A stretch of DNA of 56,378 bases, taken from a virus. Taxonomy: Duplodnaviria > Caudoviricetes. Shown here piece by piece: positions 1 to 56,378 of the stretch (the stretch's first letter is position 1; the number at the start of each line of letters is the position of its first letter). The position numbers and the translations under genes were made by a program. A model generated the notes under the pieces. The model was not told where the DNA came from. It did not search any database and saw only the letters and a list, made by a program, of their open reading frames with translations. Where the stretch lies: IMG/VR virus record IMGVR_UViG_3300017779_000007, positions 1-56,378 of that record. The stretch is one strand, 5' to 3'.

Positions 1-123
1 CATATCGAGGCCGTCGATTGCTTGAAGAAACGGTAACTTCTGCTGGACCCGCTCGACGACATTCCTTGTGATGTTCTGCCTAAGCTGGGCGTTGTCGGCT
101 GCGAAAGCGGCCTGCTGCCGCTC
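1..123 (+). repeat. Terminal direct repeat (left copy), circular-assembly overlap
   Basis: 1-123 is identical to 56256-56378 and lies inside an open reading frame. Confidence 0.95.
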
Positions 124-903
124 CTGCAACTGCTTCGCCTCTGCCAATGCGGCGTCGGCGTTAGCGTAAAGATGTTCTCTCCGCTGCAAGATGGGATCAA
201 TGTCCTCCATGATCCGGTAGATCCTAGCCTTATCCCGATCACTGGCATCCGGCAGAATATGAGATAACTGCTCTTCCTGTTCCTGCGGGTCGTCCAGTGA
301 CAGCACGTCAATCAAGGCGTCAGAATCGATCTCATACTTGTCGGCGATCTGGTCAGCCTGCTCTACAAGGGCTTCCAGTGGCTGCGAGACCGCCTGATAA
401 TAAGCGGGAGTCTGCTCCAGATTAGTGAGAGCCTGCTGATGCTCATACTCAGAGAGCTTCTCTTGTAGCTGCTCAACGTCTTTATTCTCAACGAGTCCCG
501 TCAGTTCTTTAATCTTTGACTGGTATTCTGTGGATCGTTGCCTCAACATATCCAACTCAGAACGGTTGGTCTTCAACTCAGTCTTGAGTTCCTTGAAACG
601 GTTCGCCGCTTTGGGCGTCCAGTCATCACCAATGTCGTCAGTCAAGCTCTCAATCGGATCTGTATCCTGAACCTCTGTATCCTGAACCTCTGCAACTGGT
701 TCAGGTTCCGCTGCTGCTGGTTCATCAGCAACTGGTTCCGGTTCAGCGGTTGCTTGATCCATGTTCGCGAAAGCGGCTTCCAGTGAGGCTTCAAAGGAAG
801 AGGGTTCAGTGGCGTCCGGCAAGGCGTCGATGTTAGTTGGTGCTTCTACGGCTTCGGGAGCCTCTACGGCTGCTTCTACAGGTGCTTCTACAGGTGCGTC
901 CAT
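1..903 (-). CDS. Putative capsid scaffolding protein, 5' part (continues at 56258..55980; about 392 aa total)
   Basis: Hand translation from ATG at 903: MDAPVEAPVEAAVEAPEAVE...DDWTPKAANRFKELKTELK..., open to position 1. Acidic Pro/Ala-rich N-terminus, then coiled coil; lies between portal and capsid genes. Absent from the ORF track. Confidence 0.7.
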   Translation of the reverse strand, partial: MDAPVEAPVEAAVEAPEAVEAPTNIDALPDATEPSSFEASLEAAFANMDQATAEPEPVADEPAAAEPEPVAEVQDTEVQDTDPIESLTDDIGDDWTPKAANRFKELKTELKTNRSELDMLRQRSTEYQSKIKELTGLVENKDVEQLQEKLSEYEHQQALTNLEQTPAYYQAVSQPLEALVEQADQIADKYEIDSDALIDVLSLDDPQEQEEQLSHILPDASDRDKARIYRIMEDIDPILQRREHLYANADAALAEAKQLQERQQAAFAADNAQLRQNITRNVVERVQQKLPFLQAIDGLDM

Positions 904-1184
904 TCGTCTGGTTGGTTGGTTTTAGTGTTGGATGGCCGATTAGTCAGCTTCTCCAGATCATTAAAGGCGTCCCTGTATCCCGCATACCAAGCCAGTTTAT
1001 GGCTGTTCGCTTGCGGGTCTGCATCCAACGACGTAACCGTTGGGCCAGAAGCCTCTTTCAAAATCGCAATAGCCTGTTGCAAGGTAGGGTCGTCGATGAT
1101 CTCCTTGAGCCTTGTAACTGACTTTAAATCGTTGAACCAGTGTTCCAGTTTAATGGGAACCGTGGCTTTCTTTTTAGCTGGCAT
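888..1184 (-). CDS. Hypothetical protein downstream of portal (98 aa)
   Basis: ORF coupled to portal stop (TAATG overlap at 1184). Confidence 0.75.
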   Translation of the reverse strand: MPAKKKATVPIKLEHWFNDLKSVTRLKEIIDDPTLQQAIAILKEASGPTVTSLDADPQANSHKLAWYAGYRDAFNDLEKLTNRPSNTKTNQPDEWTHL

Positions 1185-3418
1185 TATTCTTGTTCACGAA
1201 ACTTCAAGGCGGCTTGCGCGTCGCGGATCGCTTGCTCTTGGTCGAACTTCTGTTGCTTGATAGCCATGTCTAGTTCGGCCTTCTGCTGCGTGATCTGCAT
1301 ATCGACTTGCGCCTTCTGTAGCTTCATGTCTACCTCAGACATCTGAGGCTGTCCAGCACCATCTTCAGAAATTTGCTGTTGCTGTTGCTGCTGTTCTCTC
1401 TGAATCTTTTCCAACGCCTTCATGGTGTTGTTGATCGCCTCTTCGGCATACTGGAGAATCTGCTTGGCGTTTCCGACCACGGCCCCCAATGCAGGGTCAC
1501 CGGATGCGTATTGAGCGGTCTCGGAAATGTGCTGGTAGAGTGCCTGCAACGCCGGAAGAACCTGCTGCGGATCTGCTTGGCCTTCGTTGATAGCCTGAAT
1601 GAACTGCTGCAACAGCGGGACGTGCAACTGCAAGTGCTGGCCGTGTAGCTCGCTGGAGACAACAGGAACCTGCTGACCCTGCTGCAACTGCTGGTTCTCA
1701 AGGTAAGCGATCTTGGTATCTACCGTCTGTCTCTCCGACTCTTGTGCCGGAACGTAGCGATCCGCGAGGTCGTGGCCGACACGAGTGCTAACGATGTCAC
1801 GAGTAAGGTTGCGGCGACCAACGTCGTCGAATTGGCCACTAATGCCTTGAAGCTCGCGAAGCGAGACGAGTCTGTTTGCGTGCGATCCATTACCAATGGA
1901 ACGAACTGCTTTGGTCTGTGCGACATCTAATTTTTGAATGAATTCTTTCTCTACGCCCCGCTTCTCGCAGCGGTCGAAGAAATCTTTAATCGCCGCATCA
2001 GGCCGCTTGACCTGAACAATACGGCGGACCATCTCGCGCATCAGGCGAGTCCAACTTGAGTAGAATAGGTTAAGCGTTGAACCACTAATCCTTGTAGCGA
2101 CATCCATGTCCGCTACCACCTGCATCTTGTTCTTGTATGGCGAAGTCTGATTCGGGCCATACGGCGACATCGTATCAGTGTTGAGGTTCAACTGCTGAGT
2201 GAGATCCTGCAAAGCTGGCTGGACTGCGGTTCCTAAGTTAGGAATAGCCTTCTCAACGATCTTCACGTTAGGCGACATCACGGCATACGCTCCGTAGAAG
2301 GTAAAGCTGAGTTCGTCTAGTGAGCGTTGGTTCTCAGGCTGAATCATAACAGCCGACGCCAACATTGCGCCGTCGATCTGCTGGCATCGTAACCTGTTAC
2401 TGGTCTGGATGTGGGAGAAGATCCGCTGGCCGAGACCTCTGATCGAATGATAAGTGCCGTTACTGCCTACTCCGTAAGTGAAGAAGATGTACGCCTGTTC
2501 AGGCGAATCGTAGCGGCTGACCTTTTTGTAGAGGAAATCTTTAGGACTGGACTCAGCGGATATGTAATGACTCACGCTACCGTCGATCTCGCGTACCCAG
2601 TAGTGCAGCACGTCAACGGTAGGGTTCTGGATGCCTGTGTAGAGATCGTTGTTCTTGATCTCTGCCTGCAACGCTTCGTAATCAGAGAATGTATTGCCGG
2701 ACGTGTAGGCGCGGCCAGAGGTCTTGACGTTCTCCATCATTACCCGCTTGACCTCTTTCACGTTCCAGCCGACCGCCTTAGCGGCCTTCTCGTTCTTAAT
2801 AAAGTGGTAGAGTTCGTGTAGCTGATACTGGCGGCGTCCTACCGCGATATCGATTGCGTTCTCTGATGCCTGTGACTGTCTCGGAATAAGAATGTCCGCG
2901 AAGCCGCCGACGCGGAACTTCCAGTCCTCCGGCGAGTCGAAGTAAGCGATCCCGACTCCGTGCTTAATAAACTGTGTGCAGAGACGGAGGTAGCTGCTGT
3001 GGAACTCCGGCCAGCGGCGGAAGAGATCCGTCAGCTCTTGCGCCACGATGTCCTCCTTTGGACCTACTTCGCTCCGCTCGCCTGTCGTGGCCTTGACCTC
3101 TACAAGACGCTCAAGAGAGGTGTAAAGGTCAACGTAGGCCGAAAGGGAGATGTCCAGCAGACGCTGCGCCTCTCCGAAGTTCAGGTTGGTCTTGAGTCCC
3201 TGACCACTGGCCGCTAACTGTGATTGGCTATAAGGTGCGACGCCGTCGAACATACTGTCGATCCGAGAGCGGTTCACGGCAGACTTCTCGTCGGCGCGGA
3301 GCAAGGTTGCAAAAATACCTACGGCGGCTTTTACATCCTTGAGACGTGTTTTGACGGGTTTGCCCTTATCATCTAGGCTCCCTAAATCGAGGCCGTCTAA
3401 GTCAATTAAGTTTGACAT
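1184..3418 (-). CDS. Portal protein (about 744 aa from ATG 3418; track start 3454)
   Basis: Size, position at the head of the scaffold/capsid block, and long Gln-rich C-terminal coiled coil reminiscent of P22-type portal barrels. Confidence 0.7.
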   Translation of the reverse strand: MSNLIDLDGLDLGSLDDKGKPVKTRLKDVKAAVGIFATLLRADEKSAVNRSRIDSMFDGVAPYSQSQLAASGQGLKTNLNFGEAQRLLDISLSAYVDLYTSLERLVEVKATTGERSEVGPKEDIVAQELTDLFRRWPEFHSSYLRLCTQFIKHGVGIAYFDSPEDWKFRVGGFADILIPRQSQASENAIDIAVGRRQYQLHELYHFIKNEKAAKAVGWNVKEVKRVMMENVKTSGRAYTSGNTFSDYEALQAEIKNNDLYTGIQNPTVDVLHYWVREIDGSVSHYISAESSPKDFLYKKVSRYDSPEQAYIFFTYGVGSNGTYHSIRGLGQRIFSHIQTSNRLRCQQIDGAMLASAVMIQPENQRSLDELSFTFYGAYAVMSPNVKIVEKAIPNLGTAVQPALQDLTQQLNLNTDTMSPYGPNQTSPYKNKMQVVADMDVATRISGSTLNLFYSSWTRLMREMVRRIVQVKRPDAAIKDFFDRCEKRGVEKEFIQKLDVAQTKAVRSIGNGSHANRLVSLRELQGISGQFDDVGRRNLTRDIVSTRVGHDLADRYVPAQESERQTVDTKIAYLENQQLQQGQQVPVVSSELHGQHLQLHVPLLQQFIQAINEGQADPQQVLPALQALYQHISETAQYASGDPALGAVVGNAKQILQYAEEAINNTMKALEKIQREQQQQQQQISEDGAGQPQMSEVDMKLQKAQVDMQITQQKAELDMAIKQQKFDQEQAIRDAQAALKFREQE

Positions 3419-3426
3419 ACTTGGCG

Positions 3427-3454
3427 AGTATATTGGTTTGGCGCGTAATGTCAA
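3427..3454 (-). promoter_or_regulatory. Sigma70-type promoter for portal
   Basis: Minus strand TTGACA(3454-3449)-16 bp-TATACT(3432-3427), 8 nt before ATG 3418. Confidence 0.65.
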
Positions 3455-3891
3455 TCATTTGGGTAAGCCTCCTCCATAATCTTCTCCATCCGTACCCAGT
3501 GGGCGCGACCGTCTCTAGTCTTGAGACGGACGTATTCTTTCTTTCCGAAGTCCTTAGTATGCACTAAGAAGGGGACGCCCCTGTATTTTTTGCCTGTGTT
3601 CTGGTATTTCCAGACGGCTCCGTAAGGCGTTACCTTGTAATCGGGATAGTCGGCTACCACCACGAACTCCTCGTCCGGTAAGCCGTGTCGGACTACAGTC
3701 GGGTTGTCGTGGTTAACCTTTCTATACACACCGTCGTCATCAGTAACAAAGGAATGATGTTTTAGGCTCTGCCAATACCGCTTAATCTTTTTGTCGGTTT
3801 TAAGGTTGTAGATGTAATCGTCGTCGGTCAGGGCGTAGTGGGACGCTCCTTCAACGGGTGTCCAGTCTTCTGGTATGTGGTGTTTGGTCAT
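3451..3891 (-). CDS. Tandem NUMOD4-like DNA-binding protein without nuclease domain
   Basis: Two E.W/F..V.G/DY..Y.(L/V)T motifs (EDWTPVEGASHYALT; EEFVVVADYPDYKVTPYG); no HNH motif. Confidence 0.5.
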   Translation of the reverse strand: MTKHHIPEDWTPVEGASHYALTDDDYIYNLKTDKKIKRYWQSLKHHSFVTDDDGVYRKVNHDNPTVVRHGLPDEEFVVVADYPDYKVTPYGAVWKYQNTGKKYRGVPFLVHTKDFGKKEYVRLKTRDGRAHWVRMEKIMEEAYPND

Positions 3892-3904
3892 GTCGGAAGT
3901 CGGT

Positions 3905-3984
3905 AAAAAAAACTTTTCTCTGAGGCTCTTAGTACCTTATAATATATTATAAGGTACTATACGTCTAGGAAAAAAGTTTTTTTT
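3905..3984. repeat. 80-bp palindromic element, copy 1
   Basis: AAAAAAAACTTTT-12 nt-TAGTACCTTATAATA|TATTATAAGGTACTA (perfect 30-bp palindrome, 3930-3959)-12 nt-AAAAGTTTTTTTT. Confidence 0.95.
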
Positions 3985-4023
3985 CGTAGTTTAGGTGCGG
4001 GTTTTCCAGCACTCCATTCCCTT

Positions 4024-4101
4024 AAAAAAAACTTTTCTCTGAGGCTCTTAGTATCTTATAATATATTATAAGGTACTATACGTCTGGGAAAAAAGTTTTT
4101 T
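4024..4101. repeat. 80-bp palindromic element, copy 2 (direct to copy 1, period 119 bp)
   Basis: Near identical to copy 1, with one C>T change in the core. Confidence 0.95.
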
Positions 4102-4360
4102 ATTGGATTTTAAGTGCCGCTTTTCTAGCATTACGTTTTGCCATGATTTTAGCTTTGTTTTTGCGATAATACTCTTTGTTGTAATTCTTTACGCGATTCT
4201 TGAACGCCTCATACTCCTCCGGTTCAAGGACTTTTGCCACCTCCAATTTCCGAGAGTAGCTGTATTTTGTCTTACGGTAATACTCATTTTGGTAGTCGAG
4301 CCTCTTTTCCCGATTCTTCAAATAGTATTCCTTCTTCTTTTTTGGGTCGTAATTCGCCAT
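4100..4360 (-). CDS. Small Lys/Arg/Tyr-rich basic protein (86 aa)
   Basis: MANYDPKKKKEYYLKNREK...EYYRKNKAKI; promoter directly upstream. Confidence 0.65.
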   Translation of the reverse strand: MANYDPKKKKEYYLKNREKRLDYQNEYYRKTKYSYSRKLEVAKVLEPEEYEAFKNRVKNYNKEYYRKNKAKIMAKRNARKAALKIQ

Positions 4361-4365
4361 GCCCA

Positions 4366-4394
4366 ACTCTAGCCGAAAGCCAGACCCCCGTCAA
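4366..4394 (-). promoter_or_regulatory. Sigma70-type promoter, likely leaderless transcript
   Basis: TTGACG-17 bp-TAGAGT, 5 nt before ATG 4360. Confidence 0.55.
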
Positions 4395-4622
4395 TTTTTT
4401 TCTAAATGGTATATTGTATACACTGCACTCCGTGCAAAAATCCGAGACCTACCGGTGGCGTCTCCCGAACCCCGAACCCCAAATCACTATCATACTATCA
4501 TGATCAACGCATCACGATACGACGATGCGTTAGTAGTGGTGAGGGATCAGGGAAGCGGGATTCATGAATCAGGAATCAGGTGTCGGTGGATCGGAAGGAA
4601 GGCGGGGCATTGCTCTGCATCA

Positions 4623-4846
4623 GGTCCAGTGTCCGGTGTCCAGTGTCCGGTCTGGTGTCCGGTCTGGTGTCCGGTGTCCAGTGTCCGGTCTGGTGTCCGG
4701 TCTGGTGTCCGGTGTCCAGTGTCCGGTCTGGTGTCTGGTGTCTAGTGTCTGGTGTCCAGTGTCCGGTCTGGTGTCCGGTCTGGTGTCCGGTGTCCAGTGT
4801 CCGGTCTGGTGTCTGGTGTCTAGTGTCTGGTGTCTGGTGTCTGGTG
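4623..4846 (+). repeat. Tandem array of GTGTCYR heptamers with GTCTG pentamers
   Basis: Units GTGTCCG/GTGTCCA/GTGTCTG/GTGTCTA/GTCTG; 78-bp higher-order duplication 4674-4751 = 4752-4829. Confidence 0.95.
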
Positions 4847-4849
4847 TTC

Positions 4850-4884
4850 CCCGCTTCCCGCTTCCCGCTTCCCGCTTCCCGCTT
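4850..4884 (+). repeat. (CCCGCTT)5 heptamer array
   Basis: Five perfect copies; reverse complement GGGAAGCGGGA at 4550-4560. Confidence 0.95.
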
Positions 4885-5186
4885 CCCTTATCATGATTAC
4901 TGAATATCGAAAAAAGATTCGATTGTGCTTGCAATAGGTCAATTCCTTTTCTTGGCCCTCAGATGCGATCTGAGAGCGTTTGCCCCCGTCCGGCTGGTCC
5001 TATTCAATTTCTTTTCGAAACGCGATCCTGAGCGATTCGATGTTCTGTTGAACAGTGAAAAGGGTGTTCAAAACTTTGCCTTTATATAGTGTGTTTTTTG
5101 AGGGGCAGCCGGAACATCGAGAAGGGGTTGATTGGTAAGGGATTAGGGTGATCGGTGAAAAAAGAAAAGAATTTGACCGATTTAGC

Positions 5187-5215
5187 TTGCAGAAAGTAAA
5201 CCGTTATTTTAGTTT
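5187..5215 (+). promoter_or_regulatory. Putative early promoter
   Basis: TTGCAG-17 bp-TAGTTT with A-rich upstream tract; first plus-strand genes follow. Confidence 0.5.
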
Positions 5216-5223
5216 CTAGTCAT

Positions 5224-5276
5224 CGCCACAACGGCGTGAGTTGAGTCCACCGACCGACTGCCCCGATCTTTGAAAT
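5224..5276 (+). promoter_or_regulatory. boxB-like hairpin plus boxA-like antitermination motif
   Basis: CGCC-ACAAC-GGCG at 5224-5236; GATCTTTGAAAT at 5265-5276 resembles rRNA-leader boxA. Confidence 0.45.
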
Positions 5277-5330
5277 CACAGAATAGTTTAAGCGTCTTTT
5301 AAATAGCACGGGCCGACATTGGCCCGTTCC

Positions 5331-5395
5331 GCTATTCCCCGCTTCGGCGGGGCATAGCTCACAGCCTCCGGCCATGCCGGAAGTTGCGAGCTATG
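5331..5395 (+). ncRNA. Structured leader element, family 1, copy 1
   Basis: GCTAT-T-CCCCGC-TTCG-GCGGGG-C-ATAGC hairpin overlapping a second hairpin CATAGCTC...GAGCTATG that contains the ATG. Confidence 0.7.
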
Positions 5396-5740
5396 ACAAA
5401 ACAAGAACAAATAGACATCGTTAGAAACGCAGCACAATCTCTCAACGGAACCCTGATGGGAGATTGGCTCGATGAATCGGTTGCCCAAGCCGCCTCTGCA
5501 TTGGACTCTGACATCAATCCAGCAATTTGGGTTCATGGAATAGAAGAGGCAGTCGCGGTGAAGACATCTACCAAGGTCGCCGAAATACAAGCCTCCTTTG
5601 AAAAACGGGAAGCTGAACTAGCCAAGCGGGAAAGAGACTTCGAAAAGCGCGAATCCGACTTCGAACATTGGAGAGCGGACTTCCACAACACCGTCACCAA
5701 GACGGCCTCCCATCTGGAGTATGTGATCGATCACCTCTAA
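5393..5740 (+). CDS. Early hypothetical protein with coiled coil
   Basis: ORF; ATG 5393 at the end of the structured element. Confidence 0.75.
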   Translation: MTKQEQIDIVRNAAQSLNGTLMGDWLDESVAQAASALDSDINPAIWVHGIEEAVAVKTSTKVAEIQASFEKREAELAKRERDFEKRESDFEHWRADFHNTVTKTASHLEYVIDHL

Positions 5741-5748
5741 CCCTAACC

Positions 5749-5813
5749 GCTACACCCCGCTCCGGCGGGGCGTAGCTCTCAGCTACCGGAAAGATCGGTG
5801 GTTGAGAGCTATG
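5749..5813 (+). ncRNA. Structured leader element, family 1, copy 2
   Basis: Same architecture with compensatory change GCTAT/ATAGC to GCTAC/GTAGC. Confidence 0.7.
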
Positions 5814-6167
5814 AGTAATACTACCACAAAGCAAGACGTGTCCGCCCCTACTGTTGAATTCCTCGCCATCACCGGATTCGGCTGGGCCTATGCTGACTCG
5901 CCAGCGATGGCGATTCAGAAAGCGCAATCGAATATCTCCTACGGGGCGAAGCCTCGTAAGGGATCGAAGAAATGGGAGGAGGCTCAAGACAAAATCCATC
6001 TCTGGATGGTTCCCTCCACTTGGCACGGGACTGACAACTACAGGCCCATCGATGAAGACGGCAACCCTGTTGGAATCCTCCTCCACGGCCATTACAAGCC
6101 CGAAGATAAAACGGCCCAATATGAGGTCATGGACTCGGCCATCAAAGGATGGTTGGAAAACAGATAA
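5811..6167 (+). CDS. Early hypothetical protein
   Basis: ORF; ATG 5811 at the end of the structured element. Confidence 0.75.
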   Translation: MSNTTTKQDVSAPTVEFLAITGFGWAYADSPAMAIQKAQSNISYGAKPRKGSKKWEEAQDKIHLWMVPSTWHGTDNYRPIDEDGNPVGILLHGHYKPEDKTAQYEVMDSAIKGWLENR

Positions 6168-6188
6168 CCCTGAACCCTGAACCCTGAA
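6168..6188 (+). repeat. (CCCTGAA)3 after stop codon
   Basis: Direct reading; same unit at 6404-6417 and 8910-8937. Confidence 0.9.
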
Positions 6189-6190
6189 CA

Positions 6191-6403
6191 ATGAAGATTA
6201 AAAAATGGATCGTAAACTTGAATGGCCAACACCACACCGTCACAGGTGATTGCGATGGGCATTTGGAAATTCACATCAGCCACGAGGATGGAACTCCTGT
6301 TTACGCTCTTGAGCGCGACATGGAAACGCCAAACGGATGGTTAGATTCCTTCACATCAGAAGGCATAGAAGGGAACTACCGTAAAAAAATCATCAACCAC
6401 TAA
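6191..6403 (+). CDS. Early hypothetical protein (70 aa)
   Basis: ORF bounded by CCCTGAA repeats. Confidence 0.7.
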   Translation: MKIKKWIVNLNGQHHTVTGDCDGHLEIHISHEDGTPVYALERDMETPNGWLDSFTSEGIEGNYRKKIINH

Positions 6404-6410
6404 CCCTGAA

Positions 6411-6475
6411 CCCTGAACCCCTGCACCATGCAAGACGCATGGTGCAGTATTCAGGGGTCACAACGACCCACTGAA
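6411..6475 (+). ncRNA. Structured intergenic element, family 2, copy A
   Basis: CCCTGAA-ccc-11 bp stem-ta-TTCAGGG then second hairpin ending CTGAA. Confidence 0.7.
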
Positions 6476-6508
6476 ACAGAACCAATAAACCAATAGAAAG
6501 AAAAAACT

Positions 6509-7552
6509 ATGTCACATCAAATTACAGAAATCGACACCGTGTTATGTCCTGAAGGTTCCAAGTATCGCACTTGGCACGGGCTAGAGCAAACATCAGCAAA
6601 GCCGATCACGTTGGAAGTCGCGAGGGATCACGATCTCTTGCCCGTTGTCCGAAAGTCTCCGATTCATGTAGCGGGTAATCACCCGCCGATTGAGAACTTC
6701 AAAGCCCTGACAACGTGGGACAAGAACGGTGAGCTGACCACGCTCGACGTGGTCTCTGACCGATACTCGATCATTCAGAACGAGCAGATATTCAAGACCA
6801 TGTCCGAGTCCTTCAAGGGGACAGGACTGGAATACACTCTGTCCTGCATCGGCACGTTGGGTGGCTTGAAGAAGTTCTTCATCTCGGTCGCCGTAGGCGA
6901 TGACGATGGCGGGTTCACCGTCAACGGTGATAAGTTTCACGGCAACGTGAACTTCAACACCTCACATGATGGAGGATCGTTCTTCGCCAACGACAGTCTA
7001 ACCCGAATCGTATGCGGGAACACACTCCGGCAAAGCATGAACGGAGATAAAAACGTGTCATTCAAGATCAGGCACAAGGGCGATACCGCCAGCAAGGGTA
7101 AGGATCTTAGTCGCTACCTTCAGGCAGTCTTCACCTCTCGCGAAGTATTCGCCGAGAACATGGGCAAGCTGGCTGAACAGCGAGTAGCTGGCGATGACAT
7201 CAAGCAGATCGTCGGTGGCTTCTTTGTGAAAGAAGCATTCAAGCGTGGCGAAAAGCTGGAGGAGGGTTTCAAGACCCGCTCGCTCAACATGATCGACGGG
7301 ATCACTGACCTCGCCATCTCCGGTCGCGGAAACAGTGGACGGTCTCTCTATGATGCCCTCAACGGAGCGACTGAGTTTTGGACGAGTGGTGACGGCGTAG
7401 GCCGGACAGCGAGTGCCGGAAAGAAAGCCTACTCTTCCGAATTCGGAAACGCTGCTGCCAGCAAGGAGAAGTTCTCCGAGTATCTCGTCAAAGGCGAGTT
7501 TGAATCCTCGCTTCAGGAGGATACAAAGCGCATCCTCGCCCTCACTTCCTAG
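6509..7552 (+). CDS. DUF932/DUF945-family phage/plasmid protein
   Basis: Motifs WHGL, VVSDRY.IIQN, SHDG, RIVC.NTL, IRH.G, LYDALN.ATE. Confidence 0.8.
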   Translation: MSHQITEIDTVLCPEGSKYRTWHGLEQTSAKPITLEVARDHDLLPVVRKSPIHVAGNHPPIENFKALTTWDKNGELTTLDVVSDRYSIIQNEQIFKTMSESFKGTGLEYTLSCIGTLGGLKKFFISVAVGDDDGGFTVNGDKFHGNVNFNTSHDGGSFFANDSLTRIVCGNTLRQSMNGDKNVSFKIRHKGDTASKGKDLSRYLQAVFTSREVFAENMGKLAEQRVAGDDIKQIVGGFFVKEAFKRGEKLEEGFKTRSLNMIDGITDLAISGRGNSGRSLYDALNGATEFWTSGDGVGRTASAGKKAYSSEFGNAAASKEKFSEYLVKGEFESSLQEDTKRILALTS

Positions 7553-7556
7553 TGAG

Positions 7557-7612
7557 TCTTGATACACTGCCCCCTCCAGCCGGAGGGGGCAGTAATCAGG
7601 AATGAGCCTGAA
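7557..7612 (+). ncRNA. Structured intergenic element, family 2, copy B
   Basis: TCTTGAT-aca-CTGCCCCCTCC-agcc-GGAGGGGGCAG-ta-ATCAGG-aatgag-CCTGAA. Confidence 0.7.
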
Positions 7613-7634
7613 ATTAAACCAATAAAGAATAAAG

Positions 7635-7793
7635 ATGAAATTCGACAAACTAAGACAGAAACTCGGCATGATCAATCCAGAAACCCTGACCGATGTCCTC
7701 GATGGAAAGATAAAATTAAGTCATGAGGAAAGAGAGGAATTCAATGAATACATGGACATGGGCCGGAGAATGTTCGCAAAAAAGAAATCCTAA
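7635..7793 (+). CDS. Small early protein (52 aa), not in ORF track
   Basis: MKFDKLRQKLGMINPETLTDVLDGKIKLSHEEREEFNEYMDMGRRMFAKKKS, filling the gap between elements B and C. Confidence 0.7.
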   Translation: MKFDKLRQKLGMINPETLTDVLDGKIKLSHEEREEFNEYMDMGRRMFAKKKS

Positions 7794-7799
7794 ACCGGA

Positions 7800-7855
7800 T
7801 CTTGATACACTGCCCCCTCCAATCGGAGGGGGTAGTAATCAGGAATCAGCCTGAA
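7800..7855 (+). ncRNA. Structured intergenic element, family 2, copy C
   Basis: Near-identical to copy B; differences fall in loops or keep G-U pairing. Confidence 0.7.
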
Positions 7856-7873
7856 CTTAAACCCTAAAAATAA

Positions 7874-8386
7874 ATGAGAGAAATAATCGAAGTAAAAGGG
7901 AACTGCACCCTCAAAAAGCAGGGAGGTCGCTACGTCATGACTAACGACTCAACAGGTGCTTGTCATAGCATCTCGGCCCGACCGGACATCAGCCCTCTTA
8001 AGAGGCTGGTGGCCCACTGGGAATCGTTCCTCAAATTACAACTCGATGGAATCGAGTTAAAAGACCTGAACGCTTCCACTCTGAAGGAAGCGTTGAGAGA
8101 GGCAAAGATGGTCGCCCTCGATAACGGAGACGGTGGGGACTACTGCCAGACGGCGGGACAACTCGTCCTTGTAGACTCAGACGGTGAGCGGATCGGTGGG
8201 GGGCCAAGCGTCTACTTTGACGGTCAACCTAAATTGCGAGACATCCGCGAGCTGTTTGAAGACCACCCCAAAGCCGTGACCGTGTCTGTCGAAGGACAAA
8301 CCCGCTGGTATGGTGAGGGGAACGCTGCCCAGCGTTTCGAGGACTCCGAGATCTGCGACTGGTGGGTATTGAACATCGTCCGATAA
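7874..8386 (+). CDS. Early hypothetical protein (170 aa)
   Basis: ORF with A-rich leader. Confidence 0.75.
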   Translation: MREIIEVKGNCTLKKQGGRYVMTNDSTGACHSISARPDISPLKRLVAHWESFLKLQLDGIELKDLNASTLKEALREAKMVALDNGDGGDYCQTAGQLVLVDSDGERIGGGPSVYFDGQPKLRDIRELFEDHPKAVTVSVEGQTRWYGEGNAAQRFEDSEICDWWVLNIVR

Positions 8387-8406
8387 CTTTAACCCTAAAA
8401 CTAAAT

Positions 8407-8634
8407 ATGTATAAGTATACCACAACTGAGCTTCAATCGCTCCCACCGTCATTCGGCGGCAATAATGATTACGGTTGCGAGACCGTCACCTGCTTCTCGC
8501 CTTCTCCTAAGAAGGCGGTAGCGATGGAGGGAACCATCACCCGCTCCCGTGAGGGAGTCGAGGGCGTTCCCGTCCTCCTGAATGCGACCCTAGTCGCCCC
8601 CAACGGTCGAGTCGTTTTCGACCGTTGGGATTAA
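8407..8634 (+). CDS. Early hypothetical protein (75 aa from ATG 8407)
   Basis: ORF track 8362..8634; the internal ATG avoids overlap with the upstream gene. Confidence 0.6.
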   Translation: MYKYTTTELQSLPPSFGGNNDYGCETVTCFSPSPKKAVAMEGTITRSREGVEGVPVLLNATLVAPNGRVVFDRWD

Positions 8635-8651
8635 CCAACAACTAAGCCAGT

Positions 8652-8915
8652 ATGAAAACCGAACAATGCCAAGCCTTTTGGCGAAACAAAAAAGGCGCGT
8701 GTTGCTTGGCCACCTTCCCATCATCCGAGCTTCCTGAGTTTGTGATGAAACGGTGGCGGCAGCGTCAGGAGTGCGATGTTTACTACGTCAAAGATCAAGA
8801 GATTCCGCTTGATGAACACGGTTATCGGGACATCGAATACCGTGCCGGAAAAGTATGGAAGCTCGACGATGGGAGTGATCGTTGGGACTATTACTACGAC
8901 TTCGATGAACCCTGA
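8652..8915 (+). CDS. Early hypothetical protein (87 aa)
   Basis: ORF; stop lies within the first CCCTGAA unit. Confidence 0.7.
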   Translation: MKTEQCQAFWRNKKGACCLATFPSSELPEFVMKRWRQRQECDVYYVKDQEIPLDEHGYRDIEYRAGKVWKLDDGSDRWDYYYDFDEP

Positions 8916-8931
8916 ACCCTGAACCCTGAAC

Positions 8932-8998
8932 CCTGAACCAGTGCGCCCTGTAGATGATACAGGGCGCACCATTCAGGAGTCATGAAGACTCTTATGAA
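8932..8998 (+). ncRNA. Structured intergenic element, family 2, copy D
   Basis: CCTGAA-cca-GTGCGCCCTGTA-gatga-TACAGGGCGCAC-ca-TTCAGG then hairpin GAGTC-atgaa-GACTC..TGAA. Confidence 0.7.
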
Positions 8999-9641
8999 CA
9001 AGAATAAAACTGTGAAAAAAATAAAAGAATACCCCGAAGGGGACATAATCGAGTCCGCACCTGTAAGGTCTGGCCGGACTGAGTTGGAATACTACAAACT
9101 ACACCTATGGGCATATTCCGATGGAACATACACCATTGGTGATGATGACGGTGACCATGAGGAAGCTGATAAAGAGGATGTGGAGGAGTTCTTGAGGCTA
9201 TCGCCTCAACGACACAGGGCGTATGATGACTACGTTGCCGAGACCGGAGAAGACCCCTGCGAATTATACTTCGTTGCTCGAAAGCGTGAGGTCAATCAAC
9301 GTGTGGAGTTACACCTGCAAAACTACGTAGGGGCATCCGAGTTTGGATTGCGCCTAAGAAAGGTAACGCTCCCCAACGGTGAGGATATTACACCCGCCCA
9401 ATGCCTCGCCGATCACCCAAAATTGGCTGAGTTTATTGAGCTTAAAAAACAGGAGTCGGGACACTTCATCTTGGATGAGGTAAACGAGCAGGTGCTTCGG
9501 GAATGCCCCGAAGTAGAGGAGTGGCAGGATTATCTCAGCACCGTGTTCGTGAATGCTGTCTGGGATGAGCCGATCCCTGAAGAGGAACTGCGCGTCACGC
9601 TCCGAGAGAAGGCGAAAAAATCACTAGAAAGTAACCGATAA
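8982..9641 (+). CDS. Acidic early hypothetical protein (219 aa)
   Basis: ORF track; start uncertain (8982/8994/9012). Confidence 0.75.
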   Translation: MKTLMNKNKTVKKIKEYPEGDIIESAPVRSGRTELEYYKLHLWAYSDGTYTIGDDDGDHEEADKEDVEEFLRLSPQRHRAYDDYVAETGEDPCELYFVARKREVNQRVELHLQNYVGASEFGLRLRKVTLPNGEDITPAQCLADHPKLAEFIELKKQESGHFILDEVNEQVLRECPEVEEWQDYLSTVFVNAVWDEPIPEEELRVTLREKAKKSLESNR

Positions 9642-9657
9642 GCAATAAACCAAGATT

Positions 9658-9831
9658 ATGATTAAAGAAAAATACCTAGTGACAATATATCAAGAAACTT
9701 ACACTACTGTTGAAGTGGAAGCAAACGATAAGCATGAAGCAGAAGACCTTGCTCTTATGGGAGAAGGCAAAGTTGATGACGTTACGATCAAAGATTCAGA
9801 AGTGATAACCAATAAACCAATAAACCAATGA
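9658..9831 (+). CDS. Small protein (57 aa), DpnD/PcfM-like pattern
   Basis: MIKEKYLVTIYQETYTTVEVEANDKHEAEDLA...; not in ORF track; ATGA overlap with next gene. Confidence 0.6.
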   Translation: MIKEKYLVTIYQETYTTVEVEANDKHEAEDLALMGEGKVDDVTIKDSEVITNKPINQ

Positions 9832-9950
9832 GCAAAACTCAGTTAGTAATCGCGTCCACGATCTTTCTCGTTGCCGTGTATTCAATCCACGCCGTCGGTG
9901 GCATCGATACCATCGTCCGACGACTAATCTCCACGATATTTGAACTATGA
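9828..9950 (+). CDS. Small membrane protein (40 aa)
   Basis: MSKTQLVIASTIFLVAVYSIHAVGGIDTIVRRLISTIFEL; ATGA overlaps on both sides. Confidence 0.6.
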   Translation: MSKTQLVIASTIFLVAVYSIHAVGGIDTIVRRLISTIFEL

Positions 9951-10090
9951 ATTATTTAGAAATCGTCGGAGTTATATTAGCCACGCCTCTGATCGTCATA
10001 GTCATCGCCGCGAGCATGATCAAGTCGGAAGCTCGCCGGATCGAGAAACTGAAGCAGCGTGCCGATAGGAAGAAAGGGAGGCGTTCATGA
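9947..10090 (+). CDS. Small membrane protein with basic tail (47 aa)
   Basis: MNYLEIVGVILATPLIVIVIAASMIKSEARRIEKLKQRADRKKGRRS; ATGA overlaps on both sides. Confidence 0.65.
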   Translation: MNYLEIVGVILATPLIVIVIAASMIKSEARRIEKLKQRADRKKGRRS

Positions 10091-10527
10091 TCTACTTCAC
10101 CGACACCGACCCCGACGAGGCAGCGAGCAATCTCTGCGACCGTCACCTGCGAAAGACCGTGAGATTCACCCAAAAAGTGTTCTCGGAAGCCGCTGAGAAT
10201 CGCACACAGCATCGCGACCCGTATGTCCGGTGGGGCTGTTCAAGTCTCACGAACTTAAAATGGGTCGTTGAACATGGAAACGCATCGGCTCATGAGCTTT
10301 ACTATCGATTCCACAAACCCGTCCGAATCGAAGACAGCCTGCCTTTGATCAGGGCCAGAGAGATGATGGACTCTCTGGCCCTCCCGCCCGTAGACCCCGA
10401 CCATATCTTCTTTCCTGATGAAATAGATAAGGTTAGGGAGTTTTACCGTTTAAAGGTTTTTCCAAAATCGAGATGGACAAGGCGATATCCGCCTGATTGG
10501 ATGCACCCGTCACTTCTGGTGAAGTGA
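10087..10527 (+). CDS. Pyrimidine-dimer DNA glycosylase/endonuclease V-like protein (divergent)
   Basis: M.YF.D.DP..AA..LCDRH..K, H..P...W...S..N..W...H......E...RF.K, YR.FY-like and WT.R..P.W tail. Confidence 0.65.
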   Translation: MIYFTDTDPDEAASNLCDRHLRKTVRFTQKVFSEAAENRTQHRDPYVRWGCSSLTNLKWVVEHGNASAHELYYRFHKPVRIEDSLPLIRAREMMDSLALPPVDPDHIFFPDEIDKVREFYRLKVFPKSRWTRRYPPDWMHPSLLVK

Positions 10528-10545
10528 CTTGTTTATTCATAGCAC

Positions 10546-10580
10546 AAGGAGGTAGGGAGAAATCCCTGCCTCCTTTTTTT
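10546..10580 (+). terminator. Intrinsic terminator of early region
   Basis: GGAGGTAGGGA-GAAA-TCCCTGCCTCC followed by T7. Confidence 0.85.
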
Positions 10581-10652
10581 GTGCCTAGAAATAAGTGGGA
10601 AAAACCGCCCAGAAATCCCCCACTTACTATCATAGTTTAATCCACGCAAGCT

Positions 10653-13600
10653 CTACTCAGATTCTGTAATAGGCCGGACAGGAATGTAGCGGTTGAGCTT
10701 TGAGGCGTGGTCGTAGACCTGCTGCGCTCGCGCCCTACCATATTCATCAGTCCTTGGGTCGAGCAGACCCTCGATAATGTATTTGAACGACGGCTTGTCC
10801 ATGTAACCTTTACTCAGTAGAGCGACCCGATCTCGACCCAGCTTCTTATCCTTCATCCCCTTGAGGAGGTCGGTGTTAGTGAGTCCGAGAGAGGCGAACC
10901 CTTTATTGATCCGCATCAGTTCGTAGTTAAGGAGGCGTCGATCCTCGATGTTCTCATCGATGATGTCCGCTACATCTCCGTCGCTCATCGGGACGTTACG
11001 CTTCACCGCGTTGAGTCCGCTCTTCACGTTGTTGTATCGCTTGTTTAGATCCAGCAGGTATCGCGAATACTGTTTCTGGAGATCAACATCATGAACACGC
11101 GCAGGCATCGCGCCGTCCATAATCTCAAGAGTCATGCCCTTCAGAGATCCGGTTGACCAGCCCTCGACAAAATCTTTACCAAGTCGCGGAGCGTATGCCT
11201 CCTTGGCGATGTAACCTAAGATCTTCGATCCAGCTTCCACCGGACCATCGGCCCCCTTATTCCAAATTGGTTTACCCGTTGACGGGTTAAGGTTTCGGCG
11301 AGCCTCAGACACTGCTCCCGCGAGAATCTGATCGTCTAAGTATTGATCCCTCACCAAGCCTAGCGCGAGAGCGGCTCCCGCTTCGGTGAACTCACCGCTG
11401 CGGATGTTCTCATACGCTCGCAGGAATGGATCGACCAGTAGCGAGTATGGATTAACGTAAGTAAGGTCAACCGACTTCAGCTCACCGTTCCATCTGTAAT
11501 AGAAGAACGTATGCCCTCTGAGGTAATCTGGAATGGATGCACGCATGGCCTCGTCCTCCTCATCTCCGATGCCCGAAAGAGCAGCGAGGATCATAGGAAG
11601 AGCGGAAGAAAGAACTCCTATCGTTCCGGTCATCCAGATCATTCTAGTTTTACCTCTCCGAACCAGAACAGGATTGCCGCTGGCGATCTCCTCACTGGCG
11701 AGCTTGTACGTGTTGATCACGATTCGCGGAACCTCCATCTTGAATCGGATGAACGGGGCGAACAGCAGGCCGAGGCCAGACTTCGTGTATGCTGCGACGG
11801 CTGGCGGTGCTTGGCTGTATGCCTGTGAGGTCATGACTACCTTGCGAGCGGCCAGACGCTTGATCTGCGTGTCGCTCATATTGGCTAGGTTGTTGACCCT
11901 CACTTTGCCGTCCTCGACCGTGCTTGTGTCGGCGGCTTGGGCTTCCTTCAGAATTGCCAACTCATGGTTGTAGTAGGCGACCTTGTAGGCGGCGTCGAGA
12001 GCGGCGGATAAATCCTGTGCCTTCTTCTCAATTATCGCTAGAGCCTTAGTGGCTTTATTGAGTTTCGTCTTTTCACCTAAGTCTTCGATCTGCTTCCTGA
12101 TGCCGTCGGGTGTTATCCTACCGTTCAGGAGGTCTCTCATAACTCCGGCGCGGAGTTCGTCGCCCTTGATATTCAGGCCGATAAGCTCATTAAGCTCTGG
12201 GTCAATCTCACCTTCGTTAAATGGGTTTAACACGCCGAAAGTCCCTTTCGCCATTTCAGCGATCATCTTATCGTAGCGGAGAAATCCCTGTGAGGTTCCG
12301 AACAATAAGTTACCGATTCCGTTTCGTAAGTAGAATCCGATGGAGCCTAGAGTCTTAGCTGCCATTGCCTTACCGCTCAGGTTAGCGGCTAAACCAACAG
12401 CTCCCTTAACAGCCTTCTCCGCTGTGTCGGCGTAATCCATCGAGAAGGAGTCATTGAGCGTAGTATCCAGAAGCTTTTTGAATTCAGGATCTACCTGCAT
12501 TCCTGAGAGGGGGTCGTTCTTACTCGGCGCACCCGATCTGGCGGCGACGAAGTTAGCATACTTGACGCGGTTCTCTTTGGTAGCGAGCTTCTCTTCCACC
12601 GTGACCATGACGCCCGTTTCCTTGCCGAATGCCACCAGTTGGTTCAGGAATGCCTGCTGCGAAGCGAGTGTCGCGACGGTCGAGTAAGTCCGAAGAATCA
12701 AATCAGTGCCAGCCTCCGACCCGATTTCGCCGAGAAGATTTCGGATCTCCACCGGCAAATCTTTGCGTCTTTTCAGGTTGTCCTCGATCATCTTGTAATG
12801 TTTAGGCGAAGCAGTCGTCGAGTCTCTGCCTCCTTCGTCATACCGCATCAAGAAAGTGTTAAGCACCTCTTGCGCGTATGATTTATGTGGGTAGCTTTGG
12901 TTCTCTTTTTCGAGGAGTATACGAGCTTCAACCTCGGCACGCGACTTGTCCATGCCGCCCTCAACCAGCTCCTCAAACTTCTTATCTTTAAACTGTTTAT
13001 TAAAGAACCTCATAGCCTCGTCCCTCACAACTTGATAATTGGGATCTTCCCTCACCTTCTGGAGGTAAGACGAGTCGGTGAACATCTTATAACTACGGGT
13101 AATGTAGACTCCTCCGGTCTCAGAGATCTTGACTCCAATATTATCGTCAAGGCCCGACTTAACGAGTTTCTTCTGCAACGGGATGATCAGCCTCTGCCGT
13201 ATGTCGATAATGTGAGCGGCAAGCTTCGGAGATTCCTTAGCGAGTTCTCTCAGAGCGGCGTCGCGGTCAGCTTCCCTAGAAGTGATAGCCTCTTCGTAAG
13301 CTTTATCGGTGGCCTCAGTTCTCGCATTATGGGCGAGTCCCTTTAGGGAGTCAGCTTCTTCCTCAGTGATTAAGCCTACTTTGCGCTTCTTCTCTGCGTC
13401 GGCGTGCGCGGCTTCGTAATCTTTATCAATATCTTTAAGAACTTCCTCAGTGACTATGTTACCTGTGTAGTGTCCCTGCGCGAGAGCGATCAAATCCATC
13501 GGCGCGTATTCGTAACCGCCGTAGTTTTCCTCAATGAGTTTATCCATCTCCTGTTTATAGGCGACGACGTTAGCCTCAGTAAGTCTCTTGTAAGCGTCTC

Positions 13601-16600
13601 GGTTCTGGATTAATCGGCGGAAGGCTTCTGGAAGCTCGCCAGCGAACACCTTATTCAGGAACTCCATGATGAAGTTCTGTGGCTTTCCGGTCTCCAGCTC
13701 GTATACAGGAATCTCAAGGAGATCGACCACTGCGGCGAAGTTTATGGTCGAACCTGTCGGCTTGCTGGACGGAGCGGCTGCGGCTGCGGTGGGGGCTGAA
13801 TACAGAGGTAGTTTTACGGTCTCAACTCCCTCGTCCGCTTTTCTAAATATAAGTTCGCGTTGAGAAACACCAACGGACGGTGGGAAGATGCTGTCTTCCT
13901 CCGATTTTTTAATTGGGTCTGTGTTGCCGTCATATGGATCGGCTGCTTTTTTGGGGTTAGGTTTCTTAGCCGAGTAAACTACGTCTTTCCACAGGTTGGA
14001 CTCACTCAGAACGTGGACTACAGGTGTCTCACCCGAAGTGCTGCGTATAGAATACGGGTATGAGTCATGGAAGTCAGTCTCGACGGCTTCGACCTCTCCC
14101 TTCATCGAGAGAACAGCGTATACCCGCCCAGAGGCTTTCTTATCCATTTGCTGAAATTGCTGGAAGGTCTTGACCAGAGGCTCTGCAAAAAGATCTGCCA
14201 TGCCCTGCATGACTGATGCCATTTTGAGGTTACCTGTAGGTATTAAAGATTTATTGTATAGGTTCTTGTCACCAGCCAGAAGGTTAGCTATGTTCAAAGC
14301 CTGATTTTTCTTTTTATCGAAAGCAGCTTTTTCCTTTGGGTTGAACTTCTTCTGAACTTCCGCTGTAGGCAGTTTCATGCTGTCAGCTATTGCTGACGCT
14401 ATCTGAGCGACAAAGGAACCGCGTTGTGGGAACACTGACTCTTCAGGGAGGAGATTCTTTTTCATCTCCTCTATGTTTTTAGCCAGTCCGTCTTTCAGCT
14501 TCAGTTTCCTTGAAAATTCTTTGATGGTGGTCGTCTCGACTCCTGTATCTTTGTCTTTCTTTTTAAGAACTAATCTCTCTTTACTGGCGTTAACAATAGC
14601 ACGGTTTACGACCGCCTCAGTGATCCCATACTTCTTGGGGTTCTTGGCTAGAGTGGCGAACAGGTTGACCGCTCCCGTAGCCATTGTTGTGGAGCTAAAC
14701 ATCTTCTCGATGGGAGCGGACGTGAGAGCCATCAGAATAGTTCCGTTGTTGCGCTTGGATATCTTGTTAAGGTTTTCCGCCATGTTCACGGCGGCGTCCT
14801 TGGTAGATGCCCAGAAATACCCTTGGTCACCGAACATGACTGGGTAGTAAACACCTCCCTTGCCGTCTACGACCTTATCGCCCTCGACCTCCAGTGTGCC
14901 TGCCATCGCGCCGTCAGGTTGGTGGAGCATGACGGCCATTCCCTCAAACTGGTCGAGGGATTGCTGTATCTTAATGTATCCGTTCTTGATCTTCTCGTAA
15001 AACTTCCCGTCCTCTTTGACGTAGATATGTTTAACTATGGGGTCACTCGCACTGGCGATTTCTGGTGGGATCTCGGCGGGTGTAGTAGCACCAGCCACCG
15101 GAGCAGAGTAAAGGATACTGCTTTTACTTTCATCGAACCGCTGGCTAAGTGGGATCACGTTGCCGTTAGCGTCACGGGTGATAGGGTCTGCGGATTTGAG
15201 TTGATCGGGTGACCTTACGACAAGGTGTTCCGTGTCGTGAAAACTGAACGCTTCCTCCAAGTCCTCATAGGTTGTTATGGTCTCGTTCGGGTTGTTCTCA
15301 AGGTAGAGTTCCGCGCCCCCGAGAGCAGAGTCCTTTTTTATCACGAAGTAACCGGATCGTTCATTTTGTCCATCTAGCGACACAGGCTCCCCTTGGTCAA
15401 AATCCCGCTGCTGCTTCTGGGTAGGGAACCCAGCAGGTTCACTAAACACAACCGTATCGAACCCAGAAGGGAAGCCATCCGTCTCCTCTCCACGAGCCAC
15501 CATTTGTTGTGCTGTAACTCGATCAATGGTTCGTCCTTTCTTGACGAAAAGGTCGAGAACCTTGTTGTCGGTCCGCTGATATCTATAGGACGAAAATGTG
15601 TCGGCTTCATTCGATACATGAAAACCGCGAATATTGGTGTCTGGATCAAACTCAGGGATCTCGCCTCGGTCGAATGCGTCGAAGGTTGCTCCAGTTGCGT
15701 GTTTAGTGCGGGTTTCATACCCCGCTGCCTTAGCGCGTCGTTCCACCATCGTCCTCAACTCAAGCCAGTTCTTCTCAGGATCTTTGGCAAGCTCTAGATA
15801 CTCAACGTCTTCTACCGGAGCAGACGCTAAACCAACGAAGTCCTGATTAACGACCTCAAACATTTGGAAAACTTCCGTCGGGTTCTTGGTATCGAACGCC
15901 ATCTTCGTAGGCTGACGGACGAACCCAGCTTCGATAGCTCGCATCTCAATAATCAACTTATTGAGGGCAACATCTGCTGCGGGTCCGATCTGTTCACGCT
16001 TGGCGACCCATCGGTTGATGATCCCCCTAAAGTAACGACCTAGAATTTTAAGTAAGGAAGGCTTGGATTTCCAGAATTGGTTATCATCCTCGGTAGTAAA
16101 GCCCCGTGTGACCTTCTGGAAGTGCATACGAAGTTTCTCTTGTGCCAACCCATACTTAGCTTTTGCGACCACTTGAGGGTCTGACGACTGAAGGCTCACT
16201 ATCGCAGCCGCAAGTCTTGGTTCGTTTCCGACATGGTATTCTTTAGCGATGTCCACGAAGTCCGAGTCAGAAAGACTGTTGATGTAATTCTGAACCTCTC
16301 CGTCGGTCATGGAACTCCAACTGGCACTATGCACTAACTCCTCGTTGATTATAACACCAGCGATTGCGCGTCCGGCGATGTCCCCAACGCCGCCTGTCTG
16401 GCTCAACATAAGAGGGAGGTTGATATATACCGCTGAAGAATCAGACTGCACAAAAGAAGAACTTCCATCGGACTCAGTAACAAATTCTAGTTCCATGCCG
16501 AATGGAATCAGACCTCTGAGATAATTCAGTAGGGGTAATGCTTTAGAGCGGTCTTCCTCTGGGATAAGTGAGAGGAATTTTTCGCGCTCTACCTCGTCTT

Positions 16601-19600
16601 TAAGACGCTTCGATTCAAGACGTTTTTCCTCTGTATCGTCCTGCATCTCGCGCAACGCTTCTCTCCTCTCCGCTTTCCTCTCAGCCATATATTCAGGAGA
16701 GAAAACTGGTGAACTGGATAACGTCGCGTTATTAGCGATTGCCCCAGCCAAAGCTCCGGCGTTGGTAGGCGGACCCTTGCGGGGATTGCTCCCCACGTCG
16801 ATAATATCTCCAAGAGACTCCGCTACTTCTTTAGCAGATCCTATCCCCACATTCGGGAACAACATAGCTATGTTGATAAGGAAGCTATCAAAGGGTGAGG
16901 AGTTGTTAGTTGGTTTTAGATTTTTGAAGTGCTTCTGAACGTCCTCCGACAACAAGAACTGAGCGGTGAACTCGTTAAGATCGACAAGAGCGTTCTCAAG
17001 AGATGGGACGGGTCCGCTGCTTTCTTTTTGCGATTCGTAGGTTTCTTTCGCGAAGTCGAAAACACTGGACAACTGGTTAACTATACCTTGTTTACTTGAG
17101 GGTGGATTTGAAATAGTTCCAGAAATGAATGCGTGGACATACTCCTCAAGTAATGTGTTGACGAGACCTCGACCGTTTCCAGACGTGACATTGATGAACA
17201 CACTGTCCGAGCCGTCTTTTCCCTTAACGTATTTTCCTGCGATGTCGGCTTTTGCTTCGCCCATCACAAACTTAATCTTCTTGATGAAGGCGGTGTCGCG
17301 CAGCAGCAAGGTAGCTACAAATTTATGGGAAGGGATCTTTGAATTTTTAGCGACTTCTTTAAGGGCTTCAATAACACTGTCGGGGTTCCCACTCTCAAGA
17401 CCCAGTCTCTCAATATCAGCCTTGTTCTCAGCCGTAATGACTGCCCTTTCGGCGGCAGAGATGTTAGATCTCGATAGGTGGGTTCGGACTGCTTTGGTTA
17501 AAGCAATCATTGTGTTCTTCGCCTCTTCCGCAGTGATCTCTGTTTCCGCGCCTGCATTGAACTGAGCTTGGAAATCGCTCACAGCGTCAGAGTTCTCGTA
17601 GCTAGCACCGTCTGAGGGGGTCACTAAGCGGACGAGTTGTAGCGCGTTCAGGAAATCTTCGCTGCCGATTAATACTTTGTCCTCCAGAATCTCCACAAGG
17701 CTATTAACAGACGGCCTAGTGTCGCCGTTTCCAGATGAAAGCCATGAAGCGAATATCCCGAACAGGTCTTTAGAACTCGCGTTCTCAACCATGTCTTCCA
17801 TCTCAGGATCTTCCAATACGTCTTCAAGAATAACCTTGACGATTCCCTTGCGTAAGTCTGGGCTAGTGTTTACGGTATTAACCGCTTTTTTCATCGCCCC
17901 AGATACTGTGTTACTTATATCTTGTGGGGAAGCGAAGTCGCCTACAGGGTTTTCACCGAAGTTAAAAACCCAACTACTTACTTTAGGGTTCTTGAATTGA
18001 TCGGGAGTTATATCGAACGGAAGGGTAGAGGCCGCTCTCTGTTGTCTAAGGGAGGTGGCTTTTTCTTGCTGATTCTTAAATTCGTTCGCGGCTTTTTTAA
18101 GTAGCGTATCGAAGGTCGGCGTTGTGTTATTAGCGAAGTCTGGGTTGTTCAAGAGTTTCTGCTCTACGAACAATCCGAGAATCGTTTCTCCCGTAAGCTC
18201 TTTGTTAGATTCTACTTTAATGAACGGGAGTAGTTTTTGAGCCGCTTGATCTACATTCTTAGATCCCGTCTGGGCTACCAGCTCATCGAAGGGAGTGGTA
18301 GGGTTGGTTCCTTCTCCGAACGCTTCTACTTTTGCGCGAAGACTAAACAACTGTGCGTTAAATAAGAATTCTTGTTTAGCTGACTCAAATGCCACCATGC
18401 GGAACTCCTCGTTAAGCTCCCCGTCGTTGGCTTCAAGGAGGGCTTGGGCGTTGCGATTCGTTTCGTCTCCGGTCTTCTCTAGCTCAAGGGCGAACCTATT
18501 GATTTTTCTTTTGATCGACGTAGTATTAGAAAAGTTTCCATCAGTAATTGGGCTTCCATTTTTGTCAAAGTCTGGAACACCTTCAGGTAAGGTCGCAGGC
18601 TTGAAACGGATACTAGCTATAGCAGAAGCTCTCGTATTGTTTGGCCCAATCGAACTTACGCCCCTCGCGTTAGTGACCTTAGACTCTAGGAGAGTGCCGT
18701 CGGCAGTAGGTCCGACCACGTCACTAACCATCTCATTTTTAATTCGGATAGCGGGGTTGAGGTTTGCTCTATTGAAACTACGAGGAACCTTAACGGTTTT
18801 ACCAGCCCTCAACATCTCAATAATAGAGATCGGGTCGTTGTCGAACACGCCATTACCTCTATCATCAACGAAGAATTTAACTGGCTGGGTAACGGTCTTA
18901 CCGGATACGGGATCGAAGTAAGTCCTGAAAGGTCTCTTCTCATTATCAGGGTCGAGCTTCGCGTTCTTTGGGGGAGCGAGTTTAGGGTAAGCTGTATAAA
19001 CAGCAGAAGACACAAACTCTGACGCGGACTGGCGAGACGAGTCAGGAGGCATAGGTAAACCGTAGTTTACGTTGGGGTCAGGATTAATCGGAAACCCATT
19101 ACCCATCGCGAAGCCAATAAGCCTGTTAGCTTTCTCCTCTGCGTCAGGCCCACTAAAGGGAGACTCTTCATACCTAAATGTATTGGGTGACGGCCTTGAA
19201 GAATACCTCTTGGATTTAGTTGGGTCGAATCCACGGACGCTGTTGTTAGCGGAACTTATGTTCGTTCTGGACTCGCCTTGAAGGGTGACGCCAGCAGATT
19301 CTGCGTTAGCCTGTTCTTGAGTAAAGTCGATATAAGGTCCGGTGTAGTCCTTAATTTCTCTAGGGGATTTACGACCGTAATCGAAAGGAGTCTCTAGAAC
19401 TGTGACGGGTTCACTATTTCTAACGGAGACGCTCTGCTGGTTTCTGATGTTCTCTAAAGCAATTTCAACGTCGAGTGGGCTAGAATCGTTCAGGGACTGC
19501 AAGAACACCACCGGATCTACCTTCTGGTCAGTAAGTGCGAAATCAGGAGTAGTAGGTGACTGCGCTGCAACTTCAAGGTTTTGTTCCTTTTGCGAAATGG

Positions 19601-22418
19601 CTGCGCTCTCCTGCTCAAGCTCTATTCTCCGTTGTTCGCGAAGGGCGACCTCGGCTTCCCGCTCCTCCTCCTTTTTAGGTAGGGTCGATTCGTCGCTAAG
19701 TTTAGATATCTCTTGGGCGATCTCCTTACTTCTTTTGGCGTTTTCTGTTCTTAGTAATGACTGCTCAGTAACAGTGGATGTTCCTTCTGAGGGGGTTGGT
19801 GCTAGTTCAGCCGCAGCCTCGGCTGCACCACGACTTTGGGCGCGGGTCGTAATTATCTGACGAACCTGTTGGGCGGTGAGTGGGCTACCAGTTCCTTCAA
19901 GTTCAGAAGAAACTTGTTCAGCGAACTCATTCGCCATCCGAATACGACTTTCTCGCTGATCCATCGGAGTATAACCTACGAATCTTGCACCGGCCTGAAT
20001 AGTGGGGACACCGCCACCGAGAATACCGCCAACTTGTGCGGCGTGCCACACCTGCGTCATCCTCTCAAGCATCGGCGTGTCCTGATTCAGTGCTACGTCT
20101 TCAACGAATGAATTAACTAACTGATCGAGACCTTCTTCCAAACTTTCATCGACTGCATTTTTTGCGATCTTCTTCCCAAGAGCAAAAGCCCCATACTTCT
20201 TGATGGAGGCATTCATCACGGTTTTCATTGCTCCCGCGACGAGCGTATCAGAGATTCCCGACGTGTTGCCCATCGCTTGGAAAACCGCTTTAGATTCTCT
20301 AAAGGTCATGCCTTTAAGCAAGGCGTCCTCAACACCTCCGCGACCTATCATACTGAAGCCTGCGGTAATTGCACCTGTGATCGCACCAGAGGTTAGGGCG
20401 AATCCTAACGCCCTATCGTGGGCTTCATCTTCGCTTAGTTCTGGGTCTTTGCGTAGCTGGTTATAGAGCGAGGCGTAAGTCATCGCGCCACTACGAGTAG
20501 CTGCTGGAACGAACCCCGCTACCCCTATATTAAACTTACTAGAAGCTACTTTGTTAAATGCTTCGATGGCTTCGACGGTCTTGGCGCGACCTCCTTTTTC
20601 TAACGACTCCCTGATCAAGACATTAGCCGCCTTGTCTGCCACTTCTTTATAACCCTGTTTCGTGCTGGCTCTAAGGACATTACTGGTAAGTGCTTTAGCG
20701 AATCCCTTGGCGGTGAGCTGCGCTCCACCTTTTACAGTAGATCTCAAAGCTAAGTAACCCGCACCAAGAGTGCCACCGGAAACTGTAGCTAAAGCAGTCG
20801 TAGCGGCTATATCCACGATAAGGGGCGCAACGCTTTCGGACACGTCTTGAAACAAGCCATACTGCTCACCGAAAATTTGGGCAACCTCGCGGCGGTCCGA
20901 TTGTCTCTGAGCAGTATTAGCGAGACCGTCTTTGGCCCAGTCTGCCCCCATAATAGCGGGAGCGGCATACACAAGAGTGGCGACAGAATCCCAGACAGAG
21001 TAAGCAATTCCCTTGGCACTGTCAGCGAACTCATTGAAGTTCTCGTCCTTAGCGACGAAATCGTCGAAGATGTCTAGGTCATCTCGTCCGGCCTGCCTGC
21101 CATCTATAAGGGCTTTCGCCCAGTCATCGCCGACGGCGGACTCAGACAAAAGCTTGCTGTAACTCGCGAAGTTTTGTTTGAGAACATCGACTCGTTTCTC
21201 GGCAAAAAGTTTTTTCTGCTGGGCAGTAAGTTCAGGATGCGCGGCAAGAGTGTTAATCATGTCCTCTTCACGGGCAAATACTGCGGGGTTCAGGACTGGA
21301 CCAAGAGCGGTCTTGTAAAGGTTCTTACCCGCTTCAGACGGATCTTGATGCAGCTTAAACGTCCCGCGTCTAGCCCCCTCATGGATAACATGGGCCTCGT
21401 AAGCGTCGCGGACGTCTTCGGCCTTATAATTAGCCCCAGAACTGTTCAGCTTATCGGTGATATACTCAACCGTATTGTCAAAGGATTGTCGGCTAGCGAT
21501 ATAAACTCTTTTTTTCTTGTCGTTACTCTCCTCTGATTCAACCCCAACGGCTGTCATCAGATCGCTCAGTCCTCGCGTTAGGGATTGCGTCGTTGCATCC
21601 CAAGCATTCTGACTTTCTCTGGCGAGTTGAAGGGTATGTCCGGTGACGTGTTCCGCAACTGAGGAGTCCTGTTGGGCCAACTCAGCGATGCTTTCAGAGA
21701 TCTCTGCGATCTGCTTGAATTTGTAAAGTTTGATGTCGAGACCAGCGACAGGAGAAAGAAGTGCTTGAGCAGCCAGACCGTCTTTAAACGACACACCTCC
21801 GATCTTGGAGGCTTTGATCGCCTGATTTACGGTCATGTTCTCGGCGGCGTCACCGACTAATAGTTCGCGCTCGCCAGTTTCATTAGTGACGTAAGCCAAC
21901 GGAATCTGGTTACTCTCAACCAGATTTCTCTTAACCTCGTCAAATCGGCGATTAACAACTTCTTCAGACTTTAGTTTAAGACCAGCTATTTTATCTTGGT
22001 AAGGCTGGACAGTTCCACCAGCGGCGACGACTTTCTCGCCTGCCTTATACTCGGTGAGGGTCATCCAGTCTTCGTCGTCACTGTTCAGTCCGGCGCGAAC
22101 ATACTCAAACTTTTCCTCAAACGATGGCTCCTTGGTGGCCGTAAGAGCTTGAATAGCTTCTTCGTCTACCACACCGAGGTCAGCTAATTTAGAATTCAGT
22201 GATCCACTAATCTCTCCTTCGACACTAGGGGTGTAAGCCCCCTGTTCAAGGTAGCCCTCACGGACGTAATCCGAATACTGGACGTAGCTCTGAGGGTCAG
22301 CTTCGGTTAATTGATTCTCCTCTGACCAAACAGAAAAGGGTTTAAGTTCGGGTGGTTTAGGAGCCTCTGTGATCAGAGACTTATCAAAGTCGGTAAGGGA
22401 TGGATTCAAATCAGTCAT
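10653..22418 (-). CDS. Giant (3921 aa) polyvalent / internal virion ejection protein
   Basis: Gly/Ala-rich hydrophobic N-terminal region typical of ejected proteins, two zincin-like EExxH motifs, ART-PolyVal-like module at about 15105-15800. Confidence 0.75.
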   Translation of the reverse strand: MTDLNPSLTDFDKSLITEAPKPPELKPFSVWSEENQLTEADPQSYVQYSDYVREGYLEQGAYTPSVEGEISGSLNSKLADLGVVDEEAIQALTATKEPSFEEKFEYVRAGLNSDDEDWMTLTEYKAGEKVVAAGGTVQPYQDKIAGLKLKSEEVVNRRFDEVKRNLVESNQIPLAYVTNETGERELLVGDAAENMTVNQAIKASKIGGVSFKDGLAAQALLSPVAGLDIKLYKFKQIAEISESIAELAQQDSSVAEHVTGHTLQLARESQNAWDATTQSLTRGLSDLMTAVGVESEESNDKKKRVYIASRQSFDNTVEYITDKLNSSGANYKAEDVRDAYEAHVIHEGARRGTFKLHQDPSEAGKNLYKTALGPVLNPAVFAREEDMINTLAAHPELTAQQKKLFAEKRVDVLKQNFASYSKLLSESAVGDDWAKALIDGRQAGRDDLDIFDDFVAKDENFNEFADSAKGIAYSVWDSVATLVYAAPAIMGADWAKDGLANTAQRQSDRREVAQIFGEQYGLFQDVSESVAPLIVDIAATTALATVSGGTLGAGYLALRSTVKGGAQLTAKGFAKALTSNVLRASTKQGYKEVADKAANVLIRESLEKGGRAKTVEAIEAFNKVASSKFNIGVAGFVPAATRSGAMTYASLYNQLRKDPELSEDEAHDRALGFALTSGAITGAITAGFSMIGRGGVEDALLKGMTFRESKAVFQAMGNTSGISDTLVAGAMKTVMNASIKKYGAFALGKKIAKNAVDESLEEGLDQLVNSFVEDVALNQDTPMLERMTQVWHAAQVGGILGGGVPTIQAGARFVGYTPMDQRESRIRMANEFAEQVSSELEGTGSPLTAQQVRQIITTRAQSRGAAEAAAELAPTPSEGTSTVTEQSLLRTENAKRSKEIAQEISKLSDESTLPKKEEEREAEVALREQRRIELEQESAAISQKEQNLEVAAQSPTTPDFALTDQKVDPVVFLQSLNDSSPLDVEIALENIRNQQSVSVRNSEPVTVLETPFDYGRKSPREIKDYTGPYIDFTQEQANAESAGVTLQGESRTNISSANNSVRGFDPTKSKRYSSRPSPNTFRYEESPFSGPDAEEKANRLIGFAMGNGFPINPDPNVNYGLPMPPDSSRQSASEFVSSAVYTAYPKLAPPKNAKLDPDNEKRPFRTYFDPVSGKTVTQPVKFFVDDRGNGVFDNDPISIIEMLRAGKTVKVPRSFNRANLNPAIRIKNEMVSDVVGPTADGTLLESKVTNARGVSSIGPNNTRASAIASIRFKPATLPEGVPDFDKNGSPITDGNFSNTTSIKRKINRFALELEKTGDETNRNAQALLEANDGELNEEFRMVAFESAKQEFLFNAQLFSLRAKVEAFGEGTNPTTPFDELVAQTGSKNVDQAAQKLLPFIKVESNKELTGETILGLFVEQKLLNNPDFANNTTPTFDTLLKKAANEFKNQQEKATSLRQQRAASTLPFDITPDQFKNPKVSSWVFNFGENPVGDFASPQDISNTVSGAMKKAVNTVNTSPDLRKGIVKVILEDVLEDPEMEDMVENASSKDLFGIFASWLSSGNGDTRPSVNSLVEILEDKVLIGSEDFLNALQLVRLVTPSDGASYENSDAVSDFQAQFNAGAETEITAEEAKNTMIALTKAVRTHLSRSNISAAERAVITAENKADIERLGLESGNPDSVIEALKEVAKNSKIPSHKFVATLLLRDTAFIKKIKFVMGEAKADIAGKYVKGKDGSDSVFINVTSGNGRGLVNTLLEEYVHAFISGTISNPPSSKQGIVNQLSSVFDFAKETYESQKESSGPVPSLENALVDLNEFTAQFLLSEDVQKHFKNLKPTNNSSPFDSFLINIAMLFPNVGIGSAKEVAESLGDIIDVGSNPRKGPPTNAGALAGAIANNATLSSSPVFSPEYMAERKAERREALREMQDDTEEKRLESKRLKDEVEREKFLSLIPEEDRSKALPLLNYLRGLIPFGMELEFVTESDGSSSFVQSDSSAVYINLPLMLSQTGGVGDIAGRAIAGVIINEELVHSASWSSMTDGEVQNYINSLSDSDFVDIAKEYHVGNEPRLAAAIVSLQSSDPQVVAKAKYGLAQEKLRMHFQKVTRGFTTEDDNQFWKSKPSLLKILGRYFRGIINRWVAKREQIGPAADVALNKLIIEMRAIEAGFVRQPTKMAFDTKNPTEVFQMFEVVNQDFVGLASAPVEDVEYLELAKDPEKNWLELRTMVERRAKAAGYETRTKHATGATFDAFDRGEIPEFDPDTNIRGFHVSNEADTFSSYRYQRTDNKVLDLFVKKGRTIDRVTAQQMVARGEETDGFPSGFDTVVFSEPAGFPTQKQQRDFDQGEPVSLDGQNERSGYFVIKKDSALGGAELYLENNPNETITTYEDLEEAFSFHDTEHLVVRSPDQLKSADPITRDANGNVIPLSQRFDESKSSILYSAPVAGATTPAEIPPEIASASDPIVKHIYVKEDGKFYEKIKNGYIKIQQSLDQFEGMAVMLHQPDGAMAGTLEVEGDKVVDGKGGVYYPVMFGDQGYFWASTKDAAVNMAENLNKISKRNNGTILMALTSAPIEKMFSSTTMATGAVNLFATLAKNPKKYGITEAVVNRAIVNASKERLVLKKKDKDTGVETTTIKEFSRKLKLKDGLAKNIEEMKKNLLPEESVFPQRGSFVAQIASAIADSMKLPTAEVQKKFNPKEKAAFDKKKNQALNIANLLAGDKNLYNKSLIPTGNLKMASVMQGMADLFAEPLVKTFQQFQQMDKKASGRVYAVLSMKGEVEAVETDFHDSYPYSIRSTSGETPVVHVLSESNLWKDVVYSAKKPNPKKAADPYDGNTDPIKKSEEDSIFPPSVGVSQRELIFRKADEGVETVKLPLYSAPTAAAAAPSSKPTGSTINFAAVVDLLEIPVYELETGKPQNFIMEFLNKVFAGELPEAFRRLIQNRDAYKRLTEANVVAYKQEMDKLIEENYGGYEYAPMDLIALAQGHYTGNIVTEEVLKDIDKDYEAAHADAEKKRKVGLITEEEADSLKGLAHNARTEATDKAYEEAITSREADRDAALRELAKESPKLAAHIIDIRQRLIIPLQKKLVKSGLDDNIGVKISETGGVYITRSYKMFTDSSYLQKVREDPNYQVVRDEAMRFFNKQFKDKKFEELVEGGMDKSRAEVEARILLEKENQSYPHKSYAQEVLNTFLMRYDEGGRDSTTASPKHYKMIEDNLKRRKDLPVEIRNLLGEIGSEAGTDLILRTYSTVATLASQQAFLNQLVAFGKETGVMVTVEEKLATKENRVKYANFVAARSGAPSKNDPLSGMQVDPEFKKLLDTTLNDSFSMDYADTAEKAVKGAVGLAANLSGKAMAAKTLGSIGFYLRNGIGNLLFGTSQGFLRYDKMIAEMAKGTFGVLNPFNEGEIDPELNELIGLNIKGDELRAGVMRDLLNGRITPDGIRKQIEDLGEKTKLNKATKALAIIEKKAQDLSAALDAAYKVAYYNHELAILKEAQAADTSTVEDGKVRVNNLANMSDTQIKRLAARKVVMTSQAYSQAPPAVAAYTKSGLGLLFAPFIRFKMEVPRIVINTYKLASEEIASGNPVLVRRGKTRMIWMTGTIGVLSSALPMILAALSGIGDEEDEAMRASIPDYLRGHTFFYYRWNGELKSVDLTYVNPYSLLVDPFLRAYENIRSGEFTEAGAALALGLVRDQYLDDQILAGAVSEARRNLNPSTGKPIWNKGADGPVEAGSKILGYIAKEAYAPRLGKDFVEGWSTGSLKGMTLEIMDGAMPARVHDVDLQKQYSRYLLDLNKRYNNVKSGLNAVKRNVPMSDGDVADIIDENIEDRRLLNYELMRINKGFASLGLTNTDLLKGMKDKKLGRDRVALLSKGYMDKPSFKYIIEGLLDPRTDEYGRARAQQVYDHASKLNRYIPVRPITESE

Positions 22419-22454
22419 AGCTGAAGAGGTTTGTGTTGTGTTGTTTGGTAGAGT

Positions 22455-23480
22455 TTAAGTATTAATGAGTGAATTTATTGCGCTTGCCTTTTTAGGCTGG
22501 CCGTATTGTCCGAGAATCCTGCGTTGTTCTAAGACTTTAGAATAGGTTGACCGGAAAAGATCTTCTACATTTGCCTCCTTTAAGGCTTCTTTGTCCACCT
22601 TAATACCAGACCTCGCCATGACATCAACATAAAGCTCTTGGAGTCTTATTTTGTTAGCTTTCCCTATGTCAAAGCCCTCAGAGACTTTGTTAACAATCTG
22701 CTGAATGTCGCCGCCAGCCTTTGGTGCGGTCATATTTTCCCATTGATTCTGCGTGGACTTGGTAGTCATGCTCCTTAAAGTGCTTTCAAACTCTTTGTAG
22801 CGATCATCTACTTTTCCTATAGCCGCAGCCTCAGTCTCAGCCATCAATTTATCGTATGCCGCTTTCGTTTTTGTGTCCTTTGCGTCTTTAAACACATCGG
22901 ATAGTTCGATGTATGCTTGCTCTGCGTCGTCAACTACAGGTCCGGCTGCTGCTCTTGTCTGTTCAGTAGCCCCCTGTTGGGCGAGCATGGTCATAATGCC
23001 AAACTTGCGGGACTCTGCTTTCTCCTCTTCGCGTTCTTCTTTTTCTTGGCGGATGCGATCCACGTTAAGTGCATTATTAGCAGAGGTGAAAAGCGTCCCG
23101 ATAAGCGGGTTGTGTTGCATGGAAGGAGCATACTGCATCTGGAGACCGATCAAATCTTTGGTCGCGGTATATGAATCCTTTTCAGGATCATTCGTAATGG
23201 CGTCGAGCTGACTCATGAGGTCAGGCAGCTTTTCCATGAAATCTAGCTGAGACTTAGCCTTCTGTCGAGACTGCGCCAGACTGAACTTCTGCGCTTCATA
23301 GGCTAGGTCTTGCCTCTGCATCGACATAGCGTGCTGCTCCATCTTCATGGTCTGCTGCCGCATAGGCGTCAATACTTTCTGGCGGTAATCCATCGCTTGA
23401 TTGAAACCAGTATCGCCAGTGAGCATTGGGAAATACTCCTGACGTAGGGGGGCGATGTCTTGGTTGTAGTCTATAGCCAT
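22455..23480 (-). CDS. Putative internal virion/ejection protein (341 aa)
   Basis: Helical Gln/Ala/Lys-rich ORF directly upstream of the giant protein. Confidence 0.55.
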   Translation of the reverse strand: MAIDYNQDIAPLRQEYFPMLTGDTGFNQAMDYRQKVLTPMRQQTMKMEQHAMSMQRQDLAYEAQKFSLAQSRQKAKSQLDFMEKLPDLMSQLDAITNDPEKDSYTATKDLIGLQMQYAPSMQHNPLIGTLFTSANNALNVDRIRQEKEEREEEKAESRKFGIMTMLAQQGATEQTRAAAGPVVDDAEQAYIELSDVFKDAKDTKTKAAYDKLMAETEAAAIGKVDDRYKEFESTLRSMTTKSTQNQWENMTAPKAGGDIQQIVNKVSEGFDIGKANKIRLQELYVDVMARSGIKVDKEALKEANVEDLFRSTYSKVLEQRRILGQYGQPKKASAINSLINT

Positions 23481-23501
23481 TTCAGTAGTTACTTGTAAAA
23501 T

Positions 23502-24752
23502 TTACGCCGTTCCAAACATATCTCGATTGTCACCAGCAACAGCTTTCAATTCTTTCATGTATTTTTCAAATAAACGCTTAGGTATTGAAGCTTGCTCGAT
23601 CAAGTCTGTGTCTGAGGGCTTAGGTTTATAACTCGTTACAACCTCTTCACCGCGTGACCCAGATCCAACTCCAACTCCAGATTGTCCTAGCTTTACGCCA
23701 GCACTACTAGCATAAGCCTTATCCTGCCTTTGGGCTTCTTTCCCAGCCAGAATTTTTTGGGACATCCTCTGCCTCCTCAATTCAGGTGTGTCGATGTTCG
23801 GCTCCCCCAGACGCATTATCTCTGCGGCTTCCGCCATCCGGCCTGCTTGTGCGGTATACCCTTTACGACGGAGCCTACGGGCCGCATTACGTAGCTTGCC
23901 ACTCTCAGGGCCAATTCGCCGTGCTGGTTGGTTCAACACTGAACCACTACCAAATTTGTAGTTGGGGTCGTTGCTCCTAATATCCATCGCCCTAAGTGCC
24001 GAACCATGTTCAGACTCAAAGAGGGCATTCTGGGCAGCTTCTTGTGGTGAAGAAGATTTTGGCGCAGTTGCAAAGTTTGAGGGCTGGATTCGGTTTTTAT
24101 CCATGAACGAATTAAACTGCTCCTCAGAAACACCAGCGGTGGTAGCCCGTTCGCGAGCCTGTTTAAGAAGATCACCCGTTAAGGCTCCCCGTCGGGACAA
24201 GTCTTCTAAGCCGGAGGCGATGCCCTGTCGGGTGGAGAGTTGTGATTGTGATTGTGATTGTGGTTGTGATTCTTCTTCTTCCTCGATAGCTGGTGCAGGG
24301 GGGTTTAAGTAAGGGTTATCAATTTGCTCATCATCACCTAACGTGTTAGGTGCGCCAGCCATACCTTTACCGTATTTTTCGGTATTTGCTGCGGCGGTTT
24401 TTTTCCAGTAATCGTTAGTTGAGGGAGGTTCATCAGCCGACATAATCCGCTCGTTTGCCGTTCGCCTACCTACGGGTTCGGGTTTGTAAGCAGGGAAAAC
24501 ATCCCTGAGTTCCTTCCGGAGTTGTGTTTGTGGGTCTGGATCTTTCCCCACCCTTCCCTGCATCAAAGCATCATTATACTCATCGTCGCGTGTTGCTGGA
24601 GCTGTATCGTCAGGCATTGTTGTCGTTACAGGAGGTGATGCGTTCATCCCAGATCCAGCTTTTTTTTCCTCTTGAGCTTTCCTTTTTTTCGCTTCGTCGA
24701 TATTCTTTTTGATTTCTAGTAGACGTTTTCTACGTTCCTGATCTTTGTCCAT
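23502..24752 (-). CDS. Putative internal virion protein, largely disordered (416 aa)
   Basis: Low-complexity ORF in the same operon; QSQSQS tract. Confidence 0.55.
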   Translation of the reverse strand: MDKDQERRKRLLEIKKNIDEAKKRKAQEEKKAGSGMNASPPVTTTMPDDTAPATRDDEYNDALMQGRVGKDPDPQTQLRKELRDVFPAYKPEPVGRRTANERIMSADEPPSTNDYWKKTAAANTEKYGKGMAGAPNTLGDDEQIDNPYLNPPAPAIEEEEESQPQSQSQSQLSTRQGIASGLEDLSRRGALTGDLLKQARERATTAGVSEEQFNSFMDKNRIQPSNFATAPKSSSPQEAAQNALFESEHGSALRAMDIRSNDPNYKFGSGSVLNQPARRIGPESGKLRNAARRLRRKGYTAQAGRMAEAAEIMRLGEPNIDTPELRRQRMSQKILAGKEAQRQDKAYASSAGVKLGQSGVGVGSGSRGEEVVTSYKPKPSDTDLIEQASIPKRLFEKYMKELKAVAGDNRDMFGTA

Positions 24753-24766
24753 AATATTAGCGGTTA

Positions 24767-25321
24767 CTAGGTTAAGGTTTTAGCTACGGGCTTCGATTTT
24801 TTCTTTTGAAGGTCGGATTTTACATCCGACAACAGGCCAGCCTTTGAAGTTTTCGACGGTACGCCGCCCACTCCGGTAAAAGCGTTGGAGACAGTGCCAA
24901 ATTTGTAGTTAGGGTCAAATACGTTTAGCGTGGGAGAGCTAGCGTCCGAACTCGACGTATTTGAGGGGGGAGAGCTAGCGTCCGAACTCGACGTATTTGA
25001 GAAGGTGTCCCCCATACCAGTTCTTGCGATTTTCGACGCCCCGCCCCCAACAGGAGAAGACTCGAAAAGACTTTTCGAGTAACTACCAATTTCGTAGTTT
25101 GGGTCTTGCATGGCTTCTAACCTACCGAGACCCGTAGTCTGGTTCATTACATTTTGCGTTGCTTCTGCTGCATTTGTAGGGGCTGCTGGAGCTGCTGCTG
25201 GAGCTGCTGCTGGAGCTGCTGCTGGAGCTGCTGCTGGAGCTGCTGCTGCCGTAGAAGCGGCGTTCTTCTTCGCCTGATTTGACTCCTGTGCTTCTTTTAG
25301 AATTTTTTTTCTATCGGCCAT
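24767..25321 (-). CDS. Low-complexity protein (184 aa), putative internal virion protein
   Basis: (AAAP)n tract from a 12-bp repeat at about 25182-25247; NTSSSDASSP duplicated (36-bp period, 24932-25001). Confidence 0.55.
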   Translation of the reverse strand: MADRKKILKEAQESNQAKKNAASTAAAAPAAAPAAAPAAAPAAAPAAPTNAAEATQNVMNQTTGLGRLEAMQDPNYEIGSYSKSLFESSPVGGGASKIARTGMGDTFSNTSSSDASSPPSNTSSSDASSPTLNVFDPNYKFGTVSNAFTGVGGVPSKTSKAGLLSDVKSDLQKKKSKPVAKTLT

Positions 25322-25323
25322 GA

Positions 25324-25617
25324 TTACCAGAGGTGCTTGCAGGCCCAGTGGCGTGCGGTTGTCTTGTCTTTCGCGGTTTTGCAGTTGTGTCTGGCCCTGA
25401 AATTAGCCCGACGCTTTGGGTTCTTGTGTTTCGTAAAATCGCTGTAATCACGATGTCCATACGAGACTTTCTTGATTTTGTCGCCTTCCTTGCCTAACAC
25501 GACAAATTTTTTTTTCGATCCTTTCGGGGCGCGTTTAGGCTTATTAAAGCCAGCGAACGTCTCGCCGTGGTATTGGATACGGCCAGAAGGGAGCCGCTTG
25601 AATCGTTTATTCGCCAC
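25324..25617 (-). CDS. Small basic phage protein (YG..DY.DFT.H....RR..FRARH.C...W pattern; DUF5754-like)
   Basis: Motif recognition; GTG 25617 lies 6 nt after a -10 box. Confidence 0.65.
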   Translation of the reverse strand: MANKRFKRLPSGRIQYHGETFAGFNKPKRAPKGSKKKFVVLGKEGDKIKKVSYGHRDYSDFTKHKNPKRRANFRARHNCKTAKDKTTARHWACKHLW

Positions 25618-25623
25618 AGGCAA

Positions 25624-25652
25624 AAGATACAGGTTTTAGGAACAAGTGTCAA
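25624..25652 (-). promoter_or_regulatory. Sigma70-type promoter, likely leaderless
   Basis: TTGACA-17 bp-TATCTT-6 nt-GTG. Confidence 0.65.
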
Positions 25653-25669
25653 TCTTCGGGATTCGGGGC

Positions 25670-25748
25670 AAAAAAACTTTTTTCCCAGACCTTTAGTACC
25701 TTATAATATATTATAAGGTACTAAGAGCCTCAGAGAAAAGTTTTTTTT
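25670..25748. repeat. 80-bp palindromic element, copy 3 (inverted relative to copies 1 and 2)
   Basis: Reverse complement reads AAAAAAAACTTTTCTCTGAGGCTCTTAGTACCTTATAATATATTATAAGGTACTAAAGGTCTGGGAAAAAAGTTTTTTT. Confidence 0.95.
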
Positions 25749-27538
25749 TAGCTGATCAGGCTGGTATCTGGATTATTGAGCGCACCGCTAAGACTTTTAA
25801 TCGTAACCTGTTTCCTGAACCCCTTACCGTCATCGTCTTTCGGTGGGTCAACAGCCACTAATCCTAATCGCTGGCGAGCGCAATCGAGAGCCAAGAACGC
25901 AGCATCTGCCAAGTCTGGGCTGCGACCAAACCGTGCCTTGAACTCTGGTTTCGACTCGATCTTCACTCTCAGCGTGCCTGTTCCCTTAGTCATGTCGTAG
26001 TTTCTGGCACACATTTCCTGTGCGAGATCCGACGATACACCGTAGATCTGCTTAGTTCTCAGCAGTTCCTTGCCGACGAACCAGAGTTCAGAGACTCTAT
26101 TAGTGTAGAGTTCGGCTCCGGTAAGCTGGCTGTTCATGCTGACACGCTTGTCTGATCCTTTACCACCGAAGGTGACGCGCATAAAGTCGCTCGACCACTC
26201 GCCAGCCAACACGTCGCAGAACGGCGCACCCGCTCCGGTCGAGTCGAGTGCTACGTTATTAGCAGAGATATTCCTCCGTTTGCAGTGGTCGATAATCTGG
26301 TGGACGATCTGGTAGGTGCGCGGAACCGCTTTATTAGTGGCGTCATCGTTTAAGTGGATCGCCTCTCCCAATTTACATACGTATTGGCCGTTTCGGGCGT
26401 AGCCTACTTCGGCGGTATACATAATAGTCCGGTCGCCCCCGTTCGTGAAGGCAGGGTCTATTCCGGCCACCGCCGTCGGTTTTCCGGCCCAATCGACCTC
26501 CCCCATCGCACCACCTTTAGTAAGCTCCGCCTCAGAGTAGATTCCCGTTGTTTCGTCAGAGTCGAAAAAGACTGCGCGAACCATCCTCATATATCCTCTG
26601 GACTCTGGCCCTAATAACGCCCTGTCTTCCGCCAGCTTCTCAGCGGTGGGTAGCCAAGGATATTTAACCTCTCCTAAAGTAATGTTTGGACTCCGCTCAC
26701 CATCCAGTCTAATATATTTACCGTTCCATTTAGTCTTCCATTCGTCAGCGGTCTGCGTATCCACGGACTCCCAGCCCTTCTTCGGCTCCGACCAGACGCC
26801 GAAAGCGTCAAACCTACTATTCGGGTTGGACATACCAATCATTTGAAATGACGGGTTCTTAGATAAGTTAGTCAGGCCAGCCTGCAAGATGCTCTCAGAA
26901 AGTTCTGAAAGCTCGTCGCCGATCATAATCACGCGCTTCTGCTTGATTCCGATGAATTTGCCAATCGCCTCTCTCGTCTTAGATTTTTCCGCTGCAATAA
27001 GCGATAAACCAGCTCTCTCGATAAGCGTGCCGTTTTCATCGATGTAGGCAGCGTTTCCTATTGAGTCCCGTATCTTGATCGGCGCACCATCGATCACGGA
27101 CAATAGAGACATTACTGAACCCCATATCCTTTTTCGCGCTTCCCGTAGCGTTGTTGAGGTCATCAGGACTAGTGTGTCGCGTGGCTGAGATAGCCACTGG
27201 ACGATTCCCCATGCGGCCATTGTGTGTGATTTACCGGACGACGCAGAACCACCGACCGCCAGATACTTGTGCTTAATCGCTGCCCGAATCATTTTTTCGG
27301 CCCAAGGATGGCGAACCATCATATGCTCCGGTAGTTCTTCCCTATTCCAGAGTTCGTCGCAGACTCGCCAGAAGTAAAACTCCTTGGCCTTGTCGTTCGG
27401 GTGGTGCGCGAAACCGTAAAGTAAAGCGGTAAGGAGACTGGTGGGCTGGATCATTAGACCGCCCACGTCCATCTTCTTGGATTGCGGGTCGATGCGCGGC
27501 TCCAGAACGCGCTTGCGTTTGTCTGCTTCGGAAGGCAT
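25748..27538 (-). CDS. terL: Terminase large subunit (about 596 aa from ATG 27538)
   Basis: Walker A GSASSGKS, Walker B IMIGDE, SNPN, nuclease motifs GIDPA..GGDRT and SPDLADA. Confidence 0.9.
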   Translation of the reverse strand: MPSEADKRKRVLEPRIDPQSKKMDVGGLMIQPTSLLTALLYGFAHHPNDKAKEFYFWRVCDELWNREELPEHMMVRHPWAEKMIRAAIKHKYLAVGGSASSGKSHTMAAWGIVQWLSQPRDTLVLMTSTTLREARKRIWGSVMSLLSVIDGAPIKIRDSIGNAAYIDENGTLIERAGLSLIAAEKSKTREAIGKFIGIKQKRVIMIGDELSELSESILQAGLTNLSKNPSFQMIGMSNPNSRFDAFGVWSEPKKGWESVDTQTADEWKTKWNGKYIRLDGERSPNITLGEVKYPWLPTAEKLAEDRALLGPESRGYMRMVRAVFFDSDETTGIYSEAELTKGGAMGEVDWAGKPTAVAGIDPAFTNGGDRTIMYTAEVGYARNGQYVCKLGEAIHLNDDATNKAVPRTYQIVHQIIDHCKRRNISANNVALDSTGAGAPFCDVLAGEWSSDFMRVTFGGKGSDKRVSMNSQLTGAELYTNRVSELWFVGKELLRTKQIYGVSSDLAQEMCARNYDMTKGTGTLRVKIESKPEFKARFGRSPDLADAAFLALDCARQRLGLVAVDPPKDDDGKGFRKQVTIKSLSGALNNPDTSLIS

Positions 27539-27541
27539 AAT
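27513..27541 (+). promoter_or_regulatory. Promoter for HTH/TerS-like gene, embedded in terL start
   Basis: TTGCGT-17 bp-CATAAT-7 nt-ATG(27549). Confidence 0.5.
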
Positions 27542-27548
27542 TAAGTGG

Positions 27549-28190
27549 ATGTCTGAAAAACCTATACGAGAGTGCGAGGCCGAAGCCTTGCGCCTTAGCA
27601 AAGAAGGTTACAGTAATAGTGCGATTGGTCAACACATTGGGGTTCACCGCAACACAATTCGTAAATGGCTAAAGAAGCACGGAGTCGCTGCAAAGGTGAA
27701 CGGGGATATGTCGGACGGCAAGGTTCTCGACAACCTGATCCACAATAAAAAAGTCAAAGACGAACACCTGAAACCGGACGACGACAAAGACCAGCTTAAA
27801 GAAGATATTGAAGAACACTTTAACGAGACGGTGAGTTCGGCCATTGTTGAAGAACGGTTCCGAGCGTCGAAAGAAGAGGACGTTACCCTTAGCGAGATCG
27901 CGGAGGCGCAGAACTCGCCCGCTGACAAATACCAGCACTATGTAGCCGCAGCCGGAATTAAGTTACTGCGCGACTCGATAAAGACCCTACGCGGTCCGAA
28001 GACAATCCGCGAGATGTCTGAACTCGACCAGCTCATTCGACGTAACTTAGGTCTTAACGCGAAGACTGGCGGAGGCAGTAGTAAGATGCAGATCGATATT
28101 TCTATCCTTAACAACTCCAAAGCCGACAAAGGAGGAGGGGCGATAAAACAGAAAAAAACGATTGACGCCGAGACCGGAAAAGAGATTTAA
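27549..28190 (+). CDS. HTH protein, putative terminase small subunit (213 aa)
   Basis: N-terminal HTH (GYSNSAIGQHIGVHRNTIRKWL), helical middle, adjacent to terL. Confidence 0.55.
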   Translation: MSEKPIRECEAEALRLSKEGYSNSAIGQHIGVHRNTIRKWLKKHGVAAKVNGDMSDGKVLDNLIHNKKVKDEHLKPDDDKDQLKEDIEEHFNETVSSAIVEERFRASKEEDVTLSEIAEAQNSPADKYQHYVAAAGIKLLRDSIKTLRGPKTIREMSELDQLIRRNLGLNAKTGGGSSKMQIDISILNNSKADKGGGAIKQKKTIDAETGKEI

Positions 28191-28200
28191 TACCGTCGCA

Positions 28201-28431
28201 ATGTTTGAAGACCGCGAACCCGAAGTAGGGGCAAGGTTCATTACCCGTATAGATGAGGGTTCTGATTTCCGATTTCCTGTCGATACCGCCGACGGACTAT
28301 GGTATCGCGTGAGGCCGTCAACGGCTCGCGAAGTGTTCTACCTGCAATCGTTGCCGAAAGGGATCAGGGTTCTTGTGCCAGCAGAGGGCGACGGCCTACT
28401 TATCCGAGGAGATTCAATACCAGTAAAATAA
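28201..28431 (+). CDS. Hypothetical protein
   Basis: ORF from ATG 28201; TAATG coupling to next gene. Confidence 0.65.
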   Translation: MFEDREPEVGARFITRIDEGSDFRFPVDTADGLWYRVRPSTAREVFYLQSLPKGIRVLVPAEGDGLLIRGDSIPVK

Positions 28432-28604
28432 TGAAAAAACAATTAGATTGGCAGAACCTAGATATTATTCGTCTTTTCTTACTCCACCGTGAGGCAGACT
28501 TTGGGGAACACATAGAAGAATACGGGTTCAGCCCCTCAGAAGCGGATGATTACCGAGAAGAAATTATGAAGCTCCTGTGGGATAAAATGGAAGAAGTATT
28601 ATGA
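28431..28604 (+). CDS. Hypothetical protein (57 aa)
   Basis: MKKQLDWQNLDIIRLFLLHREADF...; coupled on both sides. Confidence 0.6.
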   Translation: MKKQLDWQNLDIIRLFLLHREADFGEHIEEYGFSPSEADDYREEIMKLLWDKMEEVL

Positions 28605-28999
28605 AACCCGAAACCCTATTCCGTCTCCACGAAGAGACGTGCGCTAAAACGCTCGACATCATGCGAGCAAAAAACTCCGACTACTGCGGTGGCACTGAGA
28701 CCGTAGACGCGCTCGCTAATTTCAAGTCAGCTAAATCGTTAGGACTCCATCCGGTTACCGGATTGCTGTTAAGGATGCAGGATAAACTGATGCGGATTAA
28801 ATCGTTCGTGAATGATGGCGAGCTAAAAGTCGCTGGCGAGTCGGTCGATGACGCCTGTGAGGATCTTGTGAATTACTCTATCTTAGCCAAAGCCTTACTC
28901 ACTGAGGAACGCGAGGAACACTGCGAGACGTGCGACGGGACTGTGGACGAGAACTGCGACAATATGTATTGTCCTGAGTATATCCCTACCCAGTTGTAA
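28601..28999 (+). CDS. Nucleotide-modification-associated domain protein (DUF1599/Nmad1-like)
   Basis: KNSDY, ANF, R..DKL.R, ESV.D...DL.NY motifs; C-terminal CxxC..CxxxxC. Confidence 0.7.
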   Translation: MKPETLFRLHEETCAKTLDIMRAKNSDYCGGTETVDALANFKSAKSLGLHPVTGLLLRMQDKLMRIKSFVNDGELKVAGESVDDACEDLVNYSILAKALLTEEREEHCETCDGTVDENCDNMYCPEYIPTQL

Positions 29000-29012
29000 C
29001 TCCACCAATACA

Positions 29013-29660
29013 GTGAAGGTAGCCGTCGCTCAGTTATACACACCCAATTACGACTCTTGGGCTTCAACCGTTATTGATAATACTAAAAATTATTGCGACA
29101 CTCACTCGTATCAATTTTTCCATAAAAAGATCCCGTTCCCGAAAGATAGGCATCCCGCATGGTATAGAATTCCTTTTATCCTCGATTTATTTGAGGAAGA
29201 AGATGTAGATTGGGTATTTTGGTCTGATATCGACTCCTTGATTATGAACCACTCTATTCGCATAGAGAATTTTCTTAAAGACGATAAGGATTTGGTAATA
29301 GCTAGTCAAGGAGAAGGCGGGTATTGTGAGAATTGGTGCGAACACGTTTTAAATACGGGTCAGTTTTTCATTAAAAATACCGAATGGTCGAGAGAACTTC
29401 TTAAACTGTGGTGGGAATGGCCTGAAAACAACCCAAAATATTTGTGGGATGTGTGGTGGGATAACGACGCGATGAATGTTTTCTGGAAGGATAACATTCT
29501 TGATTTTGATTCCAAAGTAGAAGTTGAGTATTCTACAAGGAAGTTCAATAGTTTTTACAGCGACTATATTGAAGGAGATTTTATATGCCACTTCACGGGA
29601 AATTTATCTTCGGAAGTAAGGGAGGATCTAATCAGTGAATATATCCAAAAATTGAAGTGA
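29013..29660 (+). CDS. Glycosyltransferase, GT34 (GMA12/MNN10)-like
   Basis: YC..H.Y, PAWYRI, DWVFWSDID (DxD), LNTG.F.IKNT.WS, GDFICHF.G. Confidence 0.8.
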   Translation: MKVAVAQLYTPNYDSWASTVIDNTKNYCDTHSYQFFHKKIPFPKDRHPAWYRIPFILDLFEEEDVDWVFWSDIDSLIMNHSIRIENFLKDDKDLVIASQGEGGYCENWCEHVLNTGQFFIKNTEWSRELLKLWWEWPENNPKYLWDVWWDNDAMNVFWKDNILDFDSKVEVEYSTRKFNSFYSDYIEGDFICHFTGNLSSEVREDLISEYIQKLK

Positions 29661-29700
29661 GGTTATGTAGCCCCATTTGCAGCGGCAACTTTCTTTAAGT

Positions 29701-30189
29701 ATGATCGTCGGAGTAGACAACGGATTAGACGGCGGACTATGCGCCATATCGAAACACGACGGCAGTCTAATCGATAAAATCCGTATGCCTACTCTTCAGA
29801 TGTCGAAGAAAAAAGAAATCGACATCCGTAAGGTCCATCAATGGATAATGGATCTAAACACCCCATTTGTATTCGCGGTAGAGGAACCGCTGGCGCACGC
29901 GAAGAGTAGCCAAGCGGTTCGGTCAATGGCGATCTCGTTCGGCAAGCTAGTCGGCATGGCGGAGTCCCACGACTACGAAAACATAATGCGTGTGTCAGTC
30001 CACAAGTGGCAGAAGGTCATGCTGGGCAGAGTTCCCAAAGGTAAGACCAAAGAAGTCGCGTTGGAACTAGCGAATCAGTTAGAGCCGTCGGAGAACTGGC
30101 TGGCGAACAAACGATGCCGGACGCCGCACGACGGCATGATCGATGCCTACCTTATCGCCCGATACATTTGGGGTGGTAAAAAAAGTTGA
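29701..30189 (+). CDS. RuvC-like Holliday junction resolvase
   Basis: IVGVDNG..GG, AVEE, WQK, HDG..DA.LIA. Confidence 0.8.
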   Translation: MIVGVDNGLDGGLCAISKHDGSLIDKIRMPTLQMSKKKEIDIRKVHQWIMDLNTPFVFAVEEPLAHAKSSQAVRSMAISFGKLVGMAESHDYENIMRVSVHKWQKVMLGRVPKGKTKEVALELANQLEPSENWLANKRCRTPHDGMIDAYLIARYIWGGKKS

Positions 30190-30244
30190 AATTTTTCTGG
30201 ACGTATTGCCAGACTTCAATTATTTGTCTGTTCATAGACAATAA

Positions 30245-31537
30245 ATGAAGACATTATACCCGAAACAACAAGACGCGCTCGACTTCTTCCTAGCGAAGCA
30301 CAAGTTGAATTTAAACTCACTCGACACTAGCCATGTCGGAACCGGCAAGACAGTAGTAGCCGCTCATCTGGCCAAAGCTTTGAATAGACCTGTAGCGGTC
30401 TTGTGTCCGAAGGCGGTGATCCCGTCATGGGAACGCGAGCTAAAAGAGACTGGTATCAAGCCTTTGTTCGTTCTCAACTACGAGAAGATCAGAACGGGCC
30501 GAACGGACTTCATGTCCAAACGCGGCAAGAAAATCATGACGTGGAACCTGCCTAAAAACACATTAGTGTTAGTGGACGAGGTTCATAGATGCAAAGGACC
30601 ATACACGCAAAACGCGCAGTTGTTAGTGTCGTTAGTGGCCCAAGGCTACTCGATCCATGCGATGTCCGCGACCGCTGCCGAAGACCCTACTGAGATGCGG
30701 CCAATCGGATACGCATTAGGTCTGCACAATCTCAACAAAGCGGAGGACGGTGTCAAGAGTTGGTTCGGTTGGATGATGCAATACGGATGCAGTCAGAACC
30801 AGTGGAACGCATGGGAGCTTCGGCGTAAGACCAAACTCAGTGACCTTAATAAGGTCATGTATGGGAAGAATGTTAAGCGGCTCACGGTTGATGACTTCCC
30901 CGAGTCCTTTAAAGCGAACCGTGTATTCGTGGAGTCGATTGCATTCGGCACTGCTGCTCAGATCGCGAAGGTGTATAAAGATCTCGACATCACGCCAGAG
31001 ATCATCACGAATCTTCTAGAGAACGGAACCGTTGAGGACAGCGATTGGGTTCTGGTCAACCTACTTCGCGCTCGCCAGCTAGCGGAGTCACTTAAGGCCA
31101 AAGACATGGCCGACATGGCAAGGGACTACGTAGAGCAGGGACACAGTGTTGTGCTGTTCGTCAACTTTACGGAGACGGCCCAGACACTACAGCAGTTGTT
31201 GAATTGCCCTGCTATCGTTGGTGGTCAGTCTGCCGAAGAACGGCAACAGGTGATCGACGATTTTCAAGACGACAATGAACACGTCATCGTGGTCAACATC
31301 GCCGCTGGTGGAACCGGAATCTCGCTGCATGACATCAACGGTAGTAGGCAGCGGATCTCATTGATCTCGCCCACATTCAATGTCAAAGACCACCTACAGG
31401 CATTGGGTCGTATCCACCGCAACGGAGCAAAGAGCGACGCCATCCAGAAGATTCTGGTCGCCAGTGACTCCATTGAGGAACACGTTATGCGAGTTGTCGA
31501 ACAGAAGTCAGATAACCTGAACACTCTACACCAATGA
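30245..31537 (+). CDS. SF2 (SNF2-like) helicase
   Basis: GTGKT, DEVH, SAT, GGTGISL, QALGRIHR. Confidence 0.9.
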   Translation: MKTLYPKQQDALDFFLAKHKLNLNSLDTSHVGTGKTVVAAHLAKALNRPVAVLCPKAVIPSWERELKETGIKPLFVLNYEKIRTGRTDFMSKRGKKIMTWNLPKNTLVLVDEVHRCKGPYTQNAQLLVSLVAQGYSIHAMSATAAEDPTEMRPIGYALGLHNLNKAEDGVKSWFGWMMQYGCSQNQWNAWELRRKTKLSDLNKVMYGKNVKRLTVDDFPESFKANRVFVESIAFGTAAQIAKVYKDLDITPEIITNLLENGTVEDSDWVLVNLLRARQLAESLKAKDMADMARDYVEQGHSVVLFVNFTETAQTLQQLLNCPAIVGGQSAEERQQVIDDFQDDNEHVIVVNIAAGGTGISLHDINGSRQRISLISPTFNVKDHLQALGRIHRNGAKSDAIQKILVASDSIEEHVMRVVEQKSDNLNTLHQ

Positions 31538-31881
31538 AAACAGAAAACAAAATTAAAGGTCTTACTAAATATAAGCAGGCCATAATCGAAAAAGTCTGCT
31601 CGCTCGTCGCCGACGAATTTTCAATCTACAATGATGACCTGTTTAAAAAATCCAGAGCCTGTCAATATTCGGTTCCGAGATCCGTTGCGGCTGCTCTGCT
31701 GCACAAAAACTACGGAATCCAGCAGCAGATCATCGCTGATTATTTTGGCTATGTCTCACACAGCAGCGTCCCCCATGCGGTCAAATCGCTTGACCGTAGG
31801 ATCAACACGGAACCTGAGTTAAGATTTATTATCAGAAATATCTTGAAGAACGTCACTAAAGAAATTAAACCAACTAAGTAG
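31534..31881 (+). CDS. DnaA C-terminal (domain IV)-like HTH protein
   Basis: V...F.I...DL..KSR.....PR.VA..L......I..YFG..SHSSV.HA. Confidence 0.75.
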   Translation: MKTENKIKGLTKYKQAIIEKVCSLVADEFSIYNDDLFKKSRACQYSVPRSVAAALLHKNYGIQQQIIADYFGYVSHSSVPHAVKSLDRRINTEPELRFIIRNILKNVTKEIKPTK

Positions 31882-31884
31882 ACC

Positions 31885-32304
31885 ATGAAAAAATTATTCG
31901 TATTGGCATTATGCATCACTCCCATAGCCGCAGTGTTGTTTAGCTCCACCTCACCGGATCTACCTGAACCTGTCGCGGAAGAGCCTAAAGAAGAACCTGA
32001 ACAGATCAGCGCGTCTGTCCTCCTGTCAAAGTGGCAGGTGGAGAAGATGATGAGGAGTTTTGACGGCGATGACCATCCGTCGGATATGCGCGTCTTCACC
32101 TCTGTAGTCAACAACTCTGCGGACGGCTGGCGTATCTCATCAACGCATTTGGTTCGTAACCCGAAGAATGTGATCCTACCAACCACAGATTATCACGTCA
32201 TTGATTCTTCCTACATCGATTTCTCTGGTAATCTCAGAGAGTGTGTGGAGTATGCGAGATCCTATAAAGGTCACCATGATTATATCGTCGTGCCACTGAA
32301 ATAA
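31885..32304 (+). CDS. Secreted/membrane-anchored hypothetical protein
   Basis: MKK plus hydrophobic signal-like N-terminus. Confidence 0.65.
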   Translation: MKKLFVLALCITPIAAVLFSSTSPDLPEPVAEEPKEEPEQISASVLLSKWQVEKMMRSFDGDDHPSDMRVFTSVVNNSADGWRISSTHLVRNPKNVILPTTDYHVIDSSYIDFSGNLRECVEYARSYKGHHDYIVVPLK

Positions 32305-32390
32305 AATTTTGCCGAGAGAGTCCGGCAATTAAGACTTCGCTGACGGGGCAGTTAAGCTCTCACCCCGAACCACTAACCAAAAATAAAACC

Positions 32391-32615
32391 ATGAACAAAG
32401 AAAGAAAACTGGAATACCCATACATCAATAGATGGAAAGCTTTTCCATCAACTGGATCTGTAAAGGGTATGACCTTATTAGATTATTTTGCAGGTCAAGC
32501 TCTTGCATCTCTGACTCAAGGTAGCCCAGATAAAAGAGCAGATAAGGCTTATGAAATAGCTGAAGCAATGATGGAGATGAAACTTCATACTTTATCGAAT
32601 CACGATGATGTGTAA
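32391..32615 (+). CDS. Small phage protein of the GMTLRDYFA pattern
   Basis: AFP...GMTLLDYFAGQAL...AY.IA.AM. Confidence 0.7.
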   Translation: MNKERKLEYPYINRWKAFPSTGSVKGMTLLDYFAGQALASLTQGSPDKRADKAYEIAEAMMEMKLHTLSNHDDV

Positions 32616-33705
32616 TACACCAGACCACCAAAGCAGAGGACACGCAGAGTTCTCTCCGTCGAGCCTGAAGTATGTAGCCGCCTGTGCTGGCTACCAAGGC
32701 CGAGACGGCACGTCACCCGCTGCTGAGATGGGGACTCGTATTCATGAGGCTCTTGAAGTATTCGACCCTTCTGCTCTCCATAACGAAGAAGAACTCGCTA
32801 TCTATGAGCAGATCGTTGAGATGGAGAAGGACTTCATGGGCAACTTCGATGAGATCGAGGAAGAGCTTAACGAGATCCAAGTTGAGGTCGCACTCGATGG
32901 CACTGAGACATGGGGAACCTGTGACCGATTCTTGATCCTCAAAGGCGGCGACCGTGCCGTCATGGCTGACTACAAAACCGGAATCAGCATCATCGACCCG
33001 CCGGAAAAGAACTGGCAAGCGAAGGCATACACGACCGGAGCGTTCCAGAAGTATCCCGACATCAAGGAGATCGTCTTCGCGTTCTACGTTCCGCAGCACA
33101 ATGCGACGTTGCACCACACGTTCACGCGAGAAGACCTCCCTACTCTGGTCGAAGACCTTAGCCGAGTCATCAAGGCTGGCGAAGAAGTTAGACCGAAATG
33201 GGAGTCCGGCACACCTGAGCTTGAGGAATGCACCCCGACTCAGTATTGCCGATTCTGTAGGCACGAAGATACTTGTCCCGCACTAGGCGGTCTCGTTATC
33301 AGTGTGGCTAAGAAACTCGATACCACGTTGCCTGACATCGATCCGACTGACGTTGACAATCCGGCCAGACTATCTGAGCTATTTAACATCGCGAAGATCG
33401 TGGAGAACTGGTCGATGTCGATTAAACGTAAAACACTCGACGCTCTTAAAGACGGCGAGCAGCTTGACGGTCTTAAACTCCGCTCGATGGGCAGGACTAG
33501 AAAGATCTCCGATAACGCGACTTTTGTAAAAATCGCAAAAAAATATGGAATTGATCTGGACACGCTGCTGGATCAAGTTAACTTCCCTCTCGCCAAGGTT
33601 GCTAAGAAAGCAGGAACCGACAGCAGACAAACTTTCCTCGACGAATGCGAAGACGCAGGAATCGTAGAAACATCAGACGAGCGGCACTGTGTCGCGACTC
33701 AATAA
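32605..33705 (+). CDS. Cas4-like PD-(D/E)XK exonuclease (DUF2800-like)
   Basis: HA.FSPS...C, GT.IH, GTCD, DYKTG, Q...Y, CRFC.....CP. Confidence 0.85.
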   Translation: MMCNTPDHQSRGHAEFSPSSLKYVAACAGYQGRDGTSPAAEMGTRIHEALEVFDPSALHNEEELAIYEQIVEMEKDFMGNFDEIEEELNEIQVEVALDGTETWGTCDRFLILKGGDRAVMADYKTGISIIDPPEKNWQAKAYTTGAFQKYPDIKEIVFAFYVPQHNATLHHTFTREDLPTLVEDLSRVIKAGEEVRPKWESGTPELEECTPTQYCRFCRHEDTCPALGGLVISVAKKLDTTLPDIDPTDVDNPARLSELFNIAKIVENWSMSIKRKTLDALKDGEQLDGLKLRSMGRTRKISDNATFVKIAKKYGIDLDTLLDQVNFPLAKVAKKAGTDSRQTFLDECEDAGIVETSDERHCVATQ

Positions 33706-33726
33706 AGCAAACCAATAATTGATATT

Positions 33727-34383
33727 ATGGCTAAAACCCAAAAGCAAGAAGTCGTTGCTGCCGAGACCAACACTGGTCTCTCCACCAACGTAAGCGGAAT
33801 CGAAATCGACGTAGAGGACATCGAGATTCCACGTATTAACGTCTGTCAAAAGATGTCGCAATCCGACGCACCTGTCGGGTCGATTCTCTTCGACAAGACA
33901 TACGAGATCGCCCCACCGGATACTCCGGTAAAGGTGATCACCGTAGCGGCCCAGAAGGGCTGGCGGGAGAACATCCCTTTCGAGGAAGAGGATATCCCCC
34001 GCATCGCTTGGTCTAAAGAACAAGCCGACGCCATTGAAGCGGAGTCGGACTGGGACATGACTGAGTTCGCCGAGATCACTCTCCTCATGCGTCAGCCTGA
34101 AGGTAGTGAAGAAGGCGATGCGTTCCAGTTGCCTATCGGCGACCACAACTACGCATTGGGCAAGATCAACGTGGGTAAGAACGCATACCGTTCAACCTAC
34201 AAGCGTCTTGCGACATTCGCGGCTCTTCAGTCTGGAGTTCCTATTCATAGCAAAGTTTGGAACTTCGTTTCTGAAGAACTCAGCAAGGGCAAGTATACTT
34301 GGTTTAATCCGTCACTCAGCGTGACTAAGGAAGAAGCCGATGAGGATGTCACCGCCTTTGTTAAAAACTTTCTCGGAGCGTAG
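33727..34383 (+). CDS. Putative ssDNA-binding/annealing protein
   Basis: EDI.IPR....Q..S N-terminus, KG.Y.W, acidic; lies between nuclease and polymerase. Confidence 0.55.
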   Translation: MAKTQKQEVVAAETNTGLSTNVSGIEIDVEDIEIPRINVCQKMSQSDAPVGSILFDKTYEIAPPDTPVKVITVAAQKGWRENIPFEEEDIPRIAWSKEQADAIEAESDWDMTEFAEITLLMRQPEGSEEGDAFQLPIGDHNYALGKINVGKNAYRSTYKRLATFAALQSGVPIHSKVWNFVSEELSKGKYTWFNPSLSVTKEEADEDVTAFVKNFLGA

Positions 34384-34385
34384 TT

Positions 34386-34574
34386 ATGACTGACCAAGAG
34401 AAAGAACAAAAAACCCGTGATCTCCTGCTTGAAGAGATCAAGATGCTCGACGGCATGATCGCTGAAGTCGAGGATCAACTCTCGCAAGTCGGGAGCAACT
34501 TGAGAAAGTTGCGGGTAGTTCGGGAGGCACTCCAGCACGTTACTGGCGAGCAGACCGAATTGGAATTGGACTAG
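34386..34574 (+). CDS. Small coiled-coil protein (62 aa)
   Basis: ORF in operon. Confidence 0.7.
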   Translation: MTDQEKEQKTRDLLLEEIKMLDGMIAEVEDQLSQVGSNLRKLRVVREALQHVTGEQTELELD

Positions 34575-34601
34575 GAATACTAGTAACACTAGTAGGATAC
34601 A

Positions 34602-34647
34602 AGCCCACCGCAGAGTTTTTAATTTTTTCCTTTGCGGTGGGTTTTTT
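34602..34647 (+). terminator. Intrinsic terminator upstream of DNA polymerase
   Basis: AGCCCACCGCAGAG...CTTTGCGGTGGGTT followed by T run. Confidence 0.7.
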
Positions 34648-34667
34648 CTGCTCACAAATAAACTTAT

Positions 34668-36425
34668 ATGATTACATACGCATTAGATTTTGAAACCTAC
34701 TACGACAAGCACTGCTCGATACGAAAGCTTGGCCCGTTAGGTTACTTCTCCCATTACGACTTCGACGCCTATATGGTGAGCGTTGTCGGAGATGACGGCT
34801 ACGAGTTTGTAGGCCACCCTGAAGATTTTGACTGGAACCTGCTTAACGGCAACATCGTCCTGTCCCATAACGCATCATTCGATGAAACACTTTACCTATA
34901 TGGAATCAACTGCGGTTGGTGGCCGGAGGTGAAACCAGCCGAATGGCACTGCACCGCCGACATGGCCGCTGCGGTCGGCTTGCCGAGATCGCTGAAGAAC
35001 TCAACTGCTGAAGCTTTCGATCTGGAGGTCTCTAAATCCACCCGTGATAATATGTCTGGCAAGACGTGGGCGGGTATGACTAAAGAGTTCCAGAAGGAAG
35101 TAGAGGAATACGCCATCAAGGACTCCGTCCTCTGCCTCCGTCTGTGGAAGGCTTACGAGTCTAAATGGTCGCAGTTTGAGAGGGACATCAGCGTTACGAA
35201 TCGACGGATCGTTCAGAGAGGAATCCCGATTGACGTGGACGCTCTACGCAAAGCTAAGGAGACGATCAACGAACTCATTTTTGAAACAGAGAAGGCGATA
35301 CCTTGGGCAGACGAGAAGCCGTTACTTAGCCGGAAAGCGTTCGACGAACACTGCATTCAACTCGGCATCGAACCGCCAGCCTCTCTCGCTAAAACGGATG
35401 TCGATGCCCAGCGGTGGATACTGGCACATGGCCACAAATACAAATGGATCGAGGCCGTAACGAACTGGCGTCGTATAAACACGATCAAGAAGAAGCTCGA
35501 TAGCTTCGACTTCGCGACGATGCCGGACAGCAGATACTACGGCGGCATTATGTATTTTGGCGGACACACCGGACGCTTCAGCGGTAGTGGAGGTAATCTT
35601 AATCTCCAGAACTTGCCGAGAGAAGGAATGTTCGGGGTTAATATGCGTAACCTCATTACCGCGCCTAAAGGTAAGAAGCTAGTCGTCGTTGACCTATCTC
35701 AGATCGAAGTCCGCACTCTTTGTTGGCTATCCGGTGACCGAGAGACGATGGACGCAATCGAGAAGTCCGACGACATCTACGAGGCATTCGCGATCCAGTT
35801 CGGTCTGTGGTCTGAAGACAAGGGAGTCCTGAAGAAGAAAGACGCCAAGCTAAGACACAAAGTCAAGGCTCTCGTATTGGGCTGCGGCTACGGTGCAGGG
35901 GCTAAACGGTTTGCTGAGATGTATGATATGCCTCAGAAAGAAGCTCAAGACGCTGTGGATCTTTACCGAACCAAGCTCGCGAAGGTTCCCCAATACTGGA
36001 AGAAGCTCAACAAAGAAATCGATAAAGCCTATGATGTCGGCCACCTGTCTCTACCGCTACCGTCTGGCAGGTCTCTTAACTACGGGAATATCCGCAAGAC
36101 TCTGGCCCAAGGACGAATCCAGTTTGTTTCCAGCATTAACCGGAACGGCCAGAAACGCATCATGAAACTGTGGGGAGGAGTCCTCGCTGAGAATCTCTCA
36201 CAGGCTCTGGCCAGAGATATTTTCAGTTTCATGATGTTAGAGATCGACAAGGCTGGCATAGACATTATCTTCCATGTTCACGATGAAGTGATCTGCGAAT
36301 GTGATGAAGACGAAGCCGAAGAAGTCCTACAAAAAATTACTAAAATTATGTCCACTCCTCCTGAGTGGATTAGCGATATCCCTCTGGATGCGGAGGGAGA
36401 AATTCTAACCCAATACCAAAAATAA
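34668..36425 (+). CDS. polA: DNA polymerase family A with 3'-5' exonuclease
   Basis: DFET, HNASFD, YAIKD; motif A DLSQIEVR, motif B RHKVKALVLGCGYG, motif C VHDE. Confidence 0.95.
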   Translation: MITYALDFETYYDKHCSIRKLGPLGYFSHYDFDAYMVSVVGDDGYEFVGHPEDFDWNLLNGNIVLSHNASFDETLYLYGINCGWWPEVKPAEWHCTADMAAAVGLPRSLKNSTAEAFDLEVSKSTRDNMSGKTWAGMTKEFQKEVEEYAIKDSVLCLRLWKAYESKWSQFERDISVTNRRIVQRGIPIDVDALRKAKETINELIFETEKAIPWADEKPLLSRKAFDEHCIQLGIEPPASLAKTDVDAQRWILAHGHKYKWIEAVTNWRRINTIKKKLDSFDFATMPDSRYYGGIMYFGGHTGRFSGSGGNLNLQNLPREGMFGVNMRNLITAPKGKKLVVVDLSQIEVRTLCWLSGDRETMDAIEKSDDIYEAFAIQFGLWSEDKGVLKKKDAKLRHKVKALVLGCGYGAGAKRFAEMYDMPQKEAQDAVDLYRTKLAKVPQYWKKLNKEIDKAYDVGHLSLPLPSGRSLNYGNIRKTLAQGRIQFVSSINRNGQKRIMKLWGGVLAENLSQALARDIFSFMMLEIDKAGIDIIFHVHDEVICECDEDEAEEVLQKITKIMSTPPEWISDIPLDAEGEILTQYQK

Positions 36426-38620
36426 TGACCTACAGATATTTGCGTAACCTACGCGACAGCAAAGCCCAGAAAACCAGCAAACTCGATAACCTTAATCCAA
36501 CTAAACCCCCATTTAAGAATAAAGCGGACTATCGGGAATGGTGCAGCAACAGTAATACCGACCACATATTCTATTCTTGCGTTGAAGGACGCGCACCTTC
36601 CAAACGAGTAAGCAACGACAACCCCGCCCACAAGATACACGGCGTAGTAGCCGACTACGATTCACCCATCGATTGGAAGTCTTTTCGTAATAAATTAGCC
36701 AACGCCTGTGCGGGTATCCCCCTACCTACGTGGGCTAGCCGAACTCATAGCGGTTACCTACGATTAGTTTGGGAGTTTGATTCGGCGATACCGATTGACC
36801 CCTCTATGTATGACTCGTTTATGGATTACGTGAACAAGTCGCTGAAGATGGACAAGCTCTTCGCTGGTTTTGATAAGACTTCATTGAAGCCTAATCAATA
36901 TTTTGAGTTAGGCGAAGACTGGATTAAGACAGGCGACGCGACCCCGACCGACGTAGTCCATGCTTGCCTGTCGAAGGCGGTGTCTTCTAAGCCGCCTGAA
37001 TCTTCCGATACCTCAGTGCCGATAGATGTCGTCGCGCCTGAAGTCGAATCCCGATTCCCGAACCGTTGGTTCGGTGAATTTGAAGTAGGGGCCAGAGGGC
37101 CGTTGTTCTGGATCGATGATGGGATCGACCGAGACGGTTGTCAGGTCGTGGAGGATGGTGTTGTGTGTTACAGCGACCGCGCTGGTAAAGGCTTTATGAG
37201 TTGGGGCGATATCTTCGGAAGTTCGTTCGTCAAAGATTACGAGACCAAGAAGCTGTCTACCCTACTCGACGAGTACTGGTTTAATGGCAAGACCTTCTTC
37301 AAGCTCCTATACGGAAACGCCGTGTCGATACCGAAGGAGCAACTCCTTCTAGAGCTTCGACAAGCGGGGTTCTCTGTCAGGGTTAGGAGAGGTAGAGCGA
37401 TCAGCGAGGTGGAGGAAGCTGTCCTGACAGTTAGTAATAACAACCGGATCGATGAGATTGCACCTGTGGTGTTCTCAAGCGACCGCATTGTGTCCTACAA
37501 CGCCAGCCGTATTCTCAACTGCTCTAACCTAGTTCCGGTGGAGCCAGACTCAGACGGAGATCCATCGAAGTGGCCGTTCCTGCACCAATGGCTGAATCAG
37601 TTATTCGTGAATAGCTCAAAGAACTCCGCCTTAGATTATTTTTACTCATGGTTGCAGCGTTTCTACACTGCGGTTTTGGATAGGGTTCCCTTACAGGGAC
37701 AAGCTCTGCTGCTGGTCGGGCCGACAGGTCGCGGCAAGTCGCTATTGTCGAACAAAATTATCAGTGGCCTTGTAGGGGGTTTCTCTGATGCGTCTGACTA
37801 CCTGTCAGGTCAGACGAAGTTCAACAAAGACTTAGGTCGTGTCGCCTCATGGGTTATTGACGATACGACCTCGGCAGCTAGCTTCCAAGACCAGAGACGT
37901 GCGACCGAACTACTTAAGCGTGCGGTAGCCAATCCGAGAGTCGAGTATATGGCCAAGTATGCGGACGCCATGTCTATTCCTTGGACAGGACGAGTTATCT
38001 TGTCGCTGAACATGGATGCCAACTCGCTGTCAGTGATACCGTCTCTGGATACCAGTAACCGCGATAAGCTCATGGCGTTGCTTATAAGCGACAAGTCCAC
38101 AAATAGTTTTCCGGCTAACTCTCAACTAGAGGCTACCATCGAACAGGAGCTGCCTCACTTCGGTAAGTTCCTCCTCGACTGGAAGGCTCCTAAAGAGGTA
38201 GAGGACGTTGGTCGGTTCGGCGTTAAGTCCTACATCGACCCCACCATCGCGGACGCCGCATACGACAACAGCAGTCGCAGTTCAATCGCGGAGTTGGTCG
38301 AGTTCTTTGCCAAGCGTTGCCGTGAGCTTTACCCCGATATGGGTAAATGGAGCGGGACTCTGACTGAGTTTCAGGTGATGGTGCATGAACTAAACAACGG
38401 GCGCGATGTCGGTTCTTCTCGTAATCTGGAGTTCTGCCGACGAGGCATGATCACTCTGGAAGAAGCTAGTCGGGTCAATAACAAGATCCGTCCCGTAATG
38501 TCCCAAGGACAGGGAGGGGGCAAATTATGGAGTATTGATCTCAGCGAGAATTACGATATAGGTTATGCAGCGGATGACAAACGAGGACATTCAGATAAAG
38601 AGGCAGGAGCTTTGCGGTGA
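36425..38620 (+). CDS. Primase-helicase (AEP-like N-terminus plus SF3/DUF5906-like NTPase)
   Basis: VVADYD (DxD), RTHSG.LRLVW, Walker A GPTGRGKS, VIDD. Confidence 0.8.
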   Translation: MTYRYLRNLRDSKAQKTSKLDNLNPTKPPFKNKADYREWCSNSNTDHIFYSCVEGRAPSKRVSNDNPAHKIHGVVADYDSPIDWKSFRNKLANACAGIPLPTWASRTHSGYLRLVWEFDSAIPIDPSMYDSFMDYVNKSLKMDKLFAGFDKTSLKPNQYFELGEDWIKTGDATPTDVVHACLSKAVSSKPPESSDTSVPIDVVAPEVESRFPNRWFGEFEVGARGPLFWIDDGIDRDGCQVVEDGVVCYSDRAGKGFMSWGDIFGSSFVKDYETKKLSTLLDEYWFNGKTFFKLLYGNAVSIPKEQLLLELRQAGFSVRVRRGRAISEVEEAVLTVSNNNRIDEIAPVVFSSDRIVSYNASRILNCSNLVPVEPDSDGDPSKWPFLHQWLNQLFVNSSKNSALDYFYSWLQRFYTAVLDRVPLQGQALLLVGPTGRGKSLLSNKIISGLVGGFSDASDYLSGQTKFNKDLGRVASWVIDDTTSAASFQDQRRATELLKRAVANPRVEYMAKYADAMSIPWTGRVILSLNMDANSLSVIPSLDTSNRDKLMALLISDKSTNSFPANSQLEATIEQELPHFGKFLLDWKAPKEVEDVGRFGVKSYIDPTIADAAYDNSSRSSIAELVEFFAKRCRELYPDMGKWSGTLTEFQVMVHELNNGRDVGSSRNLEFCRRGMITLEEASRVNNKIRPVMSQGQGGGKLWSIDLSENYDIGYAADDKRGHSDKEAGALR

Positions 38621-38801
38621 GTTCTGGCTAGACCTTCGTGAAGCGATAGAGGCTGTGGGAGGAGACTCATCTACTATAGACCTATACGCGGATGCCCCAC
38701 TGAGTGAGTTTATTGAACTCGTAGCACCAAACGGAATAAGGCCCGTCTTTAAAAAGACGGGTCATATTCACCACAAAAAACTACCGCCGGAGGAAGAATG
38801 A
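38574..38801 (+). CDS. Hypothetical protein
   Basis: Last ORF of the replication operon. Confidence 0.6.
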   Translation: MTNEDIQIKRQELCGEFWLDLREAIEAVGGDSSTIDLYADAPLSEFIELVAPNGIRPVFKKTGHIHHKKLPPEEE

Positions 38802-39299
38802 CTCGAAAGCGTCGGGCCGACGGGTCTTCTTAATCTCGATGTTGTATCCGTCGGCCTTGAATCGGAACCCGTCTTTGTCGTGAGTGCCTCTCTTGTTGAA
38901 TCGTTTTTTGTGGATGATCGTCTTCTTAGGAGTCCAACCACAGAGCCATACCTTCCGTAGACCTTTGTGGACTCGCATGAAGAAGTATATATTGGCTTCA
39001 AACTTACTGAACTTGGTGCTGACTACCGAGGCGTTGTAGTCCAGCTTAGGAGGGGTATTGCAGCTCTTGGCCTTAACGTCAACCTTGAGACCTTTGTATT
39101 CGTAGTCGTGGGTAAAAGACTGGTCCCCGACGTAGTCGAACTGCTTGAAGGTATTCTCGAAAGCGACCTCACCTAAGAAGCCAGTCATGTTCCCTTTGCC
39201 GTTCGTGAACGACGTTCTCAACTCACCTAACGCATCGGATCTTCGGCACGCTTCTGCGACATCTTCTGGCGTGGGTTTGTAGAGTATGAAACGACTCAT
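38781..39299 (-). CDS. PD-(D/E)XK nuclease-like protein
   Basis: G.LGE....HDY.....VDVKAK pattern. Confidence 0.65.
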   Translation of the reverse strand: MSRFILYKPTPEDVAEACRRSDALGELRTSFTNGKGNMTGFLGEVAFENTFKQFDYVGDQSFTHDYEYKGLKVDVKAKSCNTPPKLDYNASVVSTKFSKFEANIYFFMRVHKGLRKVWLCGWTPKKTIIHKKRFNKRGTHDKDGFRFKADGYNIEIKKTRRPDAFESFFLRR

Positions 39300-39577
39300 G
39301 ATTTGCGCTTACGCGCTTTCTTCAGGAGCCTCTTTTTGCTCCTGTATCTCGCGGTCTTCTCCGCGATCTTCTTAGGTTGCTTGACGTATTGCTTACCTTT
39401 TCGCATACCTTTACGCTTCTTACGGCTGGTTCGGTCATATTCCTCGTCAGTCAATGCTTCACGCGCAGCCTTTGGTAAATATCGCTCGCCCGTTTTGAGC
39501 GACGGCTTACCAGATTTGGTTCCCCATTTCTCTCTTGTCCAGTTGTCCAGAGATCTCTGTGAAGCTTTCTTAGGCAT
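39296..39577 (-). CDS. Basic protein, DUF5872 C-terminal-half-like
   Basis: Q.SL..WT.EKW.T......RYLP..A...L...EY..T..K. Confidence 0.65.
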   Translation of the reverse strand: MPKKASQRSLDNWTREKWGTKSGKPSLKTGERYLPKAAREALTDEEYDRTSRKKRKGMRKGKQYVKQPKKIAEKTARYRSKKRLLKKARKRKS

Positions 39578-39753
39578 TAGTAACCGGATTGTGGTTTAGA
39601 CCGTTTACGGATAATCTTCTTAGCCTTCTTCTTGGTAGACGGCTTAGTGTGTCCGTAGCCTTTCTTCTTCATGGCAAGGTGCTGCTCGTAGGTGTTAGCC
39701 TTGTAGCCTTTACCATTCTTGTCATACATCATGTGTGGTTTAAAATCCTTCAT
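39577..39753 (-). CDS. Small basic protein (58 aa)
   Basis: MKDFKPHMMYDKNGKGYKANTYEQHLAMKKKGYGH...; TAATG couplings on both sides. Confidence 0.65.
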   Translation of the reverse strand: MKDFKPHMMYDKNGKGYKANTYEQHLAMKKKGYGHTKPSTKKKAKKIIRKRSKPQSGY

Positions 39754-39932
39754 TAGTCTCTGTATCCTCCTCCGTTTTTCTTGTATCTTGCTGCTAATAG
39801 CTGTGCTTTTCGTGCGGACCATTGGCCAGCTTTACCGCCTTTGGTTCCGGCCTTGATTGAGTTAAATAGACGTTTCCTCATCGTAGGCTTCGTGTAGTTG
39901 CCTGCCTCATTGACCTTTGATTTCTTTTTCAT
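39753..39932 (-). CDS. Small basic protein (59 aa), DUF5872 N-terminal-half-like; not in ORF track
   Basis: MKKKSKVNEAGNYTKPTMRKRLFNSIKAGTKGGKAGQWSARKAQLLAARYKKNGGGYRD. Confidence 0.75.
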   Translation of the reverse strand: MKKKSKVNEAGNYTKPTMRKRLFNSIKAGTKGGKAGQWSARKAQLLAARYKKNGGGYRD

Positions 39933-40216
39933 TTTAAGCGTTTAAGGATTCGTTCGTAGGCTGGAAAGAAGACCTCGTCGATGCATCGGACGCAGGCTTC
40001 CTCTTCAAAGTTCTCGCAGAACGAGATACCAGCGATGTGGAAGGCGGCGTGTAGCATTTCATGGCGTAAGGTCGGGATGATTTCGTGTTCTGGTAGTTTG
40101 TTGTGTAACTGGATTATCCGCTTCTCATGGAGATACTGACCGTAGCACCCCTCTAACTCAGTCTTGTGGATCTTGATCCGCTGACCTGCAATCGTGACTG
40201 ATTTTAGGGATTTCAC
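39929..40216 (-). CDS. Small zincin-like metallopeptidase
   Basis: TLRHEMLHA (HExxH) plus downstream EE. Confidence 0.7.
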   Translation of the reverse strand: MKSLKSVTIAGQRIKIHKTELEGCYGQYLHEKRIIQLHNKLPEHEIIPTLRHEMLHAAFHIAGISFCENFEEEACVRCIDEVFFPAYERILKRLK

Positions 40217-40428
40217 TTCTTGGATCTGTTCCTTGATTTGCTGAGTAGTTGTAAGTTCCCGCGTGAGTTGTTTCTAGGATTACCGTCTTTGTGGTCAACG
40301 TCCTTGCCCTTGACCCGCTTGCCTAAGATCTTCTTCATTTTACGGCGTGCGCCATTACGGCTAGCCCGATTCTTTTTCTGCTCCGGCTTGCTGTGGTAGT
40401 TGTCGTATTCTTTTTGGTAGTTCCTCAT
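40213..40428 (-). CDS. Small HNH endonuclease
   Basis: DVDHKDGNPRNN...NL......NR. Confidence 0.8.
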   Translation of the reverse strand: MRNYQKEYDNYHSKPEQKKNRASRNGARRKMKKILGKRVKGKDVDHKDGNPRNNSRGNLQLLSKSRNRSKK

Positions 40429-41078
40429 GGGTTGTTAAAGTAACTGACAATCGCCTGTGCGTATACGTCGGCCAGTAGTGAGTGCTTTACGTCAAAGAGA
40501 ACCCATTCCTTTGGGCAGCTACCGAAGAAAGGCTCGCAGATAACGGCTGGCGGCGGCACGCTCCTCAAGAACCCGCCCCCGCGACCGCCCGATTCAATCG
40601 CCTTAATCCCTCTGTCCGACTGCACCTTAAAGGTCTCGGCGTGGGCTTCGCGGAAACACTCAGCCAGACGGCGACCGTTGTTGCTGGTGTGGTAATGCAG
40701 ATATTCGTAGCCCTCTGCTTTCGAGCTTGAGTAGCTGTTGAAGTGTAGTTCGATTGCGATGTCGCACTCCTCCTTCGCGACGCTTTCGCCCAACCAGTCC
40801 ATCGCGCCGCTGTAGCTCTCCGACGGGTAGTCATCGAACACAACAGATTGAATCCCTTGATGGCGCAGGTGGCTCTTCAGCAGGTCTGCGACCTTCTTGT
40901 TGTAGGTCCACTCGTCCACGCCTCCGACGGACGTGGCCCCTTTGTCTCCGATCCGGCTGTGTCCCACACAGATGGCGACCTTCTTGAGATTCTTAACCTT
41001 CTTACGCTTTACGGCTTTAGCCGCTCTGTAAGCGGCTACAAGTTCTAAGATCTTGTCGAGTATCTGGCTTGGACTCAT
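40425..41078 (-). CDS. Endolysin, N-acetylmuramoyl-L-alanine amidase (Amidase_3)
   Basis: VAICVGH, E...N, IELHFN, ICEPFF. Confidence 0.9.
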   Translation of the reverse strand: MSPSQILDKILELVAAYRAAKAVKRKKVKNLKKVAICVGHSRIGDKGATSVGGVDEWTYNKKVADLLKSHLRHQGIQSVVFDDYPSESYSGAMDWLGESVAKEECDIAIELHFNSYSSSKAEGYEYLHYHTSNNGRRLAECFREAHAETFKVQSDRGIKAIESGGRGGGFLRSVPPPAVICEPFFGSCPKEWVLFDVKHSLLADVYAQAIVSYFNNP

Positions 41079-41311
41079 TTACCGATGATGATTGCGCGAC
41101 GATATGAATAATCGCTGTGGAACTTCTGGCCTCGGCCTTTTAGCTGGCCTTCTTTAAACTGATACGTGACGCCCTCAACCAGCGTCACCGTCGGAGGGTC
41201 GAGCAATGCGCTCTCGTTCAAACTTGAGTCGTTTCGCCAAGCGTTCGATCCGCAGCTTGGCAGCAGGAGAGCCATCAGCGGCAAGATCATCAATGTCGTC
41301 TTCCAGTTCAT
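41075..41311 (-). CDS. Lipoprotein, putative o-spanin
   Basis: Hydrophobic signal plus lipobox LLPSC; overlaps upstream ORF in another frame. Confidence 0.55.
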   Translation of the reverse strand: MNWKTTLMILPLMALLLPSCGSNAWRNDSSLNESALLDPPTVTLVEGVTYQFKEGQLKGRGQKFHSDYSYRRAIIIGK

Positions 41312-41384
41312 AAACGTATGTTCTTTGTTTGAGACCGACGTAAGCTATGTATGCCTTAGCTGCTGCGGTCAGTAGTTTGATCAT
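41175..41384 (-). CDS. Putative i-spanin-like protein (69 aa)
   Basis: Weakly hydrophobic N-terminus, helical; overlaps lipoprotein gene. Confidence 0.45.
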   Translation of the reverse strand: MIKLLTAAAKAYIAYVGLKQRTYVYELEDDIDDLAADGSPAAKLRIERLAKRLKFERERIARPSDGDAG

Positions 41385-41893
41385 TTCTTTATTTCTTGTA
41401 AGTAATATCTTCCACCGTCCCCTTTCACAAAGTTCCTTCCACGTTCTTTTTCATAGGCGATAGAATCTTTGACGGATGTATGTCCCATACCCTTTAAGAG
41501 CATACCGTTTCTAGGGTCAATACTACCTTTGTGCTTGTACCAATCAAAGGGACTATTAGGGTCATCCTCGTTAGCGCGATGCCACACCCACGCTTCAAAT
41601 GCTCCTTCATTGGTTCTTTCGGGAACGGAATCTCCGGCTGCGAGGGCGGCAAGCTCCTCTTCTGTCGGCCTATCCGTAGGTTTATCTATATTTAAAGGCA
41701 TTAGCTCCGCAAGTTCCGCACCTGTTTTTTCGTCGTATCTTTTACCTTCAGGATCGAACTCAGTGGCCACTTTTCTAGCCACTTTTCTAGCCGCTTTTTT
41801 AGCAGCAGTTTTAGCAGCAGTTTTAGCAGCAGTTTTAGCAGCAGCTATAGCGGCAGCTCTAGCATCTACCCTTTTTTCAAATGAGTCGGACAT
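41381..41893 (-). CDS. Hypothetical protein with (AAKT)n repeats
   Basis: ORF inside lysis cassette. Confidence 0.7.
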   Translation of the reverse strand: MSDSFEKRVDARAAAIAAAKTAAKTAAKTAAKKAARKVARKVATEFDPEGKRYDEKTGAELAELMPLNIDKPTDRPTEEELAALAAGDSVPERTNEGAFEAWVWHRANEDDPNSPFDWYKHKGSIDPRNGMLLKGMGHTSVKDSIAYEKERGRNFVKGDGGRYYLQEIKK

Positions 41894-41900
41894 TCCCTAA

Positions 41901-42080
41901 TCACTTATCCTTAGCCTTGAACACGTTGAGCGCGAGCCAGTCGATGATCTTATAGGCTTTACCAATGAAGGTATCGTCCTTCGGTGTAGGGGTGAGGGCA
42001 GCGATAGCTGATGCGGCTGCGATGACGGCGGTAACAACCCCGAAGAGCTGTTCTTTGTTTTCGATGATGTAGTTAATCAT
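41901..42080 (-). CDS. Holin-like membrane protein (59 aa)
   Basis: Hydrophobic helix then LTPTPKDD...LALN. Confidence 0.6.
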   Translation of the reverse strand: MINYIIENKEQLFGVVTAVIAAASAIAALTPTPKDDTFIGKAYKIIDWLALNVFKAKDK

Positions 42081-42258
42081 TTTTCTTACGGTTACGGAAT
42101 TTCTCAACTGCTGTTATAGCAGAGAGGACGGCGATGATCAAGCCGAGAAAAGCTGAGACCATCTGGATGATTACGTTGATGTTTTCGGGCAGCGTAGACA
42201 TGAAAACGAAGATGGATGCTAGGATGCCGGAGATTGGGTGTGTGAGGTGTTGGAACAT
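42073..42258 (-). CDS. Holin-like membrane protein (61 aa)
   Basis: Two hydrophobic segments, basic C-terminus. Confidence 0.6.
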   Translation of the reverse strand: MFQHLTHPISGILASIFVFMSTLPENINVIIQMVSAFLGLIIAVLSAITAVEKFRNRKKND

Positions 42259-42289
42259 TGTAGTTCAATAAGTTAGGTGTGTTGATCGG

Positions 42290-43453
42290 TTAGATCTGCG
42301 GGAATGTTGAGAAATCTGCTTCGGTAACTGTATAGTTTGTCGATACCCCTGCCTGTGTGTCGGCGGTAGCGATCATGGTGTTGAGGTCTGAAATATAGTC
42401 TGCTATAGGAGTCCCCGCTCCTGCCCCGCCGAATGTCCAAACAGTTACAAGCACAAGCTCTCCGTCTACAATTATGAATGCAGGGTTGCCGCTGTCGCCA
42501 CTAATTTTATTCTCATGGAAAATGAGCCTGTTGGGGTCAACGGGTGTCTGCATATTACCTCTAGAACGCCAATCAATAATAAGAGCTTTCTCCTCTTGGT
42601 CGAGGCCGAGGCAAGCTACCCTACTGAAGTTTTCCAAATAGTTACTGTGATCACTAGGCATTACAGCGCACGGCTTGATCGTGGGCGGAAGATCGCTGTC
42701 TAAAGTATAGATTGTTAAGTCTGGGTAGTAGTTTCTAGATTCAGGGTGTCGGGCTTTTCCGGCCACCGTGCGGTCATGCACCGTGCCGTCTTTCTCCACG
42801 AATCTCACCACTGCGCCTACAGAATACTCGTAGTGTGCCGCTCCAATGACGTGCCTTGGGGTCACCAGTGTCCCCGCTCGTTTATGGCCACCACTACTGT
42901 TCCAAGGGGACGCGCACGTAATATCTAGGTCTCCGCACCACAAATCAGGGTTTCTGACATAGGTGGAACTCGCGTGATCCTGTGAAGTAAATATCTTCCC
43001 GTTAGCCTCCATGCTCATGGAGTCGTCCAGCAAACCGTCGATTTGCTGAGAGCAATGAGTAGATAAAGAGATTTGCGGCTCAGACTCAGGGAGCGGGTCT
43101 TCGTCTTCGGGTTTCAAAGACAGCCATTGTTCTTTAGTCACGATGGATAGCACTCCTTGCTCAATGTAAGGCCGGAGGGCAGCGAGGTCCGATGAAGTCA
43201 CTCTCCACGTTGCGAGTTGCAGCATGAGTTGACCACTACCGTCAGTGGTGGTTAAAAGTTCTTCGGCAGGTGGGAGTCCGCGTAGGGTCTTAGCTTTAGC
43301 TCCACCTATTGGGTAGCCTCTGGAATCGTCAACGTAGCCAGAAAGAGCAGGGTAGGCTTCCGGTGTGGCGAGGAAATAAAACCAGCCGGTGTCCAACTGA
43401 TCCTGTTCCAGTTCAGTGAGTGGGGGTTCTTCTATGTAGTCTTCGTCTGACAT
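42290..43453 (-). CDS. Trypsin-like serine protease with acidic N-terminal domain
   Basis: GTLVTPRHVIGAAH, PDL.I..L, GDSGNP catalytic triad motifs. Confidence 0.85.
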   Translation of the reverse strand: MSDEDYIEEPPLTELEQDQLDTGWFYFLATPEAYPALSGYVDDSRGYPIGGAKAKTLRGLPPAEELLTTTDGSGQLMLQLATWRVTSSDLAALRPYIEQGVLSIVTKEQWLSLKPEDEDPLPESEPQISLSTHCSQQIDGLLDDSMSMEANGKIFTSQDHASSTYVRNPDLWCGDLDITCASPWNSSGGHKRAGTLVTPRHVIGAAHYEYSVGAVVRFVEKDGTVHDRTVAGKARHPESRNYYPDLTIYTLDSDLPPTIKPCAVMPSDHSNYLENFSRVACLGLDQEEKALIIDWRSRGNMQTPVDPNRLIFHENKISGDSGNPAFIIVDGELVLVTVWTFGGAGAGTPIADYISDLNTMIATADTQAGVSTNYTVTEADFSTFPQI

Positions 43454-43458
43454 GGCTT

Positions 43459-45237
43459 TTAGAAAATGCTGGAAGCGGAGTTAATATAATCGCGAACCTT
43501 CGTCGCCTCGCCGTCCGTCAGAGTCTCGTCGAACAGGTAGAGGTATTCGAGGTCGATGGCAGCGTTGCCGTTACCGTCATAACGTCCACCAATAGTGAAC
43601 TTCTCCGAAGACAACCCACTGAGGTCGAGAGATTTGGTTTTAGCGTCTGCATTGTTGACTTTAGAAACCTGCTCGCCATCAACTGCTTTTAATTCATGAA
43701 GAACTGCTCCTATATCCTCGTCGTATGTTCCATCGTGTCCGTCTTGAAAAGCGTTGTTGTAATACCAACCAACTTTGTCGGCGGTAGTCTGACGAAGGGA
43801 GAATGCCAGACCTCTCGGATTATTATAGTCAGTCTCGTCTGGATCGGTGGAATTGACGGCGAATACTCTGGCGTATGTCTCGCTGCCATAATTAACGCTA
43901 AACGCCACAAACATGTATCCTCCGCTGGTAAGCGATTGGTTAAACAAACCACTCATGAAATTATCAGAACCGTCGAATCGGAGGAATGGTCTGCGAACCA
44001 AAGTCGCAGGGTCTTCCGTGTTGCTCTTGTTGATGGTTACCGTCTGACCTGTCGAGCAGGTAAACGAGGATGCCTTGTGGTCTGCATCGGAGAAGTCAAT
44101 GTTAGTATTAGATCCTTCGCTTACGCTGAGTATTGCCCCATTTAGACCTCTACCATTGCCCCACCCGATTTGCGTGGTGGATGTTTGCAGTATTGCAACT
44201 CCAGAGGTGGCGGTTTGTTGTAAAGAGCCATCAAGGTAAAGTGCAACAGTATTACCTACCCTTGTCACTCTGGCTGTGTGTTCCTGACCTTCGGTAATTG
44301 CGTCAACGCTGGTTCTAATGTCAATACTTGGGTTTGTGCCATCCCCTCCGCAGAAAAAATAAAGTAGTTTTTGATGGTCATAGAAACCAAAATGTAATCT
44401 TCCACTCACACTCCCTTGGTATTGCGATAGAAGGTGAGAATACCCTGTGCCTGAAGCGAACTGGTTAATAATAAAATCAATGGAGATGTCAAAATCAGCC
44501 GTTGCAGGTATTACAGGGGCATTTACGCTCGCAAAGTTACTGCTCACGGCTGGGATATACAAATGACCGTCACCGACTGGAACGTGGGCGCGTGGTTGTT
44601 TGGTCGCTGTTGTCTGGGTCGCGTTTGCGCCTCCACTCACTCGGTTGTCTAAGGTGGCGACCAAACCAAGGTTTGACGCAGTCGGGGGTAGGCTACTAAA
44701 GGATGTGGCGACACTGCCTTCTTCGACCTGTGGCATTGCGATTTCTACAGAGTCGCCTTGGGTGTTTACCCAAATCCCAAACCAAATATCGCCATTACTT
44801 GCGTTGCCAGTAAAGGTGCGTTCTACTCTAGTCCACTCTTCACTAATTTCGCTGGTGATGTTGGTAAGATTACCTTGAGCGGAGTATTGGTGGTAAAGTT
44901 GAATGGTTCCAGTTCCCGATACCCGTCTTATCCAAAAGCTGCCGGTGTAAGTTGTCCCTGCGGTGGTCTCAATGGGAGGAGTGCGGAAAGTTCGGTGTGT
45001 TCCACCAGACGCTTCAAAGATTTTTGACGGTTCACCAAGGTAACCTGACCCATCGGTCAGCGTTGTAGAACTGGCCGCGATCCAATTAGAGAAGTCAGTT
45101 TTTGTAACTAAGTTGGTGGCTGCTGCCAGCATCGAACTCCCCGCCTCAAATGCCAGAATCGGGTTGAGGGATAAGGGGTCGAAGGGGGAGAACGCTCTAC
45201 CCCTACTAAGACCTAAACCGAGACCGAGCCGAGACAT
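43459..45237 (-). CDS. Carbohydrate-binding (CBM/LamG-like) fibre, putative head spike fibre
   Basis: N-terminal LGLGLGL; TYTGSFW..PQVEEG..AT; H...VTR.G....LYLDG; LRFDG.D. Confidence 0.7.
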   Translation of the reverse strand: MSRLGLGLGLSRGRAFSPFDPLSLNPILAFEAGSSMLAAATNLVTKTDFSNWIAASSTTLTDGSGYLGEPSKIFEASGGTHRTFRTPPIETTAGTTYTGSFWIRRVSGTGTIQLYHQYSAQGNLTNITSEISEEWTRVERTFTGNASNGDIWFGIWVNTQGDSVEIAMPQVEEGSVATSFSSLPPTASNLGLVATLDNRVSGGANATQTTATKQPRAHVPVGDGHLYIPAVSSNFASVNAPVIPATADFDISIDFIINQFASGTGYSHLLSQYQGSVSGRLHFGFYDHQKLLYFFCGGDGTNPSIDIRTSVDAITEGQEHTARVTRVGNTVALYLDGSLQQTATSGVAILQTSTTQIGWGNGRGLNGAILSVSEGSNTNIDFSDADHKASSFTCSTGQTVTINKSNTEDPATLVRRPFLRFDGSDNFMSGLFNQSLTSGGYMFVAFSVNYGSETYARVFAVNSTDPDETDYNNPRGLAFSLRQTTADKVGWYYNNAFQDGHDGTYDEDIGAVLHELKAVDGEQVSKVNNADAKTKSLDLSGLSSEKFTIGGRYDGNGNAAIDLEYLYLFDETLTDGEATKVRDYINSASSIF

Positions 45238-45244
45238 GATGCCG

Positions 45245-45490
45245 TTATACTTGGTTGTATGCGAGAACCTTGCCGGAGGTCAAGGCGAACGAAGTGATCT
45301 GACCGTAGATAACCGTTCCGGCAGGAATGGCGAATCCGGTCAAAGTTCCAGTCAATTCGGGCCAAGTAATTGCGCTGAAGTTAGCTTCTTCCAGCACCTG
45401 AAGGGCGCAGAAATCGCCTGAAGCACTGCCGCTTGTTACGCACACAGCTCCGCTCTGGCCGAAGGATTGTTTGTCGATTTTATTAGTCAT
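45245..45490 (-). CDS. Small beta protein, putative head spike base (81 aa)
   Basis: IPAGTVIYG..T...LTSG.V.AY; directly upstream of LGLGLGL protein. Confidence 0.55.
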   Translation of the reverse strand: MTNKIDKQSFGQSGAVCVTSGSASGDFCALQVLEEANFSAITWPELTGTLTGFAIPAGTVIYGQITSFALTSGKVLAYNQV

Positions 45491-45493
45491 GAA

Positions 45494-46459
45494 TTAAATA
45501 ATGTTTGGGGTGTTGAAATTGTTTCCGGTTGGTCTAAGGGTGACTTTAGGCTTCGCGGCTCCTCTGGTGGCGTCCAGTTCCTCATCGAGAAGCTGGCGGC
45601 AGATCGTCCAGTGATACTGGGCGCGTTCCAAATCGGCGTTGTCTTCCGCCAACATACCCAAAAGACCGTGCTTGATGACATTAAGGTTGCCGAGATACAA
45701 GATGTCGTCCTGCGTCAGGACTGGCTCCCATGCTCGTTTGAGTAGTAGTTTGACGTTTTGAGTCGTTCCACTGCTGTTAGAGAACCTGAATCGGCGGTAT
45801 CGAGCTACCCCGTCGCCTTTGATTTCTGCTAGAGTGGTTGTTGTGGCAACACCATCGGCGGTTACTACAGCGACAAGGCGGATTTTATCTGGAATTCCGT
45901 AATACGAGACATTCTTAATCTCAATAAGTTCACTTGTGTCAATAAACTCAGAAAAACTACCTCCCGAAAGGGGGATATTATAATTGCTGCGATTCTGACC
46001 TACTACCATATCAATGGTAACTTCTCCATCAGAAGGCAACTGTACGGTCGCGTTCGTTTGTTGATCGACGGACGGTATGGGGATCGCTTTTATGGAGATG
46101 GTATAAGCAGAGCTGGGATAAGATATTTCCTCTATAGTGGGGTGAAACCCGTCGTCCACAACGCCGAAAATGGGCGCAGGTCCGTCACTGGCGTAGCCAG
46201 AGATCCGGTAATCGTGCCACTGAGACTGCGCCTCTACCGGAGAATTCTGCAACATAGCCCCTAAAAGGCTGTCAGCGTGTTCGGGCAGCGCGAAATAGTC
46301 GTTCGTGGTCTCAATAGACCAGTCATACAGAAGATCCCGCCACATCCCCATAGCGTAGAGGCGGGGCATGACCATGTTCAATTTCGCCACGATATCCTCA
46401 TCGGGGCGCACATAGTCGGATAAGGCTTTGGTTACGGCCTTGACAGTCAACGCTGGCAT
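45494..46459 (-). CDS. Putative head-tail adaptor (P22 gp4/T7 gp11-like)
   Basis: Helical termini (LN....L...G.W...; LP; I..G......D...A..W) around a beta insert. Confidence 0.55.
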   Translation of the reverse strand: MPALTVKAVTKALSDYVRPDEDIVAKLNMVMPRLYAMGMWRDLLYDWSIETTNDYFALPEHADSLLGAMLQNSPVEAQSQWHDYRISGYASDGPAPIFGVVDDGFHPTIEEISYPSSAYTISIKAIPIPSVDQQTNATVQLPSDGEVTIDMVVGQNRSNYNIPLSGGSFSEFIDTSELIEIKNVSYYGIPDKIRLVAVVTADGVATTTTLAEIKGDGVARYRRFRFSNSSGTTQNVKLLLKRAWEPVLTQDDILYLGNLNVIKHGLLGMLAEDNADLERAQYHWTICRQLLDEELDATRGAAKPKVTLRPTGNNFNTPNII

Positions 46460-46465
46460 AGGCCG

Positions 46466-46494
46466 AATATAGTCGGGTTAGGCCGTCAAGTCAA
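46466..46494 (-). promoter_or_regulatory. Sigma70-type promoter, likely leaderless
   Basis: TTGACT-17 bp-TATATT-6 nt-ATG(46459). Confidence 0.65.
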
Positions 46495-47262
46495 TCACTG
46501 AGAAATAGGGGGTAATCCTAAGCCACGGCGTAGACAGGCTCCGAGACGGGTGTCACTAGCAAGAAGATCGTCCGGCCCGTCGAAGCGGTCAATGAGTCCT
46601 GCCAGCGCATGGCGCGATGCTATAACACCCCAAGAGTTGTAGCTGGCCACTTCTTCGTCAGTTCCGCCCTGCTCCCACAAACCAATCTCCATGCAATTGA
46701 TTGGAGTAACCAAGTGCGTAGGTAGCTCGATCCACTGCCCCCAGCTATTGTTATCAAGGGACTTCCGAACCGCATCAGTAGCCGCCTCCAACCACCCAAT
46801 TGCGCCATCCTTTTGTTCAAGCACGTCCAGTGCGAAGTCCGCTGAGTCACGGATAACCTTAGAACCAGCTCTACCAGCAAAGAAGTTATCCATCCAACCC
46901 CCACTCCACTCTTTGTATCCGACGAAATCGAATCCGCGAGCCATCTCGGTAAGCCAAGAAAGATCGGACCAACAAATATAATCCATGTCCACCCAAGCCC
47001 CTCCTACAGTCACGATAAATTTCTTACGTATCCAATCCACTCGGTGTGTGCAGTAAGCTTTTTCGAGGACTTTCGGAAGTGGACCCAATGAATCTTCCAC
47101 ATCCTGCCTCCCTATCAGGACGGCGTTGGGGTTGTGGTATTTGACAGTCTTCCAGCACAGGTCATAGAACCAATGCCGATTTTTGCCCTCCCAGTAACAG
47201 TAGAGTTTATAACTATCGTCGTTTACTCTCTCTTTATCCACACTACCAAAACTTAGTCTCAT
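46495..47262 (-). CDS. Glycosyltransferase, GT32/capsular-polysaccharide-synthesis-like
   Basis: YWEG, HRVDWIR, GGAWVDMD (DxD), N.F.A. Confidence 0.8.
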   Translation of the reverse strand: MRLSFGSVDKERVNDDSYKLYCYWEGKNRHWFYDLCWKTVKYHNPNAVLIGRQDVEDSLGPLPKVLEKAYCTHRVDWIRKKFIVTVGGAWVDMDYICWSDLSWLTEMARGFDFVGYKEWSGGWMDNFFAGRAGSKVIRDSADFALDVLEQKDGAIGWLEAATDAVRKSLDNNSWGQWIELPTHLVTPINCMEIGLWEQGGTDEEVASYNSWGVIASRHALAGLIDRFDGPDDLLASDTRLGACLRRGLGLPPISQ

Positions 47263-47914
47263 TCACCTTACCACTAATATTGGACGAGCCTTCTCGCTGG
47301 CCTGCGATCCACTCTTTCGGGCAATAAACGCGCCAGTCTTTGCGTCGGTGGGCCACTTCTAGCTGGTGGTCGATGTGCTTGTTCGTATCTCGATAGTCTG
47401 TCGCGTAGGAGATGTGGCGGTATAGCTTCTCAAACGTAGGCTGGTTTACAGCGTAGGCGTGGGTTCGGTTGACAGAGCCGCCGATAATAACATTAGGAGA
47501 TCTTGTCTTTGAATTATCTCTCCGGTGCTGGCCACCTAAATATATCTGGCCCCAGTCGTCCGGCACGTCTTCCATGAACTCATTGAGTTTCTTTAACGCG
47601 TCTTCCTTGAAGATCACGTCGTCCTCCAATACCAATACGTTATTTAAGGTCAACGTATGCTGATTATCTCTAGTGTGTAGAACGTCTTCAAGGATTCGCT
47701 GATGTGAACGCAGGCAACCCCACGCTCCGTTTCCAGAATTCCAATCGGCGGGATGGGTTGTCCAGTCACCAATAATGGCTGGATAATAATGAACCCAGTC
47801 ATTATTAGCCATTCCGGTTTCTTCCAAATGCTTCTTCGTCTCTTCAAGACGATCCGGTCTGTGAGCGCAGTTTATCACGTAAACGCGGTCAAACCAGTCG
47901 GTTAGATTTTTCAT
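47243..47914 (-). CDS. Glycosyltransferase family 25-like
   Basis: VYVIN...RPDR, G..GC..SH, LVLEDD, W..IYLG, THAY, ID. Confidence 0.85.
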   Translation of the reverse strand: MKNLTDWFDRVYVINCAHRPDRLEETKKHLEETGMANNDWVHYYPAIIGDWTTHPADWNSGNGAWGCLRSHQRILEDVLHTRDNQHTLTLNNVLVLEDDVIFKEDALKKLNEFMEDVPDDWGQIYLGGQHRRDNSKTRSPNVIIGGSVNRTHAYAVNQPTFEKLYRHISYATDYRDTNKHIDHQLEVAHRRKDWRVYCPKEWIAGQREGSSNISGKVNETKFW

Positions 47915-48291
47915 GATTGTGAGTCTGATTCTGATACTGATGAGCTACTCTTAGCGGAACCACTAGAGCTAGAGCCACTAGAGCTAGAGCCGCTGTAGCT
48001 ACAAGACGAACCACTAGCGGTTACTGTGATGGTAAGTGCGCTAGATGAAGAACCAGAAGAAGTATCTACGTAATCTCCTGACGGATCATCTGCGTCCGTC
48101 CCCCCTACGTATTCGTCTCCAAAGGCATCCGTGTAGATCCAAGCAACTCCGTTCCATTGAATAGTCTGCTCTCCTCCTCCTCCTGTAGTGTAGAGACCCC
48201 TGCTTTCGTCCCAATCTAAATCGAAAGGTCCAGCTACCGAGCTACCGCCTGCATCGTAGTGGGTGGCTTGTGCATCACAAGGTAACGACAT
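47911..48291 (-). CDS. Ser/Gly-rich small protein (126 aa)
   Basis: C-terminus SGSSCSYSGSSSSGSSSSGSAKSSSSVSESDSQS; coupled to neighbours. Confidence 0.7.
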   Translation of the reverse strand: MSLPCDAQATHYDAGGSSVAGPFDLDWDESRGLYTTGGGGEQTIQWNGVAWIYTDAFGDEYVGGTDADDPSGDYVDTSSGSSSSALTITVTASGSSCSYSGSSSSGSSSSGSAKSSSSVSESDSQS

Positions 48292-49403
48292 TACTTTCTA
48301 GGATAGGCTGAGTTAATAAACTTCTCGTTAGCGATGAATTGCTCTCTGCTACGCTCAGGCATATCGAGATGCTTGAATCCTTTACGTACTCCGGTCAGCT
48401 TCAAAGTAACCTTAGTCGGCCTCAAGAAAGATAAAGGCCAAGCTGAGAGGATCACGTTGTTCTCCTCGACCACCGCGCCAACTGATCCGGCCCTGTCACC
48501 AGCTACGCCTGTTATGACCATTGAATCTGGCTCGCATACAGCTAAAAATCGATCATCGATTCGGGTTACGGTTTTGGGGCCGACCACCGGAACATCTCTC
48601 ATAACGAACTCAAAGAGAACCTCGTTGGACTCCATCGTGAACAGCGCACCGTATCCTTCGTCATGCCAGTCCATCGGCACGATAGCTGTTGATTTATCGG
48701 AACCGGAATCAGAGGTAGAGGTAGAGGTAGAGGTAGAGGTAGAATCAGAGCCGGAGCTACTGTCAGAACCTTCGCTGCCAGACGCTTCCTCTGGCTCCGC
48801 GAAAGCGGTTATCCAGTAAACGTCGGTAGATATGTTCTGGTCTAGTGACGGGATGTCGTAACCCGCGTCTCCCTCCGCGACGTTCCCGATTTTTACGTAG
48901 AACTTACCGCCGTCGTCATTAGGTAGGCTTTGTTGGTCCGGTGCATCTGGCCCCTTCAATTCACACGAAGTAACAGAACCGGCTGAGTCGGTTTCCCAGT
49001 AAAGATAGACATCGCCACGCCAATTTAGCCTATAGAATTTATAACGGTTCTCCCCACTCTCACCCTCTTCAGGTTTGAGTTGGTCGGGGGTAATTACTTG
49101 CGGATTAGTTATACCTGTTTGAGATACCAAACCGTCCGGCCCAATTACCATCTTGTTAATCTGATGAACCAGAACGCCGTAACAGATGTGTATCCCCTCC
49201 GCATTTTCCGCTTCTCCCTCACCGACGGGGCAGGGTCTCAGGGCAAAGGGATACGGTTTGTAGTCTGGAAGTTCCCTAGAAGTCTCCACAATAGATGACT
49301 CACCTCCTGTATCGAAAGAAATGTCGTAGTTTGGGTTATCCTGCGGCGCGTTGTTTAGCGGGATCGGCAAGTTGATATTCCCTCTTTCAAACGGTTCACT
49401 CAT
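48291..49403 (-). CDS. Putative virion protein with Ser/Thr-rich linker (370 aa)
   Basis: SGSEGSDSSSGSDSTSTSTSTSTSDSGS, encoded partly by (AGAGGT)5 at 48711-48740. Confidence 0.65.
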   Translation of the reverse strand: MSEPFERGNINLPIPLNNAPQDNPNYDISFDTGGESSIVETSRELPDYKPYPFALRPCPVGEGEAENAEGIHICYGVLVHQINKMVIGPDGLVSQTGITNPQVITPDQLKPEEGESGENRYKFYRLNWRGDVYLYWETDSAGSVTSCELKGPDAPDQQSLPNDDGGKFYVKIGNVAEGDAGYDIPSLDQNISTDVYWITAFAEPEEASGSEGSDSSSGSDSTSTSTSTSTSDSGSDKSTAIVPMDWHDEGYGALFTMESNEVLFEFVMRDVPVVGPKTVTRIDDRFLAVCEPDSMVITGVAGDRAGSVGAVVEENNVILSAWPLSFLRPTKVTLKLTGVRKGFKHLDMPERSREQFIANEKFINSAYPRK

Positions 49404-50651
49404 CTAAACAACGGGTTTGAAAATCTTCGTGGTCTCTTTCAACCAGCCTCCTCTAAACTTCTTAACAGTAGAAGACACAGTCATCTCCTCCGGCCAGTCG
49501 GTGTGGTTAGTCGCGTCGAAACTATAAACTCCGGCGGTGTAGACATACGTCTCATCTTCTGTTCCGTTAGTCACGCTTATAGACACTGGTCCGTGCAGCG
49601 TCTCCCTGACGTTCAAATTGAAGTAGGGGGTGGATACAGCGATTGATTCGGGCTGCATGGTCTTAGTAAGAGTATCTGGAGAAGGTTGACTGTCAGACCA
49701 CACAACCGAAACGACTGCTTTACACGGCCCTCTATACGCCCCTTTAGAGTATTTGACCCTTGGTGAGTAGGTCTCAGCACCGGATCTCTTCTCCCAGAGG
49801 TCAAAATAAATAGCCTCTAAGACAGGCGGGAAAGAGTAATTCACATACGAAGTATAGGAGAAGGCTCCGCCTCCGTCGGCTTTATTTACAACTTGTTGCT
49901 TTGTGACCGCATACCAGTTGTCTGAGAGTTGCTGCACCGTCCGTAAAATGCCGCCCGACGTTAATTTCCAGTATTCGCTGTTAGGGTCTTTTGCTAGAGC
50001 CGAGATAGAATACGATACCGAATTTACTAAGACTTGCTCAGTCGCATACATCAAGGTCTGCTTCGTGTAGTTCGTCTTTGAGAAAAACTCGTCGTAGTCC
50101 AGACGATACAGGGGGACTTTCTTAACGTAGACCCGCTGCTCGATGACATACAGACCGTTAAGCACCTTGTCGTTAATCGGGATCTGTTTACGCTGTGCCA
50201 GAACATACGTATCGTTATGAGACCCTCCAAGTTCATCAACTCTAGCGGTTGAGGGGAACTTATCGACCGGAACATTGGGAATAGTATCTCCCATCGCCGG
50301 AAGTTCTGGGTCGAACTCGCTACGGCGGATCACGTAGTCCCGCGCCACGGCGTCGAACTTAGTTCCTCCGATATCAGCTTCCGTATACGACCAGTTGTCG
50401 TTGTCCTGATCTAGCTGGTCAGCAGCGTAGTAGTAACGGTAATACCGAGTCTGTTGTTTAGGGTCAGCGGCCTCGACGTGGACCAGTCTGTGGTTTGGCC
50501 ACTTCTTGGAGTCTGGATGCTTGCTACCGTATTCCGGTATGTCCGTTCCGACCCGCTCTGCGTCTACGGACTCAAAGAATAAGATGTCGTTGACGTTCGG
50601 CGTGGGGAACGTGACGACTGACTGTCTCTGCGGTGATGGGTTAAGGGCCAT
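49404..50651 (-). CDS. Putative tail structural protein (415 aa)
   Basis: Beta-rich ORF in structural operon. Confidence 0.6.
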   Translation of the reverse strand: MALNPSPQRQSVVTFPTPNVNDILFFESVDAERVGTDIPEYGSKHPDSKKWPNHRLVHVEAADPKQQTRYYRYYYAADQLDQDNDNWSYTEADIGGTKFDAVARDYVIRRSEFDPELPAMGDTIPNVPVDKFPSTARVDELGGSHNDTYVLAQRKQIPINDKVLNGLYVIEQRVYVKKVPLYRLDYDEFFSKTNYTKQTLMYATEQVLVNSVSYSISALAKDPNSEYWKLTSGGILRTVQQLSDNWYAVTKQQVVNKADGGGAFSYTSYVNYSFPPVLEAIYFDLWEKRSGAETYSPRVKYSKGAYRGPCKAVVSVVWSDSQPSPDTLTKTMQPESIAVSTPYFNLNVRETLHGPVSISVTNGTEDETYVYTAGVYSFDATNHTDWPEEMTVSSTVKKFRGGWLKETTKIFKPVV

Positions 50652-50667
50652 ATCCGTTTATATCCGT

Positions 50668-51429
50668 TTAGGAGGTCGCAACTTTGATGACGGCGAAATT
50701 CACTTTGACGGGGGAGACGGGTGTTACATTGCTAGTTCCGCCGTTTCTTATAGAGATATCGCAAGTTCCTGTTGTTGTGTTAGTAACTGAAACTGACAAC
50801 GAGTCGTCTCCGTCTTGTAAAGACACAACCACAACATCGTTCGCTCCTATAGCAGTGTTGGTCAAAGTGAAATTAATCGACGGATTGGCCGGAGTGGAGC
50901 CGACGAAGGGTGAAAGATACGTATGAGAAGAGAGGAGGGTGATCACTCCAGAGGGGGCATTCAAGGTGACTCCTGTAGTAATACTTCCGGCGGGGTCTTG
51001 AGTCGCCGTGCCGCCAGATGAGTATCCTAGATCTGCGCTGGCTAGGATGTCGGGTGCGGTAACATCTCCATTTGTCACAGAGACATTACCAGTTCCAACG
51101 GAAACATCGCCTACTGACGTGGTAATATCACCACTTCCCGTAGAGATACTGCCAGATCCCGTAGATATACTGCCTGATGACACGGTAATATTTCCAGATG
51201 TTACGGAGATGTTACCATTGGAAGTAATATTACCTGTCGCTGAAACCGTGTTTGCCGTTAGACTGTTCATGGACAGGTCAACCGTGCCAGTAACACTCGT
51301 TGAGCTAGTAATCGCGTTAGGTCCGGCTGGTCCGGTCGGTCCGGCTGGTCCAGCTAACATGGTAAGAGAATAACTGGAATCAGTTACAGTCAGACTGTGC
51401 CGAAGCGATTCTGTGATTTGTACGTCCAT
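50668..51429 (-). CDS. Fibre protein (short collagen motif, 7-residue G-x-I repeats)
   Basis: GPAGPTGPAGP; GNIT/GSIS/GDVS repeats; TGVTLN..SG.IT C-terminal domain. Confidence 0.7.
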   Translation of the reverse strand: MDVQITESLRHSLTVTDSSYSLTMLAGPAGPTGPAGPNAITSSTSVTGTVDLSMNSLTANTVSATGNITSNGNISVTSGNITVSSGSISTGSGSISTGSGDITTSVGDVSVGTGNVSVTNGDVTAPDILASADLGYSSGGTATQDPAGSITTGVTLNAPSGVITLLSSHTYLSPFVGSTPANPSINFTLTNTAIGANDVVVVSLQDGDDSLSVSVTNTTTGTCDISIRNGGTSNVTPVSPVKVNFAVIKVATS

Positions 51430-51758
51430 TACTCAATAGTGATGCTGTCTTCGACGAAAACTTTCCCGTAAATCAAACGTGAGCGAGTTCCTGAAGCGGT
51501 TCGGAAAAGATCCCACTCATAAGTCGTGTTACCATCTAACTTTAAGGTCTCGGTTTTAGATATCCCGACAACCACGTTGTCGCCATCGTCTGTCATAGCA
51601 TCAAAAGACGCGACAAGAGGTTTCCCTCCGCCGCGTCTAATCTCAGCTTTTAACTCGGAGGCGGCTAAATTTACAGTTACACTTGCCAAACTGGCAGATA
51701 ACGTAAACGAAAAATCCTCTCCGCGAGCTACTATGATATTATGCTTTGCTGCTGCCAT
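51429..51758 (-). CDS. Small beta-sandwich fibre-associated protein (BppU-N-like)
   Basis: I.RGEDF, L......AEIR, Y.WDL, R.I.G.V.V...IT. Confidence 0.6.
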   Translation of the reverse strand: MAAAKHNIIVARGEDFSFTLSASLASVTVNLAASELKAEIRRGGGKPLVASFDAMTDDGDNVVVGISKTETLKLDGNTTYEWDLFRTASGTRSRLIYGKVFVEDSITIE

Positions 51759-52062
51759 CAGTCATTGCCTTTTCCACGGCGATGACGAAGTCTACCTTAT
51801 TCGGCTTGCCTTGTCCAGCGTCCGATTTCATCGGGCCACCATTGACAACGTAAGCGTGGACAGACTCCAGATAGTCGTTGGCGAGGGTCATTTTTGACTG
51901 AACCCAAGCCTCAGTCATCCTCGGAGAGCCGCAGCCGCACTGCTCCATGAGCTGCTCGGCGTTGGCCATAATGTTGGACAACTGCTGCTGGACCATCTCC
52001 AGATCCTTCTGAACATCGTGGTGATGCTCAGAAGGTTCCTCGGACTGGTATACGGTGTTCAT
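51739..52062 (-). CDS. Hypothetical protein (EAWVQSK.T.A.DYL pattern)
   Basis: ORF coupled to neighbours. Confidence 0.65.
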   Translation of the reverse strand: MNTVYQSEEPSEHHHDVQKDLEMVQQQLSNIMANAEQLMEQCGCGSPRMTEAWVQSKMTLANDYLESVHAYVVNGGPMKSDAGQGKPNKVDFVIAVEKAMTDGSSKA

Positions 52063-53039
52063 TAGGGATATTCACGATAAAACTGTAAAGCGAACTGGTT
52101 AGGGGACATTTCACCCAAACCACCCCGCTCTGCGAGCATGGACTTCATATTCTCAAGCTTTCCTCGGTCCGTGCGGGACTTTGGATCGAATGAGGTTCCA
52201 TGAGTATTCTTGAACAGAGCAATCGCTTGGTCTTCGTATCCTTCAGACACAACTTCAGCTTTAGGAGGAGCTGCGGCAATTTTCGCCTCACCCGCAGGCG
52301 TGTCGTAGTATTCTTCAAACAGCTCATCTGAGGTTGAGATACCCTCCGTTAGGTCGGATACCTTGTCTCCGACGGCTCCAACATACTTGTCTTTCAAAGA
52401 CTTTGCAGCTCCTGCGGGGTCTTTCAAAGATTCTGCGACTCCGCCCAACTTTTCTTTCAGGAGGTCTCCAAGTGCAGAAAAGTCGAGACCTTCGCCTCCT
52501 GCTTTTCTTGCTGCTTTTCTTGCTGCTCCTGCTGCTCCTGCTCCTGCTCCTCTTGCTGGGGCATTCAGAGCTTCCTCGATTCTATCGCCTGATTTCGTCT
52601 CAAAATCTTTTCCTTCTTCTAAGAGACGGCCAATTTTTGCGTCTTTTGAGGCGAGCGCGATATCCGCGATCTTTTCAGCGTCAGTCTTTTCCTTCGAAAT
52701 CGCGTCGAAACCTGCTTTAGCGTAGCCCATCTCGTTAACAACCTCATCGGCGTCAGGTAGCAGATTCGCTGGGTCTAGTAGGCTCACTGAACCTCCTTTT
52801 TCCCCCATTCGGATCTCGGGTCCATAATCATCTGCAAGCTTCGCTGCTGATTGGAGAACTCCTGCGGTGGCTCTACCTGCATCGGCTGCTGATCGTTTAA
52901 CGGCCCCAACGGCTTTGGTAGGTAGTGCTAGGAGCGATAGAATATCTCGCTCTCCTGCTTCCAGCATAGCTTCTGCTTTGGGGTTCTCCTTGAAAAAGTC
53001 GTTTGTGACTTTACCTAATGTTTCAAGTAACTTTGACAT
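52062..53039 (-). CDS. Ala/Lys/Gly-rich hypothetical protein (325 aa)
   Basis: Long ORF in late operon. Confidence 0.7.
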   Translation of the reverse strand: MSKLLETLGKVTNDFFKENPKAEAMLEAGERDILSLLALPTKAVGAVKRSAADAGRATAGVLQSAAKLADDYGPEIRMGEKGGSVSLLDPANLLPDADEVVNEMGYAKAGFDAISKEKTDAEKIADIALASKDAKIGRLLEEGKDFETKSGDRIEEALNAPARGAGAGAAGAARKAARKAGGEGLDFSALGDLLKEKLGGVAESLKDPAGAAKSLKDKYVGAVGDKVSDLTEGISTSDELFEEYYDTPAGEAKIAAAPPKAEVVSEGYEDQAIALFKNTHGTSFDPKSRTDRGKLENMKSMLAERGGLGEMSPNQFALQFYREYP

Positions 53040-53058
53040 AATAAGTGTTTCTTTCTGT

Positions 53059-53103
53059 AAATAAGAACCCCGCTGCCCGTTTTAGAGACAGGCAACGGGG
53101 TTC
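53059..53103 (-). terminator. Intrinsic terminator after capsid-associated gene
   Basis: GAACCCCGTTGCCTGT-loop-ACGGGCAGCGGGGTTC-TTATTT on minus strand. Confidence 0.65.
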
Positions 53104-53128
53104 ATGTTAAGTGATACGTGATTCGGGG

Positions 53129-53350
53129 TTAAGCAAAAGCTCCAGATGCGATTGAATAAGCGAAATCCTCCACCTTGATGGTTTTAACTTTCTGCTCCGA
53201 GACATCGTATACTTGAATCAAATCTTTTTTAGAGAGTTCAGTTACAGCGTCAGAGTCTGATGCGGGAGTCAGTGCGTCGGGAGTAGACCCGTCGGAAGAT
53301 CCAGAAGCTACCAGTTCTTCAACAATCGGTGCGTCGTCTAGTGTTGGCAT
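53129..53350 (-). CDS. Small acidic protein after capsid (73 aa), possible decoration protein
   Basis: Position between capsid hairpin and terminator. Confidence 0.6.
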   Translation of the reverse strand: MPTLDDAPIVEELVASGSSDGSTPDALTPASDSDAVTELSKKDLIQVYDVSEQKVKTIKVEDFAYSIASGAFA

Positions 53351-53372
53351 AATTATATAAGTGTTACGCTAA

Positions 53373-53406
53373 GTAATGTTCCCGAAATCTGTTTCGGGAA
53401 CATTAC
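53373..53406. other. Perfect 15-bp hairpin after capsid stop (no U tract)
   Basis: GTAATGTTCCCGAAA-TCTG-TTTCGGGAACATTAC. Confidence 0.8.
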
Positions 53407-53419
53407 CTAACTAGATTAA

Positions 53420-54739
53420 TTAAGCAGCAGGAGTGCTGGAGTCACGCTTGAAGAGGATCACATAACCAAACTCAGTCTTGATGGGCTTGGTTGCGCTGGC
53501 GAGAACACCACGGAAGAATCCGATGGAACCGTCAGGGTTGGTGATCTCGTTAGCGATGTTCTTCCAGTCAAACTTACCACGGTAGTTGACAGGATCGAAA
53601 CTGATTCCGTTAGATCCGCTAAGTGGATTAGGGATCTGGGCTTCGCAAACTTCAGGGTGAAGAACGAATGCTGCCTCATAGGAAGCTGCTTCGTAAGAGG
53701 GGTTCGGGGTAGCTACTCCGCCTGATACGCTGTAAGGCTCAACCAAGTTGAGTGTGTTGTCAGCGGTATCGCCGGAGGCACTACTACCGTCGGTGTCGGT
53801 GTCCTGCTCAAAGCGAGGAGCGAGATCGTCAACGAGGTGGTAGAATCCGCGGAAGGACTTCTCGATACCAAGTGGGGCAATCAGGTCACTGACCTTAGCG
53901 TTGTTGTAGCGAACATCATCGCGGAATCCGGCCTCAGTCTGGAGCTGGTAAGAAGCTTCAGAAGAAAGGACGAGAGCGAAGACTGGGCGACCGTTCTCAC
54001 GACCGTAAGCATTGCTACCAGCACCTGCGCGGACCTGTCGGAAATAGACTTTGTCCAGAATCGCGTTGGAGATGTTTGCAGTAATATTGGTCGCTGTGAT
54101 CGTCTGATCGACAGTTGCAGTGCCTTCCTTGCTGTCAGCAAAGCTTGAGCTAGCACTCTTACAGATAACGAGGTTATCAGAGACTTTATCAAACTCTTCG
54201 CGGTAGCGGGTCTCCCAAGTGTTGCGGGTGACCTGAGTCATGATGTCCATGATGGCGCGAAGCTGCTCCTGACGGTGTGCGGCGAAGCGTAGGTCTTCAA
54301 GCGAGATGCGTGGAGACTCGATTACGGCACGTTGCAGGTTGAACTTTTTAAGTTGCTTACCGAACTGGACGAAAGCGCGTTTGTCGGCAGAACCAGTTCC
54401 GCGACCGCCCTGAACATCGTCAGCGGCGTCGTCGAGAGGCTGTGCGTTTGCGCCTGACAGAGATGTGTTAAACTGGTTTCCTCCAGAAGAGAGGGTTCCA
54501 AGGTCGGACCAGTTAGCCCCTACAGTGCTTCCGCCAGCCTCAGTGGTGGCGATTGCACGGTCATAAACGAGCGTGGTCTGTTGGTAGCCCATTCCATCTG
54601 CGAAGGAGGTCTGCTTAGTGAGATCCAACCAAGGCGAGGTGTGGAGGGTACGTGAGTAGATGTCGCTGCCGATGCGGTTAGCTTCTTCAGCGAGAATAGT
54701 GTTTACGGCAGTGATGCCAGCGTCAAGATTAAAAGACAT
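53420..54739 (-). CDS. Major capsid protein (about 439 aa from ATG 54739)
   Basis: Size, position downstream of portal and scaffold, own promoter, downstream hairpin and terminator. Confidence 0.75.
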   Translation of the reverse strand: MSFNLDAGITAVNTILAEEANRIGSDIYSRTLHTSPWLDLTKQTSFADGMGYQQTTLVYDRAIATTEAGGSTVGANWSDLGTLSSGGNQFNTSLSGANAQPLDDAADDVQGGRGTGSADKRAFVQFGKQLKKFNLQRAVIESPRISLEDLRFAAHRQEQLRAIMDIMTQVTRNTWETRYREEFDKVSDNLVICKSASSSFADSKEGTATVDQTITATNITANISNAILDKVYFRQVRAGAGSNAYGRENGRPVFALVLSSEASYQLQTEAGFRDDVRYNNAKVSDLIAPLGIEKSFRGFYHLVDDLAPRFEQDTDTDGSSASGDTADNTLNLVEPYSVSGGVATPNPSYEAASYEAAFVLHPEVCEAQIPNPLSGSNGISFDPVNYRGKFDWKNIANEITNPDGSIGFFRGVLASATKPIKTEFGYVILFKRDSSTPAA

Positions 54740-54811
54740 TGTTCTAAATAAATAAGGGTTTGCGCTTCCGGCCAACGGGGTCGGAAACTAAAAGAGTTTA
54801 GGACGAACCTC

Positions 54812-54896
54812 TTAGAACTATTCAATGGCTAGAGCAACCGGAGTTTCTATGTGCTGTATCAGTTGTTTTTAGAACTATTCAAAGGCTAGAGCAACC
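54812..54896 (-). ncRNA. Tandem 28-nt structured motif in capsid 5' UTR
   Basis: GGTTGCTCTAGCCWTTGAATAGTTCTAA at 54896-54869 and 54839-54812, each enclosed by a different closing stem. Confidence 0.65.
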
Positions 54897-54910
54897 TAAC
54901 TGATAAGCGA

Positions 54911-54938
54911 ATCTTAACACTGTATACCAATCTGTCAA
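54911..54938 (-). promoter_or_regulatory. Sigma70-type capsid promoter
   Basis: CCCCG-TTGACA-16 bp-(TGt)TAAGAT. Confidence 0.6.
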
Positions 54939-54943
54939 CGGGG

Positions 54944-55795
54944 TTACTTCGTCAACGAGGTCAACCCGTCGTAGGGTTTTTCCATTAGCTTTCGCAGATC
55001 ATCGGCTTTCTTGTCGTTAGGAGAGCGGACTGAAGACGCACCTGACCGAAGTTCTTTTTGGAGATCGCCTTGATCTGGGTTGGCAATCGCTCTGTCGGCA
55101 CTCTCTGCCCGTTCTTCGGGGGACATCCTTGCTTTACGCAGATCTGCCGTGCGGCCTCTATTTCGTTTATACATCCTAAACTTTGCCGCTTCACGCTGCT
55201 CCTCTTCAGACGGGCCGAAGAACTTGTCATACGCGAGTCCTCCGAGGGTTTTTGCGGTATCGACCGCTGCGTCGCCAGCCGCATAAATAGTTCCTGCGGG
55301 GTCGAGGAAGCCTTGCCCCATGTTTTGTAAGTTTCCTCCCACAGTTCCCCCTCTTTTATACATTTCTTCCGCTTCGTCCCTAGCTTTTTGCCGTTCCTCC
55401 TCCGAGTTAGCTAGCATAGCAGATCTATACCCTAGTGCAGCTAATTCAGCAGGCGGGGCGAACTTTAAAAATCTCGACGCGGTACTCCCCGCTTTTTGAA
55501 GAGCTGGGCTGTATTTAGCGGCTTGATTGTAAAGGTTTTTGGCAACATTATCGGGGTTCAACTTTGAGAGGTTCTCTTGGAGAACGCCAAGAGCAGGTTT
55601 GAATCTACCAGCATTGTCTACGGCTTTTTCTAAAAGTGCTTTGGGAACTGTAGTGGTGTTCGCGGTGGGTCTTGAGAAGGATACCCCCGTCACGTCCGAA
55701 GCAAGCCCCCCAAGGGATTCATCGGCTTTCTCCGCAGCCACTCGGATATCCTCAAGCGTCTGGCTAAGGACTTTTTTCTTGTTTTTCTCACTCAT
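54944..55795 (-). CDS. Hypothetical protein between scaffold and capsid (283 aa)
   Basis: Long Ala/Gly/Lys-rich ORF with its own promoter. Confidence 0.7.
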   Translation of the reverse strand: MSEKNKKKVLSQTLEDIRVAAEKADESLGGLASDVTGVSFSRPTANTTTVPKALLEKAVDNAGRFKPALGVLQENLSKLNPDNVAKNLYNQAAKYSPALQKAGSTASRFLKFAPPAELAALGYRSAMLANSEEERQKARDEAEEMYKRGGTVGGNLQNMGQGFLDPAGTIYAAGDAAVDTAKTLGGLAYDKFFGPSEEEQREAAKFRMYKRNRGRTADLRKARMSPEERAESADRAIANPDQGDLQKELRSGASSVRSPNDKKADDLRKLMEKPYDGLTSLTK

Positions 55796-55815
55796 CTAAG
55801 TAAACCGGTAAATCG

Positions 55816-55844
55816 AGGGTATCATTTGCTGGTTATAATGTCAA
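55816..55844 (-). promoter_or_regulatory. Sigma70-type promoter
   Basis: CCCCG-TTGACA-17 bp-TACCCT; same CCCCGTTGACA as capsid promoter. Confidence 0.55.
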
Positions 55845-55925
55845 CGGGGTCGCTCAGACGCGAGGGCCGCCAATATCAGTAGCGAAATAATGGCGAGTAG
55901 GGATGCCTCGTAATAATCCATAACT

Positions 55926-55952
55926 AAAAGGGGCCAGCTTAATGCTGACCCC
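55926..55952 (-). terminator. Intrinsic terminator after scaffold gene
   Basis: GGGGTCAGC-ATTAA-GCTGGCCCC-TTTT. Confidence 0.7.
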
Positions 55953-55979
55953 ATTATATGTGAATTTAGGTTAAGTTTA

Positions 55980-56258
55980 TTACACCGCGCCTAAAGCAGC
56001 GTTCACGCGCTCCTCAAAGCTCGCGTTGTCCGATACTCCGGCTCTGGCCGCTGGTGCTTTCGTCTGACCAGACATCGCTGGCTCCGCTTCCTCATATTCA
56101 GCGAGGCGGTCGGTCAGCGACTCGACTTCCTTACGCATCTCCAGATACTGCCTTACAACAGTCGGGAACACTTGAGCGGATACCGCGTTGTAGGCATGGT
56201 CAACAGGGTGCAGGACAGAGGGATCGGTCTCGGACGCCTTCTGCTGGATAGCAGACAT
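55980..56258 (-). CDS. Putative scaffolding protein, 3' part
   Basis: In frame with 903..1 through the terminal overlap. Confidence 0.7.
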   Translation of the reverse strand: MSAIQQKASETDPSVLHPVDHAYNAVSAQVFPTVVRQYLEMRKEVESLTDRLAEYEEAEPAMSGQTKAPAARAGVSDNASFEERVNAALGAV

Positions 56259-56378
56259 ATCGAGGCCGTCGATTGCTTGAAGAAACGGTAACTTCTGCTG
56301 GACCCGCTCGACGACATTCCTTGTGATGTTCTGCCTAAGCTGGGCGTTGTCGGCTGCGAAAGCGGCCTGCTGCCGCTC
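56256..56378 (+). repeat. Terminal direct repeat (right copy)
   Basis: Identical to 1-123. Confidence 0.95.

What the first reader, a model, noticed from the sequence alone, without database searches (positions are those of the whole stretch)
54740..54905. Tandem structured RNA motif in the long 5' UTR of the major capsid gene
Seen: unlike the leaderless genes, the capsid has a leader of about 165 nt with two 28-nt cores, GGUUGCUCUAGCC(U/A)UUGAAUAGUUCUAA (27/28 identical, 29 nt apart). The first is closed by UAUCAGUU/AACUGAUA (54905-54898/54864-54857), the second by an unrelated GAAACUC/GAGGUUC helix. Each core can form GGUUG-CUC-UAGCC and GAA-UAG-UUC mini-hairpins. Inference: same core with different closing stems points to a tandem multi-way-junction aptamer or protein-binding operator controlling capsid synthesis, or a structural RNA.
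Basis: partly seen in the sequence, partly recalled or inferred. Interest (0 to 1): 0.75.

Follow-up and report, generated by a model that had tools for sequence, protein, structure and literature searches.

The report
Tandem pseudoknot leader of capsid gene
The long leader in front of this uncultured aquatic phage's capsid gene carries two copies of a small, very strongly conserved folded RNA (a stem-closed pseudoknot) that matches no catalogued RNA family and most likely controls how much capsid protein is made.

Summary
Two 28-nt cores (54896-54869 and 54839-54812, minus strand, 27/28 identical) lie between a sigma-70-type promoter (54938-54911) and the ATG (54739) of an HK97-like capsid gene. 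They are the only two copies in this complete 56-kb phage genome. The same element lies upstream of every evaluable capsid homologue among uncultured phage contigs (65 of 65). It persists even where the proteins are only 36-39% identical to a distant family member. Each unit is a variable closing helix (P1) around an H-type pseudoknot: S1 GGY:RCC, L1 NGCU, a 3-bp S2, an A-rich L3 and an invariant UUCUA tail. P1, S2 and S1 all show compensatory changes. Some lineages insert a GNRA-capped hairpin in L3. This means an RNA, not a DNA operator or CRISPR repeat. Rfam 15 has no match. Function is inferred only. I favour a cis-acting leader domain that docks a conserved protein or the 30S subunit to set capsid mRNA translation and stability (about 0.45). 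Rivals are a riboswitch, a bare nuclease barrier, an RNA-polymerase modifier and a ribozyme. It is a new RNA family of a known kind.

The parts
54911..54938 (-). Sigma-70-type promoter TTGACA (54938-54933), 16-nt spacer, TAAGAT (54916-54911). Predicted start is about 54904.
   Evidence: 10 of 12, TG before the -10. TTGACA at 16-18 nt from a TAnnnT hexamer scores at least 9 of 12 upstream of the first element in 50 of 98 distinct upstream regions. It is one of only 6 sites scoring at least 10 of 12 in the window.
54857..54905 (-). Unit A: closing helix P1a (54905-54898 with 54864-54857) around core A.
   Evidence: R2 match of 43.6 bits. P1 statistics.
54870..54896 (-). Core A pseudoknot. S1 is 54896-54894 with 54886-54884. 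L1 UGCU is 54893-54890. S2 is 54889-54887 with 54877-54875. L3 is 54883-54878. The UUCUA tail is 54874-54870.
54848..54853 (-). CACAUA linker just 5' of P1b. It is part of the CACAUAGA block seen before the second element in many lineages.
   Evidence: by inspection; not tested statistically.
54805..54847 (-). Unit B: closing helix P1b (54847-54841 with 54811-54805, 6 of 7 pairs) around core B.
   Evidence: R2 match of 48.9 bits. In this clade P1b is weak: the constrained fold did not choose it.
54813..54839 (-). Core B pseudoknot. S1 is 54839-54837 with 54829-54827. L1 is 54836-54833. S2 is 54832-54830 with 54820-54818. L3 is 54826-54821. The tail is 54817-54813.
54765..54787 (-). Third hairpin UUUCCGACC-CCGUU-GGCCGGAAG (-11.4 kcal/mol, folded with 5 flanking nt). 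There is no U-run after it.
   Evidence: Most lineages have a strong hairpin of unrelated sequence at this place.
54740..54764 (-). Unstructured U/A-rich stretch before the start codon, with no Shine-Dalgarno sequence.
53420..54739 (-). Capsid-like gene (439 aa, ATG at 54739), the only gene ever found downstream of the motif.
53065..53103 (-). Strong terminator-like hairpin (16 pairs) that closes the capsid transcription unit.
   Evidence: A comparable hairpin plus T-run lies within 700 nt of the capsid stop in 31 of 35 lineages.

Best explanation
SHOWN. The leader of the capsid mRNA holds two autonomous copies of a folded RNA unit. Each unit is a closing helix of free sequence (P1) around a compact H-type pseudoknot. 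The pseudoknot parts are S1 GGY:RCC; L1 of 4-5 nt ending in invariant GCU; S2 of 3 bp and free sequence; L3, which is A-rich or carries an inserted hairpin; and an invariant 3' tail UUCUA. P1a begins at or next to the predicted transcription start. The two units and a third hairpin are followed by an unstructured U/A-rich stretch and the AUG. The unit ends in a strong terminator.

INFERRED. The element acts in cis, after transcription, on capsid expression. The 5'-terminal helix shields the mRNA 5' end from 5'-end-dependent decay. The two invariant pseudoknots are docking sites for a conserved macromolecule that sets the rate of translation initiation on the open stretch downstream. There are two candidate partners. 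One is the 30S subunit or ribosomal protein S1, which would make the element a recruitment or standby enhancer. The other is a phage assembly protein, the capsid or scaffold protein, which would give autogenous feedback. I cannot choose between them. Each 3+3-bp pseudoknot is too weak to be stable alone. That fits a fold locked by its own tertiary contacts (the GCU loop with the UUCUA tail) plus a bound partner.
For: Structure:
- P1. True flank pairs fold at -6.24 kcal/mol and 95% of 110 have at least 5 cross pairs, against -2.11 kcal/mol and 41% for 540 permuted flank pairs.
- P1 strand. The sense strand folds better than the antisense (Wilcoxon p 1.4e-5), with 89 G.U among 895 pairs and 47 clusters of different P1 sequences.
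- P1 on the model-fitted alignment. 7 of 7 P1 pairs show changes on both sides and 74.4% of cells are paired, against 17-36% for the whole structure when the partners are slid. For the whole structure, 0 of 500 shuffles reach the observed counts.
- S2. 46 of 48 anchor-defined instances are fully paired, with 10 triplet types. 98.5% of cells are paired, 26 cells changed on both sides, and 0 of 500 shuffles reach this.
- S1. In the long forms the third pair is C-G 9, U-A 4, other 1. Across clades the types are GGU/GCC 36, GGC/GCC 8, GGU/ACC 6, GCC/GGC 2, CUU/AGG 2 and others.
- GNRA-capped hairpins are inserted in L3.

Specificity:
- Only 2 model hits in the whole genome.
- 65 of 65 evaluable canonical cores lie upstream of a capsid homologue, 41-176 nt from its ATG.
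- The motif is kept in capsid homologues only 36-39% identical to L218, including leaders that do have a Shine-Dalgarno sequence.

Placement:
- The promoter is directly upstream. The first paired base of P1a lies at most 9 nt after the -10 hexamer in 42 of 50 lineages with a good promoter.
- An unstructured tail precedes the AUG.
- A strong terminator follows the gene in 31 of 35 lineages.
- RNA-library contigs from two studies bridge the leader and the ORF: record 7 of X18 and record 17 of X20.

Units look independent:
- Core-to-core spacing is 54-81 nt.
- The linkers between P1 and the core vary, 0-4 nt on the 5' side (one outlier of 10) and 0-7 nt on the 3' side.
- There is no expression platform after unit A. 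This fits several docking sites better than a cooperative aptamer pair.

Precedent:
- A 5'-proximal pseudoknot needed for S1 and 30S standby binding on tisB mRNA (PMC7708055, abstract read).
- From my own knowledge, not from a call: autogenous leader operators of T4 gp32 and gp43, post-transcriptional self-control of P22 scaffold protein, and protection of ompA mRNA by a 5'-terminal stem-loop.
Against: - No partner is identified and nothing here measures binding, stability or translation.
- The start region is already unstructured, so a standby site seems unnecessary.
- S1 is not known for sequence-specific recognition of this stringency.
- No HK97-fold capsid protein is known to bind its own mRNA. 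The capsid protein drifts to under 40% identity while the RNA core stays fixed.
- Invariance of loop nucleotides across such divergence is just as typical of riboswitches and ribozymes.
- Some related capsid clades (L180-L189) carry a different structured leader without this motif.
- P1b of the window is weak.
- The single-sequence fold of the leader is not unusual (z -0.70).
- The transcription start is predicted, not mapped.
Confidence: 0.45

Rival explanations
1. Tandem riboswitch. Each pseudoknot is an aptamer for a small molecule or ion, and ligand binding locks S1/S2 and gates capsid translation or mRNA life.
For: The core is a small H-type pseudoknot with invariant loop nucleotides, covarying stems and an A-rich L3. 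From recall, this is the style of the preQ1-I, SAM-II and guanidine-III aptamers. The marginal 3+3-bp stems suggest ligand-dependent folding. The core stays invariant across phages of different base composition and ribosome-binding style, which fits a universal ligand. In a few clades the 3' arm of P1b can instead pair downstream into a short hairpin followed by a U-run.
Against: The only associated gene is a structural one. No conserved terminator or start-site sequestering platform exists. The complement of the tail near the AUG is not enriched: 13 of 60 leaders against 7.9 expected, within the range of composition-matched words. Unit A has no platform of its own. Linkers to P1 and the spacing between units are variable. 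There is no Rfam riboswitch hit.
Confidence: 0.12
2. Purely structural mRNA stabiliser or nuclease barrier. The 5'-terminal helix and two rigid pseudoknots block 5'-end-dependent RNase E entry and scanning, or a 5'-3' exonuclease. No specific partner is needed, and the two copies give redundancy, as with tandem exonuclease-resistant RNAs of flaviviruses.
For: P1a starts at the predicted 5' end. The unit is built for high output, with a perfect -35 and a strong terminator hairpin at the 3' end. The tandem layout is nearly universal: the model finds second copies where the regular expression saw one.
Against: A passive barrier does not need about ten invariant unpaired nucleotides (GCU, UUCUA, the A's of L3) kept while every helix changes sequence. 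The stems are very short. No ring-like fold around the 5' end can be inferred, because P1 lies outside the pseudoknot.
Confidence: 0.15
3. Nascent-RNA modifier of RNA polymerase (works like HK022 put). The two elements bind the transcribing polymerase and make it resistant to pausing or termination.
For: The element sits directly after the promoter, consists of two structured elements, and is invariant among phages of different hosts, as expected if the partner is RNA polymerase. Genes on the same strand continue beyond the terminator.
Against: A very strong terminator hairpin is conserved right after the capsid gene in 31 of 35 lineages. That makes little sense if the leader abolished termination. 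The window has other strong promoter-like sites on the same strand (3454, 25652, 46494) without the motif. So the element is tied to the capsid gene, not to a late operon. No put model or sequence was available for comparison.
Confidence: 0.06
4. Self-cleaving ribozyme or processing signal. Possible forms are a new small pseudoknotted ribozyme, or a T-loop-like tRNA mimic cut by RNase P. Either would trim the leader and leave a protected 5' end.
For: The size, the pseudoknot, about ten invariant unpaired nucleotides and the phage setting resemble small self-cleaving ribozymes (recall). UUCUA directly after a helix fits the five-nucleotide T-loop pattern U-U-C-N-A (recall).
Against: There is no match to hammerhead, twister, pistol, hatchet or HDV models. 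RNA-library contigs run across unit B into the ORF. There is no evidence of a cleavage site. The tail lacks the closing pair of a tRNA T-arm.
Confidence: 0.06
5. DNA-level element: two operator sites for a DNA-binding regulator downstream of the promoter, or a two-repeat CRISPR-like mini-array (28-nt repeats, 29-nt spacer).
For: The repeat and spacer sizes fit a CRISPR array, and direct repeats just downstream of a promoter could be a roadblock operator.
Against: Compensatory changes occur in three helices, G.U pairs favour the sense strand, and hairpins are inserted in L3. None of these has meaning for duplex DNA recognition. The 'spacer' is conserved among relatives and supplies the closing-helix arms. 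Copy number and position relative to promoter and ATG are fixed.
Confidence: 0.02

Closest known systems
T4 gene 32 mRNA leader (5' pseudoknot plus unstructured A/U-rich operator; autogenous translational repression)
   Same: Both are phage mRNA leaders with an H-type pseudoknot near the 5' end, followed by an unstructured A/U-rich stretch up to the start codon. In both the element occurs only in front of one gene.
   Different: There is no sequence relation. Here two pseudoknots are each closed by a helix. The gene encodes a capsid protein, not a single-strand-binding protein, and no repressor is known. The comparison with T4 rests on recall, plus the listing and abstract of PMC3014915 and PMC535899.
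tisB +42 mRNA 5' pseudoknot (S1/30S standby site, E. coli)
   Same: A 5'-proximal pseudoknot upstream of a single-stranded region, acting at a distance on initiation. The abstract says pseudoknots often bind S1 with high affinity (PMC7708055).
   Different: In tisB the ribosome-binding site is sequestered and needs standby. Here the start region is open. The motif is tandem, far more conserved, and has no sequence likeness.
preQ1-I and other small H-type pseudoknot riboswitches
   Same: A minimal H-type pseudoknot with an A-rich third loop and invariant loop nucleotides in a 5' leader.
   Different: No Rfam hit even at E up to 10. The pseudoknot is enclosed by an outer helix, it does not contain the ribosome-binding site, and the gene context is not metabolic.
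HK022 put RNAs
   Same: Two structured elements transcribed immediately after a promoter and acting in cis (position only).
   Different: A strong terminator is kept right behind the gene, and the motif is gene-specific. No sequence or structure comparison was possible.
Tandem exoribonuclease-resistant RNAs (flavivirus xrRNA1/2)
   Same: Tandem, pseudoknotted, compact units in an untranslated region.
   Different: Those lie in 3' UTRs of eukaryotic RNA viruses and form a ring around their own 5' end. Here an outer helix encloses the pseudoknot and no such topology can be inferred.
Candidate structured RNAs predicted from IMG/VR (PMC10690425, 10,006 candidates)
   Same: Same data source and the same kind of object. 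That paper mentions candidates upstream of a major capsid protein family (PHA00201) (passages read).
   Different: This capsid has no family hit.

Membership tests
Any Rfam 15 family (including preQ1, SAM-II/V, fluoride and guanidine riboswitches; hammerhead, twister, pistol, hatchet and HDV ribozymes) | Covariance-model match at or near the family's gathering score | tested here: not met
   0 matches at gathering score on the whole window. 0 at E up to 10 on 54650-55000. 0 at E up to 1 on seven diverged loci.
CRISPR array | Spacers are unrelated to each other and to the flanks, and vary between related genomes | tested here: not met
   The inter-repeat segment is conserved in relatives and pairs with the flanks to form P1a and P1b.
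CRISPR array | Direct repeats of 23-47 nt with spacers of similar length | tested here: met
   28-nt repeats 29 nt apart in the window. Among relatives, however, start-to-start spacing ranges from 54 to 81 nt.
H-type RNA pseudoknot (structural class) | Two stems in which the 3' strand of stem 1 lies in the loop of stem 2, both supported by compensatory change | tested here: met
   S2. S1: with one covarying pair in the long forms and strand-flipped variants GCC/GGC and CUU/AGG in distant clades. S1 support is weaker than S2 support.
Riboswitch (functional class) | Expression platform: alternative pairing that links the aptamer to a terminator or to the start site | tested here: not met
   There is no conserved terminator or sequestering helix between unit B and the AUG in 26 leaders. 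The complement of the tail is not enriched.
Riboswitch (functional class) | Binding of a small-molecule ligand | not testable with these tools
   Needs in-line probing or ITC.
T4 gene 32-type autogenous leader operator | The product of the downstream gene binds the leader and represses its own translation | not testable with these tools
   Only the architecture (a pseudoknot followed by an open A/U-rich stretch) is met.
HK022 put-type polymerase-modifying RNA | Promotes read-through of downstream terminators in cis | tested here: inconclusive
   The position after the promoter fits. A conserved strong terminator directly after the gene (31 of 35) and gene specificity argue against it. No assay was possible.
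5'-terminal stem-loop mRNA stabiliser (ompA type) | Helix beginning within a few nucleotides of the transcript's 5' end | tested here: inconclusive
   The first paired base of P1a lies at most 9 nt after the -10 hexamer in 42 of 50 lineages. The start site itself is predicted, not mapped.
HK97-fold major capsid protein (the downstream gene) | Fold likeness to solved major capsid proteins | tested here: met
   The best Foldseek matches listed are all phage major capsid proteins, but the scores are weak (best E 1.7e-3, TM 0.23-0.28) and the model has pLDDT 58.9. No Pfam or PHROG hit.

The most novel reading that the evidence does not exclude
The two pseudoknots are aptamers of an undescribed riboswitch class, or an undescribed small self-cleaving ribozyme class. 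In that case a widespread group of uncultured marine and freshwater phages would gate synthesis of their major capsid protein on a cellular small-molecule signal, for example a nucleotide-derived alarm or energy signal. That would be direct metabolite control of a virion structural gene.
Probability: 0.15. Interest if true: 0.9.

Novelty: new member of a known kind. Interest (0 to 1): 0.6.

Why it matters
This is a well-supported new structured RNA family. It has three covarying helices and more than 100 distinct examples. It is tied to a single gene family, the major capsid gene of a large uncultured phage lineage found in seawater, freshwater and viral metagenome assemblies. Its core is kept almost letter for letter while the capsid protein diverges to under 40% identity and every helix changes sequence, so it must contact something conserved. 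Post-transcriptional control of capsid synthesis in tailed DNA phages is little explored. A defined 45-nt module with clear compensatory-mutation tests makes the question directly testable. It could also give a compact RNA part (a stabiliser, enhancer or sensor) for use in Shine-Dalgarno-poor hosts. If the partner turns out to be a small molecule, or the RNA is catalytic, it would be a new riboswitch or ribozyme class.

Tried and rejected
1. Rejected. The inner two pairs of GGUUG-CUC-UAGCC conflict with the covarying S2 and are broken in L203 (CUC, CUU).

2. Long-range pairing of the UUCUA tail with a UAGAA word near the AUG, which is present in the window. It occurs in 13 of 60 non-redundant leaders against 7.9 expected, no more than composition-matched words such as TAAAG (14). 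Rejected.

3. A transcription attenuator after unit B. Only short, weak hairpins with U-runs occur, in a few clades, and none is conserved. Rejected.

4. The single-sequence fold of the leader has z -0.70. Uninformative.

5. Cultured-phage relatives: no tblastn or blastn match in 50,697 phage records.

6. Host. A motif scan of 185,579 species genomes gave 7 stretches. Five are phage-like contigs with a capsid homologue, binned into MAGs labelled Opitutae (2), Verrucomicrobiales, Blastopirellula and Acidimicrobiaceae. Two are chance matches without a capsid gene. This is only a weak host hint.

7. RNA runs. No RNA-library contig covers the window upstream of about 54920. A part without cover proves nothing. 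Contig ends at 54868 (+18 loose letters) and 54855 differ between runs and say nothing about a start or a cut.

8. Loose-pattern hits. 45 of 118 pattern-found loci matched only the loose pattern and hold no capsid homologue. 3 more (L023, L036, L070) have odd long gaps and no capsid homologue. All 48 were treated as chance. 5 canonical loci end 133-225 nt after the motif and could not be evaluated.

9. Resemblances recalled from memory were not tested and are not claimed. These were the 23S GTPase-centre RNA, the tRNA T-arm and the 3' end of 16S rRNA.

10. The giant 3921-aa ORF has no Pfam hit above cut-off.

11. Paper searches found no description of this motif. The core sequence on either strand occurs in 0 papers. 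The supplementary tables of PMC10690425, which may list it, are closed.

Full report
**What is there.**
The window is a complete phage-like genome. Bases 1-123 repeat at 56256-56378. It encodes DNA polymerase, helicase, exonuclease, primase, large terminase and endolysin. It has no relative among 50,697 deposited phage records.

On the minus strand a sigma-70-type promoter, TTGACA-16-TAAGAT (54938-54911, 10 of 12), is followed by two 28-nt cores at 54896-54869 and 54839-54812. They are 27/28 identical and 29 nt apart. A mismatch-tolerant search finds 2 hits against 0.00 expected. The ATG of a 439-aa ORF follows at 54739.

The ORF has no Pfam or PHROG hit. A 35-sequence AlphaFold model (pLDDT 58.9) finds only phage major capsid proteins among its best Foldseek matches (best E 1.7e-3; Pan3, A4, N4, CUS-3, P22, lambda). 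'Capsid gene' is therefore likely but weakly shown.

**Distribution.**
- A protein-based scan of IMG/VR gave 21 capsid homologues (54-82% identity). The regular expression found 17 with the tandem core, 3 with one diverged core and 1 (L021) with none. L021 was later read as a variant.
- 73 of the 118 loci fit a canonical core. Of these, 65 hold a capsid homologue in the locus, 5 end 133-225 nt after the motif, and 3 have odd long gaps and no capsid gene.
- The other 45 loci fit only the loose pattern and none holds a capsid homologue.
- Where the ATG could be located, the last core lies 41-176 nt upstream of it, and core-to-core spacing is 54-81 nt.
- A covariance model of the core finds only the two leader copies in the whole 56-kb genome (38.4 and 37.4 bits; next best 11).
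- A model with P1 finds 134 copies in 74 sources. It finds second copies in loci where the regular expression saw one.
- Further protein scans reached a second, diverged group of contigs (L147-L176). These have one full element, carrying a hairpin inserted in L3, plus a diverged second structure.
- They also reached capsid homologues only 36-39% identical to L218. These still carry the element (in tandem in L226), some with a clear Shine-Dalgarno sequence.
- Another clade (L180-L189) has a different structured leader.

**Structure.**
*P1.* With the core held unpaired, the true 5' and 3' flanks of 110 distinct instances fold at -6.24 kcal/mol, and 95% have at least 5 cross pairs. For 540 permuted flank pairs the values are -2.11 kcal/mol and 41%. 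The sense strand folds better than the antisense (p 1.4e-5). There are 89 G.U among 895 pairs and 47 clusters of different helix sequences.

On the model-fitted alignment, all 7 P1 pairs show changes on both sides and 74.4% of cells are paired. For the whole structure, 17-36% of cells pair when the partners are slid, and 288 cells are changed on both sides against 111 in shuffles (0 of 500 reach the observed value). That alignment leans towards the structure. The permutation test does not.

The linkers between P1 and the core vary: 0-4 nt on the 5' side (one outlier of 10) and 0-7 nt on the 3' side.

*S2.* This is the triplet right after the invariant GCU and the triplet right before the invariant UUCUA. 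Instances were defined by anchors only, in loci found by protein. 46 of 48 pair fully, with ten triplet types: CUA/UAG, CUG/CAG, CCA/UGG, CCG/CGG, UCG/CGA, CUC/GAG, CUU/AAG, UUG/CAA, UUA/UGA and CUG/UAG. The two exceptions are a mis-anchored match (L169) and a coding-region match (L021). On a plain MAFFT alignment, 98.5% of cells pair, 3 of 3 pairs covary, 0 of 500 shuffles reach the observed value, and slid controls give 3-32%.

*S1.* This pairs GGY at the 5' end of the core with RCC in the S2 loop. In the long forms the third pair is C-G 9, U-A 4, other 1. In short forms it is U.G 104, U-A 3, C-G 1. Across all clades 57 of 66 anchor-defined instances (several of the rest are cross-element artefacts) give 3 of 3 pairs. 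The types are GGU/GCC 36, GGC/GCC 8, GGU/ACC 6, GCC/GGC 2, GUU/GAC 2, CUU/AGG 2 and GCU/AGC 1. A letter-shuffle control gives 18%. The partner-swap control is uninformative (72%), because most instances share one type.

S1 is therefore supported, but less strongly than S2 and P1.

Together these make an H-type pseudoknot: S1, L1 (N)NGCU, S2, 0-1 nt, S1', L3, S2', and then UUCUA. L3 is A-rich, or holds an inserted hairpin capped by GAAA or GCAA in several lineages.

Of GGUUG/UAGCC, only the outer three pairs (S1) are compatible with S2.

**Context.**
- TTGACA with a TAnnnT hexamer at 16-18 nt precedes the first element in many lineages (50 of 98 distinct upstream regions score at least 9 of 12).
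- In 42 of those 50, the first paired base of P1a lies at most 9 nt after the -10 hexamer. The helix therefore sits at the predicted 5' end.
- After unit B, most lineages have a third strong hairpin of unrelated sequence and then 25-40 unstructured U/A-rich nucleotides up to the AUG.
- Most genes of the window, not only the capsid gene, lack a Shine-Dalgarno sequence.
- A 13-17-bp hairpin with a T-run lies within 700 nt of the capsid stop in 31 of 35 lineages. In the window it is at 53103-53065.
- The window has only six promoter-like sites scoring at least 10 of 12. Four are on the minus strand, and only the capsid one has the motif.
- Contigs from two RNA libraries bridge the leader and the ORF: X18 record 7 (54696-54779) and X20 record 17 (54624-54855). 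DNA carry-over cannot be excluded, and these contigs come from relatives.

**What it is not.**
- Rfam 15 gives nothing at gathering score on the window, at E up to 10 on the leader, or at E up to 1 on seven diverged loci.
- A DNA operator or a CRISPR-like mini-array is excluded by the compensatory changes, the strand asymmetry, the inserted hairpins, the conserved 'spacer' that forms P1, and the fixed copy number and position.

**How it most likely works.**
Only the structure and the placement are shown. I infer a cis-acting, post-transcriptional element specific to capsid expression. P1a gives a base-paired 5' end. By established knowledge of 5'-terminal stem-loops (recalled), this protects against 5'-end-dependent decay. 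The two pseudoknots have about ten invariant unpaired nucleotides, stems too short to be stable alone, free spacing and no platform of their own. They look like independent docking sites for a conserved partner.

The two partners I consider most likely are these:
- The 30S subunit or protein S1. The precedent is the tisB 5' pseudoknot (PMC7708055, abstract).
- A phage assembly protein acting in feedback. The precedents (T4 gp32/gp43 and P22 scaffold) are recalled.

I put this class at 0.45. The rivals are a riboswitch (0.12), a bare nuclease barrier (0.15), a polymerase modifier (0.06), a ribozyme or processing signal (0.06) and a DNA element (0.02). The remainder is unassigned. The conserved terminator and the gene specificity weigh against the polymerase reading. 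The lack of any conserved platform and the structural-gene context weigh against a riboswitch. The invariance of the loop nucleotides keeps the riboswitch and ribozyme readings alive.

**Novelty.**
No paper in the searched library holds the core sequence or describes such a leader. A 2023 survey predicted 10,006 structured RNA candidates from the same virus collection (PMC10690425, passages read). I rate it a new member of a known kind, namely structured cis-acting leader RNAs. The evidence for its fold is unusually strong, and its function is open.

Noticed in passing
window 1-123 and 56256-56378: An identical 123-base terminal overlap. The window is a complete circular or terminally redundant phage genome of 56255 bases.
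   Followed up: no
window 55842-55850, 54936-54944, 54773-54781, 53093-53101 (minus strand): The 9-mer ACCCCGTTG occurs 4 times in the genome, against 0.36 expected (0 of 100 shuffles reach 4). All four are on the minus strand, within 2.8 kb around the capsid unit. Two overlap -35 TTGACA boxes, one is in leader hairpin 3 and one is in the terminator arm. Unexplained.
   Followed up: partly
window 54944-55850: A 283-aa ORF with its own copy of the ACCCCGTTGACA promoter segment sits between the scaffold-like gene and the capsid promoter. In L005-L015 the scaffold-like ORF ends directly at the capsid promoter. This looks like a gene inserted with duplication of the -35 region.
   Followed up: partly
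window 10653-22418 (minus): A single 3921-aa ORF, a fifth of the genome, with no Pfam hit above cut-off. The only match is a weak one to ART-PolyVal (17.1 bits, cut-off 31.2).
   Followed up: partly
window 4586-4855: A long array of 12/14-nt units (GTGTCCGGT / GTCTGGT...), 16 overlapping copies of a 78-nt pattern.
   Followed up: no
window 7557-7620 and 7800-7863: Two 64-nt repeats, 92% identical, each with a G+C-rich inverted repeat (CCCCCTCC...GGAGGGGG), 243 nt apart.
   Followed up: no
window 24932-24965 and 24968-25001: An exact 34-nt tandem duplication inside the ORF 24767-25321.
   Followed up: no
L028, L072, L104, L125, L136, L038, L017 (between units A and B): Many marine lineages, but not the window, carry a mini-hairpin UGGGCUNNGUUCCA between the two units. 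It repeats the GCU and GUUC signatures of the core without S2 or L3. L227 has GCUUUGUUCUA. This suggests that GCU and UUCUA face each other at the base of S2.
   Followed up: partly
L180-L189, upstream of the capsid homologue: This clade has a different structured leader, with a hairpin GNCC-UGCCARU-GGNC and a CUGCGCUA block, and lacks the pseudoknot motif.
   Followed up: no
L150-L163, L175, L208, L219 (diverged clade): The TTGACA box lies inside a 17-bp inverted repeat (AGCTTCGTACAAATTTG ... CGATTTGTACGAAGCT). This could be an operator or the terminator of the upstream gene. The second leader structure there (UGAAGC...GCUUCA around AAGGCCYAUGCGCC) can pair in two exclusive ways.
   Followed up: no
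L140, L141, L143, L144, L146 (genome contigs): Phage contigs of this lineage (capsid 51-81% identical, tandem motif present) are binned into MAGs labelled Acidimicrobiaceae, Opitutae (two contigs), Blastopirellula and Verrucomicrobiales. This is a weak hint at the host, or simply mis-binning.
   Followed up: partly
window, all gene starts: Almost no gene has a Shine-Dalgarno sequence within 15 nt of its start. This suggests a host that initiates translation without one.
   Followed up: no
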